In this document: positions 1 through 64,000 of the stretch, in pieces
Position numbering within the stretch: position 1 is the stretch's first letter
Layout of the letters: the number at the start of each line of letters is the position of its first letter
Assembly: GCA_964444825.1 (NCBI GenBank)
Contig: CAYUIS010000003.1
Span: forward strand, 5,088 to 69,087
Direction: 5' to 3'
DNA: 64,000 bases
From: an uncultured Anaerolineales bacterium
GTDB lineage: Bacteria > Chloroflexota > Anaerolineae > B4-G1
Notes under the pieces: generated by a model
The model's database searches: none
What the model was told of the DNA's origin: nothing
Seen by the model: only the letters and a program-made list of their open reading frames with translations
Made by a program: the position numbers and the translations under genes

Positions 1-157
1 CAACAGTGAAACGATCGGTATCAGTCTGCGGCTCATTAGAGATCCTCCTTGGTTGCGTCAGATTTGTCGTGCAAGATGTCAAGATCTATCCGTAAATTCG
101 CTCAAATCCCCGTCTCGGGGGGGGCTAGAGCAGTTGTAGGATAGGTCCATAGATAAG

Positions 158-3100
158 TCACTTGTCACGCAGTACCAGCGGCAGGTAAAGGAAGGTCCTG
201 TCGATGACAGTGATGACCACGCTGTCCGGTGCACCTGCCAGGCCCCTCGAGTCGGTGACAACGAGCGTAAACGTGAGGACGGTCGCCGTGCCAGGGGCCG
301 TAAAAGTGGTGCGGCTGATCATGGTGCTGTTCAGCACCACCGATGGTGTGCCGCCGGTCTGCGCCCAGCCGTATGTGAGCGGCAGGTCGTCATCGAGATC
401 GGTGCTGTTGCTGCCGTCCAGCGTGACGGTCGTGCTGACGACGACACTCTGATCGCTCCCGGCATCAGCTACCGGTGGCTCGTTCGGCTCCGGCTCCACC
501 GTGATGGTAAAGGCCTGCGTCGCGCTATCCTCCCCATCCGTGACGTGCAGGACGACGGGCACCTCGCCCGTGACGACCGGCGTGCCGGCGAGCATGGCAG
601 TCCGAGTCGTGAGCTGGGTGAGCGCGAGCCAGGTATCAGAGACCGGCGCTGTGATGGTCAACGCGTCGCCGATGTCAGCGTCGGCAGCAGTGATGGAATA
701 GGTATAGGGAACATTGACAAAGCCGACGCCGACGGGATCGCTCGTGAACTCTGGCGGGCTGTTCACACCGACAGACAGCACAAAAGCATCGTAGGCGGAG
801 GAGGTGTCATCGTACACCGTGATGGTGATGATGGCCGTCCCCGTCATCCCCGTCGTCGGGGTGACAGTCACGGTACGACCCGTGCCGCTGCCGCCAAAAA
901 CAATGTTCACTGTCGGCACCAGCATCGGGTTCGACGAAGCATCATCCACCATAAGCATCCCCAGGGGAGTGTCCACGTCACCCACTGTGAAGGTGATCGG
1001 CCCAATAGGAACATCCATATCGGTGCGCTGGTTGAGGATGTTGGATATCGTGGGCGTGTCGTCGTCAGCAGCGACCTTGACAGATACCTGAGCGGTATCA
1101 GTCAGGTTGCCGCTGTCCGCAACGGTGATCTCAAAAACGTCTATATAGTTGGCCGTACGGTTGGTCGCCGTATAGACCCACGCGCCCGTCATCGCGCCTA
1201 CGCTGGCCGCGCCGAAGGTCGGCGGCCTGGTGATGCTGTAGCCCAAGGGGTCGCCGTTGGCGTCGCTTGCCACGATAACACCGCTGGCGTTGACGTCGTC
1301 CTCGTCTATGCTGGCCGTGCTATCCTCCGCGATCGGCGCGACGTTGGCCACCGCCACTCCGGCTTCGCCGGTATTGTTCGCCAGATCGACCTCCTGTCTG
1401 ATCCCAGCGATGCTGGCGGTGTTGGTGAAGACGCTGGCGGAGAGCCCCTCGCGTAGCAGACCGGTGACGGTGATGACGCCGCCAGCCCCAAAGCTCAGGT
1501 CTTGGATACTCCAGGTGTAGGCGATGCCAGGTACAGCCGTAGCCATCGCCCCGGTGTAGGTGTAGCTGGTGTTGGTCAGCGTGACGGCCACCGCATCGGC
1601 GATGACTACGCCGGTGGCCGTGGTGTGACCGTCGTTGCTGAACGCCAACGTGTAGGTGATGTTCGTTCCAGGCGACACGGGGGTATCAGGCACGGCCCTC
1701 TTGCGCAGGACAAGATCCGGCCTGCCGTCCAGCGCCCACAGCTCATGGTTGTGGAATCCATCATCGGCGCTGAAGAAGAGCGTGTCCCCCAACACGGTCA
1801 GCTCGTCCGGATACGAATCGGAATCGGGACCTCCCGGCTCGATATCCGCGACTTGGACGGTGCCCACCTCCGTCCCGTCGCTCTTCCACAACTCATTCCC
1901 ACTCACGTTATCATCAGCGATGAAAAAGAGCGTATCGCCAAACGCGATCAGATGGTCCGGGTTCGAGGTACTGGTCCCCGAATAGATATCCTTGACCCGC
2001 ACCGTGCCCGTCGGCGTCCCATCGGTCTTCCACAACTCATCCCCGCTGGTGTCATCGGCGGCGGCAAAGTAGAGCGTGTCGCCGACAACGATCAGACGGA
2101 CCGGGTCCGAGCCACTGGTCCCCGAATAGATATCCTTGACCCGCACCGTGCCCGTCGGTGTCCCATCGCTCTTCCACAACTCGTCCCCAGCACTGCCATC
2201 CGCGGCGCCGAAGAAGAGCATATCCTTAAACACGGTCAAGCACTTTGGTTCCGAACCGCTGGTCCCAGAGTAGATGTCTTTGACCATCACCGTGCCCGTC
2301 GGCGTCCCGTCGCTGCGCCACAGCTCTGCATAACTGTTTTCATCCCCGGCGCTAAAGAAAAGTGTGTCGCTGAACACAGTCAAGTACTGTGGGTCCGAAC
2401 CGCCGGTCCCCGAGTAGATATCCTTGACCATCACCGTGCCTGTCGGCGTCCCGTCGCTCCGCCACAACTCCCCCCCACTGTCATCCTCGGCGCTGAAGAA
2501 GAGCTCATCGCCGAACACGATCAGGTACTGCGGGTACGAATCGTTCGTACCTGAGTAGATGTCCTTGACCAGCATCGTGCCCGTCGGTGTGCCATCGCTC
2601 TTCCACAGCTCCTTCCCGTTGACGGCGTCGGTAGCGGCGAACAAGAGCGTGTCGCCAAACACAACCAGGTTCTCCGGACTCGAACTGTCGGTCCCCGAGT
2701 AGATATCTTTGACCATCACCGTGCCCGTCGGCGTCCCATCGCTTTTCCATAACTCGTATCCACTGGCGTCATCGCCAGCGCCGAAGAAGAGCACATCGCC
2801 GAGCACCGTCAAGTACTCTGGACCCGAACCGTCGAACCCCGGGGCGATATCCGCGACCTGCACCGTGCCCGTCGGCGTCCCGTCGCTCCGCCACAACTCC
2901 TGTCCGCTGACGCCATCACTGGCGCCAAAGAAAAGCATATCGTCCAGCACGGTCAGACCTTGCGGACTCGAACTGTCAGTGTCCAGGTTGATGTCCTTGA
3001 TCCGCATCGTGCCCGTGGGTGTGCCATCGCTCCTCCATAGCTCATACCCGCTGCTCCTATCAGCGGCGCTGAAAAAGAGCGCATCACTGAACACAATCGT

Positions 3101-4639
3101 GTGCTGGAGCGGATACGAACCGTGAGTTCCCGGGTTGATGTCTCTGACCATCGTCGTGCCCGTCGGCGTGCCATCGCTCTTCCATAACTCATCCCCGTTG
3201 ACGTTTTCGTTGGCGCGGAAGAAGAGCGTGTCGCTGAATACAGTCAGATTCCTCGGATACGAACCATCAGTCCCCGAGTAGATGTCCTTGACCTGCACGG
3301 TGCCTGTCGGTGTTCCGTCGCTCTTCCACAACTCGTACCCGCTGAGCCCATCGCTGGCGTGGAATAGGAGCAAATCGCCCAACGCGGTCAAATACTGCGG
3401 CGCTGAATCGCTCGTTCCCGAGTAGATATCCTTGACCCGCACGGTGCCCGCCTCCGTCCCATCGCTCTTCCACAACTCGTCCCCGCTCGTCCCATCATCG
3501 GCCCGAAAGAAGAGTGTATCGCCGACGACGGTCAATTCCTGCGGGTAGGAAGGGGCAAAAGCTGTCGTGGCGTTGATGTCCTTGACCAGTTCCGTGCCCG
3601 CCGGGGTGCCGTCGCTTTTCCATAGCTCTATCCCGCCGCTGCTGCTACCGCCATTGGCCCGGAAGAAGAGCGTGTCGCTGAACACAGCCAGATACATCGG
3701 GCTGAAGTGGGCAGGCCCCGGATAGAAGTCGCCGACCCGAACCGTGCCTGCGAGCGTTCCGTCGCTCCTCCACAGCTCTTCCCCGTGGCTACCGTCATCG
3801 GCATTGAAGAAAAGCGTGCCGCTGAACACGGTCAGATACTTGGGGAACGACCCGTTGGTGCCTGTGTAGATATCCCTGACCCGCACCGTACCCGTCGGCG
3901 TGCCATCGCTCTTCCACAGTTCCTTCCCGCTGTTGCCGTCAGTGGCGGCGAAGAAGAGCGTGCCGCTGAACACGGTCAGATAGTCCAGCGACGAGCTACC
4001 AGTCCCTGTATAGATATCCCTGACCCGCACCGTGCCTGTCGGCGTGCCATCGCTCTTCCACAGCTCTTTCCCATAATCGCCGTCATCGGCAGCGAAGAAT
4101 AGTGTGTTGCTCATCACAGTCAGGTGTGCAGGGTTCGAATTACCGGTCCCCGTGTAGATATCTTTGACCAGCAACGTGCCCGCCGGCGTGCCATCGCTCT
4201 TCCACAATTCTGCCCCATGGCTGCCGTCATCAGCTTGGAAGAAGAACGTGTCACCAAGTCTGGCAAAGTATTTAGGGCTTGATCCCAGGGTGCTGGTGTT
4301 GATATCGAGGACTTGATAGGGCTCTGGAGGCGCGGCCCGGGCTATCTTCACTCCCAGAACCAGCACCAGTGTCGCCCCTATCCCGATGATCGAAGCCAGC
4401 GCTATCCGACCCGACCTCCAGGTCCATCGAGCGGATGTTTCGCTTTGAAGTATGTCGGTCATCTTCCTCCTTCCTCTCCTCGCGTATGCGTATCGTCTTC
4501 TGACCGAGGTTGACACCCGGTCTGAGTCCAAAGAAAGTCGATCAGACTCTCCAGACAGTCGAACCCCCGGCGTTCGCCGCTGCCAGGGCTCTCGAGCGAC
4601 GCCCGCCAGACCTGCTCGCTGCCGTCGCTCGTCTGCCAT
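158..4639 (-). CDS. Giant ELWxxDG-repeat cell-surface protein (N-terminal TM anchor, about 23 ELWKSDGTPTGT repeats, DUF11/Ig-like and PKD-like C-terminal domains)
   Basis: 1493-aa ORF. One TM helix (IALASIIGIGATLVLVLGV) follows a basic N-terminus. Roughly 60-aa units with ELW(K/R)SDGT..GT...DI repeat across the protein. The C-terminus carries a conserved-repeat (DUF11-like) segment and a PKD-like segment (EPPVADAGSDQSVVVSTTVTLDGSNSTD). Confidence 0.8.
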   Translation of the reverse strand: MADERRQRAGLAGVAREPWQRRTPGVRLSGESDRLSLDSDRVSTSVRRRYAYARRGRRKMTDILQSETSARWTWRSGRIALASIIGIGATLVLVLGVKIARAAPPEPYQVLDINTSTLGSSPKYFARLGDTFFFQADDGSHGAELWKSDGTPAGTLLVKDIYTGTGNSNPAHLTVMSNTLFFAADDGDYGKELWKSDGTPTGTVRVRDIYTGTGSSSLDYLTVFSGTLFFAATDGNSGKELWKSDGTPTGTVRVRDIYTGTNGSFPKYLTVFSGTLFFNADDGSHGEELWRSDGTLAGTVRVGDFYPGPAHFSPMYLAVFSDTLFFRANGGSSSGGIELWKSDGTPAGTELVKDINATTAFAPSYPQELTVVGDTLFFRADDGTSGDELWKSDGTEAGTVRVKDIYSGTSDSAPQYLTALGDLLLFHASDGLSGYELWKSDGTPTGTVQVKDIYSGTDGSYPRNLTVFSDTLFFRANENVNGDELWKSDGTPTGTTMVRDINPGTHGSYPLQHTIVFSDALFFSAADRSSGYELWRSDGTPTGTMRIKDINLDTDSSSPQGLTVLDDMLFFGASDGVSGQELWRSDGTPTGTVQVADIAPGFDGSGPEYLTVLGDVLFFGAGDDASGYELWKSDGTPTGTVMVKDIYSGTDSSSPENLVVFGDTLLFAATDAVNGKELWKSDGTPTGTMLVKDIYSGTNDSYPQYLIVFGDELFFSAEDDSGGELWRSDGTPTGTVMVKDIYSGTGGSDPQYLTVFSDTLFFSAGDENSYAELWRSDGTPTGTVMVKDIYSGTSGSEPKCLTVFKDMLFFGAADGSAGDELWKSDGTPTGTVRVKDIYSGTSGSDPVRLIVVGDTLYFAAADDTSGDELWKTDGTPTGTVRVKDIYSGTSTSNPDHLIAFGDTLFFIADDNVSGNELWKSDGTEVGTVQVADIEPGGPDSDSYPDELTVLGDTLFFSADDGFHNHELWALDGRPDLVLRKRAVPDTPVSPGTNITYTLAFSNDGHTTATGVVIADAVAVTLTNTSYTYTGAMATAVPGIAYTWSIQDLSFGAGGVITVTGLLREGLSASVFTNTASIAGIRQEVDLANNTGEAGVAVANVAPIAEDSTASIDEDDVNASGVIVASDANGDPLGYSITRPPTFGAASVGAMTGAWVYTATNRTANYIDVFEITVADSGNLTDTAQVSVKVAADDDTPTISNILNQRTDMDVPIGPITFTVGDVDTPLGMLMVDDASSNPMLVPTVNIVFGGSGTGRTVTVTPTTGMTGTAIITITVYDDTSSAYDAFVLSVGVNSPPEFTSDPVGVGFVNVPYTYSITAADADIGDALTITAPVSDTWLALTQLTTRTAMLAGTPVVTGEVPVVLHVTDGEDSATQAFTITVEPEPNEPPVADAGSDQSVVVSTTVTLDGSNSTDLDDDLPLTYGWAQTGGTPSVVLNSTMISRTTFTAPGTATVLTFTLVVTDSRGLAGAPDSVVITVIDRTFLYLPLVLRDK

Positions 4640-4765
4640 AGGCGCAGCAGATATGATAGATATCGTTGTCGTTCCTCGGTCATAGTAGCCCCCGGGCAGG
4701 AATCAACCCACCAGTTCCAGTGCTAGTAAGTATACCCACCTATCGTCAAAGAAACGTCAAAAGCG

Positions 4766-4794
4766 TTGCGTACAAAGCCCAACAGGGGTATAAT
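4766..4794 (+). promoter_or_regulatory. sigma70-like promoter TTGCGT-17-TATAAT upstream of the STAND regulator gene
   Basis: Read directly: TTGCGT (4766-4771), a 17-nt spacer, TATAAT (4789-4794), about 30 nt before the 4824 start. Confidence 0.4.
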
Positions 4795-4823
4795 TCTCCC
4801 AACTACGCTCGTACGGAAAAACA

Positions 4824-7800
4824 ATGACCCGGCTTTCACTCTCCCTGCTCGGCCCTTTCCGCATCACTTTGGACAACGTGCCTGTGACCGACTTTGCCAC
4901 CGACAAAGTACGGGCATTGCTGGCCTATCTGGCCGTCGAGGCGGACCACCCCCACCGCCGGGATGTCCTGGCTGGCCTGCTGTGGCCGGATCAACCCCAG
5001 CGCCGGGCGCGCCACAACCTGCGTCAGGCGCTTTCCAACCTGCGCCAAGCCCTCGGTGATCAAGAAAACGACAGGGAGCCATTCCTTCTGGTCACCCGCC
5101 AGACGGTCCAGTTCAACCCCAATAGCGACTATTGGCTCGACGTCGCCGCCTTCACCGCGCTGAGCACCACTTGCAGGAAGCACCGCCACCGCCGCCTGGG
5201 TAACTGTGTGCCCTGTATCCGCAGAATGACGCAGATGGCTGATCTGTACGGCGGCAGCTTGTTGGAACAGTTCTTTATCAGCGACAGCAGCATCTTTGAG
5301 GAATGGGCTACCCTGCAACGAGAATGGCTTAATCGCGAGGTCATGGAGGCGCTCTATCACCTGACCAACCACCACGAACGGCGCGGCGACTATGCACAGG
5401 CACGGGCGTACGCCCAACGACAGGTGCAGCTTGAACCCTGGCGAGAGGAAGCCCACCGACAATTAATGCGCCTGCTGGCGCTTGATGGCCAACGGAGCGC
5501 AGCATTGGCCCAGTATCAGACGTGCCGCTGCACATTGGCCAAGGAGCTAAACGTCGAGCCGACGACCGAGACCACGACACTGGTCGAACAGATTCGAGCA
5601 GAAGAAGAGTTGCGCTCCAAACCCCCGCCGCACCATCTGCCCACCTCACCTATCCCCTTTGTCGGTCGCAAAGAGGAACTGGCCGAACTCGCTGATCTGT
5701 TGGCGGATCCTGATTGCCGGCTCGTGAGTCTCATCGGCCCTGGCGGCATCGGCAAGACCCGCCTGGCGCTTCAGACAGCGGCCGACCACGTCGGGGCCTT
5801 TGCCCATGGCGTCCACTACATACCGCTCGCTTCCATCACCTCGCCCGATTTTCTCACTTCCGCTATGGTAAGCGCTATTGGAATCCCCCCTTACAGCACC
5901 CGGAATCCACAAGAATTGCTCCAAAGCTACCTGCACAACAAGGAGATGTTGCTCGTGCTGGACAACATGGAGCACCTCATAGATGGGAGTCTGGTGCTGA
6001 CCGACATACTTCAGCGCGTGCCGGGTGTAGTGATCCTGGTCACCTCCAGGGAAAGGCTTAACTTGCAGGAAGAACAGGTCTACGAGGTTGGGGGACTGGT
6101 GTATCCGGAGGGCGAAACGACCGGAGTCGAGTCCTACAGCGCGATCGACCTGTTCGAGCAATGCGCGCGGAGAGCTGATCGCCACTTTTCGATCGGAAAG
6201 GCGGAAATGGTGCACACCGTGCGAATCTGCCAGATGGTCGAGGGGATGCCATTGGGCGTAGAACTGGCCGCGGCCTGGGTGCGAGCGCGCTCCTGCGAAG
6301 AGATCGCCCGGGAGGTCGAACACAATCTCGACGTTCTTACGACCCGTCTGCGTGATGTGCCCAAACGGCACCGGAGTGTGCGGGCAACATTTGAATACTC
6401 TTGGCAGTTGCTGGCAGAAGCAGAGAGAAGCCTTCTCACCAGATTATCCGTATTCCAGGGGGGATTCCACCCACAGGCAGCCGCCCGCGTGGCTGGAGCA
6501 TCTCCGACCACGTTGTCAAATCTGCTGGACAAGTCCTTGATCCGCCGCATCTCATCCGAGCGGTATGATATGCACAATTTGCTGAGGCAGTTTGCGGCTG
6601 ATAAGCTTAAAACCACCCCCCAAGAACTTACCAGAACACAGAGAGAATATGCGCGCCATTTTGCCTCCTTTCTGGAGCAGCAAGCGGAGCATTTGAGGGG
6701 ACCAGGACAGAAACAGGCACTTGTACAGATCGGCCTGGAGATCGAAAACGCGCGCCAGATGTGGAAAATGGCCATAGCCCAGGGTAGTGATGACCTGATC
6801 GAGCAGTCCCTGGACAGCCTCTACTATTTCTATATGGTTCAGTGCCGCTATCAGGAGGGAATAGATCTTTTTGACCTGGCTATCGCCAGGTGGGGCGAAG
6901 ACTCAGGAAAGGAAGGCGTTTTTGGCAAGGCTCTATCTCGCCAAGGAGCCCTCCATCGGCGTTGGGGTCACTATCATCAGGCCAGAGCTGGGTTGGAGAG
7001 AAGCCTGAGGATCTTTGAGCGGTTGGAGAACCACACAGAGCAAGGTTTCTGCCTGGTTAACCTGGCGGACGTGATGCGCGGCCAGGGCAGATACGAGGAG
7101 GCAGAACAACTGGCCCAGAGAAGCCTGGCGCTTTCTAGACAGACCGGGGATAGCTGGGGCACCGCTCGCTCGCTCTACCTGCTTGGGTTGGTGCGATATC
7201 GAGCCGGGGACATAGACCAAGCGGAGACACTCCTTGCAGAAAGCTTGACCCTTGCACGTACGAATGGCAGCCAGCGCCTTATCATGCTGCCTCTGAATAT
7301 GCTAGGTGACGTCGCCTGCCACCGAGGAGACTATGCCAAAGCACAAATCGTGTTTGAGGAATGCCTGGCCCTGAGCCGTGAACTTGGCGATCTATTCAAC
7401 GTCGCCATCCACCTCAACAACCTGGGCACCGTACTACACACCTGTGAGGCGTATGAGGAGGCCAAGGGCACCTATCAAGAGAGCCTCGAGATCTGCCAAG
7501 AGATCGGTGACCAAAGGGGGCAGGCCATCGCGTTGAGCAACCTGGGTGAGGTGGTTTTCGCACTCGGCGCGCATCGTGAGGCAATGGCGTACTACCAGCG
7601 AGCCTTGTCAATGGGGCGCGACGCCGACGACCACTGGACGGTTTTAGCGTGTCTGAACAACCTAGGGGAGACGGCGTGCGCACTGGAAAACTATGAGGAA
7701 GCCAATGCTTGCTTCACTGAGGCGCTCAGAATCGCCTCAGAAACCCAGACGCTGGTGATATTGCTAAAGACCATGGTCAATCTGGCCGTACTGTATGCCA

Positions 7801-8006
7801 GACAGGGTCAAACAGACCGGGCCGCGGCATTGCTCGCCCTGGCGCGCCGTCACCCTGCTTGCGAGCAATCGGATCACGAGAAGGCCAAACGCTTACTAGA
7901 AGAGATGGGCTTGACTTTGCCGGATGGTACCCCCTCGCCTCTGGATGACGTGATCGCCGAGATACTCACGGGCACCTCCAGGCAAACGTCCGATTCGAAC
8001 CCCTGA
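4824..8006 (+). CDS. AfsR/SARP-family STAND regulator (BTAD DNA-binding domain + NB-ARC P-loop NTPase + C-terminal TPR array)
   Basis: The N-terminus has the SARP/BTAD signature (LLGPFRITLDNVPV...KVRALLAYLAV...RRDVLAGLLWPD). A Walker A motif GPGGIGKTRLAL follows. The C-terminal half has many TPR-like repeats (..ALSNLG..Y..A...YQ.AL..). Confidence 0.75.
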   Translation: MTRLSLSLLGPFRITLDNVPVTDFATDKVRALLAYLAVEADHPHRRDVLAGLLWPDQPQRRARHNLRQALSNLRQALGDQENDREPFLLVTRQTVQFNPNSDYWLDVAAFTALSTTCRKHRHRRLGNCVPCIRRMTQMADLYGGSLLEQFFISDSSIFEEWATLQREWLNREVMEALYHLTNHHERRGDYAQARAYAQRQVQLEPWREEAHRQLMRLLALDGQRSAALAQYQTCRCTLAKELNVEPTTETTTLVEQIRAEEELRSKPPPHHLPTSPIPFVGRKEELAELADLLADPDCRLVSLIGPGGIGKTRLALQTAADHVGAFAHGVHYIPLASITSPDFLTSAMVSAIGIPPYSTRNPQELLQSYLHNKEMLLVLDNMEHLIDGSLVLTDILQRVPGVVILVTSRERLNLQEEQVYEVGGLVYPEGETTGVESYSAIDLFEQCARRADRHFSIGKAEMVHTVRICQMVEGMPLGVELAAAWVRARSCEEIAREVEHNLDVLTTRLRDVPKRHRSVRATFEYSWQLLAEAERSLLTRLSVFQGGFHPQAAARVAGASPTTLSNLLDKSLIRRISSERYDMHNLLRQFAADKLKTTPQELTRTQREYARHFASFLEQQAEHLRGPGQKQALVQIGLEIENARQMWKMAIAQGSDDLIEQSLDSLYYFYMVQCRYQEGIDLFDLAIARWGEDSGKEGVFGKALSRQGALHRRWGHYHQARAGLERSLRIFERLENHTEQGFCLVNLADVMRGQGRYEEAEQLAQRSLALSRQTGDSWGTARSLYLLGLVRYRAGDIDQAETLLAESLTLARTNGSQRLIMLPLNMLGDVACHRGDYAKAQIVFEECLALSRELGDLFNVAIHLNNLGTVLHTCEAYEEAKGTYQESLEICQEIGDQRGQAIALSNLGEVVFALGAHREAMAYYQRALSMGRDADDHWTVLACLNNLGETACALENYEEANACFTEALRIASETQTLVILLKTMVNLAVLYARQGQTDRAAALLALARRHPACEQSDHEKAKRLLEEMGLTLPDGTPSPLDDVIAEILTGTSRQTSDSNP

Positions 8007-8044
8007 TCCCTAATCCCTGATACCCGATACCCGCCCCCACCATT

Positions 8045-8731
8045 TCAGCTCTCTGCCTCCGCAGCCAACGCCTCCCGATCAAGGAGAATGATACGCTGTC
8101 GATCCATCTTCAGCAGGCCGGCATCCGCAAAGGCTCGCAACGTGCGCCCCACCATATCCCGTACTGTCCCAACGTGAGCGGCGATCTCCTCCTGTGTCCA
8201 GCGCTGCGTAATCTTGTCTTCTTCGGCACGTTCCAAAAGGAAACGGGCCAGTCGTCCCCGCACCGTGCGCAGCGCCAGATCCTCGACCAAACCGGTCAGG
8301 TGATCCAATCGGTCAGCGAAATCTCGGAGGATAACCAGCGCCAATTCTCCACACTCACTCACCAGGCGACGAAAATCATCCCGCCTGATCGCGTAGAGGA
8401 TACTTGCGGTGATGGACTCGGCAGTGGCATGATTGACACCATCGGGCTGAAACGGTGGCACCGTATTGAACGTCTGCCCCGCCCCTAGCCTCGCCAGCAC
8501 CTGCTCCCTCCCCCCTGGCGAAAGACGGTAGATCCGCACCTCACCCTCTGCAACGAAAAAGACGGCCTCGCAGGGATCTCCCTCAAAGATAATGGTCTCA
8601 CCCGGGCCGTGGACACTGGTATACGCGACGCGACACATTCGACCTAACGCTTCCTCCGAGAGATCGGCAAACAGGGCGATACGACGCAGGGCCTCAGGTG
8701 TAGGATTCATTGTCTTGCCATTGTAGCCCAA
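8045..8731 (-). CDS. Crp/Fnr-family transcriptional regulator (cNMP-binding domain + C-terminal HTH)
   Basis: A cNMP-binding beta-roll (GETIIFEGDPCEAVFFVAEGEVRIY) is followed by HTH_Crp (TQEEIAAHVGTVRDMVGRTLRAFADAGLL). It is divergent from the Fur-family gene. An alternative start at the second Met would be 8710. Confidence 0.8.
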   Translation of the reverse strand: MGYNGKTMNPTPEALRRIALFADLSEEALGRMCRVAYTSVHGPGETIIFEGDPCEAVFFVAEGEVRIYRLSPGGREQVLARLGAGQTFNTVPPFQPDGVNHATAESITASILYAIRRDDFRRLVSECGELALVILRDFADRLDHLTGLVEDLALRTVRGRLARFLLERAEEDKITQRWTQEEIAAHVGTVRDMVGRTLRAFADAGLLKMDRQRIILLDREALAAEAES

Positions 8732-8859
8732 ACCGCACCAGCGTCAAGAAGTGGTTCTCAATTGGGTCGCGATCGACGCCAGAATTGACAATCTGCCAGT
8801 CTATCCCTTGCGACAACGAGGTTTCTCTAGTATACTTCTTCCAGCAGGAAGGGCGATGC

Positions 8860-8888
8860 TTGACACGCGGCATCAACCCTGTTATAAT
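8860..8888 (+). promoter_or_regulatory. Consensus sigma70 promoter (TTGACA-17-TATAAT) for the Fur/PerR-like gene; a TTATA-N5-TATAA inverted repeat overlaps the -10 and is a possible operator
   Basis: TTGACA at 8860-8865, a 17-nt spacer, TATAAT at 8883-8888. The ATG at 8922 follows about 30 nt downstream. The palindromic TTATAATCGCTATAA overlaps the -10. Confidence 0.5.
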
Positions 8889-8921
8889 CGCTATAAGTTT
8901 AGAGGCATTACAAATAAACCT

Positions 8922-9356
8922 ATGACGTCTCTTGAGTCCCTGTGCGCACAACTTAAAGCTCACGGCCGCCGGGTGACCCCCCAGCGCCGGGCCATCATCC
9001 AGGTTTTGCTGGATGATGGGACACACGTCACTGCTGACCGCGTCTATACACAGGCACGGGATGTGATGCCCGATTTATCCCCTGCCACGGTCTACAACAC
9101 GCTCCACGAGTTGGCAGAGATGGGCATGCTGATGGAGTTGGACCTAGGGCTCGGCGAGCGCCGCTACGACATCCTGACGGCGGACCACGCTCACCTGGTC
9201 TGCCTCGAGTGCGGGCGCATTGAGGATGTGCCGTATGATTCTGGTACACTGGAGCTTTTGCCCGAGTATGCTTGCGGGTTCAAAGTTCTAGATCACAGAG
9301 TCACCTTTCGTGGTTACTGCCCCAAATGTGCTGTCCTCAAGGACAGGGAAAACTAG
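8922..9356 (+). CDS. perR: Fur-family metalloregulator, PerR-like (peroxide-responsive repressor)
   Basis: Has Fur-family DNA-binding helix and metal-site motifs (TPQRRAIIQVL, HHLVCLECGRIEDV, C-x2-C ... C-x2-C). The PerR call comes from context only: it heads a rubredoxin/rubrerythrin/peroxiredoxin/SOR island. The ORF track start at 8751 looks 5'-overextended; ATG 8922 is in-frame. Confidence 0.7.
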   Translation: MTSLESLCAQLKAHGRRVTPQRRAIIQVLLDDGTHVTADRVYTQARDVMPDLSPATVYNTLHELAEMGMLMELDLGLGERRYDILTADHAHLVCLECGRIEDVPYDSGTLELLPEYACGFKVLDHRVTFRGYCPKCAVLKDREN

Positions 9357-9394
9357 CGTGGGGCGTATAACACATCTTTGAGGAGGAAACGACA

Positions 9395-9556
9395 ATGGAT
9401 AAGTGGGAATGCCTGGTATGTGGATACATCTACGACCCGGCCGAGGGCGACCCTGACGCTGGCATTGAGCCTGGCACAACCTTCGAGGCACTGCCAGACG
9501 ACTGGGTCTGCCCCGACTGCGGTGCAGGCAAAGACATGTTTGAGAAAGTGGAGTAA
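9395..9556 (+). CDS. Rubredoxin (53 aa; absent from the ORF track because it is under 60 aa)
   Basis: Translation is [53 protein letters not shown], with the canonical rubredoxin motifs CxxCG...CPxCG. An RBS AGGAGGA sits 8 nt upstream. Confidence 0.85.
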
Positions 9557-9652
9557 CCGGATTGATGTTGTATGTGGGGCAGGCTTTCCAGCTTGCCTAT
9601 GTGGCGAATTGAAAAGCCCGCCCCACCCTCATCTCGCAACTTGAACAAGCTT

Positions 9653-10870
9653 ATGAAGCACGTCATCGTTGGCAACGGCGTCGCGGGCGTTACGGCAGCT
9701 CAAAGCATCAGCCGAGCCGATCCCACGGCCAAAATACACATCTTTGGCGAGGAGCCCCATCTCTACTACCGCCGTCCCCTACTGTGGGAGTTTATCGCCG
9801 GTCAGATCGAGCAGGACGATGTCTACTTTCGGCCTGCCGATTGGTACGCCGAGCGCGGTATTCACCTCCATATGGGGATCAGAGCGACGGTGCTTGTCCC
9901 CTTGGAACATCGCCTGACCCTATCAGACGGGACGACGGTGACGTACGATCGATTGCTGCTGGCAACAGGTGGGCGCCCCTTTGTGCCCTCGTGTCAGGGA
10001 ACGGGCAAGCAAGGCGTCTTTACCTTGCGCACGCTTGATGATGCCCTGGCGATCAAGGCATACGCACAGAGGGTCTCCGCAGCAGTGGTCATCGGAGGAG
10101 GACTGCTGGGACTGGAAACGGCGCGGGCATTGCGCACTGCCGGTCTGGACGTGACGGTCGTCGAGTTCGCCCCCCACCTGCTGCCGCGCCAACTGGATGC
10201 CGAGGGAGCGGAGGTCCTGCAATCCCTGCTGGAAGCGCAGGGATTGCAGATTATCACGGGCGGCGCAATACAGGCCGTCCACGGAGATGAGCGCGCCGAC
10301 TGCATCTGGCTTCAAGACGAGCGTGTGGTGCCAGGAGAGCTAGTGATCTTTTCAACTGGCATCCGGTCAGAAGTTGCGCTGGCCCAGGCGGCAGGGCTAG
10401 AAGTCAAGCGCGGCGTCGTGGTAGACAAGCAGCTACAGACAAGCGCGGAGGATGTTCTCGCAGCGGGGGATGCCGCCGAGTTCGAGGGACGGGTCTACGG
10501 GATCATCCCGCCCGCCATCGAGCAGGCTAGAGTCGCAGCAGCCAATATGGTCGCGCCAGGAAGTGCCACCTACACTGGCACACTGCCCGCCACCACGCTC
10601 AAGGTCGCCGGCGCAGAGTTGACCTCTTTGGGAGAATCCATCGTCGATACGAATGAGGCCGTCCAATTGCGGCACACAGACTTCCCAGGTGGGCATTACC
10701 GCAAGTTCGTTCTGCGCGAGGGACGCGTCGTTGGCGCAATTCTGCTCAACGACAACGAGCGTGTCAGGCCCATCACCCAACTCATCGAGCAGGGTGTGGA
10801 CGTCTCAGCCAATTCTGATCACCTGTTGGACGACGACTTTGACCTGAAATCACTGCTACAGGCCAGCTAG
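9653..10870 (+). CDS. FAD-dependent pyridine nucleotide-disulfide oxidoreductase, NAD(P)H:rubredoxin oxidoreductase-like
   Basis: Two dinucleotide-binding folds (VIVGNGVAGVTAA and VVIGGGLLGLETARAL) in the NADH oxidase / rubredoxin reductase architecture. It lies directly downstream of the rubredoxin gene. Confidence 0.7.
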   Translation: MKHVIVGNGVAGVTAAQSISRADPTAKIHIFGEEPHLYYRRPLLWEFIAGQIEQDDVYFRPADWYAERGIHLHMGIRATVLVPLEHRLTLSDGTTVTYDRLLLATGGRPFVPSCQGTGKQGVFTLRTLDDALAIKAYAQRVSAAVVIGGGLLGLETARALRTAGLDVTVVEFAPHLLPRQLDAEGAEVLQSLLEAQGLQIITGGAIQAVHGDERADCIWLQDERVVPGELVIFSTGIRSEVALAQAAGLEVKRGVVVDKQLQTSAEDVLAAGDAAEFEGRVYGIIPPAIEQARVAAANMVAPGSATYTGTLPATTLKVAGAELTSLGESIVDTNEAVQLRHTDFPGGHYRKFVLREGRVVGAILLNDNERVRPITQLIEQGVDVSANSDHLLDDDFDLKSLLQAS

Positions 10871-10917
10871 GAACTGGCTAATCCCAAAGAACATATTCAT
10901 TGAGGAGGTGCACTTGA

Positions 10918-11421
10918 ATGCAGAAAATGACCAAGGATAATCTGGAAGCAGCGTTCGCTGGTGAGAGCCAGGCGCACATAAAGTACCTGATCTTTGCCGA
11001 TAAGGCGGAGAAGGAAGGTTTCGCCAACGTGGCCCGCCTGTTCCGCGCCACCTCTTACGCCGAGCAAGTACACGCCACCAGCCACTTTAGGACGTTGAAG
11101 GGCGTGGGCAAGACGGCGGACAACCTGGGCGCCGCCATCGGCGGTGAGACCTACGAGGTGGAGGAGATGTATCCTGCCTTCATAGCCATGGCCAAAGAAC
11201 AGCAGGAAAAGGCCGCCGTCCGGTCTAACGAGTGGGCGATGGAGGCGGAGAAAGTGCATGCGGCCCTGTACGGCAGGGCCAAGTCCTCGGTGGAGGCAGA
11301 GAACGACACGGATATCGGTCAGGTTTACGTCTGCTCCGTCTGCGGATGGACTGGAGAGGGCGAACCCCCCGACGAGTGTCCCTTGTGCAAAGCCAAGAAG
11401 GAGAATTTCGTCGCCTTTTAA
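10918..11421 (+). CDS. rbr: Rubrerythrin (diiron four-helix-bundle domain + C-terminal rubredoxin-like CxxC..CxxC domain)
   Basis: The N-terminal ferritin-like domain carries E..H motifs (AGESQAHIKY, YAEQVHA). The C-terminus reads CSVCGWTGEGEPPDECPLCKAKKENF. Confidence 0.85.
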   Translation: MQKMTKDNLEAAFAGESQAHIKYLIFADKAEKEGFANVARLFRATSYAEQVHATSHFRTLKGVGKTADNLGAAIGGETYEVEEMYPAFIAMAKEQQEKAAVRSNEWAMEAEKVHAALYGRAKSSVEAENDTDIGQVYVCSVCGWTGEGEPPDECPLCKAKKENFVAF

Positions 11422-11603
11422 CCAGTCACTGGCCTACACGACTGGTGGGGCACCCAGATAGCCGCACTGGCTCCCGGGCATTCTTCATATAAGGAGAACA
11501 ACCTATGGCTAAAGAAACGGATTCCTGTGTACAGGCAGCGGCAGGGCCCTTGATGCCCGAACCAGTTGCTGCCGCAAGTGTGTCACCAAAGGAGGCAGTC
11601 AAG

Positions 11604-12218
11604 ATGACAACGGCAAGTGTGGGCAAAGAAGCGCCCGACTTTGAAGCCTCAGCCTATATCCCTGGCGAGGGTTTTAAGAATGTGAGGTTATCAGACTATC
11701 GAGGCCGATGGGTAGTGCTTTGCTTCTACCCCGGCGACTTTACCTTCGTCTGACCGACGGAGTTGTCGGCAGTTGCCGTCAGATACCCAAAGTTCAAGGA
11801 ACTGGGCGCAGAAGTCCTCGCCATGAGCACAGATAGCCGCTTCATCCACAAGATCTGGAACGAGGCAGAGTTGTCCAAGATGGTGGAAGGTGGCATCCCC
11901 TTCCCTATGCTCTCGGATGGGGGTGGGCGCGTCGGTAAGGTATACGGGGTACACGATGAGGCAGCAGGCGTGGATATCCGCGGCCGCTTCCTCATTGACC
12001 CTGACGGGGTCATCCAGGCTATGGAGGTGCTCACTCCGTCCGTGGGCCGCAACCCAGACGAGTTGATCCGCCAGCTCCAGGCCTTCCAGCACGTACGGGC
12101 GACCGGCGGTGCGGAAGTGACCCCCTCCGGCTGGACGCCCGGTAAGACCACCCTCAAGGTTGGTCCGCACCTGGTAGGCAAGGTGTGGGAAGTCTGGAAG
12201 CCAGGAGACGAGTCCTAG
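11604..12218 (+). CDS. Peroxiredoxin (AhpC/Prx family) with an in-frame UGA (11751-11753) at the peroxidatic Cys position; candidate selenocysteine-containing Prx
   Basis: ORFs 11505-11753 and 11763-12218 are in the same frame and separated only by one TGA. The sequence reads ...[14 protein letters not shown]-[TGA][11 protein letters not shown], and the universal Prx motif is FTFVCPTE. The TGA therefore occupies exactly the peroxidatic Cys codon. A strong RBS AAGGAGG lies upstream of ATG 11604. Confidence 0.7.
11754..11782 (+). promoter_or_regulatory. Candidate bacterial SECIS hairpin immediately 3' of the in-frame UGA
   Basis: The hairpin is UUGUCGGC-AGUU-GCCGUCAG (11763-11782): a 6-bp stem with one U-U mismatch and a G/U-containing apical tetraloop. 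The apex sits about 19-22 nt after the UGA, inside the window allowed for SelB-binding elements. An alternative stem GACGG/CCGUC spans 11756-11780. Confidence 0.35.
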
Positions 12219-12273
12219 TCGAGCACGGAGCCAGTGTGGCAATACCCTAACTGAAAGAGCATCACACGAGACA

Positions 12274-12777
12274 ATGGGTGAGAGAACTCGGAGCAACGTA
12301 TATACAGCCTTTGTGGGCGAGGCCAAAGCATACCATCGCCTGTTGGCCTTCGCCCGCAAGGCGGATGACGAGAGCTATGATCAAATCGCCAAGCTGTTTC
12401 GCGCTGTTGCTGCCGCCGAGGGTGTGCACGCCGAACGCCACCTGAAGTTAATTGGTGAGGCGATGGTGCGCAGCACCGAGGAGAACCTCCAATCCTCCTT
12501 CGAGCGGGAGACCACCGTCAACGAGGTCTACTACCCGCAATTCATCCGGGAAGCGGAGGAAGAGGGCGAGCCAGCAGCGGCGCTGACTTTCAGCCAAGCC
12601 CGAGACGTGGAGGAAGGCCACGCCGCGCTGTACAAGCAAGCGCTGAGCGCTCTGCTGCGCGACGAGACCCACGACTACCACGTCTGCCAGGTTTGTGGGT
12701 ACATCGCCGAGCGAGAAGCTCCAGATCAATGCCCGGTCTGCAACGCAAAGCGCGACAGATTTCGCTTGGTGACATAG
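12274..12777 (+). CDS. rbr: Rubrerythrin (second copy)
   Basis: A ferritin-like diiron domain plus the C-terminal CQVCGYIAEREAPDQCPVCNAKRDRF rubredoxin-like domain. Confidence 0.85.
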   Translation: MGERTRSNVYTAFVGEAKAYHRLLAFARKADDESYDQIAKLFRAVAAAEGVHAERHLKLIGEAMVRSTEENLQSSFERETTVNEVYYPQFIREAEEEGEPAAALTFSQARDVEEGHAALYKQALSALLRDETHDYHVCQVCGYIAEREAPDQCPVCNAKRDRFRLVT

Positions 12778-12789
12778 TGGGAGCAGGAG

Positions 12790-13314
12790 TTGAATATGGA
12801 ACTAGAGGGCAAACGTATTGCCATTTTGGCTGAGGATATGTATCAGGAACTGGAACTGTGGTATCCCCTCTTGCGCATGCGAGAGGCCGGCGCAGAGGCC
12901 GTCGTCGTGGGTATGCCCGGCGTGAGCGAATACCACAGCAAACACGGGTATCCAGTACAGGTGGAAGCCACCGCCGACGAGGTCTCGGCCGGCGAATTCG
13001 ACGCCGTCATCATTCCGGGCGGTTTCGCGCCCGACCGGATGCGCCGCCATCAGCCGATGCTTGGCCTGGTGAAAGGCGTGTTCGAGCGTGGCGGTATTGT
13101 CGCCGCCATCTGCCACGCCGCGTGGGTGCCGATCTCTGCGGGTATTCTAGAGGGCAAGCGAGCCACCTGCGTCTCGGCGATCAAGGATGACGTTATCAAC
13201 GCGGGAGCGACCTACGTGGATGCAGAGGTGGTGCAGGACGGCAACCTGATCACCTCTCGGGTCCCCAGCGACCTGCCCGTCTTTTGCCGTACCATCATCG
13301 CCGCACTGAAATAG
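12790..13314 (+). CDS. DJ-1/PfpI-family protein (class I glutamine amidotransferase-like; deglycase/protease)
   Basis: The nucleophile elbow AICHAAW is present. Motifs IAILAEDMYQELEL and VIIPGGFAPD fit the PfpI/DJ-1 fold. Confidence 0.8.
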   Translation: MNMELEGKRIAILAEDMYQELELWYPLLRMREAGAEAVVVGMPGVSEYHSKHGYPVQVEATADEVSAGEFDAVIIPGGFAPDRMRRHQPMLGLVKGVFERGGIVAAICHAAWVPISAGILEGKRATCVSAIKDDVINAGATYVDAEVVQDGNLITSRVPSDLPVFCRTIIAALK

Positions 13315-13380
13315 AGAACATAGTCACAGACAAACTTGCCAAAAGGAAACAGTAGTACACAACATGTGAGGAGGTAACTG

Positions 13381-13779
13381 ATGAGATTTGGAGACAGGAT
13401 TCAACAGGCAGACTGGAAGAAGGAAAAGCACGTCCCAGTCATCGAGTGCCCGGACGAGGTACAGGCCGGTGAACCATTCGAGGTGAAGGTTGGCCTGGGG
13501 AAAGAGATTGCCCATCCCAACACCACCGAACACCACATTAGTTGGGTCTCCCTCTATTTTCACCCTGAGGGCGACAAGTTCAGCTACGATGCGGGCCATT
13601 TTGAGTTCAACGCTCACGGCGAGTCGGCCGCGGGCCCCAACCAAGGCCCCGTCTACACGCATCACCAGGTGACAGCAACGCTGAGGATCAACAAGCCTGG
13701 CACGCTGTACGCTGTAGCTATGTGCAACATTCACGGGCTATGGGAAAGCAACAAGGAGATCAAAGTCAGCTCCATCTGA
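13381..13779 (+). CDS. sor: Superoxide reductase, 1Fe (neelaredoxin-type) desulfoferrodoxin family
   Basis: The hallmark EKHVPVIE motif is present, with His/Cys ligands (HPNTTEHHISW, CNIHGLWE). There is no N-terminal desulforedoxin Cys cluster, so this is the class II 1Fe form. Confidence 0.8.
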   Translation: MRFGDRIQQADWKKEKHVPVIECPDEVQAGEPFEVKVGLGKEIAHPNTTEHHISWVSLYFHPEGDKFSYDAGHFEFNAHGESAAGPNQGPVYTHHQVTATLRINKPGTLYAVAMCNIHGLWESNKEIKVSSI

Positions 13780-13863
13780 GGTAATGGGCTCCGATCCCCG
13801 CGGGGTAGGCACGTATGCCTGCCCTGCGGGCTCTCCGTGGGGGCGGGTCATGGGAGGACAGAT

Positions 13864-14775
13864 ATGACAGAGACTTTCTCGGTGACCTTTTGGGGGGTAC
13901 GAGGCGGCTACCCCAAACCTGGCCCAACGACGACCGAATTCGGCGGTAATACCACTTGTCTAGAAGTCCGAGCTGGCAACCACCTGATCATCATCGACGC
14001 TGGTACGGGCATCATCGGTTTGGGCGAAAAGCTGGTCGCTCAGCACCAGGCCGACAAGCGACCTGTCGTGGCCAGCATATTGTTCACCCATACCCATCAC
14101 GACCACACCCAGGGTTTCCCATTCTTTATGCCATCCCATTTGGGCAGCAGTATCCTACACATTTTTGGGCCCAGGCTACTGCACGAGGACTTGGAGGCCG
14201 TCCTGGCCCGTGCCATGCTACCACCGGTGCACCCCATTCGCCTGGACGAACTAGGCGCTATGCGCGTTATCCGGAACATCTCCAACAACGAGGTGATCGT
14301 CTTCTCCGATCCAGAGACACCTCCACAGATATGCAACGCGTATCGCGCGGATGCGATTTGCTCCCCATGGGAAGCCAAGGTCGGGATTATGCGTGGCTAC
14401 AACCATCCACAGGGTGTTTTCCACTACCGCATCGAGATGGGGGACAGGAAGTTGGTGATCGCTAATGACACGGAAGGGTATGTTGGTGGTGATAGACGGC
14501 TGATCCAATTTGCCCGTGGAGCCAGTGTGCTTATTCACGACGCAGAGTTCACCACGGATGAGTATGTCAAGGGACCTCCTTCCCGGCAAGGATGGGGTCA
14601 CAGCACCTGGGAGATGGCTGTACAGGTAGCTGAAGCTGCCCAGGTCGAGCGCCTGGTCCTCACCCATCACAATGCTCACCACGATGACGCGTTTCTCAAA
14701 GATATGGAACGACAGGCCCAGGCAGTCTTCCCCGCGACAATGATGGCCCGCGAGGGTCTGACCCTGGAATTGTGA
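13864..14775 (+). CDS. MBL-fold metallo-hydrolase
   Basis: HxHxDH motif (FTHTHHDHTQG) with downstream His/Asp ligands. A start at the 13837 GTG/ATG is also possible. Confidence 0.7.
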   Translation: MTETFSVTFWGVRGGYPKPGPTTTEFGGNTTCLEVRAGNHLIIIDAGTGIIGLGEKLVAQHQADKRPVVASILFTHTHHDHTQGFPFFMPSHLGSSILHIFGPRLLHEDLEAVLARAMLPPVHPIRLDELGAMRVIRNISNNEVIVFSDPETPPQICNAYRADAICSPWEAKVGIMRGYNHPQGVFHYRIEMGDRKLVIANDTEGYVGGDRRLIQFARGASVLIHDAEFTTDEYVKGPPSRQGWGHSTWEMAVQVAEAAQVERLVLTHHNAHHDDAFLKDMERQAQAVFPATMMAREGLTLEL

Positions 14776-14788
14776 TGGGGAGCCGACA

Positions 14789-15856
14789 ATGGTGTCGTGG
14801 TTTCGCAAGAAGCGCGTAACAACAGACCTGCGAGCGCTGGTGGACCGCTTGGCGACCTATGGTGTACCCGACGCGATTCTGGACAAGCTGGAAAGCTATC
14901 TGCGCGAGGCAAGCGACCGCGAGCTGTACCAGGCCAACCCACGCCACATTGCCGCGCAGTTGGGGATTGACGCACATTCCGCTCTAGGCATCCTGGCGTA
15001 TGCAGTGCAGGAGGGGCTGTTCGAGCTTAACTGGGACGTACATTGCCCACACCATGGCCGAATACGCAGCTACTCTACACTAAACGAGAGCCGTGGTCAG
15101 GAGTATTGCCCCCTTTGTGAAGCAAGTTTTGACGCCCACCTGGACGACGAGGTTCATGTCACCTTCACTGTCAACGAGAGGGTACGCAAGCTCTCGACGC
15201 ACGAACCGCTCCCTGATGATGCCCATCCGCCGACCTACGGACTGGAGCTCTTGAACGTCCAGCCATTTCGGGATCTATTCTCCGATGAGACCCTCCCCCT
15301 TGGCGAGAGTCTCAAGGTCAAACGAGTCGCGTTTCTGTTCACGGACCTACTTGGATCGACGGCGATGTACGCGCGTGAAGGCGACCCCAGAGCATATGGA
15401 TGGGTCCGGCAGCACTTTGACGTGCTGTTTGAGGCAGCCAATCGCAACCGGGGCGTCACGGTAAAGACAATCGGCGACGCGGTGATGGCCTCATTTGTGA
15501 CGCCTGGCGATGCATTTCGGGCCACTGTAGACGTACATCAAAGTATGATAGGTCTGAACCGCCAGTTGGGACTGAGAGGAGACAAGGCCCTGATGATCCG
15601 TCAGGGGACACACGTCGGACCGTGCATTAGCGTGACCTTGAACGAACAGTTGGATTACTTTGGCAAGACAGTGAACATCGCTTCGCGCATAAGCCATCTT
15701 TCCCATGGAGGCGACGTGGTGCTTAGCGAAGCGATGATGTCGGATTCAGAGGTCCGCGCCGAGGCAACCCAGCAGGGAGCGATAGAGAGCTTTGTGACCG
15801 ACTTGCGAGGCTTTGATCGGCGTTTTGAATTACGGCGACTGATCTTTGCGGATTAG
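14789..15856 (+). CDS. Class III adenylate/guanylate cyclase with a novel N-terminal Cys4 (CPHHG...CPLCE) domain
   Basis: The C-terminal CHD domain reads VAFLFTDLLGSTAMYA...VKTIGDAVMASF. The roughly 170-aa N-terminal domain carries C-P-H-H-G ... C-P-L-C, a possible metal/redox sensor. Confidence 0.75.
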   Translation: MVSWFRKKRVTTDLRALVDRLATYGVPDAILDKLESYLREASDRELYQANPRHIAAQLGIDAHSALGILAYAVQEGLFELNWDVHCPHHGRIRSYSTLNESRGQEYCPLCEASFDAHLDDEVHVTFTVNERVRKLSTHEPLPDDAHPPTYGLELLNVQPFRDLFSDETLPLGESLKVKRVAFLFTDLLGSTAMYAREGDPRAYGWVRQHFDVLFEAANRNRGVTVKTIGDAVMASFVTPGDAFRATVDVHQSMIGLNRQLGLRGDKALMIRQGTHVGPCISVTLNEQLDYFGKTVNIASRISHLSHGGDVVLSEAMMSDSEVRAEATQQGAIESFVTDLRGFDRRFELRRLIFAD

Positions 15857-15910
15857 CGGAGTGGGTTGTGCATAGTTGTTCTACGTTGTACAATGTTGGA
15901 GGCGATAAAC

Positions 15911-16084
15911 ATGACAGAGACTGTGATATGCGACTATTGTGGCGAGGAGACTGAGGGAGAACCTATTCGCCGTGGTGATAAGGTCTACTGCAGCGAGGCC
16001 TGCGCCTTTGAGGCCAGTCGTAGCGCTGACTGTGGCGGTCGGTCCGACTCTACCTTCTCTCCACCGGTTGTCGAGCAAACATAG
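15911..16084 (+). CDS. Small TRASH-domain-like metal-binding protein (57 aa)
   Basis: The protein reads MTETVICDYCGEETEGEPIRRGDKVYCSEACAFEASRSADCGG, a C-x2-C-x17-C-x3-C pattern with the YCSxxC typical of TRASH/YHS metallochaperone domains. A GGAGG RBS lies 9 nt upstream. It sits immediately upstream of the encapsulin cargo gene. Confidence 0.45.
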   Translation: MTETVICDYCGEETEGEPIRRGDKVYCSEACAFEASRSADCGGRSDSTFSPPVVEQT

Positions 16085-16105
16085 ACGGCAAGACCGGAGG
16101 AATTG

Positions 16106-17062
16106 ATGAATGACAAACAAGCACTAATAGATATGCTGAACGCCGATCTGCGGGACGAGCATGCATCTGTGATTCGATACTTGATCCACGCTTATCAAGT
16201 CGGTGAGGATACTTCGTTAGGAGCCATGCTCCTATCGATGGCCCGCGAAGAGATGTGGCACATGGATTGGCTGGCCGACGCCATCGGTGAAATGGGCGCG
16301 GAGCCGGACATGGCCCCAGGTTTGTATCCTCACGATCCAGCGTCGAACGCGTCCTTGCTGCGTTCGTACATAGAATGGGAAGACGGTTTGGTCAAAGCAT
16401 ATGCCGGCCAAGCTGAGCGAGTCAGTGACCCCGAGATCAAGAGGATATTGACACAGCAGAGCCTGGAGTCAGCCATCCACAGCCAGCGCTTTGCCTCAGC
16501 CCTGCAAAAGTTGGGCGTGGAGGGTGAAGAGCCGCTGGCTTGTGAGGACTCGGGTAAGTTTTCGCCTGACATGGTGCGGCGACTTCAGGATGAGATGACG
16601 GACGAGTACAAGCTGATGCTTCAACATCTGCGACACGCCTTCGTCTTTGAGCACGACCATCCAGAGTTTGGCGAACTGGAGCTTGTGGCCATGCGGCACA
16701 TGAAGCACATGTCTCACTTCGCTGAGGAGCTCGCAGAATCTGGCCACGAACCACAGTTCGAGCTACCCGACCTGGACATGAGCCAGTCGGCCGATGTGGC
16801 ACTACAATCAAATCTGGAATTGACCAAGGAAGCACAGGCACGATTCATCAACCTGAGTCAAGAACCTGAGCTGGCAGAACACCCCGGACTCAAACTGGAA
16901 GTCGAGAATATGGTCATCCAGGAAGAGTTCCTGACCGCTACCATTCACGAGTTGCAGGAAGAAGCGACCATCGAAGGAGAATCATCCTCTGAACCGCAAT
17001 TCGGAGCCCCGGGCCATCGTTCACCGGGTGATCTTACTGTCGGTAGCTTGATGAAAGAATAG
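16106..17062 (+). CDS. Tandem ferritin-like (bacterioferritin/rubrerythrin-like diiron) protein with a C-terminal encapsulin targeting peptide; encapsulin cargo
   Basis: Two four-helix-bundle ferritin-like halves each carry E..H and EE..H motifs (LRDEHASVIRYL, AREEMWHMDWL; FVFEHDHPEF, MRHMKHMSHFAEEL). A Gly/Ser/Pro-rich linker is followed by the C-terminal ...PGDLTVGSLMKE, matching the family-1 targeting-peptide consensus (LTVGSL as in M. xanthus EncB/C). The gene sits directly upstream of the shell gene. Confidence 0.7.
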   Translation: MNDKQALIDMLNADLRDEHASVIRYLIHAYQVGEDTSLGAMLLSMAREEMWHMDWLADAIGEMGAEPDMAPGLYPHDPASNASLLRSYIEWEDGLVKAYAGQAERVSDPEIKRILTQQSLESAIHSQRFASALQKLGVEGEEPLACEDSGKFSPDMVRRLQDEMTDEYKLMLQHLRHAFVFEHDHPEFGELELVAMRHMKHMSHFAEELAESGHEPQFELPDLDMSQSADVALQSNLELTKEAQARFINLSQEPELAEHPGLKLEVENMVIQEEFLTATIHELQEEATIEGESSSEPQFGAPGHRSPGDLTVGSLMKE

Positions 17063-17071
17063 GAGGTTAAC

Positions 17072-17887
17072 ATGAGTGACTATTTGATGCGTGACGACGC
17101 TCCCTTGAGCGTCAAGGAATGGGAGCGGCTGGACGAAATGGTGATCTTGGCAGCTCGACGTGTGCTGGTGGGTCGCCGGTTTATCAGTCTGGCCGGACCG
17201 CTCGGTTTTGGGACACAGGTGGTGCCACTGGACAAGGTCGAGGGCAGCGGCGCATGCCGCCACGATGCCGGCACCTGCACCGAAGATGATGTGGTACACG
17301 TCACTGGGCGTCAGTTCATCCCCATGACGCTCATCCACAAGGATTTCTTCTTGGCCTGGCGTGATGTCGAGGCCGCCCATCAATCCGGCGCAGGGCTTGG
17401 ACTGGGTCCGGCTGCGGCCGCCGCCGTCCGCGTGGCCCGGGCCGAGGACGAGATGATCTTCCAAGCGCTCCTGAATGCGGAAGGAAGGCAGACCGCGTCC
17501 CTAAAGAACTGGGAAACCTCTGGCAACGCGCTGATGAACGTCGTTGAAGCCCGTCAGGCCCTGGCCGATGCTGGCTTCTACGCCCCGTATGCTTTGGTCG
17601 TGAGCACCGGTCTGTATGCGGATCTCCAGCGCGTCTACAAGGGCTCTGGTCGACAGGAGCAGAAACTGGTGAGCAACATCGTTGATGGTGGCATCTTCCA
17701 ATCACCAGTGCTGGCTCCAAAGCAGGCGCTGATGATCTCCCAAGGCCCCCATCATCTGGATTTGGCGGTGGGGCAAGACATGGTCACCGCTTACCTGGGG
17801 CCAGAGGAAATGGATCACCGGTTCCGGGTGCTGGAGACTCTGGTTCTACGAGTCAAGCAGCCCGGAGCCGTTTGTGTTTTCGAATAA
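17072..17887 (+). CDS. enc: Encapsulin nanocompartment shell protein, family 1 (HK97 fold, linocin M18-like)
   Basis: A 271-aa protein that aligns along its whole length with T. maritima / M. xanthus encapsulins: N-terminus LSVKEWERLDE...LVGRRFISLAGPLGFG, mid YALVVSTGLYADLQ, C-terminus LAVGQDMVTAYLGPEEMDHRFRVLETLVLRVKQPGAVCVFE. Confidence 0.85.
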   Translation: MSDYLMRDDAPLSVKEWERLDEMVILAARRVLVGRRFISLAGPLGFGTQVVPLDKVEGSGACRHDAGTCTEDDVVHVTGRQFIPMTLIHKDFFLAWRDVEAAHQSGAGLGLGPAAAAAVRVARAEDEMIFQALLNAEGRQTASLKNWETSGNALMNVVEARQALADAGFYAPYALVVSTGLYADLQRVYKGSGRQEQKLVSNIVDGGIFQSPVLAPKQALMISQGPHHLDLAVGQDMVTAYLGPEEMDHRFRVLETLVLRVKQPGAVCVFE

Positions 17888-17925
17888 GGACAAGATAACA
17901 TCTAGCCTTAAGGAGGCAACAAGAA

Positions 17926-18393
17926 ATGGCTGTTTTCACTGCCGCCCAAGCACTTGAAATGGCAATGGAAATCGAAAAGAACGGCGAGGTCTTTTACCTT
18001 GCCGCCGCCGAGAAGGTCGACGACTCCGAAGTCAAAACCCTGTTCAAAGACCTTGCCATCCAGGAACAGGGACACTACCAGATATTCCAGAAAATGTTGG
18101 GAGCGGTAGAACCAGCTCCTGATCTACCTGCGGCTGAGTTCGACCAGTACGATTCCTACATCCAGGTCGCCCTGGAGAACGCACTGTTCGCTGGACCAGA
18201 CAAGGCTCTAGCGATGGCGGAGCAGGCCGCGGATCGAGAGACAGGGCTGCGGGCGGCGCTAGGCTTTGAGAAGGACACGATGCTGTTCTTCTATGACGTG
18301 CGTGAGATGGTGGCCGAATCAGACCGAGAGGCCATCTCCAACGTCATTCGGGAGGAGAAGAAACACATGCGTCGGCTGGCCAAGATGCTGTAG
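17926..18393 (+). CDS. Rubrerythrin/erythrin-like ferritin-like diiron protein (no rubredoxin domain, no obvious targeting peptide)
   Basis: A single four-helix ferritin-like domain with MEIEKNGEVFY...LAIQEQGHYQIF and a second E..H half (EKDTMLFFY...REEKKHMRRL). Confidence 0.6.
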   Translation: MAVFTAAQALEMAMEIEKNGEVFYLAAAEKVDDSEVKTLFKDLAIQEQGHYQIFQKMLGAVEPAPDLPAAEFDQYDSYIQVALENALFAGPDKALAMAEQAADRETGLRAALGFEKDTMLFFYDVREMVAESDREAISNVIREEKKHMRRLAKML

Positions 18394-18407
18394 AGGCCAA
18401 TATACCT

Positions 18408-19610
18408 ATGCGTCCCATTGAGATTACACCCGGCATATACTGGATCGGCGTCAATGATCGCACCACCGACCTCTTTGAGGGACTGTGGCCCATTACGCAG
18501 GAAGGCGTCTCCTACAATTCGTATCTGATTGACGATGAAAAGAAAGCCATCATAGACCTGTCCAAAGCCCTAAAGACGGACGAGTTCTTTGATCAGATCG
18601 ATCAGGTCACCGACATCTCTCAGTTGGACTATATCATCATCAACCATATGGAGCCAGACCACTCTGGCGTCTTGCGCACGCTGTTGAGAATAGCTCCCCA
18701 GGTAACTATCTTGGGCACCCAAAAGACCCGCTCGATGCTCGAATCATTCTACGGCATCACCAGCGGCGTTGAGGTCGTCCAAGACGGGGACACCCTCCAG
18801 TTGGGTCGACATAGCCTCAAGTTTGTCTACGCACCCTTCGTGCACTGGCCCGAGACGATGATGACGTATGAAACCAGCCAGGAGATACTGTTCTCCTGTG
18901 ACGCTTTCGGCAGCTATGGTGCCTTGCGAGGCAGTATTTTTGACGATGAGTATGACGATCCCGAGTTCTATGAGCAGGAGGCGCTACGCTACTATGTCAA
19001 CATCGTGTCCGTCTTTAGCAAGCCGGTTCTGAAAGCGATTGAGAAACTGGCCAACGTACCGGTCTCCATTATCGCTCCTTCCCACGGCCTCGTCTGGCGG
19101 GCGAATCCACAGCGTATCGTCGAGCTCTACAAACAATGGGCGGAGTATGCCACAGGCCCCACAGAATTGGGCGTCACGCTGATCTACGGCTCGATGTACG
19201 GCAACACTGAGAAGATGATGAACGCCATAGCACACGGCATCTCTCAGGAGAGCGTACCGCTGGCTATCTTTGACGTAAACCACACGCACGTCAGTTACAT
19301 TCTACCTTCTATGTGGACGCAGCGAGGGGTGATGGTAGGTGCACCCACGTACGAAGGATCGCTCTTTCCCCCGATGGCCCAGGTGCTGACTATGGCCGCC
19401 ACCAAGCGAGTTCGTAACAAGCAAGTGGCTCGCTTTGGAAGCTATGGATGGAGCGGAGGCGCGCAGCGTCACTTTGAGCGGCTGATCGAGCCGCTGCAGT
19501 GGGAGCTGACGGAATCGTTCGAGTTTGTCGGCAGCCCGTCAAACGAGGATCTGAGACATGGCGAAGAGTTCGGAGCCAGGTTTGCGAGGATTCTGAAAGA
19601 CACTGATTGA
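18408..19610 (+). CDS. Flavodiiron protein (class A FDP: metallo-beta-lactamase-like diiron domain + flavodoxin domain); O2/NO reductase
   Basis: The N-terminal MBL-like domain carries INHMEPDHSG. The C-terminal flavodoxin-like domain carries GVTLIYGSMYGNTEKM, the FMN-binding loop. The length of 400 aa is typical. Confidence 0.8.
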   Translation: MRPIEITPGIYWIGVNDRTTDLFEGLWPITQEGVSYNSYLIDDEKKAIIDLSKALKTDEFFDQIDQVTDISQLDYIIINHMEPDHSGVLRTLLRIAPQVTILGTQKTRSMLESFYGITSGVEVVQDGDTLQLGRHSLKFVYAPFVHWPETMMTYETSQEILFSCDAFGSYGALRGSIFDDEYDDPEFYEQEALRYYVNIVSVFSKPVLKAIEKLANVPVSIIAPSHGLVWRANPQRIVELYKQWAEYATGPTELGVTLIYGSMYGNTEKMMNAIAHGISQESVPLAIFDVNHTHVSYILPSMWTQRGVMVGAPTYEGSLFPPMAQVLTMAATKRVRNKQVARFGSYGWSGGAQRHFERLIEPLQWELTESFEFVGSPSNEDLRHGEEFGARFARILKDTD

Positions 19611-19627
19611 TATTCTAGGAGGAACCA

Positions 19628-19804
19628 ATGGCACAGATGGAGAACTGGTGGAAGTGCTCTGAATGCGGATATACCCTTCAGGCCCCCACCCCACCCGAGG
19701 TTTGCCCTAGCTGCAAAGAGAAATGTATCTTTGTCGATGCCACGTGTTACACTCCCGAGTGTGGAGGACCGGGCAACATCGATCCTCAGATCGCACAAAA
19801 GTAG
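19628..19804 (+). CDS. Small rubredoxin-like Cys4 zinc-ribbon protein (58 aa; not in the ORF track)
   Basis: The protein reads MAQMENWWKCSECGYTLQAPTPPEVCPSCKEKCIFVDATCYTPECGGPG, with CxxC ... CxxC spacing like a rubredoxin / rubrerythrin C-domain. It starts 15 nt after the FDP stop and has a GGAGGAACCA RBS. Confidence 0.45.
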   Translation: MAQMENWWKCSECGYTLQAPTPPEVCPSCKEKCIFVDATCYTPECGGPGNIDPQIAQK

Positions 19805-19940
19805 CGAACACGCACCATCGACGACCCAGGAGCACGCGCACGGACCAAGATCACCGCAGTTGGAGCGCTCAGGCTGAATCATGCCCGCAGAGATAGGTCA
19901 TCGCGTCCTCACCTCTCAGTCGACATAGAGGAGACAGAAT

Positions 19941-21047
19941 GTGGATAAACAACGCATCCTGGTCGTAGATGACCATGAGCCCCTGCTGACAGCCATCCAG
20001 GGTATCCTGGAAGAAGAAGGCTATGCCGTCTTTACGGCCACTGACGGAACAGAGGCTCTGAATATGATGGAGGAGGTCTATCCCAGCCTCATCATCGCGG
20101 ATATCATGATGCCCCGTATGGATGGGTATGCTCTCTACGAAGCGATTCGCGCCCGGTCAGAGTGGATGGCTATTCCCTTCATCTTCCTCACTGCCAAGGC
20201 AGAGAGGGAGGACAAACTGAAGGGCAAAAGCCTGGGAGCAGAGGACTATCTCACCAAACCTTTTGATCCCGAAGAACTGGTCGTGGCAGTGGGCAGCAGG
20301 CTAGGACGTGCAAGGGATATCCAGGAGGCCGCGGATGCGCAGTTCGATCACCTCAAGCGGCAGATTGCCACTGTCCTGGGTCACGAGCTGCGCACCCCCC
20401 TTACCTATGTGCGTGGCTACACCGAACTGGCCCTGGAAGAGGCCTCTTCTACCGATGCTCTCCAGGATTTCCTCTTTGGGATCAAGCGAGGTGCTGACCG
20501 ACTGAATCAATTGGTCGAGGATCTTATGATGGTGGTCCAGGTAGACACGGGACGGGCCGCCGAAGAGTACAATATGCTGGTCCACAAGCACCCGGACATA
20601 GGGATGGTGGTCAAAGCCACTATGCACCGATTCAGGGAGCAGGCACAGGAACTCGGCGTAGCACTGGAATTCAAGGGAGAGTCAGACCTACCCCTGGTTT
20701 TGGTGCACGAGCCGTATTTTATGAATGCTCTAGGGAGGCTCATTGACAACGGCATCAAGTTCTCCCAAGGTGAAGGGAGCAAAGTCACAATCAGTGCTCG
20801 AGCCACGGAGGAATGGGTAGAGATCAGTGTGGCTGATCAGGGAATAGGCATTGCGCCCAAAGAACTTGAGCACATTTTTGAACGGTTCCGACAGATCGAC
20901 CGAGACAGGATGGAGCAGCAGGGTTCCGGGTTGGGACTGGCGCTTGCCACCGAGCTAATCCGGCTCCACGAAGGTGAGATCACTGTGGAAAGCGAACCAG
21001 GCAAGGGAAGTACCTTTACCATCCGATTACCCATAGCTGAAAACTAA
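19941..21047 (+). CDS. Hybrid response-regulator receiver / histidine kinase (REC + HisKA + HATPase_c)
   Basis: The N-terminal REC domain reads ILVVDDHEPLL...IADIMMPRMDG...LTAKAERE. The HisKA H-box is ATVLGHELRTPLT. The HATPase N/G boxes are LIDNGIKFS and GSGLGLALATELIRLHEG. The start is GTG 19941, with a GAGGAGA RBS. Confidence 0.75.
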   Translation: MDKQRILVVDDHEPLLTAIQGILEEEGYAVFTATDGTEALNMMEEVYPSLIIADIMMPRMDGYALYEAIRARSEWMAIPFIFLTAKAEREDKLKGKSLGAEDYLTKPFDPEELVVAVGSRLGRARDIQEAADAQFDHLKRQIATVLGHELRTPLTYVRGYTELALEEASSTDALQDFLFGIKRGADRLNQLVEDLMMVVQVDTGRAAEEYNMLVHKHPDIGMVVKATMHRFREQAQELGVALEFKGESDLPLVLVHEPYFMNALGRLIDNGIKFSQGEGSKVTISARATEEWVEISVADQGIGIAPKELEHIFERFRQIDRDRMEQQGSGLGLALATELIRLHEGEITVESEPGKGSTFTIRLPIAEN

Positions 21048-21131
21048 CCAGGTTAAGGGTGCTCGACAACCATCGGCAGCCAGCCACGTGGCTGACTGCC
21101 GACTATTACACAGACGTACAAGGAGGTATTT

Positions 21132-21422
21132 ATGTCAGAGGCAAAGGGGCACATAGAAGGATCCCAGGGAGATCGACGCACCGTGTTCTATGGATTATCT
21201 ACCTGCATCTGGTGCAAACGAACGCGCCAGTTCCTAGAAGACCAGCAGGTGGAATTCGACTATATTTACGTGGACAAGCTGAAGGGTGAGGAGAGAGAGG
21301 AAGCAGTCGAGGAAATCAAGCGCTGGAACAAAGCCGTGTCGTTCCCGACCATTGTAATCGATGATAAGGAATGCGTCATAGGGTACAAACCTGAGGAGAT
21401 CAAAAAGGCACTAGGACTGTGA
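21132..21422 (+). CDS. Glutaredoxin/thioredoxin-like CxxC protein
   Basis: Thioredoxin-fold motifs: TVFYGLSTCIWCKRTRQFLE ... FPTIVIDDKECVIGYKPEEI. The active site is CIWC. Confidence 0.6.
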   Translation: MSEAKGHIEGSQGDRRTVFYGLSTCIWCKRTRQFLEDQQVEFDYIYVDKLKGEEREEAVEEIKRWNKAVSFPTIVIDDKECVIGYKPEEIKKALGL

Positions 21423-21425
21423 ACT

Positions 21426-21785
21426 ATGAGTGAAGAAATCACCATCCCCCCTGATAGAGTAGACCGAGTCTACGAGAATCTGGACAAGTGGGCAGAGTCG
21501 ACCGGGTATCATCTCAATCCTGACCAAGAGTTTACCCGGCAACTGGTGGAAGGATTGCTCATCAATCGGCAGCGATACGGCTACCAGTCCTGTCCCTGCC
21601 GACTGGCATCGGGAGACAAGGACAGGGACAAAGACATCGTCTGCCCCTGCGCGTACCGCGATCCCGACCTGGAAGACTGGGGAGCCTGCTACTGCGCCCT
21701 ATATGTCTCGGATGAGGTCCTGCAAGGCGAACGTACGGTTCAGCCGATCCCGGAACGGCGGCCAGTGGAGAAGCAATTCCCGTAA
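21426..21785 (+). CDS. Ferredoxin:thioredoxin reductase catalytic-subunit-like protein (FTRc-like, 4Fe-4S + redox disulfide)
   Basis: Signature CPC...CPC...CYC arrangement ([41 protein letters not shown]). It begins 4 nt after the glutaredoxin-like gene and is in the same frame. Confidence 0.75.
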
Positions 21786-21981
21786 GCAGCGCCCACACAA
21801 GCATCCGCCAGACGTTCATCCGGCCACGTCCTTACAATCTGATCGTTTAGGTCAGGCACCGTACAGACGCCTGTCTAACTCGGATGTGTGCAGACGACCT
21901 GCAGGCACAGTCTTTGTGCCGCCCTAGTCGACTGAGAAGCAGCCTATCGAGAATCAGGCGCTCTATTTCCGGAGGTTTAGG

Positions 21982-22713
21982 TTGACAGAAAGCCGAATAG
22001 GAGACTCGTTCCAACAATCCACGAAATATCAGCGTGACAAACTGCCGGGTGGCAGGCTCGATTGGGCCAGCAAACCCGCAGGCTATAAGCGATACCCCTC
22101 CGCCCTCAAGATCGTGCTTAGTCCACCACAGGTCGACGCCGGAGCACCAATCTGGCAAGTCCTTTTCCGCCGGCGCAGCGAGCGTCGCTTTCAAGACACA
22201 CCGATCCCAGAGACTACCCTATCACAGTTGCTGTGGGCGACACAAGGAATCACCAGAGTTGGCCAGGGTATCGGGTTTCGCACCGCCCCATCTGCTGGGG
22301 CGCTCTATCCCATAGAGACCTACTTGGTGATCCACGCAGTGGAGGGTATCGAACCGGGCATCTACCACTACGCCGTCGATCAGCACGCGCTGGAGACGCT
22401 CAGGACAGGCGACTTTCGGACTGACATTGCCCGTGCTGCCCTTGACCAGGACATCGCCTTTTGGGCCAACGTGGTCTTTGTCTGGACAGCGGTTTTCGAG
22501 CGCTCAAAGTGGAAATACCGACAGAGAGCCTACCGCTATATCTACCTGGATGCCGGTCACATCGCCCAAAATGTCGCGCTTGGTGCAGTAGCCCTGGGAC
22601 TGGGCAGTTGCCAGATCGGGGCCCTGTATGACGACGAGGCAAACGCTCTGCTACAGGTGGATGGTGACGAGGAGAGTACCATCTATATGACAGTCGTTGG
22701 GAAACCGCGCTGA
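21982..22713 (+). CDS. SagB-type dehydrogenase domain protein (nitroreductase superfamily)
   Basis: The N-terminal FQQSTKYQRDKL (the YHExTKH-like SagB motif) and the nitroreductase-fold C-terminus (RYIYLDAGHIAQNVALGAVALGLG). The start is TTG, with a GGAGG RBS. Confidence 0.65.
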   Translation: MTESRIGDSFQQSTKYQRDKLPGGRLDWASKPAGYKRYPSALKIVLSPPQVDAGAPIWQVLFRRRSERRFQDTPIPETTLSQLLWATQGITRVGQGIGFRTAPSAGALYPIETYLVIHAVEGIEPGIYHYAVDQHALETLRTGDFRTDIARAALDQDIAFWANVVFVWTAVFERSKWKYRQRAYRYIYLDAGHIAQNVALGAVALGLGSCQIGALYDDEANALLQVDGDEESTIYMTVVGKPR

Positions 22714-22880
22714 GTGCCGACGGACCTGGTTTGGATCCGTAAACTGTGCCTGCAATGTGATCCGCGATCCACGTCACAACCAGCATCTCACAAGAAAAGC
22801 TCTGATGCCGAAGCGGGTAAGATCGAAACGCCAAGCACGTCTATAGCATATGAGGCGTCAGCACGAGTCAAGGAGAGCTA

Positions 22881-25004
22881 AACATGTAATGTTTAGTGGC
22901 GCGAACCGCGCCGAATAAATCAATTCCGCTTTTGTGGTACATTTATCCCGCATCTTGTTTGCGGGAGTAGACGTGAATATCCATATCGCACTATCAGATT
23001 GCACGTTATCAACTGAACACCAGGCCATCGTTAATGCGCTCAATAGGTTTCTGGCATTGCTACCAGACGATGACGATCCCGACGCGGCCCTCCGGCTGGC
23101 GATGGAGATACTGGAAGCCGCCGATGTGGCTCCGCAGGAAGTGCTGGCACAGACGGCGGGCTTCACCCAATCCCGTTCAGTGCGGGCATACAAGCAAAGA
23201 CTGCGGGAAGAAGGTCTGAGCGGACTGTTTGACCGTCCGATTCCAGGGCGGCCGGCAGTCACCACGCAGCCAGTGGTCGAGAGGGCGCTGCTCCAGCACA
23301 TCTTGAGCGCCGTGATCGAGGAGCACGCGTTGCCTGACGACGAAGTGTTGGCCCAGCGAGTAAACCAGGAGTTGAGCATAGCGCAAGCTCCAGAAGCAGG
23401 AAGTGTGACTGCTTCAATGGTCGAGAGCATCCGCCTACGGTGGGAGGTGCGACGTCCGGTCATTGCCCAGAAGTTGCAGGCCTCGCTGTCGTCGGAGGCA
23501 GTCGAGTCGGACACGGCCCAGCTTGGGCGCACGCGGGTTGGGGGTGCCTTCATCCTGGCCATTTTGCTGGTGGAGATAGGATGGTTGAGGTTTGCCCATC
23601 TGCTGCCCATGGCCCGTGGGTATGCGGTGACGGCGACCCAATGGCTGCTGACGGCTATCTTCTCCGTCATCTACGGCATCCGGCGGGCGTTTCACCTGGA
23701 CGATGTACGGGACATTGGGTTTGCCCTGCTGACCGGACGTCCACGGCCACTCACCCACGGCACCTTCCAACACTTGTTGCGCGCCATAGCGGCGGAGGAT
23801 GCAGAGCGGTTCTACCAGGCCACGGCTGAGCAAGAAGTCCAAGCGTTGGGGAATGGGACGCGCCGCATCAGCCTGGATGGGCACAACTTGCCGCGCTGGA
23901 CGCGCTTGGTGGACCTGGTCAAAGGCAAGATTGGCAACACGGGCCGCATTCTCAAGGCGGACGAGTTGGTGTTAGCCTACGATCTGGATGCGCTCCGCTG
24001 GCTGGGCTTGCGGGTCTATCAAGGGACCAAGAAGCTGAGCAAAGGCTTGATCGAGATCGTGCGCGAGTTGCTCAAGCACCGAGGGACGCTCGATGGTCTG
24101 CTGCGCTTGTTCTTCGACAAAGGGGGCTACAGTGGGCAGAACTTCCGGGCGCTGGCTGATGAACCAGCTGTCCATTTCTACACACCAGCGGTGCGGTATC
24201 CAGGCAGTGTGACCCAGTGGGAGCAACTGCAGGAGACCGACTTTGATTCAGAACCGTTCGTCTTCGACAAGCACGCAGACCTACCCGAGGAAGAACGGCC
24301 CGCCTATCGCCTGGCTGACACGGAGATGACGATCAACGTGTGGGAGAAGCAGAAGGTGGTGGACACCATTACGCTACGGGCTATCATCGTCCACGACCCC
24401 CAAGGAAAGAAGCCAGCCGAGCGCTGGCCGGTGGTCCTGCTCACCGATGACCGCCAGATCGAGGCCAGGGATTTGCTCAACGAGTTTGGTGACCATTGGG
24501 GCCAGGAGTTTGGGCATCGAATTGGCAAACACGACCTGTACCTGGACATCCTGCCACAAGGGTATGTGCTAAAAACCCAACGAGACAAGCAGGGACGACT
24601 GCACCGCGAGGTCGAGTACGATCAAACGGCCCTTTTCCTGTCCGCTTGGCTGCGTTGCCTGGTGTTCAACCTGATGAGCTGCTTTGCCCAAGCATTGGGA
24701 GGAGAGTACGCCAAGATGTGGGCTGGAACCTTGCTGAGAAAGTTCATACGCCGTCCGGCGACCCTGTATTTGATTGATAAAGAGCTACACGTCGTCTTTG
24801 ACCCCTTCCCGGGTCAAGATGAACTCCAGCCATTGCTGGACAAGCTAAACGTCAAACGAACACCGTTGCCTTGGCTCAACAACCTAGTCGTGCAGTTCAG
24901 CATCGCCCAGGATGAGCCACTTCATCCGCTGGCGGAGCCCGAAAAGCGGAATCGACTTTTTGGAGATGGAGAGCACCAGTGAAGCTCTCTAAACATTCCA
25001 TGTT
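22881..25004 (+). mobile_element. Putative insertion sequence (about 2.1 kb) with 16-bp imperfect terminal inverted repeats, inserted about 90 bp upstream of tRNA-His
   Basis: The left end AACATGTAATGTTTAG (22881-22896) and the right end CTAAACATTCCATGTT (24989-25004) are inverted repeats with 15/18 matching positions. They bracket a single 682-aa transposase-like ORF. No clear target-site duplication was found. Confidence 0.4.
22934..24982 (+). CDS. Putative DDE transposase (N-terminal HTH with the GLSGLFDRPIPGRP motif)
   Basis: The N-terminal helix-turn-helix is followed by ...EEGLSGLFDRPIPGRP, as in IS630/IS481-type transposase N-termini. Candidate catalytic acidic residues are ISLDGHNLPRW, LFFDKGGYSGQNF and VVLLTDDRQIEARD. 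The gene is flanked by inverted repeats. Confidence 0.5.
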   Translation: MVHLSRILFAGVDVNIHIALSDCTLSTEHQAIVNALNRFLALLPDDDDPDAALRLAMEILEAADVAPQEVLAQTAGFTQSRSVRAYKQRLREEGLSGLFDRPIPGRPAVTTQPVVERALLQHILSAVIEEHALPDDEVLAQRVNQELSIAQAPEAGSVTASMVESIRLRWEVRRPVIAQKLQASLSSEAVESDTAQLGRTRVGGAFILAILLVEIGWLRFAHLLPMARGYAVTATQWLLTAIFSVIYGIRRAFHLDDVRDIGFALLTGRPRPLTHGTFQHLLRAIAAEDAERFYQATAEQEVQALGNGTRRISLDGHNLPRWTRLVDLVKGKIGNTGRILKADELVLAYDLDALRWLGLRVYQGTKKLSKGLIEIVRELLKHRGTLDGLLRLFFDKGGYSGQNFRALADEPAVHFYTPAVRYPGSVTQWEQLQETDFDSEPFVFDKHADLPEEERPAYRLADTEMTINVWEKQKVVDTITLRAIIVHDPQGKKPAERWPVVLLTDDRQIEARDLLNEFGDHWGQEFGHRIGKHDLYLDILPQGYVLKTQRDKQGRLHREVEYDQTALFLSAWLRCLVFNLMSCFAQALGGEYAKMWAGTLLRKFIRRPATLYLIDKELHVVFDPFPGQDELQPLLDKLNVKRTPLPWLNNLVVQFSIAQDEPLHPLAEPEKRNRLFGDGEHQ

Positions 25005-25096
25005 ATTGTAAAGACCTTGCTAAACCTTTAGGGTCTCACCTGACAGTGTTTGACATTTCATCGGTTGTGTGGCATACTATGCACACGCCAATCCGT

Positions 25097-25174
25097 GGTG
25101 GATGTAGCTCAATTGGTTAGAGCACTGGTCTGTGGAACCAGAGGTTGCGGGTTCAAGTCCCGTCATCCACCCCA
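25097..25174 (+). tRNA. tRNA-His (anticodon GUG) with encoded G-1 and encoded 3' CCA
   Basis: Hand-folded cloverleaf. Acceptor GUGGAUG/CAUCCAC, with the extra 5' G-1 (25097) opposite discriminator C73. D arm GCUC-AAUUGGUUA-GAGC. Anticodon arm CUGGU-CUGUGGA-ACCAG (GUG). T arm GCGGG-UUCAAGU-CCCGU. The 3' CCA is 25172-25174. Confidence 0.9.
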
Positions 25175-25373
25175 AATCTGATACACGGCTATCACAGAAC
25201 ACTAGGACGAAAAGTTGAAGCCCGGAAAGAGCTCCTACTCAATCGCTTCAGTAACCCGCGTCCACCACCAACGAGCGTGGCGCCGTCCGCACGCGCATCA
25301 CCATCATACCACCAACCACGCTCGAAGGGAGCTCTGATAGATCAGACTCTGCAGAGTAGATCAGCTTCTTCAA

Positions 25374-25408
25374 GCGTGGAACACCCCGGTGTCCGCGCTT
25401 TTTCTTTT
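25374..25408 (+). terminator. Intrinsic terminator/attenuator hairpin in the hisS leader (11-bp stem, CCCG loop, UUUUUCUUUU tract)
   Basis: The sequence GCGUGGAACACC-CCCG-GGUGUCCGCGC is followed by TTTTTCTTTT and ends about 38 nt before the hisS ATG. Upstream lie a CA-rich His-codon-rich tract (25261-25320) and a TAGATCAG direct repeat flanking a CTCTGCAGAG palindrome. Confidence 0.5.
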
Positions 25409-25445
25409 GCACAGCCCGGTCATAGTCACTCCAGGAGGCCAAAAG

Positions 25446-26966
25446 ATGGAACAAGTGAAACCCAAACTGCCCCGCGGGATGCGAGACATGCTACCCCAGA
25501 ACATGATCCTGCGCCAGTACGTCGTACGAGTCATCCAGGACGTCTTTGAAGAATTCGGCTTCGAGCCCTTGCAGACGCCGGCCGTCGAGCTGGAGGAGAC
25601 GCTGATGGGCAAATACGGCCCCGATGCCGAGCGGTTGATATACAACGTCGGTCACACTGGGGGCAGGGAGAGGCTTGCCCTGCGCTACGACCTCTCGGTA
25701 CCCCTATGTCGCGTGGTTGCCCAGTATCCCGACCTTAGCAAGCCGCTCAAGCGATACCAGATCGCGCCGGTGTGGCGGGCCGAGCGCCCGCAGAAAGGCC
25801 GCTACCGAGAGTTCTATCAGTGTGACGCGGACACCGTCGGCTCGGACAGTATGCTGGCTGACGCCGAGATCGTCAACGTCATCTATGAGATATTGCGCAG
25901 GCTGGGCTTTGAGCGATTCGTGATCAATATCAACAACCGCAAGATCATCGCCGGCATTGGCCAACTCGCCGGCGTGCCCGACGACCTATTGGGAGGGTTG
26001 TACCGCTCCATCGACAAGCTCGACAAGATCGGGTTGGAGGGCGTCAGGACCGAGCTACGCCAGACCGGCCTGGGTGATGCCGTCTCCATCCTGAGAAAGG
26101 CCCAGGTACCCAAGACGTTGATCGCCGGCCTCGTGGAAGATTTGCGCGGGCCGGATCTGGACGGCGTGGCATCCAAGCTCCGCCAGGCAGACGTGGAGCC
26201 AGAGACGAGCGCCGACATCTTGGACCAACTGTCGGCCCTGGACCTGGAGAACAGGGCCACGATACCCGAGATGGTGATCGAGCGGTTGCTCGAGTTCCTG
26301 GGGATCGAGGGCAGCAACAGGGAGATCCTCGCCCAACTGCGGCAGTGGCTGGCCGACTATCCGGACGCCCTGGCAGGGGTCGCCGAATTGGAAAAGATGA
26401 CCGGCTACCTGGAGACGCTTTCCATCCCGGAGGCGGTCTGCCCTGTGGTTCCGTCAATGGTGCGGGGACTGGAATACTACACAGGGCCGATCTATGAGAC
26501 AATCGTCGAGGAACCCAAGATCGGGAGCATCACGGGCGGCGGGCGCTACGACAAACTGATCGGGGTCTTTACCGATCGTAGCTATCCAGCCACCGGCACC
26601 ACCATTGGCATCGAGCGCATCATCGACGTGATGGAGGAACTAGGTATGTTCCCACCTGAGGTCGGTACCACGGTGACTCAGGTATTGGTCACGCTGTTCA
26701 GCCCGGATTTGGTCACAGAATCGATTCAACTGGCCCGAGACCTGCGCCAGACAGGGCTGAACACCGAGCTGTATTTCGATGACGATCCCCTGGGCAAGCA
26801 GATTCGCTACGCCTTGAAGAAAGGGATCCCCTACGTAGCGATCCTGGGACCAGACGAGGTGGCTGCCGGGCAGGTAACGGTCCGCAACCTAGAAATGAAA
26901 CAGCAAGAGACGGTCTCTCGGGCACAGGTTATGGCTCGTATCAAGGCGTGGCAGGAAGAGCGCTAG
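25446..26966 (+). CDS. hisS: Histidyl-tRNA synthetase (class II aaRS)
   Basis: The N-terminal PRGMRDMLP and motif 2 (RYREFYQCDAD) are present. The C-terminal anticodon-binding domain reads IPYVAILGPDEVAAGQVTVRNLE. The ORF track start at 25389 is probably too far 5'. Confidence 0.8.
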   Translation: MEQVKPKLPRGMRDMLPQNMILRQYVVRVIQDVFEEFGFEPLQTPAVELEETLMGKYGPDAERLIYNVGHTGGRERLALRYDLSVPLCRVVAQYPDLSKPLKRYQIAPVWRAERPQKGRYREFYQCDADTVGSDSMLADAEIVNVIYEILRRLGFERFVININNRKIIAGIGQLAGVPDDLLGGLYRSIDKLDKIGLEGVRTELRQTGLGDAVSILRKAQVPKTLIAGLVEDLRGPDLDGVASKLRQADVEPETSADILDQLSALDLENRATIPEMVIERLLEFLGIEGSNREILAQLRQWLADYPDALAGVAELEKMTGYLETLSIPEAVCPVVPSMVRGLEYYTGPIYETIVEEPKIGSITGGGRYDKLIGVFTDRSYPATGTTIGIERIIDVMEELGMFPPEVGTTVTQVLVTLFSPDLVTESIQLARDLRQTGLNTELYFDDDPLGKQIRYALKKGIPYVAILGPDEVAAGQVTVRNLEMKQQETVSRAQVMARIKAWQEER

Positions 26967-27002
26967 ACGGCGCTGGTCCTATATGCGATGGAGGAAAAGT
27001 CA

Positions 27003-28010
27003 ATGACCAAAAGGAGCGACATTCGCCTGTCACTACCCAGCAAGGGCCGCCTAGCAGAGGATGCTGCCAGATTGCTGAGCGCCTGTGGCCTGGCGATCGA
27101 TAAGCCCAACCCACGCCAGTACGCCGCACGTATTCTCGCCCTGCCCGGACTGACCGTGCTCTTCCAACGGCCTGGCGACATTGTCGTCAGCGTGCGGGAT
27201 GGTAGCGTGGACTTGGGCATTACCGGGATGGACATGGTGGCGGAGCGTCGAGGAGCCAACGGCACGGTGCTCGTACTCCACGACGGGCTGGGTTTTGGCC
27301 ACTGCCGTCTGGCAGTGGCAGTGCCGGAGGAGTGGGAGACGGTTCACACGATGGAGGACCTGGCACGCTACAACCAGGCACTCGGACGCCCGGTCCGCGT
27401 GGCAACAAAGTTCCCGCACCTCACAGGCGAGTTCTTGACTCGCCACGGCGTCCCGCATGCCGTCATCGATGCCGAAGGCACATTGGAGGTCGCACCAGCC
27501 ATCGGCTACGCCGATCTCATCACCGATCTGGTCTCCTCAGGGCAGACGCTGCGAGATAACCGGCTGCGCGCTCTTGAAGACGGCATTGTCATCCGCTCGC
27601 AGGCCACTCTGATCGCCCATCGACCTGCCTTGCAGAGCCGCCCACAGGTATTGGCGCTTGCGCGCACGTTGCTCGAGACCATCGAAGCTCACCTGCGAGC
27701 CGAGGAGCATCTGTCGATCGTGGCGAATATGCGAGGCGAATCGCCCCAAGCTATCGCCCAACTGATGTTCGAACAAAGGACGCTCGGCGGGCTCCAGGGC
27801 CCTACCATCTCGCAGGTCGTCGTCCGTGATGGAAACTCTAGCTGGCACGCCGTACACATCGTCGTACGCCAGGATCAGTTGTTCGAGGCAGTGAGCGAAC
27901 TGCGCGCTATTGGCGGCAGTGGCGTCGTCGTCACACCAGTGGTCTATATCTTTGAGGAGGAACCAGACCGCATCCGGGCCATGATGGAGACGCTTGATGA
28001 AGTCACCTGA
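27003..28010 (+). CDS. hisG: ATP phosphoribosyltransferase, long form with C-terminal regulatory domain
   Basis: The N-terminus reads RLSLPSKGRL...LLSACGL, the PRPP loop reads DLITDLVSSGQTLRDN, and a C-terminal regulatory domain is present. Confidence 0.85.
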   Translation: MTKRSDIRLSLPSKGRLAEDAARLLSACGLAIDKPNPRQYAARILALPGLTVLFQRPGDIVVSVRDGSVDLGITGMDMVAERRGANGTVLVLHDGLGFGHCRLAVAVPEEWETVHTMEDLARYNQALGRPVRVATKFPHLTGEFLTRHGVPHAVIDAEGTLEVAPAIGYADLITDLVSSGQTLRDNRLRALEDGIVIRSQATLIAHRPALQSRPQVLALARTLLETIEAHLRAEEHLSIVANMRGESPQAIAQLMFEQRTLGGLQGPTISQVVVRDGNSSWHAVHIVVRQDQLFEAVSELRAIGGSGVVVTPVVYIFEEEPDRIRAMMETLDEVT

Positions 28011-29358
28011 GGTGCTGACACTCTACGAGGACTGGGAACAGGCTCGCCAGACGGTGCTCTGCCGGCGAGATATGGCGGACATCGGCGAGGTGCCAGAAGC
28101 AGTACGTGAGGGCATCCGGCGCGTCTTTGGTGAGGACCTGAAGCTCCCGGCGGCCGTGGCCCGCATACTGGCTGACGTGCGAGAACGGCGCGACGACGCG
28201 CTCCGGGATTGGACGGCCCGGATCGATGGCCTGATGCTCGACGAATTGGAGGTGCCAGCCGAGGCGTGGGAAAGCGCCTACAACACCCTGCCCCACGATC
28301 TGGCTCAAGCAATGAGGCTCTCGGCCGAACGTATCCATGCCTTCCACCTCCGCCAGCCAGTCTCTTCCCTCTCTTGGTCGACGACGGACCTGGGGGGCAG
28401 GCTGGGCCAGCGTGTGGTACCGATCCAGTGTGTGGGCGTCTATGCACCTGGCGGCACCGCCCCACTCCCCTCATCGCTGTTGATGGCCGCGATTCCAGCT
28501 CAGGTTGCAGGGGTGGAAACGATCGTGGTGTGTACACCGCCCGGGCGCGCGGATGGCAGGATCCCGGACGTGACTCTGGCTGCGGCCCACGTCGCCGGGG
28601 TGGACCGGCTCTTCCGCCTAGGCGGGGCCCAGGCCATTGGAGCGCTGGCTTACGGTACGGCGACCATACCCCAGGTAGATAAGATCGTTGGAGCTGGGGG
28701 CCTGTTCACCACGCTGGCCAAGCGCCAGGTGTACGGCCAGGTTGGATTGGATGGGCTGTATGGACCGACAGAGACGCTGGTGGTGGCGGACGATTCGGCG
28801 AATCCAGGCTGGGTGGCCGCCGATCTGCTCGCTCAGGCGGAACACGACATCCTGGCGACCGCCATCCTTCTGACACCCTCGCGCTCACTGGCGCAGGCGG
28901 TCCAGGCCGAGGTCACTCGACAGGTAGAGAAGCTGACCCGCGCGGAGGTTGTGGCGGCTTCGCTGGCTGGGCAGGGCGGCATTGTTCTCACGCCTGACCT
29001 GGAGACGGCCATACAGTTGGCCGACGAGTTCGCTCCGGAGCACCTGTGCCTGTCGGTCGAGGAACCTTCCCGATGGGCCGAGCAGGTCCGCAACGCTGGC
29101 GGCATCTTCCTGGGCGAACACTCCTTCGAGGTGTTGGGTGATTACGTCGCCGGACCAAGCCACATCATGCCGACCGGCGGCACGGCTCGCTTTAGCTCTC
29201 CCGTAAACGTCCTCGACTTTGTCAAGATCATCAACGTCATCGGGTTGGATGCGGCGACGACGGCTCAGATCGGCCCAGCAGCCGCTCGTTTCGCCCGGGC
29301 CGAATCGCTCACCGCCCACGCCGCTGCGGTCGAACGTAGAGGAGGTGACCAGACGTGA
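27997..29358 (+). CDS. hisD: Histidinol dehydrogenase
   Basis: Motifs GPTETLVVADDSANP, AQAEHD and HLCLSVEE. It overlaps the hisG stop. Confidence 0.9.
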   Translation: MKSPEVLTLYEDWEQARQTVLCRRDMADIGEVPEAVREGIRRVFGEDLKLPAAVARILADVRERRDDALRDWTARIDGLMLDELEVPAEAWESAYNTLPHDLAQAMRLSAERIHAFHLRQPVSSLSWSTTDLGGRLGQRVVPIQCVGVYAPGGTAPLPSSLLMAAIPAQVAGVETIVVCTPPGRADGRIPDVTLAAAHVAGVDRLFRLGGAQAIGALAYGTATIPQVDKIVGAGGLFTTLAKRQVYGQVGLDGLYGPTETLVVADDSANPGWVAADLLAQAEHDILATAILLTPSRSLAQAVQAEVTRQVEKLTRAEVVAASLAGQGGIVLTPDLETAIQLADEFAPEHLCLSVEEPSRWAEQVRNAGGIFLGEHSFEVLGDYVAGPSHIMPTGGTARFSSPVNVLDFVKIINVIGLDAATTAQIGPAAARFARAESLTAHAAAVERRGGDQT

Positions 29359-30443
29359 ACGTGTCAGACCTCGTGCGGGCAGACATCGCCGCAATGGAGC
29401 CCTACACACCCATCTTTCCGCTCGACGTCGTGGCGGCCCGGCTCGGGCTCGCTCCCGACGACATCATCAAGCTGGACGCGAACGAGAACCCGTACGGCAC
29501 CTCGCCGGCGGTGCAGGATGGGCTGGCCAACCTGGGCTATGCACACATCTATCCCGACCCGGAGAGCCGAGCCCTGCGGACAGCGCTCTCTGACTATGTC
29601 GACGTCCCAGCCGACCTGCTACTGGCAGGAGCGGGCGCCGACGAGCTGATCGACCTGACTATGCGCCTCCTTCTTCAGCCGGGCGACAGGATAATCAACT
29701 GTCCGCCCACGTTCGGCATGTATCCGTTCGACGCGGCGATCAACGGTGGCAAGTCGATCGCCGTTCCGCGCCGCGCCGACTTTTCGCTCGACGTGGAGGG
29801 AATTGAACGGGCTGCTCACCAACACAAGCCCAAACTGATCTTTGTCGCCTCCCCGAACAACCCGGACGGAGGCTGGCTCCTCAACGCCGACCTGGAGCGC
29901 CTGCTGGCTCTGCCGCTCGTCGTCGTGTTGGATGAGGCCTATGTGGAGTTTGCGGGCGCAGAAAACAGCCGTATACAGCAGGTTGCCCAGCGTGACAACC
30001 TGGTCGTGCTGCGCACATTCAGCAAGTGGGCTGGGCTGGCCGGTCTGCGCGTGGGCTATGGGGCCTTTCCCGCGCCACTGATGGACCACCTCTGGAAGAT
30101 CAAGCAGCCATACAACGTCTCGATCGCCGCCTCAACCGCCGCGATTGCCGCGCTCGAAAACCGGACCTGGCTGGACCACCACGTTTGCCTTATCCTGGAG
30201 GAGCGGGAGCGAATGGTGCGCCTCCTGGGCGATATCCCATTCCTGCGTCCGTATCCCTCCCGATCCAACTTTGTTCTCTGCCAGGTGGTGGGACGGGATG
30301 CCCGGCGCCTCAAGCTAGCGCTGGAACAAGCGGGCATCCTGATCCGGTATTTCGACAAGCCTGGGCTGGACGATCACGTACGCATCAGCGTCGGTAGACC
30401 GGATCAGACGGACGCACTCATCGCGGCGCTGAAGCGACTATGA
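29355..30443 (+). CDS. hisC: Histidinol-phosphate aminotransferase
   Basis: Class II aminotransferase with the PLP lysine in TFSKWAGLAGLRVGY. The N-terminus reads IKLDANENPYG. Confidence 0.85.
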   Translation: MNVSDLVRADIAAMEPYTPIFPLDVVAARLGLAPDDIIKLDANENPYGTSPAVQDGLANLGYAHIYPDPESRALRTALSDYVDVPADLLLAGAGADELIDLTMRLLLQPGDRIINCPPTFGMYPFDAAINGGKSIAVPRRADFSLDVEGIERAAHQHKPKLIFVASPNNPDGGWLLNADLERLLALPLVVVLDEAYVEFAGAENSRIQQVAQRDNLVVLRTFSKWAGLAGLRVGYGAFPAPLMDHLWKIKQPYNVSIAASTAAIAALENRTWLDHHVCLILEERERMVRLLGDIPFLRPYPSRSNFVLCQVVGRDARRLKLALEQAGILIRYFDKPGLDDHVRISVGRPDQTDALIAALKRL

Positions 30444-30687
30444 CAGAGAGTTGGACGCAGACGAACGCAGAAACACGCTGATCTTTTTCTCTTTGAGAGA
30501 GGAGTCCCGTGAACTACAAGCACACTAATATTGTGCCCGCCAGGGATCGTCAGATCCCGGCCCTGCGCGGCAAGAACGACGCTTCAGACGGGGATCTGAC
30601 AGCCTGTCCTGAGTCTGTCGAAGGAATCCCCTTCGAGCAGGGAACCAGGTGCTCATTTCCGCCGCGATGCACTAGGGAGGTACAAGA

Positions 30688-31281
30688 ATGACCACACGTA
30701 CTGCTACCATCCAGCGCTCGACCAAGGAGACGACCATACAGATCGAGCTTGATCTGGATGGATCGGGCCAGCACGAAATCGATACGGGTATCGGCTTTCT
30801 CGACCATATGCTGGCGCACGTGGCCGTTCACGGCCTATTCGGCCTAAAGACGCAGGCAAGCGGCGACCTGGAAGTCGACCCCCATCACACGGTCGAGGAC
30901 GTGGCCCTGACACTCGGCGAGGCATTTGCGCAGGCCCTGGGCGATCGGGCGGGCATCGTTCGCGTGGGATCGGCGACGGTGCCAATGGACGAGTCGTTGG
31001 CGTTCGTCGCGGTGGACCTCTCGGGTCGCCCCTACTGCGTGACCGAGATAGAGTGGACCGGGCCTGCGGTTGGGGGCATACCCGTGACACTTTTCCCGCA
31101 CTTTTTCGAGTCCTTTGCCATCACCGCCCGAGCCAACATCCACGCGCGTGTCCCATACGGACGGGATGACCACCACAAAGCCGAGGCACTGTTCAAGGCG
31201 CTCGGCCGGGCGCTGGACGCCGCCACGCGCATCGATCCGCGGCGAGGTGGGCAGATCCCATCAACCAAGGGAGCCCTGTAA
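30688..31281 (+). CDS. hisB: Imidazoleglycerol-phosphate dehydratase
   Basis: Motifs [16 protein letters not shown] and [14 protein letters not shown], the Mn-binding His clusters. Confidence 0.85.
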
Positions 31282-31283
31282 GA

Positions 31284-31901
31284 ATGATCGCCCTCATCGA
31301 CTATGGCGCTGGAAACGTTCGCTCGGTACACAAGGCATTGGAAACGGTCGGAGCGAAGGTAGCGTTGGCCAGCGAGCCAGGCCCACTCCTGAGCGCCGAC
31401 AAGATCGTACTGCCGGGGGTAGGAGCGTTCGGGGACTGTATCAGCAGCCTGCACCGCGCCGGTCTGGTGGACGCGCTCCTTCAGGCGGTCGAACGAGGCG
31501 CACCTCTGCTCGGCATCTGCGTGGGTATGCAGGTCCTGTTCGAGGAAGGGGAGGAGATGGGACTGCACGCCGGCCTCGGCATCCTGCCCGGGCGCGTGAT
31601 CCGCTTCCCCGACAGCATCGTGTCAGAAGGGCTCAAAATCCCGCACACCGGCTGGAATCAGATAACGCCGAGTGGAACGAGTCCGTTACTCGAGAACCTG
31701 GCGGACGGTGCGTGGGTGTACTTTAACCACGCCTACTACTGCCAGGCCCGTCCAGAACACACCAGCGCCGTCACCGACTATGGCGGTCCATTCCCCTCGG
31801 TCGTCGAGCAGGGGTTGGTCTATGGCATACAGTTTCATCCCGAGAAGAGCCAACAGACCGGCCTGCGCATCCTGCGGAACTTTGTGGAGGGTGTAGAATG
31901 A
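31284..31901 (+). CDS. hisH: Imidazole glycerol phosphate synthase, glutaminase subunit
   Basis: MIALIDYGAGNVRSV, the catalytic GICVGMQ, and HPEKS. Confidence 0.85.
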   Translation: MIALIDYGAGNVRSVHKALETVGAKVALASEPGPLLSADKIVLPGVGAFGDCISSLHRAGLVDALLQAVERGAPLLGICVGMQVLFEEGEEMGLHAGLGILPGRVIRFPDSIVSEGLKIPHTGWNQITPSGTSPLLENLADGAWVYFNHAYYCQARPEHTSAVTDYGGPFPSVVEQGLVYGIQFHPEKSQQTGLRILRNFVEGVE

Positions 31902-32623
31902 GGACCTGGGACATTTACCCAGCCATTGACCTGCGCCAGGGGCGGGTCGTGCGGTTAGCTCAAGGCGATCCCAACCGGGAGACCGAGTACGCCGACGACC
32001 CGCTGCGCGTGGCCCGTCGTTGGCAGCAGGCCGGGGCCAAGTGGCTCCACATCGTGAACCTGGATGGCGCCTTTGGCGAGCACAGCCAAGAGAACCAGGA
32101 TGCACTCATCCGCATCTTGACGATGGGTCTCCATGTCCAGCATGGCGGAGGTATGCGCGATCTCGAGGGAATCCAGCGAGCCCTGGAACTGGGCGTAAGC
32201 CGTGTGGTGGTTGGCACGTTAGCTCTGAATGATCCCGCCCAGGTCGAGGCAGCACTTGACGCTTTCGGACCAGAGCGGATCGCCCTGGGCATCGATGCTC
32301 GGGATGGAACGGTGCGCACCCACGGCTGGAAGAAGGACACGCCGGTGGCTGCAATCGAGCTAGGGCAGCAATGGGCGGCCCAGGGTGTGCGGTGGGCGGT
32401 TTTCACTGACGTCGCCCGAGATGGGGTACGCACGGGCCTCAATCTGGAGGCCACAGTAGAACTGGCCCAGGCTACGGGCCTACAGACTATTGCATCCGGC
32501 GGCGTGGCCAGCCTGGAGGACGTGCAACAGGCGTACGATGCCGGCCTGAACGGCGTCATTATCGGGCGGACCCTGTACGAGGGAGAGATCCTGTTAGAAG
32601 ACGCATTGCGTGTGTGCAGTTGA
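31898..32623 (+). CDS. hisA: 1-(5-phosphoribosyl)-5-[(5-phosphoribosylamino)methylideneamino] imidazole-4-carboxamide isomerase
   Basis: IYPAIDLRQGRVVRL ... VIIGRTLYEG. A (beta/alpha)8 barrel of HisA length. Confidence 0.85.
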   Translation: MRTWDIYPAIDLRQGRVVRLAQGDPNRETEYADDPLRVARRWQQAGAKWLHIVNLDGAFGEHSQENQDALIRILTMGLHVQHGGGMRDLEGIQRALELGVSRVVVGTLALNDPAQVEAALDAFGPERIALGIDARDGTVRTHGWKKDTPVAAIELGQQWAAQGVRWAVFTDVARDGVRTGLNLEATVELAQATGLQTIASGGVASLEDVQQAYDAGLNGVIIGRTLYEGEILLEDALRVCS

Positions 32624-32668
32624 TCCGTTTTCCACCGGCTACGCCGGGGATCGAAGGAGAATTCTTGG

Positions 32669-33121
32669 ATGACACAACAACGGTACCCTGAACCAACCGT
32701 GGGCGCATTGATCGTTAACCAACAGAACAGAGCCCTGTTCGTCAAGTCAAACAAGTGGAGAGATATGTACGCCATACCCGGCGGGCACATCGAGTTGGGC
32801 GAGACGATGGAGGAGGCTCTGAGAAGGGAGATCAAGGAGGAGACTGGACTTACTATCCACAGCATCGAGTTCGCCTCGTTGCAAGAGTTTGTCTTTGACG
32901 AGGCGTTTCACGAACAGAGACACTTCGTCTTTATCGATTTTGTCTGCAAGACGGATGCAGGCGAGGACACAGTCGTGCTGAACGAAGAAGGCCAGGACTA
33001 TACCTGGGCCTCTCTTGACGAAGCACTTGGGCTCCCACTGGAGCCCTACACGAGACGGCTGATCCAGAATCTGGAGCGGACCGGGACAGCCCCAGACAGG
33101 CTTATCACTGGAAAATCATAA
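32669..33121 (+). CDS. NUDIX hydrolase
   Basis: The Nudix box is GGHIELGETMEEALRREIKEETGL. Confidence 0.75.
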   Translation: MTQQRYPEPTVGALIVNQQNRALFVKSNKWRDMYAIPGGHIELGETMEEALRREIKEETGLTIHSIEFASLQEFVFDEAFHEQRHFVFIDFVCKTDAGEDTVVLNEEGQDYTWASLDEALGLPLEPYTRRLIQNLERTGTAPDRLITGKS

Positions 33122-33148
33122 CGCAAACATAGGAGGTCTGAACACATC

Positions 33149-33592
33149 ATGGGAAACATCGAAGAAGCATCGTCGAACTTTGAAGCAGGTTTTAGTTGCT
33201 CCCAATCGATCGTCGCGGCCTATGGACCGGACATGGGTCTGGAGCGCATGCTAGCCCTGAGGGTCGCAGCCGGTTTGGGTGGTGGGCTGGCTAGCTCAGG
33301 GCAGACGTGCGGCGCGGTGAGTGGCGCGCTTGTCGTCATCGGCCTCAAGTACGGCAGGATAGAGGCAGATGACGAAGAGGCAAAGGAAAAGACCTACCAG
33401 CTTGGAGGAGAATTCCTAGAGAGGTTCGGATCCCACGCCGGATCAACCGTCTGTAGAGAGTTGCTCGGGTACGACGTCAGCGATCCTGAGCAGAAACAAC
33501 TGGCCAAGGAAAAGGGGCTCTTCACCTCGGTCTGCCCCAGGCTCGTTCGGGACGCGGCCGAGATTCTGGAGCAAATCCTGCAGGAGGAATAG
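33149..33592 (+). CDS. C_GCAxxG_C_C family redox-active protein
   Basis: [13 protein letters not shown] ... [18 protein letters not shown] ... CREL ... VCPRL is the family pattern. Confidence 0.65.
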
Positions 33593-33595
33593 ACC

Positions 33596-34375
33596 GTGTT
33601 AGCTAAACGAATCATTCCCTGTTTGGACGTCAAGGAAGGGCGCGTCGTCAAGGGCGTCAACTTTGTGAACCTGCGCGACGCGGGCGACCCGGTGGAGAAC
33701 GCCCGGCTATACAATACCGAGGGCGCGGACGAGCTGGTCTTTTTAGACATCTCGGCCACGCCGGAGGGTAAAGCGACCACGGTGGACATGGTGCGCCAGG
33801 TCGCCGTCGAGGTCTTTATGCCGTTCACTGTGGGCGGGGGCGTGCGCACCGTCGAGGATGCGCGCGCGCTCCTGCTGGCTGGCGCCGACAAGGTGAGCAT
33901 AAACACCGCCGCCGTGCGACATCCGCACATCTTGACAAGGGCCGCGGAGCGCTTTGGCAGCCAGTGCATCGTAATAGCCGTTGACGCCAAGCGGGTATCC
34001 CACGATCCACCCCGTTGGGAGGTCTATGTCAATGGGGGACGCACGCCCACGGGGCAGGATGCAGTAGAATGGACGGTGCGGGCGGTCGAAATGGGAGCCG
34101 GCGAGGTGCTTCTGACCAGTATGGATGCGGACGGCACGCTGGCCGGCTACGACCTGGCGTTGACCCGTACCGTAGCGGAGGCAGTACCGGTGCCCGTCAT
34201 CGCCAGCGGAGGGGCGGGCAATCTGGACCATTTTGCCCAGGCCCTCACCGAGGGCAAGGCGGACGCGGCGCTGGCGGCGTCCCTGTTCCACGACCGGGTG
34301 ATGAGCATTGGCGAGGTCAAAGCGTACCTGGCCGCCAGGTCCGTTCCAGTGCGTCCCACCGAATCAGCGGAATAA
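33596..34375 (+). CDS. hisF: Imidazole glycerol phosphate synthase, cyclase subunit
   Basis: [23 protein letters not shown]... is the canonical HisF N-terminus. The start is GTG. Confidence 0.9.
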
Positions 34376-34388
34376 CGAGTCAGACCAA

Positions 34389-34745
34389 ATGAGCAAATCA
34401 GACAACCGCACGGTCAGTGAATCAGCAGGTGAGAGAATCCAGGTGCAGTTTGACCAACGAGGGCTGGTTCCAGCAGTAGTCCAGGATGCCAACACCGGTG
34501 AGGTACTCATGGTCGCCTGGATGAACGAGGAGGCACTGGAACGCACCTGTGAGACAGGACAGGCCCACTTTTGGAGCCGCAGCCGGCAGGAGTTGTGGCA
34601 CAAGGGGGCTACGTCGGGTAACTTTATGAACATACGCGAGATCTGGGTGGACTGTGACGCTGACACGGTGCTGCTCAGAGTGGACCCTGCCGGCCCTGCC
34701 TGCCACACCGGTCGCCAAAGCTGTTTCTACCGGAGGTGGAAATGA
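34389..34745 (+). CDS. hisI: Phosphoribosyl-AMP cyclohydrolase
   Basis: [26 protein letters not shown] ... [10 protein letters not shown]. The ORF track start at 34308 is probably overextended. Confidence 0.8.
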
Positions 34746-35026
34746 AGAACAACGTGCTGGACGAGCTGTTTGCGACTATCATTGATCGGCAAGCATACCC
34801 ACGGCCCGGCTCATACACAGCCAGGCTGCTGGAGGCTGGCGAAGACGAGATCCTGAAAAAGGTAGGTGAGGAGGCGATGGAGGTGATCCTGGCCGCCAAG
34901 GGGCAGGGAGACGAACGAGTTGTCTCTGAGATCGCCGATCTGTTCTACCACCTGCTGGTATTGCTGGCGGCACGAGGTCTCACATTGGACCAAGTCGAGG
35001 CCGAGTTAAAACGGAGGCGAAGATAA
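34736..35026 (+). CDS. hisE: Phosphoribosyl-ATP pyrophosphatase
   Basis: [12 protein letters not shown]...[27 protein letters not shown]...[10 protein letters not shown]. The start is GTG 34736 or ATG 34742. Confidence 0.8.
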
Positions 35027-35028
35027 AA

Positions 35029-36552
35029 ATGACGATCAAAAGAAGTCTATTCAGTGTGTATGACAAGACCGGGCTGGTGGACCTGGCACGCCCACTGGCC
35101 AAGCGGGGGGTCGAGATCGTCGCTAGCGGCGGCACTGCCCGCGCTCTGCTCCAGGCTGGCCTGAATGTGCAATCTGTCAGCGACGTGACTGGCTCTCCCG
35201 AGATCCTGGGAGGGCGGGTAAAGACGCTCCATCCCGCCATCCACGGCGGCATCCTCTCCCGCCGCATCCCGGCCGACCGAGAGGAACTGGAGGGCCAGGG
35301 CTGGGATGAGGTCGACCTGGTCGTAGTCAACCTCTATCCCTTTGAGGAGACGGCGGCCGATCCAAGCGCCTCGCTGGAGACCGTCATCGAACAGATCGAC
35401 ATCGGCGGCGTAGCGTTACTGCGAGCGTCGGCCAAGAATTATGCCCACGTGACCACGGTGTGCGACCCTGCGGATTATGAGCTTGTCCTCGCAGAGATCA
35501 ACAGGCACGGGCAGGTGTCCCTGGAGATCCGACGGCAGTTGGCGGTCAAGGTGTTTGCCCACACCGCCGCCTACGACACCGCTATCTGGCGTTATCTGGG
35601 CAGGGACGCGGATGAACCGGCGGGGTTCCCTGAGCAACTGACGATGGGCCTCAACAAGCTGAACGACCTGAGATACGGTGAGAACCCGCATCAGCGGGCC
35701 GCATTGTACGCCCCCCCTGGTGTGACCGGTCCGCTGGGTGGACGGTTACTGCAGGGGAAAGCCCTCTCTTACAACAACTTGCTCGATCTGGACGCCGCGT
35801 GGCGGGCCTGTGCTGCCTTTGAAGGCCCCACCATCGCCATCATCAAGCACCTGAGCCCCTGCGGTCTCGCATCGGCCGACAGGCTGGCAGAGGCGTTCCC
35901 GCTGGCGCTGGCAGGAGACCCGGTCTCAGCCTTTGGGAGCGTCATTGCTGCCAATCGAATCGTCGACTTGGACACGGTCCGCGCGCTGGGCGATCTGTAC
36001 ATCGAGGCCATCGCAGCGCCCGCCTTCACCGCGGAGGCGCAGCAGGCCCTTGAAGCGCGCAAAGGATGCCGGTTGGTCGCGATAGGCCAATCAGAACCGG
36101 ATCAATTGGAGATGCGGAGCATTCAGGGTGGGTTTTTGCTCCAGGACCCCGATCCGGGCGACCAGGCTGAGTGGCAGGCGGTCACCCAACGCGCTCCTAC
36201 CCCCGCGGAGAAAAGAAGCCTGAGATTTGCCTGGCGGGCGGTCGCCCACGTCAAGTCGAACGGCATCCTGGTGGCCCAGGGCGAGGCTGCGGTCGGCATC
36301 GGCGGCGGACTGCCCAGCCGGGTGGACGCCGTCCGGCTGGCATTGGCCAAGGCGGGCGAACGGGCCCAAGGAGCGGTCCTCGCCTCCGATGCCTTTTTTC
36401 CATTCCCCGACGGCGTCGAGATAGCGGCCAGCCAAGGGGTAACGGCCATCGTCCAACCTGGAGGCTCAGTGCGCGATCAACAGGTCATCGAAACCGCCGA
36501 TCGATCGGGACTGGCGATGTGCTTTACCGGCGTGCGCCACTTTCGGCACTGA
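35029..36552 (+). CDS. purH: Bifunctional AICAR transformylase / IMP cyclohydrolase
   Basis: The N-terminal MGS-like domain (SVYDKTGLVDLA, ASGGTA) and the C-terminal AICARFT domain are both present, at the canonical length of 507 aa. Confidence 0.9.
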   Translation: MTIKRSLFSVYDKTGLVDLARPLAKRGVEIVASGGTARALLQAGLNVQSVSDVTGSPEILGGRVKTLHPAIHGGILSRRIPADREELEGQGWDEVDLVVVNLYPFEETAADPSASLETVIEQIDIGGVALLRASAKNYAHVTTVCDPADYELVLAEINRHGQVSLEIRRQLAVKVFAHTAAYDTAIWRYLGRDADEPAGFPEQLTMGLNKLNDLRYGENPHQRAALYAPPGVTGPLGGRLLQGKALSYNNLLDLDAAWRACAAFEGPTIAIIKHLSPCGLASADRLAEAFPLALAGDPVSAFGSVIAANRIVDLDTVRALGDLYIEAIAAPAFTAEAQQALEARKGCRLVAIGQSEPDQLEMRSIQGGFLLQDPDPGDQAEWQAVTQRAPTPAEKRSLRFAWRAVAHVKSNGILVAQGEAAVGIGGGLPSRVDAVRLALAKAGERAQGAVLASDAFFPFPDGVEIAASQGVTAIVQPGGSVRDQQVIETADRSGLAMCFTGVRHFRH

Positions 36553-36578
36553 AACCGGAGCTAGCGCCCTTTTTGCTG

Positions 36579-36627
36579 ACCAGATTGGTCCAATCTTTAA
36601 GATTGGACCAATCTCTGGTTTCTCTTT
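36579..36627 (+). terminator. Rho-independent terminator after purH: long nested palindrome (CCAGATTGGTCCAATCTT/AAGATTGGACCAATCTCTGG) + TTTCTCTTT
   Basis: An inverted repeat of about 18 bp with internal ATTGGTCCAAT / ATTGGACCAAT sub-palindromes, followed by a T-rich tract. It also lies in front of the ECF sigma gene, so it could double as an operator. Confidence 0.55.
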
Positions 36628-36700
36628 GCGACCGAATATGCAACCCTATTCAATCGTTATACGTATATAGATTGCTAGAGCCTGGAGAGATTCAGGTAAT

Positions 36701-37318
36701 GTGGAGCACGAGTTGACTACGGAAACTGAGTGGATCCAACAAGCCCGTGGAGGCGACCAGGCCGCCTTTGGTCGCCTGGTTATGGCCTATCAGACGCCCG
36801 TTTACAACCTGACTTACCGAATGCTGGGCAACGCGGGGGAAGCTGAGGATGCGGCGCAGGAGGCATTTCTGCGGGCGTATACACGCCTGCACAGTTACGA
36901 TCCAGACCGGCCATTCCGGTCGTGGATGCTGTCTATTGCCTCCCACTACTGCATCGACCAGCTTCGCAAGCGGCGGTTCACGTGGCTATCGTTTGAGGAC
37001 GAGATAGCGGCGCCGAACGGCTCGACGAGCAACGCAGCCACCATCGCCGAAGCACACCTGACCAGCGGGAATCCTAATCCGGAGGCGGTCGTAGCGGAGA
37101 AAGAGAAACAGGGACATGTACAGGAAATGCTAGGATCGCTTTCGCCCACTGATCGGGCGGCAATCACGCTTCGCTACTGGTACGACTATTCCTACGAAGA
37201 GGTCGCTGACTCGCTGGGCCTGACGGTGAGTGCTGTCAAATCGCGGCTCCACCGCGCCCGGCGCGGTCTGGCAACCATGGTGGAACAGGATGGAGACTAT
37301 GGACTGCAAACGTGCTAG
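36701..37318 (+). CDS. ECF (sigma-70 family group IV) RNA polymerase sigma factor
   Basis: Region 2 reads AFGRLVMAYQTPVYNLTYRMLGNAGEAEDAAQEAFLRAY. Region 4 reads YSYEEVADSLGLTVSAVKSRLHRAR. The start is GTG. Confidence 0.8.
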   Translation: MEHELTTETEWIQQARGGDQAAFGRLVMAYQTPVYNLTYRMLGNAGEAEDAAQEAFLRAYTRLHSYDPDRPFRSWMLSIASHYCIDQLRKRRFTWLSFEDEIAAPNGSTSNAATIAEAHLTSGNPNPEAVVAEKEKQGHVQEMLGSLSPTDRAAITLRYWYDYSYEEVADSLGLTVSAVKSRLHRARRGLATMVEQDGDYGLQTC

Positions 37319-37832
37319 TAGAATGATGTCGCTGCGCCTGGATGGCAACCTGGATGGCGCCGAGATGACTCGCCTGGATGAACACCTGGGGGAGTGCAGC
37401 GCCTGTTTGGTCGAGTGGCACAGAATGCAGGCCATCGACAGCCTGCTGAGGGCTACTCCTATGGTCCATCCGCCGCTCAGGTTGCGGGTGCAGGTTATGG
37501 CCCGTTTGAGCCGGCGAGATCAGGCACGCCGGGCGATCATCGGCGGCACAGCACTGACGCTGGGGACGGTCACGCTGGCGCTGCTGACCCTGGCGCCAGC
37601 CCTGATCGGGCTGCTGAATGGACTGGGTATCGCACCCGCTCTGATCAGCGGCGGACCAGAGACGCTCAGCCAGTTGCTGCTCTTTGGCAGCACGATGGGC
37701 CGGGCAGTGTTGGTATTGATAGAAGCGCTCGCCCTTCCATTGGCAGCGCTGATTATGTGTAGCCTGTTGATGGCGCTGGCCGTCAACAGCCTGTGGATTC
37801 GTATGGTACGCCGAATGCGGGTCCGATCATAG
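37290..37832 (+). CDS. Anti-sigma factor (zinc-finger HxxxCxxC N-domain, multiple TM helices)
   Basis: The N-terminus reads MDCKRASRMMSLRLDGNLDGAEMTRLDEHLGECSACLVEW (an RsrA/ChrR-like zinc anti-sigma motif). Hydrophobic membrane segments follow. It overlaps the sigma gene 3' end. Confidence 0.65.
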   Translation: METMDCKRASRMMSLRLDGNLDGAEMTRLDEHLGECSACLVEWHRMQAIDSLLRATPMVHPPLRLRVQVMARLSRRDQARRAIIGGTALTLGTVTLALLTLAPALIGLLNGLGIAPALISGGPETLSQLLLFGSTMGRAVLVLIEALALPLAALIMCSLLMALAVNSLWIRMVRRMRVRS

Positions 37833-38047
37833 TAGTACCTCGTCAAGGTAAAGATGATGGCCCGTCATTCTGAGCAGCTTGTCCTGAGCCTGGCGAAGGA
37901 TAGCGAAGAATCTCTTGTCGAACAGAGAATCCCCACGCCGAGATTCCTCGCTCTGCTCGGAATGACCAGCGAAAACTTGACTAGGTCATAGTGTGCAAGA
38001 ACGATAAAGACCGGTGGCCGGGCTTGCGGCTACCAAAGGAGTAGAAA

Positions 38048-38941
38048 ATGAGAAAACTGACAATTGTACTCGCTGGACTTGTGTTGACGGGCAGCTCCCT
38101 GGCATGCTGTATCATGCCACAAATACCCGACATTGAGATCAACATGCCCGCCGTCGAAGTGGGAGATTTGCGGGAAGTACAGGAAGAGATCCCTCTCTCG
38201 GGCGCCGAATCGGCCACCGTCAAGATCAAGTTTGGCGCTGGCGAACTGAACATCGAGGCAGGAGATCCCGACTCACTGTTCGCCGGTCGTTTCCGTTACA
38301 ATGTCGAGCAATGGAAACCGTCGGTGACCTACAAGGAAGGCGAACTGACGATCGAGCAGGGAGGGACCAAGAGAGAGTGGGGCATCCCAACCGGGAACAC
38401 CCGCAACGAGTGGGAGCTCGAGTTCTCACCCCGGATACCGATCGAGATGAGGATCGACATCGGTGCGGGCGCGGGGAACCTGGACTTGAGCGGGCTGGGA
38501 CTATCGGAACTCGATCTGAGAATGGGTGCGGGGGACTTTCAGGTCAGGTTCAACGAGTCGAACCCGGTCGAAATGCGCGATCTGACGCTGGAGACAGGGG
38601 CCGCCAAGCTGGACGTCAGGGGAATCGGCTACGCCAGTCCCGAGAAAGCGACCGTGAACGGAGGCGTGGGTGAGATCACGCTGGACCTTACGGGGACGTG
38701 GTCCAACTCGAGCGAGGTGGATATCACGGCCGGCGTCGGTTCCATCACCCTGCGCCTGCCCGACGACATTGGCGTGCAGGTCGAGACAGATGGTGGGCTG
38801 ACAAACGTGGAGGCAGGGGAGTTCCGACGCACAGACGGCGCCTACGTGAATGACGCTTTTGGCGAGACAGAGGTAGAGTTACGCATCCACGTCACAACCG
38901 GCGTCGGCAATCTGCGGCTCGTCAGTGTATCGAACAACTAG
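38048..38941 (+). CDS. DUF4097-like beta-rich lipoprotein (LiaG/toast-rack-like putative adhesin)
   Basis: Lipoprotein signal and lipobox (LTGSSLAC). Repetitive beta-strand units (GAGELNIEAGD, GAGNLDLSG, GAGDFQV, GVGEITLDL, GVGSITLRL, GVGNLRL). Confidence 0.55.
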   Translation: MRKLTIVLAGLVLTGSSLACCIMPQIPDIEINMPAVEVGDLREVQEEIPLSGAESATVKIKFGAGELNIEAGDPDSLFAGRFRYNVEQWKPSVTYKEGELTIEQGGTKREWGIPTGNTRNEWELEFSPRIPIEMRIDIGAGAGNLDLSGLGLSELDLRMGAGDFQVRFNESNPVEMRDLTLETGAAKLDVRGIGYASPEKATVNGGVGEITLDLTGTWSNSSEVDITAGVGSITLRLPDDIGVQVETDGGLTNVEAGEFRRTDGAYVNDAFGETEVELRIHVTTGVGNLRLVSVSNN

Positions 38942-38965
38942 AATCACCGCCCGGAGGTAAGGTAT

Positions 38966-40108
38966 ATGAAAGCTAAACTTACAAAGAGACGATGGGCTAT
39001 CCTGATCATGCTGGTGCTGGTAGCTTGTGCGCTGGTCCCAACCACACCGGCGCTGGCCGATGGCGGCCCTCCCGACCCAGGGGGTGAAGGTACCGTCATC
39101 TGGAACGAAGACTATACGCTGGAAGAGGGAGAACAACTAGAAGGCGACCTGATCGTCTTTAACGGCAACGTGACGCTGGAAGAGGACAGCCAGGTCGAGG
39201 GGTCAGTCATCGTTTGGAACGGAAGCGCCAACATAGAGGGTTCTATCGCGGGTGACCTGGTTGTCTCCATCGGAGATATCCATCTTGGCCCCAGCGCCTC
39301 TGTGGATGGTCAGGTGGTGTGTACCTGGAACTGTGACGTCAAGCAGGACGAGGGTGCCCAAGTGGGCGGGGGCGTGTTCGAGGCCAATCCCTGGGAGGCA
39401 TTGCGCCTGGACCATGAACGGGGCGTTCCCATCCCGGTCCCCTCCCCCATCAGCTTTTGGGCATCGGCTCCGGGACAGGCTTTGGGTTGGATACTCAAGC
39501 TAGTGCGCACGGTGGCCGCCATTTTGGTCGTCGCTGCGGTCGCGGGGTTGGTGGCGCTGATCTGGCCTCAGCCTACAGCTCAGATCGGGCACACCGTGAT
39601 AGAAGCGCCGTGGCAGAGCCTGGGCATCGGCTTCCTCACCGTGGTCTCGGCTACGGTGCTCATCGTCGTGCTGGCGATCACCATCTGTCTGTCACCCATT
39701 GCTCTCCTGGCGGCCCTGGCGCTGGGCGCAGCCGGCCTGTTCGGCTGGATCGGAGTCGGCGCGGTGGTCGGGGAACGGATGCTACAGGCACTCAAGGCCC
39801 GCGAGACTGAACCGATGTGGGCCGCCGCATTGGGCACGCTGGTGGTCACGGCGATCAGCTCAGGGTTGAGCATAGCCTTTTGCCTGGCGCCGCTCGGATG
39901 GCTCGCGACCTTGATCGTGGGCTGTATGGGGTTGGGCGCTGTGGCGCTTACGCGGTTTGGTACGACGGCCTACGTCCCGACCACAGGCTCGGTCGATCCC
40001 CTCCCCACCCCCGCACCTGCGCCACCAGAGCCCGCACCAGTTGAGGAGATCGAGGAGCCCGAAGCTCCTGAGCCACCGGAAGACGAAGGGGAAAGCAGCG
40101 CGGAGTAG
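38966..40108 (+). CDS. Membrane protein with a bactofilin-like (polymer-forming, DUF583-like) periplasmic domain, 4 TM helices and an acidic C-terminus
   Basis: Signal/TM at the N-terminus. Bactofilin-like glycine ladder (LEGDLIVFNGNVTLEEDSQVEGSVIVWNGSANIEGSIAGDLVVSIGDIHLG), then four hydrophobic helices, and a Pro/Glu-rich tail. Confidence 0.5.
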   Translation: MKAKLTKRRWAILIMLVLVACALVPTTPALADGGPPDPGGEGTVIWNEDYTLEEGEQLEGDLIVFNGNVTLEEDSQVEGSVIVWNGSANIEGSIAGDLVVSIGDIHLGPSASVDGQVVCTWNCDVKQDEGAQVGGGVFEANPWEALRLDHERGVPIPVPSPISFWASAPGQALGWILKLVRTVAAILVVAAVAGLVALIWPQPTAQIGHTVIEAPWQSLGIGFLTVVSATVLIVVLAITICLSPIALLAALALGAAGLFGWIGVGAVVGERMLQALKARETEPMWAAALGTLVVTAISSGLSIAFCLAPLGWLATLIVGCMGLGAVALTRFGTTAYVPTTGSVDPLPTPAPAPPEPAPVEEIEEPEAPEPPEDEGESSAE

Positions 40109-40130
40109 GACGCGGCACACGCACAGACAC

Positions 40131-40166
40131 CGGGGAGCCCGCAGATAGGGCTCCCCGTTTTATTTG
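40131..40166 (+). terminator. Rho-independent terminator (CGGGGAGCCC-GCAGATA-GGGCTCCCCG + TTTTATTT)
   Basis: A perfect 10-bp GC-rich stem with a 7-nt loop and a T-tract, 23 nt after the 40108 stop. Confidence 0.6.
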
Positions 40167-40412
40167 CAGGTGGTTGACGATAGCCCGCAAGAATCGCCCG
40201 CCGTATTCAGGTATCGCCTTGATGTAATGTGTGTTCCTATCTGCTCCCAGCTCAGTATGCTCAGGGTCGTCATCAGTATACTATACTTCCCCCTTCTGTC
40301 CCGATCATAACAGTCAGAATGCACGATAGCTCTGGACCGCGTCAATCTCGTTGCAGAACGAATACAGTTTTGGGATATCGCCCCACCTTTGGATAAAACC
40401 GGCCGTTTTCGC

Positions 40413-40441
40413 TTGACAACCCCCGATTATCCTGGTATCAT
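40413..40441 (+). promoter_or_regulatory. Consensus-like sigma70 promoter TTGACA-17-TATCAT in an AT-rich 457-bp intergenic region
   Basis: TTGACA at 40413-40418, a 17-nt spacer, TATCAT at 40436-40441. It sits about 125 nt upstream of the FtsK-like gene. Confidence 0.45.
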
Positions 40442-40565
40442 GCGAGATATAGAACATTTGTTCTAATCTCCGACATCTCGCCATCAGCTCGAGACAAGCG
40501 CCAACAGCCAAGACCCACCCAACACATAGCACCTGAGCTGATGGCCTGGGACAAGGTCAGTCAAG

Positions 40566-41717
40566 ATGCGCAAAAAGCTCGAGTTCCAGGCGGACCGGAT
40601 CGAGACGGTGCTATCCGTGCACAAGATTCCAGCCCGGGTGACCGGCGGCACGGTGACGCCCCGATGGGTACGTTTCCAGGTGTTGCCCGCCGTGGGCGCC
40701 AAGATCTCCAAGATCAGAGGGCTGAGTGAGGAGTTGGCCGCTGCGCTCGGCGCGCGCAACTGCCGCGTGTCGAGGCGTGGGGCCGCCGTCGCCGTCGAGA
40801 TTCCGCGCGACGACCCCCAGGCAGTCCGCCTGCTGCCCCTGCTCCGCCAACTCAACGACGGCGACAAAACGGAGGGCACTATCCCAGCGGTGACCGGTAT
40901 CCTGGGTATCGCCGAGGACGGCGCGCCCCTGCTCATTCGCCTGCCCTCCCCCGACGTGGCGCACATCCTGGTGGCAGGGACGACCGGATCGGGAAAGACG
41001 ACGCTCTTGCAAAGTATGATCCTCAGCCTGGCGATGGTCAACACAGCCTGTAGTGGTCAGTCCCGGGCCTGCGGCTCCCAATTGAGCATACTCCTGCTGG
41101 ACCCCAAAGGTCACGCCTTTGCCCCCTTCGAAGGACTGCCTCACCTGGCGCGCCCGATCATCCGGGACGTGGAGGAGGCAACCGAGGCCCTGCAGAGCCT
41201 GGTACGCCTGATGGAGCGCCGCAGTGCCTCCCCCACCCCTCCGGGAGGAGACAATCCATCGTCAGGGCAGCCGCGCATCGTGTTGGTGATCGACGAGTTA
41301 GCCGACCTGCTGATGGTCGGTGGCAAACGAATACAACAGGCCCTCACCCGCCTGACCCAGCGCGGGCGGGAGGCTGGCATCCACGTCATCGCCGCCACCC
41401 AGAAACCAACGGCCGCCGTCCTGGGCTCGCTGATCAAGGCAAACTTTCCGGTGCGGCTTGTGGGGCGGGTGACGAGCGCCGAAGATGCGCGCACGGCCAC
41501 CGGTTGGAGCGGCACCGGAGCCGAGCGATTGCTGGGACGGGGGGATTTCCTGGCGGTGGCGGAGGGACGAGTGGTCAGATTCCAGGCAGCGCACATCTCC
41601 CAGGAAGAGATCCGGGAGATCGTAGACCAGATGGAACGAGACGCGAGACGATTGACGGAATCAGATCTGCTTCAACCGGTGAGGCAACTCCGGGACAGTT
41701 TTGGAGGGGGGAGGTAA
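40566..41717 (+). CDS. FtsK/SpoIIIE-family DNA-translocase ATPase, soluble (no N-terminal membrane domain, no gamma domain)
   Basis: Walker A is VAGTTGSGKTTLLQS. Walker B / arginine finger are VLVIDELADLLMV and IHVIAATQKPT. This is the FtsK alpha/beta-like motor, at only 383 aa. Confidence 0.75.
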   Translation: MRKKLEFQADRIETVLSVHKIPARVTGGTVTPRWVRFQVLPAVGAKISKIRGLSEELAAALGARNCRVSRRGAAVAVEIPRDDPQAVRLLPLLRQLNDGDKTEGTIPAVTGILGIAEDGAPLLIRLPSPDVAHILVAGTTGSGKTTLLQSMILSLAMVNTACSGQSRACGSQLSILLLDPKGHAFAPFEGLPHLARPIIRDVEEATEALQSLVRLMERRSASPTPPGGDNPSSGQPRIVLVIDELADLLMVGGKRIQQALTRLTQRGREAGIHVIAATQKPTAAVLGSLIKANFPVRLVGRVTSAEDARTATGWSGTGAERLLGRGDFLAVAEGRVVRFQAAHISQEEIREIVDQMERDARRLTESDLLQPVRQLRDSFGGGR

Positions 41718-41719
41718 AG

Positions 41720-42115
41720 ATGGATAGGAGATCAGATTCGGTCAACCGATGGGCTCGAATCAGGACCTTTGCTGGACTCGCCGGGATCGCCTTTGCCGTG
41801 ACGCTGGCGCTGGTGATTGGCAATCGCCTGAGCGATGAGGCGCTGGCCGTTTTGGCCGGCGCGGCGTGCGGGGTCGGGGCAGCGATTCCCACCAGTTTAC
41901 TCATCGTCGCCATCACGCAACGGCCACACAAGCAGTCGTCCGCCGATCACCCACACGCGTACCCCCCCGTGGTCGTGATCGCGCCCCCCGGTTCGGGGCA
42001 GCAGACGGACGCGTGGAACCACGTCCCACCATCAATGATCCCACCGATGGAGCGCAACTTTAGCGTGGTGGGAGGCGCAGAGACAGACACCGAATCACCG
42101 GGATATACCAATTGA
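41720..42115 (+). CDS. Small membrane protein, hypothetical (2 TM)
   Basis: It overlaps the FtsK-like stop (ATG 41720). Hydrophobic helices FAGLAGIAFAVTLALVIG and LAGAACGVGAAIPTSLLIVAI. The ORF track lists a longer overextended frame from 41504. Confidence 0.4.
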   Translation: MDRRSDSVNRWARIRTFAGLAGIAFAVTLALVIGNRLSDEALAVLAGAACGVGAAIPTSLLIVAITQRPHKQSSADHPHAYPPVVVIAPPGSGQQTDAWNHVPPSMIPPMERNFSVVGGAETDTESPGYTN

Positions 42116-42162
42116 GGAGCCTATCGATCCAGTCGGACGAGGTGCATCGCACCAGTAACAGC

Positions 42163-43089
42163 CTATTCGGGCCGGTCGGGATAGAAATCAATCACCTTCT
42201 GTCCCCCCGCGCTAGACTGCGCCGCGGTCCGCCCCCTCACGTCCTCGGGCACGAACGCCACACCAGCAGTCCCTTGTATGGCCTGTGTCAATGTCTCCAG
42301 CGGCAGAGCCAGGCCGATCAAAGTGCGCGACTCGGTCACGACAAAACGAGGTGCATCCGGTCTTCCCACCAGAGCCGACCGTGCCGGGTCCCAGACCAGG
42401 AAATAACCCTCATACGCGCCCCTGGTGTCGTTGTAAGAAACCCCGATGGCCGCTTCGTATCCCAGGTCTGGATTGATCTGAGCCGTGCCTACCGGACGAC
42501 CCGTGGCCGCGTCACCGTCCACATCCAGCACAAAGACCCAATCTGTCAAAACGGGGGGAGGGTCAGGAATGGGATCGTAGAACGAGAGCCACAGCAAAAG
42601 CTCACCTTCGCTCGCCCACTGGGCCAGTTCAACGGGAACTCGCTCGTCTGGCTGAAGCGACAGCCGTAGATCAAGGTCAACATTGGCAGACCGAATATCC
42701 ACGCCTCCAGGCGCTCCCTCGACCAGCGCCCCACTGCCATAGACTTCAACATCCCCTTGCAGGTCGAACACCGGTGTGGGAGACGGCTCCGGCAACGGGG
42801 AGAGGGTCGGAGATGGTGACAGGGTCGGTGCTTCGGTCGGGGCAAGCGCCTCAGTTTGCTCTGGAACGTTCGTCAGCACGGCAGTAGGCATCGGCGTGGA
42901 AGTAGGTAGAGCAACAGCGGTAGGGGTCGAAGTGCTCACCGCCAGCTTTGATGAGGCAGGCCAAAACGTCCGCGCGAGCATAACACCCGCAATACACAGG
43001 ACAAGAAAACCGATAACGCCCACTGACGCCAGCCGAACCGTCCTGGCACGTTGTTGAGCCTCAAACTCGCGGTATTCGCGCATGATCAT
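42163..43089 (-). CDS. Membrane-anchored hypothetical protein with a Pro/Thr/Ser-rich linker and a beta-rich C-terminal domain
   Basis: N-terminal TM (VGVIGFLVLCIAGVMLA), a low-complexity PT-rich stretch (STSTPTAVALPTSTPMPTAV...PSPTLSPLPEPSPTP), and a globular C-domain. Confidence 0.45.
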   Translation of the reverse strand: MIMREYREFEAQQRARTVRLASVGVIGFLVLCIAGVMLARTFWPASSKLAVSTSTPTAVALPTSTPMPTAVLTNVPEQTEALAPTEAPTLSPSPTLSPLPEPSPTPVFDLQGDVEVYGSGALVEGAPGGVDIRSANVDLDLRLSLQPDERVPVELAQWASEGELLLWLSFYDPIPDPPPVLTDWVFVLDVDGDAATGRPVGTAQINPDLGYEAAIGVSYNDTRGAYEGYFLVWDPARSALVGRPDAPRFVVTESRTLIGLALPLETLTQAIQGTAGVAFVPEDVRGRTAAQSSAGGQKVIDFYPDRPE

Positions 43090-43260
43090 CCGTTTCCTAT
43101 TGTTTTTGGCCTACAGCACCAAAGGCAACCTCATCGCCACGGTGCACCCACTATGACCTGGCACACAGTATAAAGCAAGCTTGCGCAAACGTCAAAGCAC
43201 AGCAGCTTGTGATTTTGCCCACTTGACAGGGTAAACTGCTCAGTGTATAATGCGAATGCT

Positions 43261-43283
43261 CGATAATCGATAATCGATAATCA
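43261..43283. repeat. Tandem heptamer repeat (CGATAAT)x3 in the 500-bp leader upstream of the PEP-utilizing enzyme gene
   Basis: Read directly: cgataatcgataatcgataatc. Confidence 0.6.
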
Positions 43284-43585
43284 GAGATTACGCGTGCACT
43301 CTGTTCTGCAAGGTTGTGATGTCTTCTGTTTCACAATCACAAGTTGCCCCACCAACGTATAAGAAAGTGCTATTCCAAGTTAACCCCATGTCTCACCAAG
43401 AGCCGTAACGCTGTCCTTTTCGCTTCGACATACTGCGGTGAGGCTCTAACTATGTTGTCAAGAAAGGAGGACACCATCGCGAAACCACAGGGCTGACGAG
43501 GGTTGTGCAGCGTGACAAGCAATCACGCAGTCGGTGATTCCGTAATGGGCCAAGGCCCACAAAACCCACGAGGAGGTATACACAA

Positions 43586-45283
43586 ATGACAGATCCAAAT
43601 GAGGTTCTAGGCACATTTTTCGGCGACGATGAATTCCCGGTCGAGTGGGAAAGCGAGGAAGAGAAGAGTCTGTTCTGGTTCTATGACGACAACCATTGCC
43701 CCCGTCCGATCTCGCCCATGTTCTGGAGCTTGAATGGCTGGTGGGGACCGACGCTGGATTATATGTACCGGCGTTTTGGCTTCCCCCTCGGCAAGGCGTG
43801 GATCGGCAAGCGCGTCAACGGCTACCTGTACAGCGCCATCGTGCCACGCGAGGCCGAGTCGGCAGGTATGCTTGGCCCATACTATATGTGGATCATGTCC
43901 ACCTACGCCAGCAATTTCCTGGACTGGTGGAATGACCGCTATCTGCCCGAAATCGCCCGCAACTTTGAATACCTGGACACCTACCCCACCGAGGAAGCCT
44001 CTCTTCAGGAATTGATGGTCTATCTGGAGGAAGCCATCGACATCCAGGAGCGGCACTTTCGTCTGCACTGGATCCTGAACCTGGCCCAATTCCAGTCCTC
44101 GATGGACCTCCAAGCGGCCGTGGGCGAGGTCGTCGGCGAGGTGGATCCCGCCCTCGTCGGTCGGATCTTGATCTCAATCAAGGACCGCAACTGGGACAGC
44201 CTGGATGCTCTTTGGAAGCTCAAGGAACAGGTGAAAGCCGATTCAGAGTTGAAGGCGACCTTTGAGGCTGGGGAAACCGCATCCGTCATCATACCCGAGC
44301 TGGAAAAGAGCGAAAAGGGCAAAGCCTTCTTGGCGGATGTGGAAGCCTACTGCAAAGAGTACGGCGTCAAGCCCTCATTGTACCCCCACGAATACGTCAA
44401 CAAGCTGTGGGTCGAGGACTTTACACCCGCCGTCGAGACAGTCAAGGGCTACCTGGCTGCCGATTACGACTTTCCTTCCGAGTACCAGCATATGGTGGAC
44501 GACCACTATGCGGCCATCGAGGAACTCAAGGCATTGGTGCCTGATACAGCTTCGCCTGAGCAACGGGAGAAACTGGAAACCGCCGTCGAACTGGCCACCC
44601 GTATGATGCCCCTCACTCCCGACCACCACTTCTACATGGATCAGGGCACATTCTCCCGAATGCGCCTCGTCCTGCTGGCGGTCGCCCGCCGCATGGTCAA
44701 AGAAGGACTGCTAAAGGACGCAGAGGACATCATGTTCCTGGAGTACGATCAGTTGCGCGCCTATGTGGCCAACCCTGATGGCTATGACGGTCAGGCCGTG
44801 ATCAAGGCTGGGCGCGGCGCCTACGACAAGGCACACCAGATTCGCCCGCGCGGCTGGGTCGGTACCGTGACCCACTGGGCGATGTACGAAGAGCCCTACC
44901 ACACCCTCTGGGGCTGGCCCCAGCGCTGGGAACGCGCCCAGGCAGGCGAAGATGTGATCGAGGGGGTGGTGAAAGGTCTTCCGGCCGCGGCTGGCGTCGT
45001 GGAAGGCGTCGCCCGGGTGGTAGTTGGGACCGAGGACTTTGACAAAGTGAAGCGCGGCGACATCCTGGTCTGCATCATGACCAACCCAGCCTGGGTGGTG
45101 CTCTTTAGCAAGGTCAAGGGCGTGGTCACCGACACCGGGGGCGTGCTGTGCCACACGGCCGTCGTGGCGCGCGAGTTCGGTATCCCGGGCGTGGTGGGAA
45201 CCGGCGACGCGACCCATCGCATCAAGACGGGCGATCACATCCGCGTGAACGGCAGCACCGGCATCGTCGACATCTTGGCTTAG
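43586..45283 (+). CDS. PEP-utilizing enzyme family protein, phenylphosphate synthase PpsA-like (substrate-binding region + C-terminal phospho-histidine mobile domain)
   Basis: The C-terminal PEP-utilizers domain reads GDILVCIMTNPAWVVLFSKVKGVVTDTGGVLCHTAVVAREFGIPGVVG and carries the conserved catalytic His. It lacks the N-terminal ATP-grasp (PPDK_N) domain, which is encoded separately at 52827. Confidence 0.7.
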   Translation: MTDPNEVLGTFFGDDEFPVEWESEEEKSLFWFYDDNHCPRPISPMFWSLNGWWGPTLDYMYRRFGFPLGKAWIGKRVNGYLYSAIVPREAESAGMLGPYYMWIMSTYASNFLDWWNDRYLPEIARNFEYLDTYPTEEASLQELMVYLEEAIDIQERHFRLHWILNLAQFQSSMDLQAAVGEVVGEVDPALVGRILISIKDRNWDSLDALWKLKEQVKADSELKATFEAGETASVIIPELEKSEKGKAFLADVEAYCKEYGVKPSLYPHEYVNKLWVEDFTPAVETVKGYLAADYDFPSEYQHMVDDHYAAIEELKALVPDTASPEQREKLETAVELATRMMPLTPDHHFYMDQGTFSRMRLVLLAVARRMVKEGLLKDAEDIMFLEYDQLRAYVANPDGYDGQAVIKAGRGAYDKAHQIRPRGWVGTVTHWAMYEEPYHTLWGWPQRWERAQAGEDVIEGVVKGLPAAAGVVEGVARVVVGTEDFDKVKRGDILVCIMTNPAWVVLFSKVKGVVTDTGGVLCHTAVVAREFGIPGVVGTGDATHRIKTGDHIRVNGSTGIVDILA

Positions 45284-45398
45284 GAATAGGATTCGAACCC
45301 AGCTTTTTCGGTCCTTACACGCAGAATGGGTCTGGGGAGAACCAGTGCCCCGGACCCATGTTTTGGACGGATGGGTTCCTTATGAAAGGTCACAGACT

Positions 45399-47276
45399 AT
45401 GAAATCAGGATACACAGGGAAGGTACTACAGATCGATCTGAGCGATGGAACAGTCGACGTGGAACCGTTGGACGAAACCTTTGCCAAGACCTACATCGGC
45501 GGGCGGGGCTTTACGTCGAGGCTGCAATACGACCTCATCCCCAAACAAGTCGACCCCCTCGGACCGGAGAACGTGCTGATCATCGCGCCCGGTGCGTTGA
45601 CGGGCACGTCGGCGCCCTCTGCCGCACGGTTCGTCGTGGCCGGACGATCCCCGCTGACCGGGATCCTTGGGGATGCCAACTCGGGTGGATTCTTTGGCGC
45701 GATGCTCAAGCGGGCCAGTTACAGTCTCGTCCTGATCCGTGGCCAATCGCCACACCCGGTCTACCTCAAGATCGACGACGACGAGGTGGAGCTGCGGGAT
45801 GCACGCCATCTGTGGGGCAAGGACGTGCACGAGACCACCGACGCCATCCAGGCGGAAGGGCGAGGATTCCACGTCGCCGCTATCGGTCAGGCCGGCGAAA
45901 ACCTGGTCCGCATAGCGGCGATCATCGCCGACAAAGATCACGCTGCGGCGCGGACCGGCCTGGGGGCCGTGATGGGCGCCAAGCGGTTGAAGGCCATTGC
46001 TGTGAGATCGAGGAAAGACTTTCCCTACCGTGACCGGACTGCTTTCAAGGAACTGGTTGACGAGCTACTAGAGATCGAGCGAAATGACAGGCGGGCTCGG
46101 GACTTTTCTGCGCGTGGGACGCTTGGCACGCTGATGGACCATCACTCGGCCATCGGAGCGATGAACACGCGTAACTATCAGTATGGTCAGTTCGAAGGTA
46201 AGGAACAGATCGATGGTCAAGCCCTCTCGGCGGAGTACCTGGTGCGGACGACCGGTTGCTACCGCTGTTCGTTGCGGGCCGACCGGTATTGTCGGGTGGA
46301 AAACGGCGAATTCGCCGGCGTCGAGGTCGGTGGACCCGAGTACAGCACAGCCGTGGCCCTGGGTTCGGGCGTGGGGGTCGACCACATCCCCGCGATCCTC
46401 AAGGGCAACGACCTAGCCAACCGGTATGGACTGGACACAATAGACCTGGGGGGCGTGATAGCCTTCAGCATGGAGCTGTATCAGCGAGGTATCCTCAGCA
46501 AAGAGGAGGCCGACGGCCTGGATCTGACGTGGGGCAACTACCACGCGATGCTAGATTTGATCGAGCGCATTGCCTTCCGGGAGGGGCCCTTTGCCGACCT
46601 GCTGGCCAACGGCGTACAAATGGCGGCACAGGAAATCGGGCGCGGTGCGGAGCGGTATGCGGTGCACGTTAAAGGTATGACCCCTGCGCCACTCGACGCA
46701 CGCCCCGTCAAGGTCTACAACTTTCGCTATGCGGTCTCACCCCGAGGCGCCGACCACCTGCGCATCTCCTGTCCGGGCGGCTATGCCCTGGACGAGCTTC
46801 CAATCCTTGAGGCGGCGGAGAAGCTGCGATACTGGCAGGGCATCATCGCCGTCCCGGATCTGATGGGGGTGTGCAAATTCGCCTACACATACTACACCGA
46901 GACGCCGGACGTCGCCATGCACAGGACGCTTGACATCGTTCCCCGGCTCTACACAGCAGCCACCGGGCTCGAGCTCACACGTGATGAACTGCTCGACACC
47001 GCCGCTCGGGTCACCAATATCGAGCGCGCCCACAACTGCAGGTTGGGTCTAACCGCTGCCGACGACACGCTGCCGCCGCGTTTCACACAAGACCCGATGC
47101 CTGCCGGGCCTTCCAAGGGCAAGGTGTACGACATCTTGGAGCCGATGAAAGAAGCGTGGTACACGGTTCAGGGTTGGAACACGGAGACCGGAATACCGAA
47201 ACGTGATCGGCTAGAGGAACTGGGGATTGGAGACATCGCCGACGATCTAGAACATCACGGTGTAGACATTTCCTAG
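45399..47276 (+). CDS. Aldehyde:ferredoxin oxidoreductase family (tungstopterin) enzyme, copy 1
   Basis: The N-terminal AOR_N domain aligns with P. furiosus AOR (GKVLQIDLSDGTVDVEPLDE..YIGGRGF...VDPLGPENVLIIAPGALTGTSAPSAARF.VAGRSPLTG...ANSGGFFG). The full length is about 626 aa. Confidence 0.85.
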   Translation: MKSGYTGKVLQIDLSDGTVDVEPLDETFAKTYIGGRGFTSRLQYDLIPKQVDPLGPENVLIIAPGALTGTSAPSAARFVVAGRSPLTGILGDANSGGFFGAMLKRASYSLVLIRGQSPHPVYLKIDDDEVELRDARHLWGKDVHETTDAIQAEGRGFHVAAIGQAGENLVRIAAIIADKDHAAARTGLGAVMGAKRLKAIAVRSRKDFPYRDRTAFKELVDELLEIERNDRRARDFSARGTLGTLMDHHSAIGAMNTRNYQYGQFEGKEQIDGQALSAEYLVRTTGCYRCSLRADRYCRVENGEFAGVEVGGPEYSTAVALGSGVGVDHIPAILKGNDLANRYGLDTIDLGGVIAFSMELYQRGILSKEEADGLDLTWGNYHAMLDLIERIAFREGPFADLLANGVQMAAQEIGRGAERYAVHVKGMTPAPLDARPVKVYNFRYAVSPRGADHLRISCPGGYALDELPILEAAEKLRYWQGIIAVPDLMGVCKFAYTYYTETPDVAMHRTLDIVPRLYTAATGLELTRDELLDTAARVTNIERAHNCRLGLTAADDTLPPRFTQDPMPAGPSKGKVYDILEPMKEAWYTVQGWNTETGIPKRDRLEELGIGDIADDLEHHGVDIS

Positions 47277-47295
47277 CACAAGGTGGACAACGCCA

Positions 47296-47709
47296 ATGAA
47301 ACGTATCTATGTGATCGAAGATCTTTGCAATGGGTGCCGGCTGTGCGAGACGTTCTGTTCGTCGCTGGCTGACGGGGTGTTCGACGTGGCCTATTCATCC
47401 TCGGATCGGACACGGGCCCGGGTCAGGGTGATCAAGATCCCTGGAGAGGAAAAGGACATCCCCATAGTAGATTGTGATGGCCGATGCGTACGTCCACTGA
47501 ACAGCGACGGCGGCCCAACCTGCGTCGCCGTATGCCCAACTGGCGCTCTGATCTACGCGGAACAGGAAAACGCCGTCGCCAAGCGCCTGGCGTTGGAGGA
47601 GGCCAGAGAGGCACACGGCCTGTTCAAGGTGATCGCCCCCTGGAAGTGGCCCCTGCCCTGGCGAAAGCCTGAGACGACCCGAGGCAACAGCGGCGGAGAA
47701 GGTGCATGA
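47296..47709 (+). CDS. 2[4Fe-4S] ferredoxin-like protein (AOR electron-transfer partner)
   Basis: CNGCRLCETFC and CDGRC...CVAVCPTGAL Cys clusters. It is translationally coupled to the second AOR (ATGATG overlap at 47706). Confidence 0.7.
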   Translation: MKRIYVIEDLCNGCRLCETFCSSLADGVFDVAYSSSDRTRARVRVIKIPGEEKDIPIVDCDGRCVRPLNSDGGPTCVAVCPTGALIYAEQENAVAKRLALEEAREAHGLFKVIAPWKWPLPWRKPETTRGNSGGEGA

Positions 47710-49655
47710 TGGCGCGAGATAACAAGGTTCAAACAATCCTGCGGGTGGATCTATCCACCGGCAGCAGTCACCTGGAGGATCTTCCGGAGGAATGGACGCG
47801 CAAGTATCTCGGCTGCCGGGGGATCAACGCACGGCTGCTGTTTGACGAGGTTCGACCCGACACGGATCCACTGGGACCTGACAACGTGCTTTTCTTTGGC
47901 ACCGGCCCGATGGATGGTGTGCCGATCGGCATGGGGCGCATGTCGGTGGCCTGCAAGTCGCCTCGGGGCAGCGTAGCGGAGGGGAGCTTTGGTGGATTCT
48001 TTGGCCCCGAGATGCGGAGAGCCGGTGTTGACTACGTGGCGATTCGAGGTAAGGCAGATCACCCGATCTACCTAAGCATCGAGGACGGAACAGTCGAGAT
48101 TCGAGACGCCACTCACCTGTGGGGCCTCAAGACAGACGAGACAGACGCAGCACTCCATCGTGAGTTCTCCGATCCAAACGTCCAGCTCCGCTACATCGGC
48201 CCTGCCGCTGAGAACCTGGTGCATGCCAGCCCCATCTTTGGGAACCTCAACAACAGCGGGGGGCGTGCCGGGTGTGGTCAGGTGATGGGCAGCAAGCGGC
48301 TGAAAGCCATCGCCGCACGCGGATCGCAAGGGATTCGAGTTGCCGATTACGACGCCTTCCTGGAAGCCTACAAAGTACTAAGGCAGCGGTTGGATTTGGC
48401 AACGTCGCGGGATATGTGGACACCGGTCTGGTCCACCTACGGCGCGCCTGTGCTGGCCCGGCTGTTCCCCGACCTGGGCAACCTGATGACGCGCAACGCT
48501 CAGGAGATGAGCTGGGATTATGATAAAGCCATGCGCATCTCCGGTGAGCCCTACCTCGACGACTATGTCACCAAGGCAAAGGCCTGCTACTGCTGCCCGT
48601 GGCCCGCCTGTCAGAAGTTACACCAGATCAAATCGGGCAAGTACCAGGGCTTTAAGGGCGGCAACTACTGGGCTGCCCAGCCGGTAGCGTTTGGGTCGCT
48701 GATCGACAATGACGATCTGGATTTGATCCTGGTGATGTCCGGGCTGTGCAACCAATATGGACTGGACGTCTTTCACGTCGGCTACACGCTGGCTTGGGCG
48801 ATGGAGTGTTTTGAAAATGGCATACTGACCGAGACGGACACGGACGGGCTGGAACTCCGGTTCGGTTGCCCGGACAAGGACGGTCTGGTCGATCTGATCC
48901 GCAAGATTGCCCTACGGGAGGGTTTTGGCGATCTGCTGGCACAGGGGTGCGCCGAGGCCGCCAAGATCGTGGGCCAGGACTCCGAGCGGTTCTGCCTGTC
49001 GGTGAAGGGCCAGGAGCTGGAGGGGATTCCCCAGCGGAACCTCTACATGGTGGCTCTGGGCATCGCTGTGAGCGAGGTAGGCCCTGATCACACACGCTGG
49101 TATCCGCCCTATCCCTGCAATCCCGGCCTCATCTCGAAGGAAGAGCTGGCAGAACTCGGTATCGATCTGGACCTGCGGCTGGCGTTCCAGGGGCGTAACC
49201 CGGAACAAAAGGGGAGATTGCTGCGCTGGTTCACTATCAGCCGGGCCGTCGTGGAAAGCATGCCCAGTTGCGTGTTCCTGGTGCGGGATACCCTGGGGCT
49301 GGACATGCGGCCCTGGTGGAATTTGTTCAACGCGGCGACCGGGGCTGATCTGGACTATGCCGAGTTCATCTTGGCGGGCGAGCGGCTCATGAACCTGGAT
49401 CGGGCGTTCAACGTACGTGAGGGATACCGTCGGGCCGACGACCGTCCTCCGATCCGAATGTCCACCGAGGATGTGCCTGGCTTTGGATACCCCAAGCTGG
49501 CTCCAGAGGTGTTTGAGCCGATGTTGGACGAATACTATGAGGCAAATGGGTGGAGCGCGGACACATCGATTCCAACACGTGGTAAACTGGAGGAACTGGG
49601 AATAAGCGACGTGGCCGACGAGCTCGACGCATTGGGAATCGAGGTGGCACAATGA
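47706..49655 (+). CDS. Aldehyde:ferredoxin oxidoreductase family (tungstopterin) enzyme, copy 2
   Basis: The same AOR_N/AOR_C architecture (TILRVDLSTGSSHLEDLPEE..YLGCRGINARLL...DPLGPDNVLFFGTGPMDGVP...). It is 649 aa and diverges from copy 1. Confidence 0.85.
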   Translation: MMARDNKVQTILRVDLSTGSSHLEDLPEEWTRKYLGCRGINARLLFDEVRPDTDPLGPDNVLFFGTGPMDGVPIGMGRMSVACKSPRGSVAEGSFGGFFGPEMRRAGVDYVAIRGKADHPIYLSIEDGTVEIRDATHLWGLKTDETDAALHREFSDPNVQLRYIGPAAENLVHASPIFGNLNNSGGRAGCGQVMGSKRLKAIAARGSQGIRVADYDAFLEAYKVLRQRLDLATSRDMWTPVWSTYGAPVLARLFPDLGNLMTRNAQEMSWDYDKAMRISGEPYLDDYVTKAKACYCCPWPACQKLHQIKSGKYQGFKGGNYWAAQPVAFGSLIDNDDLDLILVMSGLCNQYGLDVFHVGYTLAWAMECFENGILTETDTDGLELRFGCPDKDGLVDLIRKIALREGFGDLLAQGCAEAAKIVGQDSERFCLSVKGQELEGIPQRNLYMVALGIAVSEVGPDHTRWYPPYPCNPGLISKEELAELGIDLDLRLAFQGRNPEQKGRLLRWFTISRAVVESMPSCVFLVRDTLGLDMRPWWNLFNAATGADLDYAEFILAGERLMNLDRAFNVREGYRRADDRPPIRMSTEDVPGFGYPKLAPEVFEPMLDEYYEANGWSADTSIPTRGKLEELGISDVADELDALGIEVAQ

Positions 49656-49924
49656 AGCACCTCCAATTGCGATACGTCGCCCACGTCACGACACTTACCA
49701 GCGCTCTCCAGGAGAGCCACCAAACGGAGGTGGCCACTTTGCGGGAATTAGTAGACGAGTTGGATCTAGCGTATGGTGGATTTCGCAAGTTGTTTGTGAA
49801 TCCCGAAACCAGACAGTTGAATCTTAATACGATGATCTACTACAGCGATCCAGGCGAGGTCCCGATCTCGGTCATAAACCTGGATCACCCGGTGAGCGAT
49901 GGCGGAACCGTCACATTCTGGTAA
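49652..49924 (+). CDS. MoaD/ThiS-like beta-grasp small protein (lacks the C-terminal Gly-Gly)
   Basis: Alignable by eye to MoaD (RYVAHVTTLTS ~ RYFARLRELTG; TLRELVDELDLAYGGFRKLFV ~ TVRDLLEALAERYPELRELLF). It ends ...VSDGGTVTFW, without a free GG terminus. It overlaps the AOR stop. Confidence 0.4.
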   Translation: MKHLQLRYVAHVTTLTSALQESHQTEVATLRELVDELDLAYGGFRKLFVNPETRQLNLNTMIYYSDPGEVPISVINLDHPVSDGGTVTFW

Positions 49925-49936
49925 AAGGAGCAAACA

Positions 49937-50656
49937 ATGACAAAACTGATTGATCTGAGCATGGAAGTGAGCGGGGATATGGTGGTCTTTCCTCGGGTGG
50001 CTCGCCCGATCATGGCGATGCTGGAAAGCTGGGAGGAGTTTGCCAGCAACATCGGTGCGGCCGAGTATGGCACCACCTGGCTGACGGCCCACTATGTCGT
50101 CGTCCTGGGGGATCACGTGGGCACTCACGTAGACTCGTTGAGGCATATGCGTGACGATGCCCCTGGCCCCGATGGGATTCCCCTGGAGTACTGTTACGGC
50201 GACGGCGTCGTCCTCGATTTCAGCGACAAACCGGTCGGCTATGGCATCACCGCCGAGGATTGCCAGAAAGAGCTGGGCCGCATCGGCTACACCCTCAAGC
50301 CACTGGACATCGTCCTCATCAAGACCGGGGCGGGGCGCTACAACACCGAGCTGCGCTACCTGACCGATCACTGCGGTATGACGGGCGAATCGACCAATTG
50401 GCTCATCGACCAGGGGATCAAGATGGTGGGCATTGATGCGGTCACCTGGGACCGCCCGGTCAAATCGATGTTCGAGACAAAAGAGTTCTGGCCGGCGCAC
50501 CAGGTAATGATAGAGCGGGAGTACTATCACCTGGAGAACATGGCCAACCTGGACGCCATCCCGGTACCGTTTGGATTCAAGGTTTCTGTCTTTCCCATCA
50601 AGTGGAAGGGCACGACGGCTGCGCCTGTACGCGCCGTGGCTATGCTGGAAGATTAG
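49937..50656 (+). CDS. Cyclase-family protein (kynurenine formamidase-like metal-dependent hydrolase)
   Basis: The HxGTHxDxxxH motif (DHVGTHVDSLRH) is characteristic of the putative-cyclase / formamidase family. Confidence 0.7.
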   Translation: MTKLIDLSMEVSGDMVVFPRVARPIMAMLESWEEFASNIGAAEYGTTWLTAHYVVVLGDHVGTHVDSLRHMRDDAPGPDGIPLEYCYGDGVVLDFSDKPVGYGITAEDCQKELGRIGYTLKPLDIVLIKTGAGRYNTELRYLTDHCGMTGESTNWLIDQGIKMVGIDAVTWDRPVKSMFETKEFWPAHQVMIEREYYHLENMANLDAIPVPFGFKVSVFPIKWKGTTAAPVRAVAMLED

Positions 50657-50671
50657 GAGCAGTTTCGGCCT

Positions 50672-51898
50672 ATGACGTGCCATGTGGCCATCTTGGGCTC
50701 ACTGGACACAAAAGGGCTGGAGGTAGACTTTCTTCGGCATGTGGTCCGCGCCGAAGGGGGGCAGCCGCTCGTGGTTGACACCGGCGTCCTGGACAAGCCC
50801 ACCACGGCTGCCGACGTCACCCGGCACGAGGTGGCCCTTGCGGCAGACACTAGCATCGAAGCGCTGATCCAGCAGGGCAACAAGGCGTATGCGCTGGTGA
50901 CTATGGCTGAAGGCGCCAGCGCTATTCTGCTCAAGCTGTTCCAGGCGGGGCAGTTGGGAGGCGTGCTGTCGATCGGAGGCTCCCGGGGCACGGCCCTGAG
51001 CACTCGCGTGATGCAATCTCTGCCGGTGGGTTTACCCAAGCTGATGGTCTCTACTATGGCCAGCGGTCACAATCCCTTTGGGCCTTATGTCGGCACAAGG
51101 GACATCACCCTGATGCACTCGGTGGCGGACGTGCAGGGCATCAACGCTGTGACGCGGCCGATCTTTACCAACGCCGCAGCGGCCATCGTCGCGATGAGCC
51201 GCGTTGGTACGCCGGTTCAGCGCGGAGAGAAGCGGGTACTGACAGCCTCGATGCTCGGCGTAACAACCACGTTGGTGGGGCAGATTCAGGCGCTGATGGA
51301 CCCGGAAAGGAATGAGGTCATCGCGTTTCACGCCGTCGGTACCGGTGGGCGGGCGATGGAAGAGCTGATCGACAGCGGCCTGGTCGAAGGGGTGTTTGAC
51401 GTCACTCCAGGGGAGATGACTCAGTTCATAGTGCAAGGTTCGTTTTCCGCCGGCCCAGACCGGATGAAGGCGGCTGGACGGCGAGGCATTCCCCAGGTCA
51501 TCGCCCCTGGCGGCCTTGATTTTATCATCGAAGGGTCACTGGACGAATTGCCGGCCGAGTATCAAGATCGTAGGACGATGGTCCACACGCCCACGATCAC
51601 GCTGGTGCGTACATCGCCTGAGGAGATGGCGGCTGTGGCGCGCCTGATTGCGGAGCGACTGGCTGAATCCGCTGGGCCGGCAGCGATGATCCTTCCGCTA
51701 CGTGCCTTTGGCTGGTTTGCAAGGGAGGGACAGCCGCTGCACGATCCCGAGTCAGACCGGGCCTTTGTCGAGACGTTCAAAGCCCACGCGCCAGCGCAGG
51801 TCAGGATCGTCGAGATGGACACGCACCTGAACGACCCGGAGGTGGGCAAGATGGCGATCCAACTGATGCACGAGATGCTGGAGCAGGGGACCAGATAG
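50672..51898 (+). CDS. UPF0261 family protein (Tm-1 N-terminal-like domain)
   Basis: The N-terminus reads CHVAILGSLDTKGLEVDFLRHVV...PLVVDTGV, resembling the UPF0261 signature (GTxDTKxxEL...V.D.G). No characterised function is known. Confidence 0.5.
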   Translation: MTCHVAILGSLDTKGLEVDFLRHVVRAEGGQPLVVDTGVLDKPTTAADVTRHEVALAADTSIEALIQQGNKAYALVTMAEGASAILLKLFQAGQLGGVLSIGGSRGTALSTRVMQSLPVGLPKLMVSTMASGHNPFGPYVGTRDITLMHSVADVQGINAVTRPIFTNAAAAIVAMSRVGTPVQRGEKRVLTASMLGVTTTLVGQIQALMDPERNEVIAFHAVGTGGRAMEELIDSGLVEGVFDVTPGEMTQFIVQGSFSAGPDRMKAAGRRGIPQVIAPGGLDFIIEGSLDELPAEYQDRRTMVHTPTITLVRTSPEEMAAVARLIAERLAESAGPAAMILPLRAFGWFAREGQPLHDPESDRAFVETFKAHAPAQVRIVEMDTHLNDPEVGKMAIQLMHEMLEQGTR

Positions 51899-52018
51899 GA
51901 GCAAGACGCCGCGATGCAGGTTCACGTGCAGCCTTTCTCTTTCCTGCGAGATGCACTCAATCACACTCCCGACGTCGGTCTGGAGAACAATCACGAATAG
52001 ACGTGGTATTGCCGGAGG

Positions 52019-52813
52019 TTGACAACTATGACTTTGTTTGACGCTTATCTGAATCTATACAATCTGAAGGACAAGGTGGCCCTGGTGGCCGGAGGCGGAG
52101 GTGGCATCGGCAGCGCCATCTCCGAAGGGCTGGCCGCCTACGGCGCAACCGTCATCGTATGTGATCAGGCCAGGGCGAAGGCCGAGAAGGTGGCAGCCGG
52201 GATCGAGGCTGCCGGCGGCCAGGCATGGGGCACGGAACTGGACATACTCGACTTTGAGGCTGTGCGCCGCTTCATGGGTCAGGTAATCAAGCGCTATGGT
52301 CGCCTGGACATACTGGTGAACTGTGTAGGCACGCACAAGGAGGCCCCGGCCGAGGACTATGCCGAGGACGACTGGGATCGGGTGCTCGACCTCAACCTGA
52401 AAGCGGCCTTCTTCCTGTCCCAGGCGGTCGCCAGGGTACAGTTGCCACAAGGAGGGGGCAAACATGTCCATATCACCTCCGTTCGCAGTATGCTGGGCAT
52501 CCGCCGGGGTTACGTGGCCTACTGTTCCAGCAAGGGGGCTATGAACCTGATGATCAAACAACTGGCGACCGAATGGGCCAAGTACAACATCACGGTCAAT
52601 GGCATCGCCCCGACGTTTACGCGCACCGAGCTGGTAAAGGATTACCTGGAGGACCCCGACTTTTACAACCCTTTGGTAGCCCGCATCCCGCTGGGACGCA
52701 TCTGCGAGCCGATCGACCTGGCGGCACTGGCGATCTATCTGGCAGCGCCTGCCTCTGACTTTATCACCGGGCAGATCATCTTTGCCGATGGTGGTGTGAC
52801 AGCAACCCAATAA
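52019..52813 (+). CDS. Short-chain dehydrogenase/reductase (SDR)
   Basis: TGxxxGIG cofactor loop (VALVAGGGGGIGSAISEGL), NCVG, and the catalytic S...YxxxK (YCSSKGAM). Confidence 0.8.
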   Translation: MTTMTLFDAYLNLYNLKDKVALVAGGGGGIGSAISEGLAAYGATVIVCDQARAKAEKVAAGIEAAGGQAWGTELDILDFEAVRRFMGQVIKRYGRLDILVNCVGTHKEAPAEDYAEDDWDRVLDLNLKAAFFLSQAVARVQLPQGGGKHVHITSVRSMLGIRRGYVAYCSSKGAMNLMIKQLATEWAKYNITVNGIAPTFTRTELVKDYLEDPDFYNPLVARIPLGRICEPIDLAALAIYLAAPASDFITGQIIFADGGVTATQ

Positions 52814-52826
52814 GGAACAGCCGATC

Positions 52827-53780
52827 ATGTCGGATAAATCGTGTGTGTTGTTTGGCGAGATATGTCGCAAAGATGTATCAGTGGCTGGAGGCAAAGGGGC
52901 CAACCTCGGGGATATGGTTCAGGCCAATCTCCCCGTTCCGCCTGGTTTTGTCATCTGCGCCCCGGCCTACCGGGAGGTGGTGCAGCGTTGTGACCTGACA
53001 ACCAGGATCGAAGGGATGTTAGCAGGTGTGGATCACGGCGATAGCGCACAACTCCAGGCGGTCGAAGGGCAGATCCGCGAACTGTTCGAGGACATCCCGA
53101 TTGCGGGTGAACTGCACCACGTGATCGTGGAACGGTACCGCGCCCTGGGTGAAAACGTGCCGGTGGCGGTTCGATCGAGCGCCACCGCCGAGGATCTGGC
53201 CGGAGCCAGCTTTGCCGGACAGCAGGAGACGTTCCTGAACGTGGTAGGCGAGGTGGAACTGCTCGACGCGGTGCGTCGATGCTGGTCCTCCCTCTACACC
53301 TCCCGGGCCATCTTTTACCGGCAACAGAGAGGCTTTGGCGATGTCGAGGTCTCGATGGCCGTGGTTGTCCAAAAGATGGTCAACTCGGAAAAGTCCGGTG
53401 TCATCTTTACGGTAGATCCCGTCTTTCGTAACCATTATCACATGGTGATCGAGGCGGTCTGGGGCCTGGGTGAGGGCGTAGTATCAGGCGCAATCACCCC
53501 CGATCACTACAAGTTGGACCGGGAGACATACGAGATCGTTTACGAATTCGTGCCCGAAAAGCGAATCATGTTCTGCCAGGGTGACGATTGCGGCATTATC
53601 GAGATGGATGTACCGTCCGACAAGGTAACGATGCGCATCCTCACGGATGCTGAGCTACAACAACTGGTGGACATGGGCAACAAGATCGAGCAACACTTTG
53701 GCTGCCCTCAGGATATCGAATGGGGTATCGAGAACGACGACATCTATCTCCTCCAGAGCCGGCCAATCACGAATCTGTAG
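52827..53780 (+). CDS. PEP synthase/PPDK N-terminal ATP-grasp (nucleotide-binding) domain protein, phenylphosphate synthase PpsB-like
   Basis: PPDK_N motifs: VAGGKGANLGDM, VAVRSSATAEDLAGASFAGQQETFLNV, IEWGIENDDIYLLQSRPIT. No His-swivel domain (317 aa). Confidence 0.7.
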   Translation: MSDKSCVLFGEICRKDVSVAGGKGANLGDMVQANLPVPPGFVICAPAYREVVQRCDLTTRIEGMLAGVDHGDSAQLQAVEGQIRELFEDIPIAGELHHVIVERYRALGENVPVAVRSSATAEDLAGASFAGQQETFLNVVGEVELLDAVRRCWSSLYTSRAIFYRQQRGFGDVEVSMAVVVQKMVNSEKSGVIFTVDPVFRNHYHMVIEAVWGLGEGVVSGAITPDHYKLDRETYEIVYEFVPEKRIMFCQGDDCGIIEMDVPSDKVTMRILTDAELQQLVDMGNKIEQHFGCPQDIEWGIENDDIYLLQSRPITNL

Positions 53781-53794
53781 AGGATGAACCCATC

Positions 53795-54307
53795 ATGACC
53801 GATTTCATCGAGTTTGACAGCTTTCTGCAGCGAGCCTGCGAACTTGGAGCCATTGAGGCCAAGATCATCGACCCTGACAGCATCGTGATTGCTGCGTGGG
53901 TCAGGCTAAAGTGCCAGTTTGGCTGTCCGCACTACAATACGCGCCATTACTGTCCACCGCATACACCCACCCCAGAGCAGATGAAGTCTGTCATCGATTG
54001 CTACTCGGTCGCGCTCCTGTTTCACAGTCTGGGCATGGAAATCAGTCCCCTGAACCTGGCGTACGAGTTGGAGCGTGAAATCTTTCTCAGCGGGTACCAC
54101 AAGGCGCTTGGTTTTGGCGCTGGACCGTGCTGGCTGTGCAAGAAATGCAACCCTGAGAGCTGCATACATCCCTTGGAGGCTCGCCCTTCGATGGAAGCAT
54201 GCGGCATCGACGTGTATGCTACCGTCCGTGCCCACGGATTTCCCATTCAGGTCGTGAGAGACCGGTCCGAGGTGCCCAATCGCTACGGTCTGATCCTGAT
54301 CGAATAG
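53795..54307 (+). CDS. DUF2284-like predicted metal-binding protein
   Basis: Cys-rich pattern CQFGCPHYNTRHYCPP ... GPCWLCKKCNPESC ... ACG. Confidence 0.4.
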   Translation: MTDFIEFDSFLQRACELGAIEAKIIDPDSIVIAAWVRLKCQFGCPHYNTRHYCPPHTPTPEQMKSVIDCYSVALLFHSLGMEISPLNLAYELEREIFLSGYHKALGFGAGPCWLCKKCNPESCIHPLEARPSMEACGIDVYATVRAHGFPIQVVRDRSEVPNRYGLILIE

Positions 54308-54373
54308 AGGGGTGTGGCCGCTGGATAATTCCGTCTGCTGGCAAACCGCCAGAAGGAAAAGGAGGAGAATGAT

Positions 54374-55255
54374 ATGCTGCTATTGAGTGAAGAATTCGCT
54401 TCTGGTGAAGCACGTTTGCGCGTGGACGTGCACGGCTCCGGACCGTTGGAGCACGTCCTAGATGATATGACCTTCCTAAACTATCGCCTCGCCAGCGTGG
54501 AGGTTGTAGCCGAGCCGACCAGCCAAGCACCCCACCTGGTCTGGCACCGGGACGCGTCCCAGAAGAGCATCCGCTACGAGGATCAGACGCTCATCCTGGC
54601 AGGAGACTGGTTCCAGGGCGAGCTGCAAAAGATCATCGTCTCTGCACTGGCGCTCCAGATGGAGAAGGTTGGTTTGCATCCTTTCCATTCTTCGGCCGTG
54701 CGCTATCGGGACCGCACGATTATGTTTATGAGCGGTGAGGCCAATCACGGCAAAACAATGTGCCAGATCGAAGGGTGCCGGCGCGGAGGCTTGGTCGTCT
54801 CCACCGAGACCACCGTGACCGACGAGCGCGGCTGGGCGGTGATGGGTTCCAAGAACGTCTTTTTGAAGAAACGGGCCAAAGGGACCGAGCGCGCCGATAT
54901 CCCCGACGCCCAAAAAGGGGCTGCCAAGTTCTTTGATGAGACCCCCACGTTCGTCAACTATGAGAAGCCTAGCGACGTTGATTTGGTTATCCTGCCCGCC
55001 ATCGACGGCAACTTTGACACCCAGGTGGTAGAGATGACCCCATTCGAAAAAGAGTATCAGACCTACCATTCACTGGCAAACTACTTTGGCCTGGCGCAAC
55101 TGCTGGCCTCGGGTCACCCGATGCCCATGATCGACACCGACGATCTGCGAATCGCGCGCGCCGACTTTTGTTTTCGCTTTGCCAAACGTACCTACACCCT
55201 GATCCGGGCCAAGAACCCGCAGCTCTTGTTGGACGAGGTGGAGAAACTGGCGTAA
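54374..55255 (+). CDS. HPr kinase C-terminal-domain-like P-loop protein (putative small-molecule/protein kinase)
   Basis: HSSAVRYRDRTIMFMSGEANHGKTMCQIEGCRRGGLVVSTETTV resembles the HprK/P C-domain (GxSGxGKSE...RGH.LVADD) by eye. The assignment is weak. Confidence 0.35.
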   Translation: MLLLSEEFASGEARLRVDVHGSGPLEHVLDDMTFLNYRLASVEVVAEPTSQAPHLVWHRDASQKSIRYEDQTLILAGDWFQGELQKIIVSALALQMEKVGLHPFHSSAVRYRDRTIMFMSGEANHGKTMCQIEGCRRGGLVVSTETTVTDERGWAVMGSKNVFLKKRAKGTERADIPDAQKGAAKFFDETPTFVNYEKPSDVDLVILPAIDGNFDTQVVEMTPFEKEYQTYHSLANYFGLAQLLASGHPMPMIDTDDLRIARADFCFRFAKRTYTLIRAKNPQLLLDEVEKLA

Positions 55256-55317
55256 ACTGCGCGGGACAGCATCACAGATTTGATGTCTACTCGTGGTCGA
55301 GGTGAGGAGGGAAAACG

Positions 55318-56010
55318 GTGAACTCTGTACGCACACCGCGGAATTCCGAGACGGATGAAGCCCTACTATCGCGCGTCGTACTCAGTGACCAGGTCAAGGA
55401 ATTCATCATAGACGCGATCATGAGCGGCGAGTTCAAGCCTGGGGATCGCGTCGTCGAAAGCTCTCTGGCGCGCCAGCTGGGCGTCAGCCAGGCTCCAGTG
55501 CGCGAGGCGATCCGTGACCTGGTGTTACTGGGCTTTCTAGCGACAGAACCTTACAAGGGCACCTCGGTACGCTCTTTCTCTCCCGAGGAACTGTGGGAGG
55601 TCTACACCGTGCGTGCGGCCCTGGAATCGCTAGGGGCTCGTTTGGCAGCCTCTCGCCTGACCGAGGCGAATGCGGAGACGCTGCGCGAAATCCTGGACCA
55701 GATGGTTGATGCCGGTCGAAAGCACGACTTTGATCGAATGACGCAACTGGACAATGATTTTCACGGGACGATCATGCAGGTCTCGGGCAACATGCTGTTG
55801 TATCAACTGTGGCAGACGCTACGGTTTGGATATTGGACCATCGTCACTGCAAAAATGTCCAGCTTCGATCTGGAGCACCTGGCCGTCCGTCACGAAGAGC
55901 TGCTGGACGCCCTCAAGTCACGTGATCCTGAAAAGGCATCGCACGTTATGCAACACCACATCGAAGACCTGGGCAAACCACCAACGAATATAGAGGCCGA
56001 AAATGAATGA
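55318..56010 (+). CDS. GntR-family transcriptional regulator (FadR/FCD subfamily)
   Basis: The N-terminal wHTH reads VVESSLARQLGVSQAPVREAIRDLVLLGFL. The C-terminal FCD domain has His ligands. The start is GTG. Confidence 0.8.
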   Translation: MNSVRTPRNSETDEALLSRVVLSDQVKEFIIDAIMSGEFKPGDRVVESSLARQLGVSQAPVREAIRDLVLLGFLATEPYKGTSVRSFSPEELWEVYTVRAALESLGARLAASRLTEANAETLREILDQMVDAGRKHDFDRMTQLDNDFHGTIMQVSGNMLLYQLWQTLRFGYWTIVTAKMSSFDLEHLAVRHEELLDALKSRDPEKASHVMQHHIEDLGKPPTNIEAENE

Positions 56011-56497
56011 GCAGCAAGCTGTCGAGCAGGCACGCGCCACCTTTATCACCGAGGACAATATCCACGGCTGCGCCGAGACCACGCTCATGGTCCTGCAACA
56101 GGCCTATGGCTTGCCCGCTGCCACCGACTCGTCGCCGGCGATGGCCCTGAACGGCGGCGTGGCCTGGAGCGGCGGTTGCTGTGGCGCGATTACCGGGGCA
56201 GCCATGGCGGTAGGCCGCCTGGCCGCCCAACGGATCGCCGACCACAAGGAGGCCAAAAGGACTGCCCGCAGCATCATCATACACCTGATGGATGATTTCC
56301 GCGTCGCGTATGGCCACGTCAACTGCCAGGACCTGGTCGGCCTGGACATCTCATCCGAGGAAGGGCATGCCGCGTTCATCGAGGGACAGGTTTGGCATAC
56401 CGTCTGTATGGACCAGATCGAGTTCGCTCTCCGCAAACTGGTGGCGCTCCAGGACGACCAGGTCTGGCAGGAAACGATTCGTCAGTTCCGGACCTAG
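56003..56497 (+). CDS. C_GCAxxG_C_C family redox-active protein (second copy)
   Basis: HGCAETTLMVLQ ... GGCCGAITGAAMAVG ... CQDL. Confidence 0.6.
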   Translation: MNEQQAVEQARATFITEDNIHGCAETTLMVLQQAYGLPAATDSSPAMALNGGVAWSGGCCGAITGAAMAVGRLAAQRIADHKEAKRTARSIIIHLMDDFRVAYGHVNCQDLVGLDISSEEGHAAFIEGQVWHTVCMDQIEFALRKLVALQDDQVWQETIRQFRT

Positions 56498-56542
56498 TCT
56501 CCTCAGACAGGGGATACGCCATCGCGACATAGAGGAGTAGCT

Positions 56543-57910
56543 ATGCCTTTTGAGATCACCATGCCCCAATTGGGGCTGACCATGGAAACAGGGATTGTTG
56601 TCGAATGGTTGGTCAAAGAGGGGGAGCAGATTTCACCAGGCCAGGAAATCCTTGACGTCGAAACAGACAAATCTGTCGTCGCCGTCGAGGCTCGCCAGGC
56701 GGGGACCATCGCCCGTATCCTGGTGCTGCCTGGACAGGACGTGCCGGTGGGAACGGTCCTTGCGGTCGGCGTTAGCCCTGGCGAATCCCTGCCCGCCGAG
56801 TGGCAACCCGACCAGCCCGCTATGCCATCGACGCCCGCGCCCAAGCCAGTTACCCAAGGTAACCAGACGCCAGCGACTCGGGCTTTTTCCCGAGCCGGCC
56901 CCCAGCAAGTATCCTGGAAAGCCCGCAGGATGGCCCACGAGGCCGGCTTGGATCTGACAGGAGTGAACGGCAGCGGACCTGGTGGCCGGATCGTGGCCAA
57001 GGATGTAGCCCAGGCTTTGGCAACGCCGCCCGTGGAAGAACCAGCGCCGGCCAGTGTCTCCCCAGTTGCTGCCCAACTAGCGAGCACCTTGGGCTTGGAC
57101 CTGCAGCACGTGGCAGGCAGTGGCCCTGAAGGACAGATTAGACAAACTGACGTGATCGCCGCTGCGGCTGCGGTGATTCAAGGGCGGGCAGGCCCTGGCC
57201 CGAGCCCAACCCACGGACCGGCGCAGGTGGCAAAGACCATCCCGCTCACCGGCATCCGTGGCACCGTCTCCAGGCGTATGGCGGTCAGTGGTAGCACGAC
57301 GGCCCGCGTGACGCTCCTGCGGGAGGTAGACGCGACCGCGCTGATCGAACTCCGCGAGCGGTTTGTCGCGCGTCTCCAGGACACGCGGGTCTCGTATAAC
57401 GACATCCTGATTCGGATCTGCGCGGCGGTACTGCGTGAACATCCCGGCGCGAACGCGCGGATGGGCGACGGACAGATCGAGTGGCTTGATCAGATCAACG
57501 TCGGTCTTGCGGTAGACACGGACCAGGGCTTGTTGGTGCCGGTGGTCTACAATGCGGACACGCTGACCATTCCACAGATAGCCGCCAGAAGCGCCAGCTT
57601 AATCGAGGCTGCCCGTTCGGGTCGCTGCCTCCCCGACGAACTCACGGGAGGCACGTTCACGATCACGAACCTGGGAATGTTCAGGGTCGAGGGGTTCACG
57701 CCGGTGATCAACCTGCCAGAGTGCTGTATCTTGGGCGTGGGGTGTTTCGTACGCAAGCCGGTGGTCGTGGACGAACATGATACGGTGGCTGTACGGCCAA
57801 TGATGGCCCTCAGCCTCGCATTCGATCATCGGGTCATTGATGGCGCTGCTGCGGCCCGTTTCCTGGATGACATCGCGCAACTGATCCAGGACCCGTTGTT
57901 GTTGCTGTAA
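56543..57910 (+). CDS. Dihydrolipoamide acyltransferase (E2) of a 2-oxoacid/acetoin dehydrogenase complex
   Basis: The lipoyl domain carries DVETDKSV. The PSBD reads PAARKLAHEAGLDL-like (ARRMAHEAGLDLTGVNGSGPGGRIVAKDV). The catalytic domain ends in DHRVIDGA. Confidence 0.85.
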   Translation: MPFEITMPQLGLTMETGIVVEWLVKEGEQISPGQEILDVETDKSVVAVEARQAGTIARILVLPGQDVPVGTVLAVGVSPGESLPAEWQPDQPAMPSTPAPKPVTQGNQTPATRAFSRAGPQQVSWKARRMAHEAGLDLTGVNGSGPGGRIVAKDVAQALATPPVEEPAPASVSPVAAQLASTLGLDLQHVAGSGPEGQIRQTDVIAAAAAVIQGRAGPGPSPTHGPAQVAKTIPLTGIRGTVSRRMAVSGSTTARVTLLREVDATALIELRERFVARLQDTRVSYNDILIRICAAVLREHPGANARMGDGQIEWLDQINVGLAVDTDQGLLVPVVYNADTLTIPQIAARSASLIEAARSGRCLPDELTGGTFTITNLGMFRVEGFTPVINLPECCILGVGCFVRKPVVVDEHDTVAVRPMMALSLAFDHRVIDGAAAARFLDDIAQLIQDPLLLL

Positions 57911-58105
57911 CTAGCTTCACAATGTCACATGTCACATTTCATCAAGATGCCCGTTCTTGCTCAAAGGGGATCGTCAGATCCCCGTCTCAGGCGCTGAGCA
58001 TGCTGCACAGAGCCGAAATCTGGCGATCCCTGGCGAGCGACGAGAAATGATCACCGAATGTGACATTGTCAAGGGATGGCCGTTATTCACACAGGCAGAG
58101 GAGTT

Positions 58106-59134
58106 ATGAACAACGAGATAAGAGAAGAGATCACTGAGAGTCCTCCCAAAGATCTGGCGCGCGAACAGTTATTGTCCATGTACCGGCGTATGCGACTGAT
58201 CCGAGGTTTTGAAGATACGGCTCAAAGGTATTTTGAAGCGGGCGAGATTGCCGGCTTTCTGCACCTATCACAAGGACAAGAAGCGGTGCCGGTGGGCACG
58301 TGTGCGGCCCTGCGTAGCGACGACTATATCACCAGCACACACCGAGGACACGGTGACGTTATCGCAAAGGGCTGCGAGGTCAAATACATGTTCGCTGAGC
58401 TGTACGGTCGTACCACCGGCTACTGCAAAGGCAAAGGTGGCTCCATGCACATCGCGGACTTTAGCCAGGGGATCATTGGCGCGAACGCCATCGTCAGCGG
58501 CGGCCTGCCCATCGCGCTGGGAGCTGCCCTCTCCATCAAGCTGCGGTGCACTGACCAGGTTGCGGTCTGTTTCTTTGGCGATGGCGCCACTGCAGAGGGT
58601 GCCTTCCACGAAGCACTGAACCTATCCTCACTTTGGCAAGTGCCCATGATCTTTGTCTGTCAGAACAACCTGTATGGTCTATCACAGCCCTGGGAAAAGA
58701 CGGCTTACGAGTGCGAGCTGCCACGCAGGGTGTCCACCTACAACATACCGGCCGAATGCGTAGATGGGATGGACGTCATCGTCGTGTATCAGGCAGTCAA
58801 GAAAGCCGTCGACCGCGCCAGGGCAGGCGGAGGCCCCACCTTTATCGAAGCCAAGACGTATCGCTTCCTGGGTCACTATGTGGGTGATCCGGCCCTCTAC
58901 ATGCCCCAGGAGGAGCGGGATGCCTGGCGCAAGCGGGACGCGATCCTCAAGTTGGGACGACAACTCCGCACCTGGAAATACATCACCGACGAAGAGGATG
59001 AACAGATGGACACCGACGTCGAGACTGAACTGGCAGAAGGTGTCAAGTTTGCCAGATCAAGCCCGATCCCTGAGCCTGAAGAGGCGCTTGCCGACCTTTA
59101 CGTGCACTTTGATCATCAGGGCAATCCGCTGTAG
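58106..59134 (+). CDS. TPP-dependent E1 alpha subunit (acetoin/pyruvate dehydrogenase type)
   Basis: TPP-binding motif GDGATAEGAFHEALNLSSLWQVPMIFVCQNNLYG, and YRFLGHYVGD. Confidence 0.85.
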   Translation: MNNEIREEITESPPKDLAREQLLSMYRRMRLIRGFEDTAQRYFEAGEIAGFLHLSQGQEAVPVGTCAALRSDDYITSTHRGHGDVIAKGCEVKYMFAELYGRTTGYCKGKGGSMHIADFSQGIIGANAIVSGGLPIALGAALSIKLRCTDQVAVCFFGDGATAEGAFHEALNLSSLWQVPMIFVCQNNLYGLSQPWEKTAYECELPRRVSTYNIPAECVDGMDVIVVYQAVKKAVDRARAGGGPTFIEAKTYRFLGHYVGDPALYMPQEERDAWRKRDAILKLGRQLRTWKYITDEEDEQMDTDVETELAEGVKFARSSPIPEPEEALADLYVHFDHQGNPL

Positions 59135-59148
59135 GGAGAGAAAAGAGT

Positions 59149-60135
59149 ATGCGTGAGATCACATATCGAGACGCGTTAAAAGAAGCATTGCGTGAGGAGA
59201 TGCTGCGCGACGAGCGCGTATTCGTCATGGGGGAAGACATCGCCGATCCCTTCGGCAGCGCCTACAAGGTCACGCTGGGACTGTCCCCGGAATTCGGCAC
59301 CGATCGCGTCATACAGACCCCTATCAGCGAAGAAGGATTCGTCGGCGCGGGTGTTGGCGCTGCCCTGACGGGTATGCGGCCGGTTATTGAATTGATGTAC
59401 ATTGACTTTGCAACGATGGCGATGGACCCAATCGCGAACCAAGCAGCCAAGCTGCGCTACATGTCGGGGGGACAGGCCAAGGTTCCCCTGGTTATCCGCA
59501 CCCAAGGTGGCCCGGGAAGATCGTCAGCCGCGCAGCACGCGCAGAGTCTGGAGGCCTGGTTCCTACACATACCGGGTCTTTTGGTCGCGATGCCGTCCAC
59601 GCCCTACGACGCCAAAGGGCTGCTCAAGACGGCCATTCGCCTGGATGACCCGGTCATGTTCATCGAGCAAAAGCTGCTCTACAACACACAAGGCCCGGTG
59701 CCGGAAGAGGAGTACACGATTCCCTTTGGGGTGGCCGACATCAAGCGTGAGGGAAGCGACTGCACCGTCGTCGCCACCTCGATGGCCGTCGTCAAGGCTC
59801 TGCGGGCCGCCGAACTGCTGGAGAAAGAGGGCATCAGTATTGAAGTGGTCGATCCGCGCACGCTCTTCCCGCTGGATATCGACACCATCGTCGCGTCGGT
59901 GAAAAAGACGTCGCGGCTGGTAGTAACCCACGAAGCGCCAGAGCGGGGCGGTTTTGCGGCCGAGGTGGTGGCCCAGGTTGCCGACGGGGCGTTTGGCTAT
60001 ATCGACGCACCGATTCAGCGCGTCTGCGCGCCTTCCGTTCCCCCACCGTTTGCCCGTAATATGGAAGACTATACCATGATCGACGAGCACAAGATCGCGG
60101 ACCGCGCGCGCAAACTCGTCCGAGGTGAAATCTAG
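59149..60135 (+). CDS. E1 beta subunit (transketolase-like) of the same complex
   Basis: REITYRDAL...VFVMGEDI...GTDRVIQTPISEEGFVGAGVGAALTGMRPV. The C-terminal domain reads EVVDPRTLFPLD. Confidence 0.85.
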   Translation: MREITYRDALKEALREEMLRDERVFVMGEDIADPFGSAYKVTLGLSPEFGTDRVIQTPISEEGFVGAGVGAALTGMRPVIELMYIDFATMAMDPIANQAAKLRYMSGGQAKVPLVIRTQGGPGRSSAAQHAQSLEAWFLHIPGLLVAMPSTPYDAKGLLKTAIRLDDPVMFIEQKLLYNTQGPVPEEEYTIPFGVADIKREGSDCTVVATSMAVVKALRAAELLEKEGISIEVVDPRTLFPLDIDTIVASVKKTSRLVVTHEAPERGGFAAEVVAQVADGAFGYIDAPIQRVCAPSVPPPFARNMEDYTMIDEHKIADRARKLVRGEI

Positions 60136-60156
60136 AAAAAGAGCAGGGAGGATCAG

Positions 60157-61185
60157 ATGGGAAAGGTGAAAGTTGGGGTCTGTGGATACGGTGCCGTCGG
60201 ACAGCGATTGGCCGACGGAGCAGCCCGGCAAGGAGATATGGAGCTGGTGGGCATCGTCGACGTAGCGCCCACTCTGGCCGTCAGGGCCCTCCACGAGAGC
60301 GGCATGGCCTTCGATCTGTATCTGGTCGACATGTCGCGCAAGCCCGAGTTCGACGCCCTCGGGATACCCATTGCAGGCTCGTTCGACGATCTGCTGGAGC
60401 AGGTGGACGTCGCGTTGGACGCCACGCCCGCCGGCATCGGCGCTAAGAACAAGGTCATGTATGAAAAGCACGGCGTCAAGGCCATCTTTCAGGCCGGCGA
60501 AAAGAACGACATCGTCGATGTCTTTTTCCACGGCTACGCCAACTATGAGAAAGGCATCGGCCAGAGCTTTTTGAAACTGACCTCGTGCAACACCACCGGC
60601 CTGATCCGGGCGGTCGATGCCCTGGACCGCGAGGTCGGCGTGGAAAAGGTGGCCATCACCATCATTCGCCGCGTGGCCGATCCCGGCGACACACATCGCG
60701 GCCTGGTGGACGTGCTCATGGTCGATCCGGTACCCAATCACCAGGCAGAAGACCTGATGCTCATCATGCCCCACGTGCACGCGACCGGACTCCTGGTGCA
60801 CACGCCAGTGACGCACGGGCACATCATCAGCCTGGTCGCCACCCCGAAAAAGTCGATCAGCAAGACATCGTTCCTCGACATCTGCCGCGCCCACCCGCGA
60901 ATCCGCGTGTTCCGCATCGCCGACGGGTTCAACTCGAACACGTCGCTGTGGAAGTACGCCCGCGACATGGGAAACAAGCGGGGCGATATGTACGAGATCG
61001 GCGTGTGGGAGGAGTGCGTCGGCATGTCGGGCAAGGACATCCTGTTTGCCATCAACATCCCGCAGGAACCGGTGACCACGCCAGAGACGCTGGATGGCGT
61101 GCGGGCTGCCATGAAGATGCAGACGGACCGCCTGGAGGCAGTGGGCCAGACCAACAAGTATCTGGGCCTGGCGCCGGGCCGCTAA
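60157..61185 (+). CDS. gap: Type II (archaeal-type) NAD(P)-dependent glyceraldehyde-3-phosphate dehydrogenase
   Basis: The N-terminus KVKVGVCGYGAVGQRLADGAARQGDMELVGI is followed by ..TPAGIGAKNKVMYEKHGVKAIFQAGEK.. and the active-site SCNTTGL. All match archaeal class II GAPDH rather than the bacterial class I form (which has SCTTNC). Confidence 0.75.
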   Translation: MGKVKVGVCGYGAVGQRLADGAARQGDMELVGIVDVAPTLAVRALHESGMAFDLYLVDMSRKPEFDALGIPIAGSFDDLLEQVDVALDATPAGIGAKNKVMYEKHGVKAIFQAGEKNDIVDVFFHGYANYEKGIGQSFLKLTSCNTTGLIRAVDALDREVGVEKVAITIIRRVADPGDTHRGLVDVLMVDPVPNHQAEDLMLIMPHVHATGLLVHTPVTHGHIISLVATPKKSISKTSFLDICRAHPRIRVFRIADGFNSNTSLWKYARDMGNKRGDMYEIGVWEECVGMSGKDILFAINIPQEPVTTPETLDGVRAAMKMQTDRLEAVGQTNKYLGLAPGR

Positions 61186-61389
61186 GCACCTATCCTATAA
61201 TCGCTCTAGCCCTCGTCCTCGGGGGGCGAATCAGACCCCAGAGACAGGGGGGGGGCGAGCGAATTCACGGATAGATTCTACGCTGCCACCGACGGTAGTA
61301 GCGAGAGCGCAGAGAGCCTGCAGAGCAACCGGTCAGTCACGAGGGTGACCGGCGCTCTGCGCTTCTTGATACAACAAGGGAGATAGACT

Positions 61390-62643
61390 ATGCAAGCTGG
61401 CATCCTCACCCTGGATGATCTCGACTTCCACCACAAGACCGTCATCCTGCGGGTGGACATCAACTCACCGATTGACCATACCACGGGCGGGCTGGCCGAC
61501 GACAACCGCATTCGCAAGAGCCTGCCGACCATCCGGGAGCTGGCGGACGCGGACGCACGGACGGTGATCCTGGCCCACCAGGGCGACACAGAGGATTACG
61601 GGAGCCTGGTATCGCTGACGCCACACGCCGCGCGGCTGGCCGAGTTGCTGGAGCGCCCGGTTCAATACCTCGACGACATCGCCGGGCCTACGGCCATCAA
61701 GCGAATCAAGGCACTCAAAGACGGCGAGATGCTGCTGCTCAACAACGTGCGCTACCTGACCGAGGAGGTGTCCACCTTTGTCAGCTTTGTCCAGCTCAGC
61801 CCGGAGCAGATGGCTCAGACGCGGCTGGTGCGCAACCTGGCCCCGCTGGCCGACTGTTTTGTCTGCGAGGCCATCGCTGCCGCTCACCGCTCCGCCCCGT
61901 CGCTGGTGGGCTTTTCAGAGGTGCTGCCGGCAGCCGGAGGTCGTCTCTTTGTGGACGAGCTGAGCGCCCTGACACGCATCAAGGAGTCGCCCGCGCAGCC
62001 GTGCGTCTTTGTCCTGGGCGGCAGCCGTATCGCCGATGCCTTTAGCATGATGGCGCAGGTATTGCGCGAAGGCACGGCCAGACACGTCCTCACCAGTGGA
62101 CTGACCGGCGAGGTGATGCTGCTGGCTCAGGGCCGCAAGCTGGGGGAACCCACCGAGCGCCTGATCCGGGACAAGGGACTGTGGCCCTACGTGGAAAAGG
62201 CGCGCGCCCTGCTGGAGGCCTACAGAGAGCGCATCTCCTGCCCGCTCGACTTTGCGGTGGACGACGGCGGGCGGGTGGAGACCGACCTGGAGGACCTACC
62301 CTCCGACAGACTGCTGGTGGACATCGGAGAGAAGACCATCTCAGGCTATGTGGAGATTCTTCAGCAGGCAGCCACGATTTTTGTCAACGGCCCGGCGGGC
62401 GTATACGAGCAGCCGGCCAGCGCGCTGGGAACCGAACGCCTCTGGACCGCCATCGCTGACGCGGCGGGATACTCGGTTATCGGCGGAGGCGATAGCGTCG
62501 CTGCGGCTGGCCGGTTCGGCGTGCGGGACCGGATGGATTATGTCTGCACGTCGGGTGGTGGTATGGTGCGATTTCTCTCGGGGCAGTCGCTGCCGGTGGT
62601 CGAAGCGCTACGGCGTGCGGCGCGGCGTCAGCGGGGGATTTGA
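61390..62643 (+). CDS. pgk: Phosphoglycerate kinase, archaeal-type
   Basis: TLDDLDFHHKTVILRVDINSPID...DDNRIRKSLPTIRELADADARTVILAHQG. The INSP motif is typical of archaeal PGKs; bacterial PGKs have DFNVP. The C-terminal GGG..A motif is also present (SVIGGGDSVAAA). Confidence 0.8.
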   Translation: MQAGILTLDDLDFHHKTVILRVDINSPIDHTTGGLADDNRIRKSLPTIRELADADARTVILAHQGDTEDYGSLVSLTPHAARLAELLERPVQYLDDIAGPTAIKRIKALKDGEMLLLNNVRYLTEEVSTFVSFVQLSPEQMAQTRLVRNLAPLADCFVCEAIAAAHRSAPSLVGFSEVLPAAGGRLFVDELSALTRIKESPAQPCVFVLGGSRIADAFSMMAQVLREGTARHVLTSGLTGEVMLLAQGRKLGEPTERLIRDKGLWPYVEKARALLEAYRERISCPLDFAVDDGGRVETDLEDLPSDRLLVDIGEKTISGYVEILQQAATIFVNGPAGVYEQPASALGTERLWTAIADAAGYSVIGGGDSVAAAGRFGVRDRMDYVCTSGGGMVRFLSGQSLPVVEALRRAARRQRGI

Positions 62644-62658
62644 TGCCGATCTTCCTAC

Positions 62659-62997
62659 CTAAAGCTCCAAAGCACGGCGCAATCGTTGATCTACTTGAGC
62701 CAGGTCCGTCGAGGTCAGCGCCCCGATGTGATGGAGTACACGGGAAGGATCAAGTGTGAAAAGCGCCGGCTTGAGTGCTGAAGGATGACGCAGACCCGCC
62801 GTGTGCCAGTCGCTTAATACATAGTCAAGCGGAGTCGGCGACGCTGTAATCCTGGAGGTAAGAGCGGCCAACAAGAGATCCGGTTCAGTCGTGTGATACA
62901 GAGCACTGCTCACAACCACTGCAGGCCTGACTTTGGTCGTGCTGAGATCGCTGAACGGAAAAGGTACCAGAACCACATCACCGCGCTGGAACGCCAT
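62659..62997 (-). CDS. MazF/PemK-family type II toxin (endoribonuclease)
   Basis: MAFQRGDVVLVPFPFSDLSTTKVRPAVVVSS is the MazF/Kid N-terminal signature. An alternative upstream start is at 63027 or 63102. Confidence 0.7.
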   Translation of the reverse strand: MAFQRGDVVLVPFPFSDLSTTKVRPAVVVSSALYHTTEPDLLLAALTSRITASPTPLDYVLSDWHTAGLRHPSALKPALFTLDPSRVLHHIGALTSTDLAQVDQRLRRALEL

Positions 62998-63256
62998 ACA
63001 ACTCTCTCCAATTGTCGTAAACAGCATCCTCCTCGTTGTCCCATACACGCTGTAAGGAAGCTTCTGAAAGGAAAGACCAACCCTGGCGCTCAACACGTTC
63101 ATCGAAAAGGTCAGTCAAGGCAAAGAGAACGTCCAGCGCTTTTTCGACAATCTGATCTTCGTCAGTCTGGTGAACCTCAGCCAGGCGACTCAGGCGTTCA
63201 GCACACTCCACAGACAGTCGAATTTGCTTTTCCACTACACTTGGTGAGCTATTCAT
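62978..63256 (-). CDS. Putative antitoxin of the MazF-like toxin
   Basis: A small protein immediately upstream, overlapping the toxin start by about 20 nt. The C-terminal motif is SEASLQRVWDNEEDAVYDNWRELYG. Confidence 0.5.
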   Translation of the reverse strand: MNSSPSVVEKQIRLSVECAERLSRLAEVHQTDEDQIVEKALDVLFALTDLFDERVERQGWSFLSEASLQRVWDNEEDAVYDNWRELYGVPAR

Positions 63257-63495
63257 TTTCCACCCCCAACTTGACACCGGCTGGGCTTCAAAGCTACCTA
63301 TTGGACACCACATCTCAGACTCTCACGAGCGTCTATCGATCAAATGCAAGGCCTACACACACCCGTGTCGTGGCTCCAATTATAAGCGAATGGTAGCACT
63401 TGCACAAACAACGGTGCCAATAGACCGGCAGTGATCACAATCCCAAGACGTCTGGCGCGAGACCGACGGAGTTCAACAGGGATGCGGAATACCAA

Positions 63496-63532
63496 CCGGC
63501 TCGGATGGTACATCCGAGCCGGTTTCTGTGTG
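63496..63532. terminator. Bidirectional intrinsic terminator hairpin (12-bp stem CCGGCTCGGATG/CATCCGAGCCGG)
   Basis: A perfect 12-bp stem with a 3-nt loop. TTTCTGTGTG follows on the + strand, and the U-containing tract TTGGTATT follows on the - strand. It lies downstream of the minus-strand gene ending at 63590. Confidence 0.5.
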
Positions 63533-63589
63533 TGCCGGGCACGGTGTGTATGCAGGAGGTGAAAACCCCCTGCCGTTTCCTCCCAGTCA

Positions 63590-64000
63590 CTACCTGATCG
63601 AGCTCCAGAACGTCGTGGTGCTTGTAGCAGTATGGCTGCGCCCATCAGGACAGCGGTTCTCCATCCACACTGTGCCACGATCGTTCGGCTGAACGGCGAT
63701 GAACAACAGGGTGGGATCGATCCGGTGCGGCCGGCGCGCTGATTTGAACCGCTGCGGTTCCTGCGGCGTGTCACCCACAAACACCACAGCGAAAGGGTCA
63801 AAACCGCTGCCGCTGATCTGCACGAGCATGTCGTCGCCAACCTGGGCAAGCGTCAGATCGTGGATCACCGGCTGGGCGCAAAAAGTGCCGGAATAGGTCG
63901 TCCACCGGTCCGCTGCGTAGACGGACACCGGTCCGCTGACGGTGGCAGCGTTGAGTTCGACCTCTATTTGCTGATACCCGTCCCCGGTCTCCCTCAGGCT
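63590..64000 (-). CDS. Partial gene (runs off the window end) with IPT/TIG-like beta-sandwich sequence
   Basis: The open frame continues to position 64000 with no stop. It reads ...VQISGSGFDPFAVVFVGDTPQEPQRF..., which is IPT/TIG-like. Confidence 0.3.
   Translation of the reverse strand, partial: SLRETGDGYQQIEVELNAATVSGPVSVYAADRWTTYSGTFCAQPVIHDLTLAQVGDDMLVQISGSGFDPFAVVFVGDTPQEPQRFKSARRPHRIDPTLLFIAVQPNDRGTVWMENRCPDGRSHTATSTTTFWSSIR

Follow-up and report, generated by a model that had tools for sequence, protein, structure and literature searches.

Positions 11505-12218 of the window, by which we mean the whole 64-kb stretch of DNA that was analysed, very probably encode PrxU, a selenocysteine-containing peroxiredoxin of the Prx1/AhpC fold in which an in-frame UGA would be decoded as selenocysteine (Sec). 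Inspection of the forward strand reveals one frame of 237 codons, Sec83 included, that is broken solely by the TGA at 11751-11753. The original prediction had proposed a Sec-for-Cys peroxiredoxin (Prx) at this site, and that reading now draws support from conservation of the TGA, a covarying SECIS hairpin, purifying selection and the score obtained with the PrxU equivalog model. The two open reading frames on which the prediction was built (11505-11753 and 11763-12218, 258 nt apart from start to start) do share a frame with a single TGA between them. The codons downstream of the TGA are intact as claimed, although they number 154 where 155 had been counted. Standard gene callers split, truncate or mistranslate prxU. 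Its correct product would be a 237-aa (or 204-aa) selenoenzyme, which would imply that an Anaerolineae-like anaerobe decodes Sec. The features discussed below are listed here with the evidence for each.

11491-11507, + strand: upstream Shine-Dalgarno sequence AAGGAG (11491-11496) and ATG 11505, the probable start of the long isoform (sequence, related loci)
11505-12218, + strand: prxU long reading frame, with stop codon TAG at 12216-12218 (translation, NF040737, Pfam AhpC-TSA and 1-cysPrx_C)
11526-11528, + strand: Cys8 codon TGT in the N-terminal motif, a candidate tethered resolving cysteine (alignments of Sec genes)
11589-11606, + strand: internal Shine-Dalgarno sequence AAGGAGG (11589-11595), 8-nt spacer and ATG 11604, the probable start of a 204-aa isoform
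11721-11723, + strand: Cys73 codon TGC in VVLCFYPGD, 10 residues before Sec (invariant in family alignment A1)
11751-11753, + strand: in-frame TGA, the predicted Sec83 codon and peroxidatic residue in PGDFTFVU, which matches PxxxTxxU (translation, homologous TGAs)
11764-11781, + strand: putative SECIS hairpin UG-U-CGGC-A-GU-U-GCCG-U-CA (fold energy, covariation, consensus properties)
12120-12122, + strand: Thr206 codon ACC at the usual position of the resolving Cys (alignment to 4fh8_A)

Family assignment and the active-site TGA

Comparison with NCBIfam assigned the protein to the PrxU equivalog NF040737 ('peroxi_PrxU', named there a thioredoxin-dependent peroxiredoxin) with a score of 373.8 bits, well over the 270 required (E=3.4e-112), where the match spans residues 7-233 of the protein and positions 3-231 of the 233 in the profile. 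The runner-up NCBIfam model, AhpC TIGR03137, reached 181.8 bits and lies under its cutoff of 272. With Cys placed at the TGA, Pfam returned AhpC-TSA (PF00578, E=1.6e-37) together with a 1-cysPrx_C domain, and the best solved-structure matches (E=2e-47 to 1e-43) have the Prx1/AhpC fold. An AlphaFold2 model of a Cys orthologue (mean pLDDT 83) is confident in its core. The TGA lies within GDFTFV[TGA]PTE and yields the active site P76-G-D-F-T80-F-V-U83. It aligns to the peroxidatic Cys of FTFVCPTE both in solved 2-Cys Prx structures and in true Cys orthologues, which upholds the earlier claim that the stop falls exactly on the catalytic Cys. Inspection of the family alignment indicates that the PxxxTxxU pocket is intact and the Arg conserved.

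To place this codon among the other TGAs of the window, we used a coding-potential scan trained on the window's Pfam-supported genes. Apart from an ordinary gene boundary at 21420, it alone among the in-frame TGAs of the 64 kb has coding signal both before and after it. Related loci were then drawn from two sources through the family alignment, 80 from species-representative genomes and 80 from metagenome contigs, with CFYPGDFT as one of the patterns used to fetch them. TGA occupies the homologous codon in all 160 loci (167 TGAs plus the window's own), where these are the best 80 of ~600 candidates per collection, such that the uniformity describes the closest relatives and not the whole family. 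Because it is the sole such TGA in the scan and recurs in all 160 closest loci, its position inside a Prx is not due to chance. The original prediction had named a frameshift or disrupted downstream region in close relatives as the alternative to a conserved TGA; 160/160 of the closest loci keep the TGA. One locus (L056) carries two TGA-bearing prxU copies, and the lone TGT among the fetched loci comes from L080, in a second and distantly related Prx.

The fetched genomes, again the best 80 of ~600 candidates, are mostly Anaerolineae/Chloroflexota, and the nearest relatives among the best 80 per collection are Anaerolineae/Chloroflexota MAGs at 81-82% identity. The PrxU clade is nonetheless widespread, with TGA in 80/80 of the closest species-level genomes (the best 80 of ~600 candidates) and representatives in many phyla. 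TGA carriers also occur in Thermodesulfobacteriota, Syntrophaceae, Nitrospirota/Nitrospiraceae, Ignavibacteria, Planctomycetota/Planctomycetia, Acidobacteriota, Myxococcota, Zixibacteria and Krumholzibacteriia, and the isolate Desulfothermobacter acidiphilus is among the TGA-bearing relatives.

Protein databases present the same codon differently. Among the best 120 of thousands of protein homologues, 46 read FTFV-W-PTE and 25 read FTFV-C-PTE. Since the W of one checked protein (P0003) is a TGA in the DNA of all five of its contigs, W in the database proteins is read as a gene-caller artefact. True Cys orthologues do exist, namely those of Aggregatilinea lenta and Desulfoferula mesophila and three further MAG or contig sequences, all of which translate exactly. 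Alignment with Cys Prx homologues, the comparison proposed at the outset, confirmed the TGA column. The TGA genes and the Cys orthologues make up a classic Sec/Cys pair.

The hairpin downstream of the UGA and probable Sec decoding

The hairpin behind the UGA consists of a stem (11767-11770 with 11775-11778), a closing pair (A11771-U11774) that encloses G11772 and U11773, and two outer pairs (11764-65 with 11780-81). U11766 and U11779 (pair 16-29) form a mismatch in the window, where 70% of orthologues pair. The 18-nt hairpin core folds at -7.2 kcal/mol (z=-3.5), and 0/200 shuffles fold equally well. The single-sequence folds of 40 nt (11751-11790, -10.0 kcal/mol) and 63 nt (-20.4 kcal/mol) did not differ significantly from shuffles (z=-1.36 and -0.56, respectively).

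Covariation was assessed in an ungapped alignment of 150 distinct orthologous 51-mers around the TGA, in which the hairpin occupies columns 22-27/30-35. Because RNAalifold bars a 2-nt loop, it returned just the innermost three pairs of the stem, and an explicit pair count was used instead. On this explicit structure, 94.1% of cells pair across the 150 distinct sequences. On four of five measures, 0/500 column shuffles reach the observed value; on the fifth, the number of pairs changed on both sides, 14/500 do so, and slid controls are all far lower. The closing pair 27-30 occurs as AU (71 sequences), GC (70) or CG (3), pair 24-33 occurs as GC (116), AU (27) or GU (6), and the apical GU is invariant across 157 unique sequences. 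Because both positions of the closing pair are synonymous third-codon sites (in Ala and Val codons), its covariation acts at the RNA level. For the PrxU clade, the alignment supplies a clean SECIS model backed by covariation.

A bacterial SECIS (bSECIS) is described by four properties (PMC13188914): an upper stem of 4-16 bp capped by a loop of 3-9 nt, a UGA-to-loop distance of 16-37 nt, a minimum free energy (MFE) of -7.5 kcal/mol or below, and a loop in which N1 and N2 pair and whose first two positions include a G, most often with G or U after it. All four are present in the window hairpin. Its loop AGUU (11771-11774) sits on the stem CGGC/GCCG, with the two outer pairs below, and follows the pattern N1-G-U-N2 with N1 and N2 pairing. 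The UGA-to-apical-loop spacing is 17 nt (11754-11770) and is the same in all ungapped orthologues, and the 40-nt fold lies below the energy bound at -10.0 kcal/mol, where the 18-nt core by itself gives -7.2 kcal/mol. The original prediction had pointed to the region around the TGA as the place to look for a SECIS, and the covarying hairpin 17 nt downstream conforms to the published consensus. Compared with the bSECISearch model and E. coli fdhF, the window hairpin likewise lies right after the UGA and has a 4-nt N1-G-U-N2 loop, 17-nt spacing and a stem of at least 4 bp, but its upper stem is short, with 4 bp, a mismatch and then 2 bp. It also lacks a bulged U like that of fdhF. Rfam scans of the whole window at the gathering threshold, and of 11700-11850 at a permissive one, returned no SECIS family; no bacterial SECIS model was among the matches, and the scans are hence uninformative on this point. 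Among Cys orthologues, 1/5 retains an intact hairpin (five core pairs and GU) versus ~95% of Sec genes, a loss that would be predicted from relaxed constraint once the TGA is gone.

Scans for tRNAs and Rfam families detected tRNA-His as the sole tRNA of the 64-kb window and no tRNA-Sec, and no selA, selB or selD is present among the window ORFs classified by Pfam. One of the 120 related loci scanned (L065, from an Anaerolineaceae MAG) does hold a tRNA-Sec, placed 41 nt ahead of its prxU (found by ARAGORN, with RF01852 at 67.3 bits versus a gathering threshold of 47), which lends indirect support to Sec decoding. Beside this tRNA-Sec, selA, selB and selD were sought and none was found. We infer that Sec is decoded in this organism, and the consensus conformity and covariation of the hairpin suggest that it serves as a SECIS that recruits SelB. 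In the proposed mechanism, the UGA at 11751-11753 would be read as Sec as the hairpin at 11764-11781, which has an apical GU, recruits SelB with Sec-tRNA(Sec).

Other readings of the TGA differ in what they predict for the codons behind it. Were Sec decoding recently lost, the TGA would terminate translation and the gene would be a relic that yields a truncated, inactive fragment, a scenario with which both the Sec machinery missing from the 64-kb window and the U-U mismatch at the base of the hairpin are compatible. Selection past the TGA indicates otherwise. Eight orthologues were compared over 128 codons after the TGA (Nei-Gojobori), of which L003 was dropped for saturated dS, and the window gene has dN/dS of 0.06-0.21 and dS of 0.75-2.25 relative to the seven close orthologues that remain, which rules out both simple termination and a pseudogene of long standing. 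The 154 intact downstream codons keep every invariant residue of the family, and the hairpin core and its GU are intact, such that any loss would need to be very recent. We regard a relic as very unlikely, and the earlier judgement that a pseudogene is the less likely reading is borne out by the intact codons and the dN/dS values. Readthrough that needs no SECIS, with Cys or Trp inserted by near-cognate decoding instead of Sec, is compatible with the sequence taken alone, but the TGA is strictly co-conserved with a GU-loop hairpin at a constant distance from it, as SelB-dependent recoding predicts. A homologous enzyme has moreover proved to be a selenoprotein (PMC13188914, citing Sohling et al. 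2001), and near-cognate insertion is highly improbable here.

The W found in 46/120 of the best database homologues would suit a reassigned code in which TGA specifies Trp or Gly (codes 4/25), yet these W calls come from short contigs, where code 4 merely lengthens the ORF, and Trp would be unable to replace the peroxidatic residue. Because 8/18 of the Pfam-supported window genes end at TGA, each at a normal length, the genetic code is standard; no other internal TGA is coding on both sides, and the orthologues span many standard-code phyla. Reassignment is thus exceedingly unlikely. A TGA is also one base from the Cys codons TGC and TGT, and two independent identical contigs (L001, L002) stop short of it, so a sequencing or assembly error might be considered. 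The same TGA is nevertheless present in 160 independently assembled loci along with a co-conserved SECIS, which Cys orthologues tend to lose, and this leaves next to no room for an error at the codon.

Candidate resolving thiols, the N-terminal extension and two probable starts

With Sec decoding as the preferred reading, the active site is that of a Prx whose catalytic cycle would depart from the usual one. The EVCPxxW motif of typical 2-Cys enzymes reads EVTPSGW, with Thr206 in place of the resolving Cys, and across 167 Sec genes this position is T in 133, M in 22 and C in 3. Because Thr206 replaces the C-terminal resolving Cys, PrxU is unable to follow the typical 2-Cys cycle. In the mechanism that we propose, the Sec83 selenolate, seated in the PxxxTxxU pocket, would attack peroxide and be converted to a selenenic acid, a step that is established Prx and GPx chemistry. 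The oxidised Sec83 would most likely be resolved by a thiol and finally reduced by thioredoxin, as suggested by the NCBIfam name. Candidates for the resolving thiol are Cys8, on a disordered tether of 30-36 aa, Cys73, or the reductant itself, where the invariance of Cys73 arises partly by construction, CFYPGDFT having served as a retrieval pattern.

Cys8 lies in a segment that the original prediction had left outside the gene. That prediction placed the start at ATG 11604 behind a strong ribosome-binding site. The site itself is confirmed as AAGGAGG at 11589-11595, but the gene start is most likely 11505 rather than 11604. A Shine-Dalgarno sequence of at least 5 nt and a start codon lie upstream of the conserved Cys in 138/149 related loci, with the start 7 codons before the Cys in 120. 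The 33 residues gained in this way hold the motif D-[GS]-C-V-[KQ]-P-A-x-G-P-[IL], which is present in 160/167 Sec genes, and the NF040737 model takes in the extension. Cys8 is invariant in three family alignments (A1, A3 and A4), and its codon is TGT in 87 genes and TGC in 62. Because the Cys is kept while synonymous sites vary freely, the extension is read as a translated and selected peptide. Cys8 is located 30-36 residues (median 33) ahead of the VG motif at which the Prx core begins, across a linker of variable sequence, and in the AlphaFold2 model of the Cys orthologue the N-terminal motif has a pLDDT of ~60 and the linker <50. Mutual exclusivity of the N-terminal Cys with the canonical resolving one was also looked for, and no signal emerged, since the canonical Cys is nearly absent from Sec genes.

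The internal site has its own pattern of conservation. A Shine-Dalgarno sequence of at least 5 nt precedes an internal ATG, GTG or TTG by 4-12 nt in 146/156 loci, versus 54/679 for the remaining in-frame ATGs of these genes. Positional tests of codon choice reveal that Glu at codon -4 is encoded by GAG in 99/101 cases, versus 47% GAG elsewhere in the same genes, that Lys at codon -5 is AAG in 49 and AAA in 4, and that Lys at codon -1 is AAA in 40 and AAG in 25. From -14 to -9 the nucleotide profile reads AGGAGG, spaced 8 nt from the internal start. By these comparative measures, ATG 11604 appears to be a conserved internal start whose Shine-Dalgarno sequence is kept at the RNA level. Genes that are naturally short-only occur (e.g., L033, L069 and L077), as does a long-only, secreted Cys form without the internal Met (L171). 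The PrxU of Eubacterium acidaminophilum is reportedly ~203 aa long with Sec at position 47, which matches the short isoform in size, whereas the conserved ORF and the NCBIfam model have ~33 more residues, among them the invariant Cys.

As the simplest reading, we hypothesise that two isoforms are made and that Cys8 is a candidate tethered resolving thiol. It is possible, although we advance this tentatively, that prxU is a dual-start gene in which the long form uses the Cys of its D-G-C-V-K-P-A-x-G-P-I tether to resolve or protect Sec83, and the short form, begun at ATG 11604, goes without the tether; the two might co-assemble in Prx oligomers or be used under differing conditions. The conserved tethered N-terminal Cys and the conserved internal ribosome-binding site are the only potentially new biology at this locus. 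If true, the tether and internal start would define how a Sec-peroxiredoxin without the canonical resolving Cys completes its cycle. The portions of the PrxU literature that were retrieved mention neither a tethered Cys nor an internal start.

Relation to known systems and gene neighbourhood

Sec-containing Prx proteins had been described in the original prediction as rare, which is not what three sources report, where they are among the commoner bacterial selenoprotein families (PMC13188914, PMC1794560, PMC1088965). A Sec-Prx with the TxxU motif, from E. acidaminophilum, is among the experimentally verified prokaryotic selenoproteins (Sohling et al. 2001, cited in PMC13188914). A 2006 genome survey counts 12 members (PMC1794560), and the Sargasso Sea survey counts 43, which makes Sec-Prx its second most abundant family (PMC1088965). 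The window's prxU is accordingly a routine member of an already known kind and can be annotated automatically. It shares with the E. acidaminophilum PrxU the AhpC/TSA fold, a TxxU motif with UGA, a SECIS directly downstream and an anaerobe as host, and differs in that the two hosts belong to different phyla.

Typical 2-Cys Prx enzymes (4fh8, human Prx2 1qmv and AhpC 1we0) have in common with the window PrxU the PxxxTxx[C/U] pocket, the Arg and the C-terminal domain. In contrast to them, PrxU would carry Sec for the peroxidatic Cys and has Thr for the Cys of EVCPxxW (EVCPAGW in 4fh8_A), and it adds both an N-terminal, Cys-bearing tether and a Cys at -10. Mammalian MsrB1 is likewise a Sec enzyme whose resolving Cys is placed elsewhere than in its Cys homologues (PMC1278935); its fold and substrate are unrelated, and it serves as an analogy only, for the idea of a Cys8 tether. 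Eukaryotic Prx4 (3qpm, 3tjj) was considered as a homologue of the extension, where phmmer pairs Cys8 of PrxU with the N-terminal Cys of Prx4 at near-equal spacing to the core. Despite this likeness, a profile built only from the extension retrieves none of the Prx4 chains at E<=10, and homology to the Prx4 N-terminus was rejected.

Promoter and terminator scans around prxU gave nothing above chance. The surroundings of the gene are an anaerobe's oxidative-stress cluster, in which prxU lies between two rubrerythrin genes, with an NROR-like flavoprotein/reductase upstream and DJ-1/PfpI and superoxide reductase genes downstream. Within 8 kb these are followed by a flavodiiron protein, another rubrerythrin-like gene (the third) and an encapsulin that neighbours a ferritin-like gene. 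Parts of this cluster recur beside prxU in 6-14 of 99 related loci.

Two starts of prxU and its database annotation

Inspection of the 5' end of the selenocysteine peroxiredoxin gene prxU reveals two sites at which translation could begin:

11491-11606: paired ribosome-binding sites and starts, in frame and 33 codons apart, conserved in 150+ related loci

The upstream start adds a peptide, D-G-C-V-K-P-A-x-G-P-I, whose invariant Cys is carried on a tether of 30-36 aa. Conservation of the internal AGGAGG acts on the RNA: where codon -4 encodes Glu, it is GAG in 99 of 101 cases. As read from sequence, this double arrangement suggests long and short isoforms of the protein. A profile built from the N-terminal extension only (alignment A4) gave a single marginal PDB match (E=0.048), to 8b9z_s, where it falls on the peptide CVKPSSGPVGP in the mitochondrial complex I subunit NDUFV3; this is probably a chance match because the motif is short.

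Mis-annotation of the PrxU family at the Sec position and at the start is a systematic artefact. Among the best 120 database homologues (P0001-P0120, of thousands returned), 46 have Trp entered where Sec is expected, R, L, S or G occur there as single cases each, and many of the other homologues were called from the internal start. For P0003, the sole Trp protein examined at the DNA level, the Trp codon is TGA in five contigs; the Trp entries therefore look like the outcome of gene calling on short contigs with TGA read as Trp.

tRNA-Sec and duplicated prxU in related loci

Two related loci carry additional features:

L065, 5864-5959: tRNA-Sec, anticodon UCA (Rfam RF01852, 67.3 bits), Anaerolineaceae MAG JACKCG010000008.1
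L056, 1916 and 7258: two TGA-containing prxU copies on one contig, Deltaproteobacteria MAG JAGXTA010000046.1

The tRNA-Sec lies 41 nt upstream of prxU in L065, the only one of 120 related loci scanned in which it was seen, and none of selA, selB and selD is among the genes flanking it. The L056 copies are ~5.3 kb apart, each with a separate SECIS hairpin.

Gene neighbourhood of prxU

The window holds the following gene groups:

8045-8731 (-): divergent Crp/Fnr-type regulator
9572-13779 and 17926-19610: anaerobe-type oxidative-stress island
16103-17887: encapsulin shell gene (Linocin_M18, E=1.6e-62) and ferritin-like-domain protein
~21100-21785: small thioredoxin/glutaredoxin-like ORF, then ferredoxin-thioredoxin reductase homologue
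43586-45283 and 52827-53780: split PEP-utilising/PPDK-like genes, near the AOR-family genes
45345-49655: two aldehyde:ferredoxin oxidoreductase genes (tungsten/molybdopterin AOR family)
47296-47709: small Cys-rich ORF between these two

The island runs from an NROR-like pyridine-nucleotide oxidoreductase, whose C-terminal domain is of the rubredoxin-reductase type, through rubrerythrin, prxU, a second rubrerythrin, DJ-1/PfpI and a 1Fe superoxide reductase (desulfoferrodoxin family) to a rubrerythrin-like protein and a flavodiiron protein. Parts of it again adjoin prxU in the related Anaerolineae MAGs L008, L010, L011, L015 and L090.

The thioredoxin/glutaredoxin-like ORF ends in ...ECVIGYKPEEIKKALGL at TGA 21420, which looks like an ordinary stop, and the catalytic beta-chain homologue (PF02943, E=7e-24) follows in the same frame, 3 nt past it. 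The two form a possible ferredoxin-dependent disulfide reductase pair, which could feed thiol peroxidases.

The encapsulin pair probably makes up a system with an encapsulated, ferritin-like cargo. It is located within the oxidative-stress region, and the ferritin-like-domain protein (319 aa) is encoded directly upstream of the encapsulin gene.

Follow-up and report, generated by a model that had tools for sequence, protein, structure and literature searches.

Two adjacent genes on the plus strand of the window, the 64,000-nucleotide stretch of Anaerolineales DNA analysed here, form a family-1 encapsulin module with a double ferritin-like protein (DFLP, 'Bfr-type') as cargo. The cargo gene occupies positions 16106-17062 and the shell gene positions 17072-17887. 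The module is part of an array of oxygen and peroxide defence genes headed by a PerR-like regulator, and it probably serves to oxidise and sequester iron when an oxygen-sensitive anaerobe responds to oxygen and peroxide.

Gene organization, shell protein and targeting peptide

Four consecutive open reading frames, all located on the plus strand and each preceded by a strong Shine-Dalgarno sequence, were confirmed in this region. They encode a mini-protein of 57 residues with four cysteines (15911-16084), the cargo protein of 318 residues, the shell protein of 271 residues and a diiron protein of 155 residues (17926-18393), which consists of a rubrerythrin domain only ('erythrin-like') and carries no targeting peptide. 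The cargo and shell genes are separated by 9 nt, and the ribosome-binding site of the shell gene is overlapped by the cargo stop codon. A cargo gene directly followed by an encapsulin gene was found in 22 out of 22 Chloroflexota genome loci. The GC profile showed nothing unusual at the two-gene module, and an Rfam scan of the 64-kb window yielded a tRNA-His as its sole match.

In profile searches the shell protein scored 234.7 bits against NF041155 (encap_f1, cut-off 100) and 211.5 bits against PF04454 (cut-off 24.3). M. xanthus EncA (4pt2) aligned end to end with shell residues 1-271 (E 6e-61, 209 bits), the T=4 shell of Q. thermotolerans (6nj8) was among the next-best matches (1.6e-56), and the T. 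maritima encapsulin was matched weakly (5e-15). The profile scores and the full-length EncA alignment bear out the first-pass annotation, which had named the product of 17072-17887 a family-1 shell protein of the HK97 fold. By homology it is a member of the EncA-like group and is predicted to assemble.

The cargo protein has the C-terminal end PGDLTVGSLMKE, in which the motif LTVGSL (residues 310-315, 17033..17050) is located 3 residues from the C terminus, with only MKE remaining before the stop codon. The earlier proposal that this motif is a targeting peptide was upheld by two observations. The pattern [FLW]T[VI]GSL stands at the end of nearly all of 120 relatives, with T311, G313 and L315 invariant, despite linkers that vary in both sequence and length. 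In addition, a search of all frames of the 64-kb window revealed no second motif resembling a targeting peptide. LTVGSL is identical to the targeting-peptide motif of M. xanthus EncB, EncC and EncD as quoted in a 2025 preprint (10.1101/2025.09.13.676036). The motif is a genuine targeting peptide, conserved at the C terminus throughout the family, and its docking into the shell is predicted. When the C-terminal tails of the 56 targeted DFLPs in Figure S6 of the preprint were compared with those of the 120 closest relatives of the cargo, no exact matches were obtained.

Two-bundle architecture and DFLP identity of the cargo

An AlphaFold2 model of the cargo (pLDDT 91.8, pTM 0.85) contains eight long helices in a 4+4 arrangement. 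The N-terminal ferritin-like domain (residues 1-142, 16106..16531), which scored 29.7 bits with Pfam Ferritin, is built from helices 3-32, 37-62, 81-105 and 109-141. The C-terminal ferritin-like domain (residues 154-292, 16565..16981) comprises helices 154-181, 186-211, 229-251 and 260-292 and is also delineated by self-similarity, as the two halves of the cargo resemble each other with a BLASTP E value of 3e-6. The linker (residues 293-309, 16982..17032) is poorly conserved and disordered, as judged by the variable tails of the relatives and the low pLDDT of 54-63 over the last 30 residues.

The cargo matched both domains of the DFLP structure 9viw_A (PDB 9VIW) with an E value of 6.7e-24; identity to TmDFLP is only about 25-30%, and the phmmer match is confined to the N-terminal half. 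Pairwise comparison of each cargo half with the N- and C-terminal domains of TmDFLP gave scores of 140, 157, 78 and 57, which do not discriminate. The cargo is a DFLP, with two ferritin-fold four-helix domains in one chain, and is related to bacterioferritin. Membership of the EncFtn/Flp, EncB or IMEF families was rejected on profile scores; the cargo reached only 18.9 bits with the EncFtn/Flp model TIGR04535 (cut-off 125) and did not match the EncB family (NF058679).

The first-pass annotation had considered a fused tandem ferritin-like cargo unusual, a view that could not be maintained. Two-bundle "Bfr" encapsulin cargos, including those of Chloroflexi, were listed by Andreas & Giessen in 2021 (PMC8346489), and the 2025 preprint introduced the DFLP name, the structure 9VIW and ferroxidase activity (10.1101/2025.09.13.676036). 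With its listing in 2021 and its characterisation in 2025, the tandem cargo type is known, and the locus adds no new kind of encapsulin cargo. For the characterised DFLPs, TmDFLP and CaDFLP, dimeric assembly, sub-stoichiometric haem and modelling of the targeting peptide were described in the same preprint, in which DFLP encapsulation rests on motifs and AlphaFold models. No experiment published to date has detected a DFLP within its native shell.

Diiron and haem sites of the cargo

The ligand set of the N-terminal domain consists of E18, E49, H52, E92, E121 (with S122) and H125. These positions are invariant among 120 relatives, with Glu at position 121 in 117 of them. The canonical fifth ligand position, 122, is occupied by Ser in all 120 relatives and the Glu is found one residue earlier, as E121; the other five positions are canonical and invariant. 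Most other representatives of the DFLP family have Glu at position 122 in a wider alignment, and among 79 family sequences just 6 have E121-S122 instead of D-E. An EEHEEH ferroxidase motif has been reported in the N-terminal domain of 79.6% of DFLPs (10.1101/2025.09.13.676036). Judged by its ligands, the N-terminal domain is a probable ferroxidase centre, with activity assumed.

The corresponding site in the C-terminal domain is formed by E167, H198, H201, T240, E273 and L276, of which E167 and E273 are variable. Three of the six ligands are lost in all 120 close relatives, where H198, T240 and L276 replace Glu, Glu and His, and an invariant R-H-M-K-H patch is present at the former diiron site. 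Thus, of the two diiron ferritin halves proposed earlier, the two four-helix bundles were recovered in the AlphaFold2 model, whereas the C-terminal half has no conserved diiron set.

The C-terminal domain keeps the fold and the haem Met, and its diiron site is degenerate. M50 and M199 are invariant in the 120 relatives, and a Met-Met pair is present in 77 of the 79 DFLP-family sequences. Two methionines, one per domain, are 100% conserved in DFLPs and were described as putative haem ligands (10.1101/2025.09.13.676036), which makes M50 a candidate haem-ligating residue.

The module is part of a PerR-headed defence cluster

The first gene of the co-directional array encodes a PerR-type regulator of the Fur family (8923..9356, plus strand). 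Its open reading frame was listed from 8751, but the ATG at 8923 is the likely true start, with the promoter upstream of this ATG. In a promoter scan, a sigma-70-type promoter, TTGACA-17-TATAAT with an upstream TG, was found at 8860..8896 on the plus strand with 12/12 matches. A Per-box-like element, TTATAATCGCTATAA (8882-8896, plus strand, 2 mismatches), overlaps its -10 hexamer. It is the only match to TTATAATNATTATAA with at most three mismatches in the 64-kb window; in shuffled windows, at least one such match occurred in 14 of 100 shuffles. The same layout of promoter and Per-box was found in loci L031 and L033. No Per-box with three or fewer mismatches was found in front of the cargo gene.

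The best solved match of the regulator is B. subtilis PerR (2fe3, E 7.9e-28). Equivalents of H37, D85, H91, H93 and D104 are all kept, as are C96 and C99, and the D104 position is occupied by Asp in the regulator as opposed to Glu in Fur 9ire. The best NCBIfam match was also PerR, with 94.7 bits against a cut-off of 180, and the Fur score was nearly equal and likewise below its cut-off. The regulator is PerR-like on these residues and matches, and it may respond to peroxide and control the module.

The array runs in the order PerR, rubredoxin (Rd), NROR, rubrerythrin (Rbr), a Sec-peroxiredoxin, SOR, the cargo-shell module and FDP. Synteny of the cluster extends to the nearer relatives at L001, L002, L007 and L027-L033. 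This agrees with the first-pass annotation, which had placed the operon among Rd, Rbr, SOR and FDP genes below a Fur/PerR-like regulator; NROR is to be added, and the five PerR regulatory residues are kept. A SECIS element was searched for in the RNA that follows the in-frame TGA of the peroxiredoxin gene, and folding was no better than for shuffled sequence (z = -0.01). The shared strand, gaps of at most 90 nt and the lack of predicted terminators suggest that the module is co-transcribed with perR. The terminator scan gave fewer sites than shuffled sequence and none between 13300 and 18900, a result that is weakly compatible with co-transcription.

The two genes that flank the module within this region were assessed separately. 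In the mini-protein the cysteines are spaced C-x2-C-x18-C-x3-C, as compared with C-x2-C-x19-22-C-x3-C in the TRASH model, and its scores with Arc_trans_TRASH (PF08394, 23.9 against a threshold of 27) and Metallothio_Pro (21.5 against 33) are both sub-threshold. It resembles TRASH domains and bacterial metallothionein in its sequence. Of the TRASH-type protein annotated at 15911-16084, the four-cysteine reading frame was confirmed, and the Pfam TRASH score stayed below threshold. The mini-protein has 73 homologous clusters of 56-71 residues, of which the named ones are from Chloroflexi. It is located directly upstream of the DFLP gene in L027-L031 and occurs without DFLP or encapsulin in L034-L037. 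A relaxed phmmer search of 26 DFLP-carrying genome loci gave nothing below E 0.38, and because of this lack of a match the mini-protein was rejected as a core component of the encapsulin operon.

The erythrin-like protein matched the Rubrerythrin domain PF02915 with 45.9 bits (cut-off 22.8), and LTVGSL is confined to the cargo, in agreement with its description as an untargeted diiron protein. Its gene also follows the shell gene in L002, L027-L031 and L033, and a second erythrin-like sequence type takes this position in L004, L006 and L039. The type present in the window was also found in L037, where there is no encapsulin. The link of both proteins to the encapsulin operon that the earlier annotation implied is not supported, as they recur in oxygen-stress clusters without DFLP or encapsulin (L034, L037). 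The mini-protein and the erythrin-like gene are components of the oxygen cluster and are not specific to the encapsulin.

Function of the module

Since the module is embedded in an array that extends from PerR to FDP, it probably forms that arm of the response to oxygen and peroxide which sequesters iron, a role it would play in this bacterium and its nearer relatives. In the proposed mechanism, the N-terminal diiron centre (E18, E49, H52, E92, E121, H125) would oxidise Fe2+ with O2 or H2O2, and the resulting Fe3+ would be laid down as mineral within the shell. As in bacterioferritin, a haem may sit between the two domains with M50 and M199 as its ligands, and it could aid electron transfer for the release of iron. 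The C-terminal domain, with its catalytic site lost, would then act mainly as a structural and haem-binding partner. Classical ferritin genes are present in the same clusters of L031 and L037, and iron sequestration is therefore a recurrent function of the cluster.

The genomic surroundings lead to the question whether the module instead serves housekeeping iron storage, controlled by iron status and not by peroxide, and is found in the oxygen cluster incidentally. Most of the 22 Chloroflexota genome loci contain the cargo and shell genes without oxygen-stress neighbours, and in the distant member L038 the module is in unrelated surroundings. Fur-family regulators are also hard to classify, and the PerR and Fur scores are near-equal and sub-cut-off. 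On the other hand, the position between SOR and FDP is kept in relatives whose cargo is at least about 63% identical (L001, L002, L007, L027-L033), the regulator retains the full set of five PerR regulatory residues, with Asp at the position of D104, and the module of another distant member, L039, again has redox-stress neighbours (genes for bacillithiol synthesis, Rd and OsmC). A housekeeping storage role under the control of iron status is considered unlikely. Because distant members such as L038 have unrelated surroundings, the link to oxygen stress is clade-specific and is no property of the module itself.

Somewhat less probable still is a detoxification nanoreactor, in which the encapsulated diiron and haem protein would reduce H2O2 or O2 with electrons delivered through the shell, and no significant mineral core would form. 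All neighbouring genes encode scavengers of O2 or reactive oxygen species (Rbr, SOR, FDP, Prx, NROR, Rd), an untargeted rubrerythrin-like gene recurs after the shell gene in two sequence types, and the shifted N-terminal Glu and the His-rich C-terminal site are unlike storage-type centres. However, ferroxidase activity is what has been shown for the only characterised DFLP, the shell most resembles the iron-mineralising shells of EncA and Q. thermotolerans, and no reductant-delivery protein with a targeting peptide is encoded in the window. A shell within a shell, with 12 cargo chains (24 domains) forming a bacterioferritin-like cage inside the encapsulin, was proposed by Andreas & Giessen in 2021 (PMC8346489) and has a parallel in the dodecameric cage of an Asgard double-ferritin protein (preprint 10.64898/2026.08.25.747088), but it is very improbable here, given that SEC-MALS, SAXS and crystallography showed dimers or monomers for TmDFLP and CaDFLP and AlphaFold3 did not yield cages for either (10.1101/2025.09.13.676036), that both domains of the AlphaFold2 cargo model lack a fifth 'E' helix, and that the Asgard protein comes from a different, ferritin-derived lineage.

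Within the preferred reading of an iron-sequestering arm, a more specific proposal can be made tentatively. The Anaerolineae clade may have remodelled its DFLP, by the shifted N-terminal Glu and the R-H-M-K-H patch, and together with the shell this protein could form a PerR-controlled, oxygen-induced iron sink, possibly with H2O2 as oxidant and electron transfer through haem, as an encapsulin counterpart of Dps in strict anaerobes. Neither PerR regulation nor a role in anaerobes has been reported in the literature for any DFLP-encapsulin system.

Because the loading of a DFLP into its native shell lacks experimental demonstration, any well-defined operon, such as the present one, is a usable test case. 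The 394 clusters found in the Anaerolineae clade of the cargo at E <= 1e-5 are a very large natural set of variants with a uniform targeting peptide, and a clade that has lost the second diiron site is a natural experiment on the purpose of the C-terminal domain. Moreover, conserved genomic surroundings tie the module to oxygen defence of the PerR type in anaerobic Chloroflexota.

Comparison with known systems

The cargo shares with the DFLPs TmDFLP (9VIW) and CaDFLP a chain of about 300-320 residues with two four-helix bacterioferritin-like domains, both putative haem Met residues, a ferroxidase-type ligand set in the N-terminal domain with a more divergent C-terminal domain, and a C-terminal [LF]T[VI]GSL targeting peptide. 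As in CaDFLP, its gene directly precedes that of a family-1 EncA-like shell, with rubrerythrin and rubredoxin genes nearby. It differs in that E121-S122 displaces the fifth N-terminal ligand (D-E), that the C-terminal H198/T240/L276 pattern falls outside the deviations given in the preprint (ESHEEH, KKQVEQ), and that the cargo belongs to an Anaerolineae clade and the module to a long PerR-headed cluster.

The M. xanthus system of EncA with EncB, EncC and EncD has a shell that aligns end to end, an identical LTVGSL core and ferritin-like ferroxidase cargo with an iron mineral core, which is presumed here. In contrast, EncB and EncC each have one domain and about 100-160 residues and belong to the encapsulated-ferritin/Flp class, whereas the present cargo is a fused two-domain relative of bacterioferritin with haem-type Met residues. 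The IMEF encapsulins of Firmicutes (Q. thermotolerans, T=4) resemble the module in their related shell (6nj8, 1.6e-56), a dimeric four-helix-bundle ferroxidase cargo, an FTVGSL-type peptide and a role in iron storage, which is predicted here. Yet the cargo and IMEF share no homology at the level of the family, and the window encodes no ferredoxin with an N-terminal targeting peptide.

The PerR regulon of C. acetobutylicum comprises rbr, dfx, rd, nror and fprA, and the same set of O2 and reactive oxygen species scavenging genes is found here behind a PerR-like regulator. As in PerR regulons, the set includes an iron-sequestering member of the ferritin superfamily. Dps/MrgA belongs to the PerR regulon of B. 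subtilis, and the role proposed for the module matches that of Dps/MrgA in this regulon. In the present cluster, however, the iron-sequestering member is an encapsulin with DFLP cargo and not a Dps dodecamer, and its regulation would be by the PerR-like protein at the head of the array.

An encapsulin shell gene follows a two-domain ferritin-like cargo gene

The four open reading frames under study are real and lie on the forward strand where the first-pass annotation had placed them: a mini-protein of 57 residues (15911-16084, +), the cargo of 318 residues (16106-17062, +), the shell protein of 271 residues (17072-17887, +) and an erythrin-like protein of 155 residues (17926-18393, +). All four have a GGAGG-type ribosome-binding site in front, that of the shell gene being overlapped by the cargo stop codon. 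The shell protein scores 211.5 bits against PF04454 and 234.7 bits against the NCBIfam equivalog NF041155 (encap_f1, cut-off 100); judged by its sequence, the product of 17072-17887 is a family-1 encapsulin.

In the cargo, Pfam recognizes a ferritin domain in residues 8-133 only, and the two halves align to each other (E 3e-6). An AlphaFold2 model based on 54 homologues (pLDDT 91.8, pTM 0.85) consists of two four-helix bundles, the N-terminal with helices 3-32, 37-62, 81-105 and 109-141, the C-terminal with helices 154-181, 186-211, 229-251 and 260-292. A sequence search against solved structures gave a single strong match (E 6.7e-24), 9viw_A, a 306-residue "bacterioferritin" whose two domains both match the N-terminal half of the cargo. 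This is TmDFLP, a double ferritin-like protein (DFLP); the DFLPs were defined, with 157 members, in 10.1101/2025.09.13.676036.

A word-indexed database search yielded 394 protein clusters related to the cargo at E <= 1e-5. The best 120 of these are 54-97% identical to it and nearly all 296-339 residues long; the few named ones come from Anaerolineae MAGs. Almost all of the best 120 end in [FLW]T[VI]GSL plus 0-8 residues, preceded by linkers that vary in both length and sequence. A constant peptide after variable linkers is what one expects if selection acts on a docking peptide. When 1.84 billion representatives at 50% identity were searched exhaustively with a profile, only 293 proteins matched (E <= 1e-3), with the window's clade reduced to one or two of them, and the family is thus small in diversity. 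When 76 full-length representatives were aligned with the query, P0026 and TmDFLP fragments, 52 of the 79 sequences carried a targeting-peptide-like motif, with several further near misses, and 77 had both of the methionines reported to be fully conserved across DFLPs (10.1101/2025.09.13.676036).

The C-terminal diiron site is lost in the window's clade

In the window's clade, the N-terminal residues E18, E49, H52, E92 and H125 do not vary among the 120 relatives. Ser occupies position 122, canonically the fifth ligand, in 120/120, and the preceding position 121 is Glu in 117 and Asp in 3; most other DFLP-family representatives have Asp-Glu at 121-122. At the C-terminal site, position 167 (canonical Glu) is variable (Glu 77, Gln 25, His 18), position 198 (canonical Glu) is His in 120/120, and position 201 keeps its canonical His in 113/120. 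Position 240, canonically Glu (60/79 across the family), is Thr in 120/120, position 273 (canonical Glu) is variable (Glu 77, Asn 38), and position 276 (canonical His) is Leu in 120/120. The C-terminal domain therefore retains the fold and its Met without a diiron site. Because a canonical C-terminal site is still present in P0194, the next related cluster, this loss is recent and restricted to the window's clade. Of the two diiron halves originally proposed, only the N-terminal one is borne out, as a probable site; in the C-terminal half the alignment of the 120 relatives lacks conserved diiron ligands, which for that half is the outcome that the first-pass annotation had named as refuting it.

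The cargo-shell pair sits within a conserved oxygen-stress array

The gene neighbourhood was compared in 26 loci from one-genome-per-species contigs, 22 of them from Chloroflexota. The encapsulin gene begins next to the cargo stop codon in all 22 Chloroflexota loci. Three Actinomycetes DFLPs in the sample have neither an encapsulin nearby nor a targeting peptide; for a Syntrophus MAG DFLP, whose C terminus is masked, no encapsulin was found nearby.

In the window, the wider array lies on a single strand with gaps of at most 90 nt: a PerR-like regulator, rubredoxin, NADH:rubredoxin oxidoreductase-like flavoprotein, rubrerythrin, peroxiredoxin, rubrerythrin, DJ-1/PfpI, superoxide reductase, MBL-fold protein, DUF5939-cyclase, mini-protein, DFLP, encapsulin, erythrin-like protein, flavodiiron protein and rubredoxin-like protein. 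Beyond it lie a response-regulator/histidine kinase, a glutaredoxin-like protein, a ferredoxin:thioredoxin reductase (FTR)-like protein and a SagB-type nitroreductase. The synteny is kept in loci L027-L031 and L033 (cargo identity 92%, 81%, 78% and 72%) and partly in L001, L002, L007 and L032. Two more distant members differ in surroundings: in L038 the cargo-shell module stands alone among unrelated genes, and in L039 it lies among bacillithiol-synthesis, rubredoxin, OsmC and ferritin genes.

The peroxiredoxin gene (11505-12218, +) has an in-frame TGA at 11751-11753, exactly at the position of the peroxidatic Cys; the TGA is shared by L027/L028 and by L001 (72% identity), in which gene callers split the gene in two. 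The product is probably a selenocysteine peroxiredoxin. A tRNA-Sec was not found in the 64-kb window, and the RNA 3' of the TGA folds no better than shuffled sequence. The glutaredoxin-like and FTR-like pair (21132-21785, +), directly 3' of the shell gene in L003 and L007, gives weak matches to NCBIfam selenoprotein models (Uxx-star, FtrB double-selenoprotein); both genes have ordinary codons. The nitroreductase gene is followed by a 682-residue ORF without a Pfam match (22934-24982, +), downstream of which are tRNA-His and histidine genes (25098-30443; HisS-like protein, HisG, HisD, aminotransferase). The same point in L027 (92% identity) holds OsmC, a rubrerythrin-like gene and pyruvate:ferredoxin oxidoreductase, so the cluster has been rearranged at its right end.

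The mini-protein combines a CxxC-x18-CxxxC pattern with a "VYCSEACAFEA" segment; Pfam matches to TRASH and prokaryotic metallothionein are both below threshold, and its sequence is similar to TRASH domains as well as to the zinc-finger part of bacterial metallothionein. The family to which it belongs comprises 73 clusters of unannotated Cys4 proteins (56-71 residues), the named ones from Chloroflexi. The gene lies directly 5' of the DFLP gene in the window, L027-L029, L030 (5818-5979) and L031 (5659-5850), and was not found in L033, L001, L002 or the other genome loci. It also occurs in oxygen-stress clusters without DFLP and encapsulin (L037, L034) and outside such clusters (L035, L036); one family member adjoins a P-type ATPase. 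Many loci have the erythrin-like gene after the shell gene, in two sequence types, and the targeting peptide was never seen on the erythrin-like proteins of the loci compared. In the more distant L004 (3623-4126), L006 and L039 (6843-7331), a second, unrelated-looking rubrerythrin-domain type ending in ...NYESLSTMGGWV replaces the window's erythrin-like gene after the shell gene; an untargeted diiron protein is therefore placed there in at least two sequence types.

The order in L037, which has no encapsulin, is superoxide reductase, mini-protein, erythrin, flavodiiron protein, i.e. the window's order minus MBL-fold, cyclase, DFLP and encapsulin. Since both flanking genes occur there, their membership of an encapsulin operon had been overstated; they are best described as cluster components, and the DFLP and encapsulin genes resemble a two-gene cassette placed between those two components.

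A PerR-like regulator heads the array

The closest solved structure to the regulator is Bacillus subtilis PerR (2fe3, E 7.9e-28). All five PerR regulatory-site residues (H37, D85, H91, H93, D104) are conserved, with Asp at the D104 position where the aligned Fur has Glu; the NCBIfam scores for PerR (94.7 bits) and Fur (92.1 bits) are close and both below their cut-offs. The mechanically listed ORF of 201 residues (8751-9356, +) is too long: a perfect TTGACA-17-TATAAT sigma-70 promoter lies inside it (8860-8888), and translation probably begins at the conserved ATG at 8923 (+). A Per-box-like palindrome with two mismatches (8882-8896), the sole match to the B. subtilis Per-box consensus in the 64-kb window, overlaps the -10 hexamer. 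This arrangement is repeated in L031 and L033; in L033 that place holds a perfect inverted repeat of 12 nt (TTATAATCGCTA...TAGCGATTATAA). With the regulatory site conserved and a Per-box-like site at the regulator's own promoter, the description as a PerR-type island is reasonably supported. For PerR to control the encapsulin genes, transcription would have to read through to them. A DUF5939 adenylate/guanylate cyclase gene within the array (14789-15856, +) and a Crp/Fnr-type cNMP-binding regulator divergent from perR (8045-8731, -) hint at cyclic-nucleotide input to the cluster.

Proposed function

The analysis establishes the shell's identity, the cargo's two ferritin-fold domains, the conservation of the docking peptide and the strict adjacency of both genes. 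By analogy with characterized DFLPs and with the EncA and IMEF systems, Fe2+ would be oxidized at the cargo's N-terminal diiron centre and the ferric product would mineralize in the shell interior, with haem held between the domains by the Met pair and a structural role for the C-terminal domain. The genomic context suggests that the module probably sequesters iron on exposure of an oxygen-sensitive cell to O2 or H2O2, and that Fenton chemistry would thereby be limited. Housekeeping iron storage, with the placement in the cluster incidental, appears unlikely, and a detoxification reactor without mineral storage somewhat less likely still. A cage-in-shell arrangement of the cargo is highly improbable because TmDFLP and CaDFLP, the characterized members, are dimeric and the cargo model has no E helix, although a different, Asgard double ferritin forms a 12-mer cage (10.64898/2026.08.25.747088).

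Comparison with known systems

Over residues 1-271 the shell aligns to Myxococcus xanthus EncA (4pt2, E 6e-61), apart from a single 8-residue deletion; the T=4 shell of Q. thermotolerans (6nj8, 1.6e-56) is among the other strong matches, whereas matches to the small T=1 shells from T. maritima and M. tuberculosis are much weaker (5e-15 or worse). The shell-and-cargo interpretation is upheld. The first-pass annotation had also called a fused tandem ferritin-like cargo unusual. This novelty fails against the current literature because DFLPs are already published: that work showed dimers instead of cages, found haem at sub-stoichiometric levels as well as ferroxidase activity, and described an N-terminal domain with a canonical EEHEEH site next to a C-terminal domain that varies more, and 56 of the DFLPs carry [LF]T[VI]GSL-type targeting peptides (10.1101/2025.09.13.676036). 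The CaDFLP gene has a family-1 shell gene directly downstream and rubrerythrin and rubredoxin genes around it (10.1101/2025.09.13.676036). Only the clade-specific active-site changes and the conserved link to an oxygen-stress cluster go beyond the published descriptions.

Follow-up and report, generated by a model that had tools for sequence, protein, structure and literature searches.

A probable two-component small-molecule dikinase in a conserved gene cluster with tungsten or molybdenum enzymes and a PEP-carboxykinase-like P-loop protein

The DNA analysed here (hereafter called the window) is a 64,000-nucleotide stretch of a contig from an uncultured Anaerolineales bacterium. Two open reading frames (ORFs) on its + strand, 43586-45283 and 52827-53780, had been proposed in a sequence-only reading to encode the halves of a split dikinase resembling phenylphosphate synthase. 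Both ORFs are present at these positions, and we refer to their products as A and B. They are 7.5 kb apart, with eight other genes in between, and the features of the region are as follows.

43223..43251, + strand: candidate operon promoter, TTGACA-17-TATAAT (12/12 consensus match; proposed from the consensus match alone)
~43262-43282: three tandem CGATAAT units downstream of the candidate promoter
43586..45283, + strand: A, dikinase component with an RPH-like substrate-binding domain and a C-terminal phospho-histidine swivel domain
45345..47276, + strand: AOR1, tungsten-type aldehyde:ferredoxin oxidoreductase (AFOR_N and AFOR_C matches)
47296..47709, + strand: small ferredoxin-like 4Fe-4S protein (weak Fer4 family matches)
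47706..49655, + strand: AOR2, aldehyde:ferredoxin oxidoreductase, a paralogue of AOR1
49652..49924, + strand: 90-aa ORF, MoaD/ThiS-like candidate (weak TIGR01687 moaD_arch match, E 0.007)
49937..50656, + strand: cyclase-family (PF04199) metal-dependent hydrolase (Pfam)
50672..51898, + strand: UPF0261 protein, MarK-like, of an ADP-forming kinase family (Pfam, NCBIfam)
52019..52813, + strand: short-chain dehydrogenase (SDR; nearest models gluconate 5-dehydrogenase and glucose 1-dehydrogenase)
52827..53780, + strand: B, free-standing ATP-grasp (PPDK_N) dikinase component
53720..54307, + strand: DUF2284 predicted metal-binding protein (Pfam)
54374..55255, + strand: p293, half-size P-loop protein of the PEPCK/HprK superfamily
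55318..56010, + strand: GntR/FCD transcriptional regulator
56003..56497, + strand: C_GCAxxG_C_C redox protein (membership in the system uncertain)
56543..60135, + strand: PDH-type E2, E1-alpha and E1-beta genes

All genes from A to B lie on the same strand and are separated by short intergenic gaps, and Pfam matches support the AOR, ferredoxin, cyclase, UPF0261 and SDR genes that had been listed between the two halves. A and B belong to one co-directional operon that runs from ~43.2 kb to at least 56 kb. A leader of ~330 nt follows the candidate promoter, and an Rfam search of this leader returned no family match. The true start of the DUF2284 gene, which had no match in the related loci searched, probably lies downstream of its 61-nt overlap with B.

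Component A is a protein of 565 aa (64.2 kDa) in which Pfam identifies a PEP-utilizers mobile domain (residues 489-559, E 1.5e-24) and neither PPDK_N nor PEP-utilizers_C. The precomputed Pfam record of a database protein identical to A contains PF27448 (‘Rph_4th’) and PF00391, and PF27448 occurs in all close homologues. An AlphaFold2 model of A (pLDDT 81.5) aligns with rifampin phosphotransferase (RPH) over ~600 columns covering both domains (Foldseek E 6e-21, TMq 0.66-0.68). Domain and structure searches therefore agree with the original description of A as a substrate region joined to a swivel domain, without an ATP-grasp domain. The sequence TDTGGVLCH523 (T515 to H523) conforms to the catalytic motif T/SxxGGxxxH (PMC12167813), and His523, which like G518 and G519 does not vary among 13 diverse and 29 close homologues, is the predicted catalytic residue. 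The site of the regulatory Thr of PEP synthase (PEPS) and pyruvate phosphate dikinase (PPDK) is a Leu in A (GGVLCH). More than 2,500 database proteins match A at E<=1e-5, a number that includes other dikinase families.

Component B (317 aa, 35.1 kDa) matches PPDK_N over residues 19-316 (E 4.6e-103) and carries no further Pfam domain, as expected from its earlier description as a free-standing ATP-grasp protein. In sequence it is closest to PEP synthases of the archaeal type; it scores 266 bits against the ATP-grasp domain of the true PEP synthase 8a8e, 210 bits against HpeI (9goj) and 203-205 bits against that of RPH. PEP synthase was tried as an identity for the pair and rejected, given the missing PEP-utilizers_C domain, the Leu in place of Thr, and TIGR01418 scores of 98 (A) and 341 (B) against a cut-off of 740. 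The pair shares the ATP-grasp and swivel domains of PEP synthase and PPDK, but it lacks their PEP/pyruvate TIM barrel and regulatory Thr and consists of two proteins.

The fold of A matches the rifampin-binding and swivel domains of RPH (5HV1/5FBT), and B matches the RPH ATP-grasp domain in both fold and sequence. It is highly improbable, however, that the pair is a xenobiotic- or antibiotic-inactivating phosphotransferase, in the form of a split RPH-like resistance enzyme. Although RPH is the closest solved structure to A, and both proteins partially match the NCBIfam model RIF_Ptrans_rph, the scores are 123 (A) and 304 (B) against a cut-off of 999. RPH is a single-chain resistance enzyme with 20% identity, whereas the two chains described here are encoded in a catabolic-looking operon that is kept across phyla and includes oxidoreductases, hydrolases and a metabolite-type regulator. 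HpeH is equally similar to RPH, yet it is catabolic (PMC12167813).

We judge that A and B probably make up a single ATP-dependent small-molecule dikinase with two components, of the rifampin-phosphotransferase/PpsAB/CreHI/HpeHI type. Two-component dikinases were recently recognised, and named in 2025 (PMC12167813), as a subfamily in which CreHI, HpeHI and AcvAB are characterised. All characterised examples initiate the breakdown of phenolic compounds. HpeHI and AcvAB are hydroxyphenylethanone kinases, CreHI is a 4-methylphenol kinase and PpsAB is phenylphosphate synthase. The A/B pair has in common with PpsAB, CreHI and HpeHI an ATP-grasp domain on a separate polypeptide, a second polypeptide formed by an RPH-like substrate domain and a C-terminal swivel, the T/SxxGGxxxH motif with its catalytic His ~40 residues from the C-terminus, the absence of the regulatory Thr, placement of both genes in one operon, and RPH as the sole solved structure that aligns across the whole large subunit. 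The split had been taken as a hallmark of PpsA/PpsB; it is indeed present, but it also occurs in CreHI, HpeHI and AcvAB (PMC12167813).

The proposed resemblance to PpsA likewise holds for the architecture, but in sequence it is distant. HpeH, CreH and PpsA are mutually ~45% identical, whereas A shares only 23-30% identity with large subunits of the PRK08296 type, which we equate with the PpsA/HpeH type on the basis of length and taxa. On the NCBIfam model PRK08296.1-5, A scores 166 bits against a cut-off of 578, and proteobacterial and actinobacterial A homologues that adjoin B score 776-821 bits. A is also ~45-70 residues shorter than PpsA, CreH and HpeH (565 versus ~610-640 aa, the latter range derived from catalytic-His positions and a 71 kDa mass; PMC12167813). 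A and B thus form a distinct orthologous group, in a clade separate from the PRK08296 type, which is found in Chloroflexota and in scattered metagenome-assembled genomes labelled Actinomycetota, Bacillota, Spirochaeta, Acidobacteriota and Rhodobacteraceae, plus one archaeon.

Unlike PpsAB, CreHI and HpeHI, the pair is not accompanied by a UbiD-type or biotin carboxylase, a P450 or a NagD-type phosphatase; its cluster has instead a tungsten AOR or molybdenum hydroxylase, a cyclase-family hydrolase and a PEPCK-like P-loop protein. UbiD had been reported missing from the locus, and we likewise found no Pfam match to it among the scanned window ORFs of at least 400 aa, a scan that covered all but one such ORF (59563-60894, - strand, antisense to the E1-beta and GAPDH-like genes and apparently spurious); for UbiX, the small window ORFs were covered in part. 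No CBS-domain, PpsC-like gene was seen in the window.

We conclude that the pair is not a phenylphosphate synthase, in agreement with the prior suggestion of a different substrate. That it could be a genuine one (phenol + ATP -> phenylphosphate + AMP + Pi) with its carboxylase encoded elsewhere is very unlikely, even though the two-polypeptide architecture and swivel motif are identical in kind, the organism is anaerobic and PpsAB is used by anaerobic phenol degraders (PMC12167813, PMC9618137). Besides the low identity and the missing carboxylase genes, the neighbours of A and B (AOR/Mo enzyme, cyclase, p293, lactonase, transketolase/transaldolase) differ from those of pps loci. Furthermore, p293, the cyclase and the Mo/AOR block are essentially absent from 47 loci of distant A homologues, where an AOR-like ORF appears only in L056 and L079.

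Evidence that A and B act together comes from related loci, in which neighbours were called as six-frame ORFs with phmmer matches and gene models are uncurated. Co-occurrence of the two halves, which had been suggested as a check, is favourable: in 13 of the 35 orthologous loci, a stand-alone B is encoded on the same strand as A and no more than 8 kb away. The genes are directly adjacent in four loci (L010, L014, L015, L033), and a single gene separates them in L013, L021, L029 and L032, in each of which the cyclase gene is located between A and B. The distance is 3.3-7.9 kb in Anaerolineae-type loci, and one to eight genes intervene in separated relatives. Distances among A proteins correlate with those among B proteins (r 0.78 overall, 0.69 within the group; Mantel p<0.0005), and the two trees are congruent, with the orthologous group monophyletic in both. 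Domain architecture, motif and this co-evolution together bear out the two-polypeptide dikinase reading.

Pairing is not universal, because many relatives carry A without a nearby stand-alone B. In many Chloroflexia-type relatives, a short PPDK-like protein (an ATP-grasp with a swivel domain of its own) is encoded near A and B is absent there, and no ATP-grasp gene was found within the fetched flank of A in L009, L031 and L087. In such cases p293 could be an alternative phosphoryl donor. By extension, A and B might not be partners even here: A would be charged by p293 (ATP -> ADP) or would move phosphate between phospho-compounds, as HpeH by itself can do with phenolic compounds (PMC12167813), and B would serve a swivel protein encoded elsewhere. 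This arrangement would suit L009 and L031, where p293 adjoins A and no ATP-grasp gene is present within 10 kb, as well as the commonest core of Chloroflexia-type loci, A-GntR-p293; HprK, which is related to p293 in fold, is a kinase that acts on a protein. We nevertheless regard it as unlikely, given the congruent trees and recurrent gene adjacency. In addition, A is the only swivel gene and B the only ATP-grasp gene in the window, and Chloroflexia loci have an ATP-grasp gene (the short PPDK) a few genes away. In 22 of 50 p293-seeded loci, moreover, a B ORF stops no more than 400 bp before p293, and therefore B is part of the same module.

If A and B are partners, we infer their chemistry from characterised homologues. 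ATP would be bound by B, and the swivel domain of A would dock onto B so that His523 could take the beta-phosphate, with the gamma-phosphate leaving as Pi. The swivel would then return, and a small molecule bound in the helical RPH-like domain of A would receive the phosphate on a hydroxyl or enol oxygen, for a net reaction of X-OH + ATP + H2O -> X-O-P + AMP + Pi. Most likely, p293 would handle the phosphorylated product or the phospho-enzyme in a second nucleotide-dependent phosphoryl-transfer step.

The conserved company of A and B was overlooked in the sequence-only reading. Among the 35 A-seeded loci, 31 carry a Mo/W enzyme (AOR in 8, Mo-hydroxylase in 23), 20 carry p293 and 13 carry the cyclase. 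The recurrent cluster comprises A, an ATP-grasp partner, p293, a tungsten or molybdenum aldehyde-oxidising enzyme, a metal hydrolase or lactonase, a dehydrogenase and a GntR/FCD regulator, whose gene adjoins A or p293 across phyla; a MarK-like UPF0261 kinase is often in its company. The tungsten AOR occurs in Anaerolineae/Caldilineae-type and archaeal loci, and the molybdenum hydroxylase in most other lineages. The operon in the window is a locally enlarged form of this conserved, presumably catabolic cluster, and its 7.5 kb spacing reflects a lineage-specific build-up of pathway genes within one operon rather than an unusual split.

The best PDB matches of AOR1 are the AORs 9mqx (E 1e-117) and 1aor (E 1e-115), with BamB far behind. 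The ferredoxin-like protein is likely to be the electron-transfer partner of the AORs, and its gene is kept between two AOR genes in L005, L007, L087, L138 and L143. The 90-aa ORF possibly encodes a MoaD/ThiS-like cofactor-maturation protein; ThiS-family genes occupy the equivalent position in L001 and L086. In the PDB, the cyclase is most similar to isatin hydrolases and kynurenine formamidase (E 2e-7 to 3e-4).

The p293 gene had earlier been left unconnected to the system. Its 293-aa product is a P-loop protein with a PEP-carboxykinase (PEPCK)-like fold (Foldseek: PEPCK E 1e-8, TMq 0.48; HprK E 2e-4), and it falls outside every Pfam family. Its GxxxxGK[ST] loop follows an H-x-S-A element, and the GTWYGGE of PEPCK aligns to a GxWxxGE element in p293. 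ATP-dependent PEPCK was considered and rejected as its identity: that enzyme has ~530 aa, p293 scores below cut-off on PF01293 (PEPCK_ATP; 18.8 versus 26.5 bits) and TIGR00224 (17 versus 590), and the similarity is confined to the fold and the P-loop/His region. Across the p293 family, the equivalent of the CO2-positioning Tyr is Phe, Tyr, Pro, Glu or Ala, and that of the Mn-ligand Lys varies between K and R. We conclude that p293 is a superfamily relative of PEPCK and HprK and not a PEPCK. It is a dedicated partner of the dikinase system, as A and/or an ATP-grasp partner is present in 36 of the 37 p293-seeded loci fetched with a length of 8 kb or more, and a Mo/W enzyme in 30 of the 37. Approximately 2,900 database proteins match p293 at E<=1e-3.

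The PEPCK-like fold of p293 also bears on whether A and B might be a split pyruvate-type dikinase that forms, with p293, a pyruvate/PEP/oxaloacetate node of central metabolism. Such a node would be in keeping with the true PEP synthases among the best matches of B, the short PPDK of Chloroflexia relatives, the similarity of the FCD regulator to LldR and PdhR, and the PDH-type E1/E2, GAPDH-like and PGK genes that come after the cluster. However, A matches the rifampin-binding domain of RPH where a pyruvate-type enzyme would have its TIM barrel, Leu replaces the regulatory Thr, B falls below the PEPS cut-off (353 versus 598 bits on NF005057), p293 reaches half the length of PEPCK and scores below the cut-off of its Pfam model, and it is with catabolic enzymes that the cluster co-varies. 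We therefore consider a pyruvate-type system improbable.

The substrate of the proposed A/B dikinase is neither phenol nor pyruvate, and our best guess is a hydroxy-carbonyl compound, with the AORs oxidising its aldehyde group. We tentatively place a sugar-derived ketose, aldose or lactone slightly ahead of a phenolic aromatic aldehyde or ketone, which is also possible. Each of the two classes draws on its own subset of neighbours, not decisively in either case. The sugar class is suggested by neighbouring SGL lactonase, glucose-dehydrogenase-like Zn-ADH, transketolase and TAL/FSA genes, and by the SDR, which lies near a glucose-1-dehydrogenase model. On NF005559, the SDR scores 214.2 versus a cut-off of 215. 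Pointing to the aromatic class are the Mo subunit of the cluster, which is closest to 4-hydroxybenzoyl-CoA reductase, the aromatic or hydrophobic substrates of every characterised RPH-domain enzyme (PMC12167813), and the MarK-like UPF0261 protein with its phenol-binding residues kept.

This UPF0261 protein, whose kinase role had also been overlooked, is predicted from its domains (PF06792 and PF23189) and site residues to be a member of the MarK-type kinase family. It scores 450 bits on NCBIfam PRK02399.1-2 (NF002674; cut-off 335) and aligns over its full length with the aromatic kinase MarK (9mpy, E 7e-64). The ATP-site D-T-K and ligand-site Gly/His/His residues of MarK (PMC12624787), namely D14-T15-K16, G195, H219 and H304, correspond to D12-T13-K14, the Gly in MLGVTT, H220 and H305, although these residues are >90% conserved across all UPF0261 homologues and have no discriminating value. 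MarK takes the place of HpeHI in an operon for acetovanillone that includes a biotin carboxylase; the UPF0261 gene described here, in contrast, coexists with a dikinase and has no adjoining carboxylase.

More speculatively, A/B and p293 might operate as a ‘PEP-synthase plus PEP-carboxykinase’ couple on a non-pyruvate substrate, a scheme we consider doubtful. A/B would make an enol- or aryl-phosphate, and p293 would move its phosphate to ADP while carboxylating the enolate or phenolate; the reverse would be decarboxylative phosphorylation, after which the dikinase or the short PPDK would recover ATP. If true, this would constitute a biotin- and UbiD-independent, ATP-recycling carboxylation/decarboxylation route, widespread in Chloroflexota, that feeds an aldehyde- or acid-level W/Mo oxidoreductase.

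The split architecture is already known, and what is new is a distinct group with W/Mo enzymes and p293 in its company. This group would represent recruitment of the same dikinase machinery to another conserved pathway in Chloroflexota and several other phyla. Among the Chloroflexota are abundant organisms, most of them uncultured, that live in anaerobic digesters, sediments and soils. Identifying the substrate would give a function to thousands of proteins annotated as ‘PEP-utilizing enzyme’ or ‘hypothetical protein’, and might uncover a new mode of dealing with phosphorylated intermediates.

The PDH-type E1/E2 genes are possible members of the system, as they adjoin the cluster in L006, L033, L086 and many Anaerolineae-type metagenome loci. 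The C_GCAxxG_C_C gene recurs after the GntR gene in Anaerolineae-type metagenome loci.

The genes that run from A, which codes for a 565-aa protein, to the gene for an E1-beta subunit are tightly packed and all lie on the + strand. Most of the gaps between them measure 4-66 nt; wider ones precede the SDR gene (120 nt) and separate E2 from E1-alpha (165 nt).

Genes of the series from A to E1-beta (window positions)
43586-45283, +, A (swivel protein)
45345-47276, +, AOR1 (aldehyde:ferredoxin oxidoreductase, AOR)
47296-47709, +, ferredoxin-like gene
47706-49655, +, AOR2
49652-49924, +, 90-aa ORF
49937-50656, +, cyclase-family gene
50672-51898, +, UPF0261
52019-52813, +, SDR
52827-53780, +, B (ATP-grasp protein, 317 aa)
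53720-54307, +, DUF2284
54374-55255, +, p293 (293-aa ORF)
55318-56010, +, GntR/FCD
56003-56497, +, C_GCAxxG_C_C
56543-60135, +, PDH-type E2, E1-alpha and E1-beta

A perfect match to the sigma-70 consensus (TTGACA-17-TATAAT, 43223-43251) is located approximately 330 nt upstream of A. It is directly followed by three tandem CGATAAT units (the whole spanning 43223-43290), which could be an operator of the GntR/FCD regulator, and then by the leader of about 330 nt, in which an Rfam scan matched no family. The longest DUF2284 ORF runs 61 nt into the end of B (53720-53780), and its true start is probably further downstream. This gene was undetected in all related loci searched.

A and B are the only swivel and ATP-grasp genes of the window, and their assignment by the sequence-only reading as the swivel half and the free-standing PPDK_N ATP-grasp half of a split dikinase is borne out by Pfam, by the structural model of A and by its catalytic motif. 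The sole domain found in A with our local Pfam copy is the PEP-utilizers swivel domain (residues 489-559, E 1.5e-24), to which the precomputed annotation of an identical database protein, taken from an NCBI record, adds PF27448 'Rph_4th'; close database homologues are labelled as Anaerolineae or Chloroflexota MAGs. Looking up the exact A protein yielded no recorded contig. NCBIfam PRK08296 models (~600 aa) align to the whole of A, and those for rifampin phosphotransferase (RPH), PigC/RedH and the PRK06241 'PEP synthase' align to its C-terminal two-thirds, in each case far below cut-off. When the AlphaFold2 model of A (pLDDT 81.5) was compared with the PDB, RPH was the sole full-length match (E 6e-21, TMq 0.66-0.68, 20% identity), and PPDK, enzyme I and pyruvate kinase matched the swivel domain alone. 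The same pattern has been described for HpeH (PMC12167813). The motif T-D-T-G-G-V-L-C-H523 conforms to T/SxxGGxxxH, with Leu two residues before the His where PEPS and PPDK have a regulatory Thr, and A carries numerous conserved polar and aromatic residues. In B, PPDK_N spans the protein end to end (E 4.6e-103), and its PDB matches include the archaeal-type PEP synthase 8a8e at 266 bits, HpeI (9goj) at 210 bits and the ATP-grasp of RPH at 203-205 bits.

The partnership of these proteins was examined in 80 genomic loci that carry relatives of A (80% down to 23% identity), whose six-frame ORFs were scanned with the proteins of the window. Relatives of at least ~40% identity constitute an orthologous group found in Anaerolineae, Caldilineae, Chloroflexia, Limnocylindria, Thermomicrobium, Thermogemmatispora, several Actinomycetota and two Bacillota; Spirochaeta, Vicinamibacterales, Rhodobacteraceae and Desulfurococcaceae (an archaeon) are each represented by a single MAG so labelled. 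A stand-alone B on the same strand as A is present in 13 of 35 orthologous loci. In neighbour-joining trees built from 41 loci the group is monophyletic for both proteins, and the pairwise distances of A and B correlate (r=0.78 overall and 0.69 among group members, Mantel p<0.0005). The sequence-only reading had made the pairing depend on co-occurrence of the halves; given the same-strand B genes and congruent distances, we consider the A-B partnership supported. The two genes overlap or lie 9-107 nt apart in four loci (L010, L014, L015, L033), are separated by one gene, the cyclase, in four others (L013, L021, L029, L032), and are 3.3-7.9 kb apart in Anaerolineae-type loci. The window, at 7.5 kb, therefore stands at the wide end of this series, with pathway genes between the subunits, and its spacing represents ordinary operon growth.

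B is missing from many loci of Chloroflexia, Limnocylindria and Acidimicrobiia. In such loci a 750-aa protein with both ATP-grasp and swivel domains is encoded a few genes away, and it scores above the cut-off of PRK05878, the NCBIfam model for short PPDK (498 versus 456 bits). If this protein supplies the ATP-grasp, there would be two swivel proteins per system. In Chloroflexia-type clusters the protein has its own swivel but no recognisable PEP domain; it lies at 11353-13623 of L019, with equivalents in L129, L132, L137, L140, L142, L150, L157-L159 and L161. Three loci (L009, L031, L087) have no ATP-grasp within the fetched flank.

Two-component dikinases are an established subfamily, in which PpsAB acts on phenol, CreHI on 4-methylphenol, and HpeHI and AcvAB on hydroxyphenylethanones; their large subunits share ~45% mutual identity and a beta-phospho-His mechanism (PMC12167813, PMC9618137). 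With PRK08296.1-5 (cut-off 578), A homologues that adjoin a B gene in Pusillimonas, in Pseudonocardia and in a gammaproteobacterial MAG score 776-821 bits, whereas the A protein of the window and other group members reach only 166-196 bits. By this measure, A is not of the type of those large subunits. No UbiD was found among the window ORFs of at least 400 aa scanned with Pfam, and no CBS-type PpsC was seen. On these grounds we file A and B as a putative two-component RPH-type dikinase, and neither as a phenylphosphate synthase nor as a PEP synthase or RPH. The earlier proposal of a split, PpsA/PpsB-like enzyme was essentially right. The split architecture was already known, and the spacing is unexceptional. 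The novelty lies in a widely distributed, uncharacterised branch of two-component dikinases with fixed and unusual partners, chief among them a W/Mo oxidoreductase and a protein resembling a small PEPCK. No description of this cluster was found in the literature searched on phenylphosphate synthase, AOR and tungsten, on Anaerolineae, or on PPDK_N and phosphohistidine.

The PEPCK-like partner, p293, matches no Pfam family, and more than 100 database relatives are all named 'hypothetical protein'. The best match to its model (pLDDT 83) is ATP-dependent PEPCK (Foldseek E 1e-8, TMq ~0.48), followed by HPr kinase. In a profile-to-PDB alignment its GxWxxGE, H105-x-S-A and P-loop G121-E-x-N-x-G-K127-[ST] correspond to GTWYGGE, H-C-S-A and GLSGTGKT of PEPCK. 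Identity between bacterial phyla and the archaeon is 40-58%, with numerous invariant Arg residues. When metagenomes were scanned with p293 as the seed, 80 loci were recovered, 37 of them at least 8 kb long; A and/or an ATP-grasp partner is present in 36 of these 37 and a Mo/W enzyme in 30. The B ORF ends <400 bp upstream of p293 in 22/50 loci. Since p293 was also detected in none of the 47 loci of distant A homologues (PRK08296-like and other), it occurs essentially only beside this dikinase system and is a dedicated component of it. We infer that it may carry out a second nucleotide-dependent phosphoryl transfer, onto the phospho-product or onto A. The idea that p293 regulates the swivel Thr in the manner of PSRP/PDRP was rejected, given that the A protein of the window lacks this Thr and p293 is outside the Kinase-PPPase family. 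A Kinase-PPPase gene (PEP-synthase/PPDK regulatory protein, 311 bits) does occur at 4695-5603 of L033, an Oscillospiraceae MAG locus, directly upstream of a Mo-hydroxylase-A-B-p293 cluster.

When the genes called in the 35 loci of the orthologous group were clustered, an ATP-grasp partner emerged in 26, a Mo-hydroxylase large subunit in 23 (accompanied by FAD and 2Fe-2S subunits), p293 in 20, GntR/FCD in at least 16, the cyclase in 13, SDR in 11, AOR in 8 and UPF0261 in 6. An AOR or Mo enzyme is present in 31/35 loci, and those with AOR are of Anaerolineae/Caldilineae type or from the archaeon. The two enzymes are not strictly alternatives, since in one Anaerolineae-type contig (L086) a Mo-hydroxylase with L/M/S subunits and a W-AOR (1-2560 and 11807-13681) both lie beside a single A/B/p293 cluster. 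The simplest reading of the W/Mo swap is a common aldehyde-to-acid step. By similarity AOR1 is a genuine AOR: we rejected BamB-type benzoyl-CoA reductase as an identity for the AORs because AOR1 scores 395 bits against AOR 9mqx versus 238 against BamB. The Mo subunit is closest in the PDB to 4-hydroxybenzoyl-CoA reductase (1rm6), an assignment not adopted because the score is only 282 bits over 750 aa. The FAD subunit of that reductase has an extra Fe-S loop; the FAD-type subunit here (290-300 aa) is filled by two standard domains, although this argument, from length alone, is weak.

Over its full length the UPF0261 protein is related to MarK (9mpy, E 7e-64), whose D-T-K ATP site and Gly/His/His ligand site it retains. 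MarK, an ADP-forming aromatic kinase, is the first UPF0261 protein of known activity (PMC12624787). This likeness suggests that the operon encodes two different kinds of small-molecule kinase. In a Syntrophorhabdales MAG (L045, 9890-15339), UPF0261 and then B come after a distant homologue of A (28% identity), and therefore the dikinase-UPF0261 association extends outside the orthologous group.

Beyond the domain architecture, catalytic motif, partner relationship and conserved context that these comparisons establish, a reaction course may be proposed by analogy with characterised homologues. ATP bound by B would pyrophosphorylate His523 of A, Pi would then be released, and a small molecule held in the helical domain of A would accept the beta-phosphate on a hydroxyl or enol oxygen, yielding AMP and Pi. 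Neighbour families are split between aromatic and sugar-type substrates. We lean slightly, and tentatively, towards a sugar-derived hydroxy-carbonyl compound, as hinted by recurrent neighbours such as an SGL lactonase, a Zn-ADH with a glucose-dehydrogenase-type C-terminus, transketolase (whole or split) and transaldolase (TAL/FSA), by an SDR score of 214.2 against a cut-off of 215 on a glucose-1-dehydrogenase model, and by the FCD regulator and the polar and aromatic residues of A. A phenolic aromatic aldehyde or ketone is only slightly less likely as the substrate: all characterised RPH-domain enzymes take aromatic or hydrophobic substrates, and the MarK-like kinase, the nearest relative of the Mo subunit, a cyclase nearest to isatin hydrolases, and recurrent LIV-type ABC transporter, FAH-family hydrolase, cupin and ABM genes all point this way. 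Phenol and pyruvate themselves are unlikely. A metallo-beta-lactamase-fold protein, ALDH and PDH-type E1/E2/E3 also recur.

The remainder of the window looks unrelated to the dikinase cluster. It holds a histidine biosynthesis operon, GAPDH-like and PGK genes, oxidative-stress genes, and a 682-aa ORF (22934-24982) with no Pfam match at E<=1e-5. The gene before an encapsulin shell gene (Linocin_M18, E 1.6e-62; region 16103-17887) weakly matches a ferritin-like domain, and rubredoxin-reductase-like and flavodiiron-type genes lie nearby; this region looks like an oxidative-stress island.
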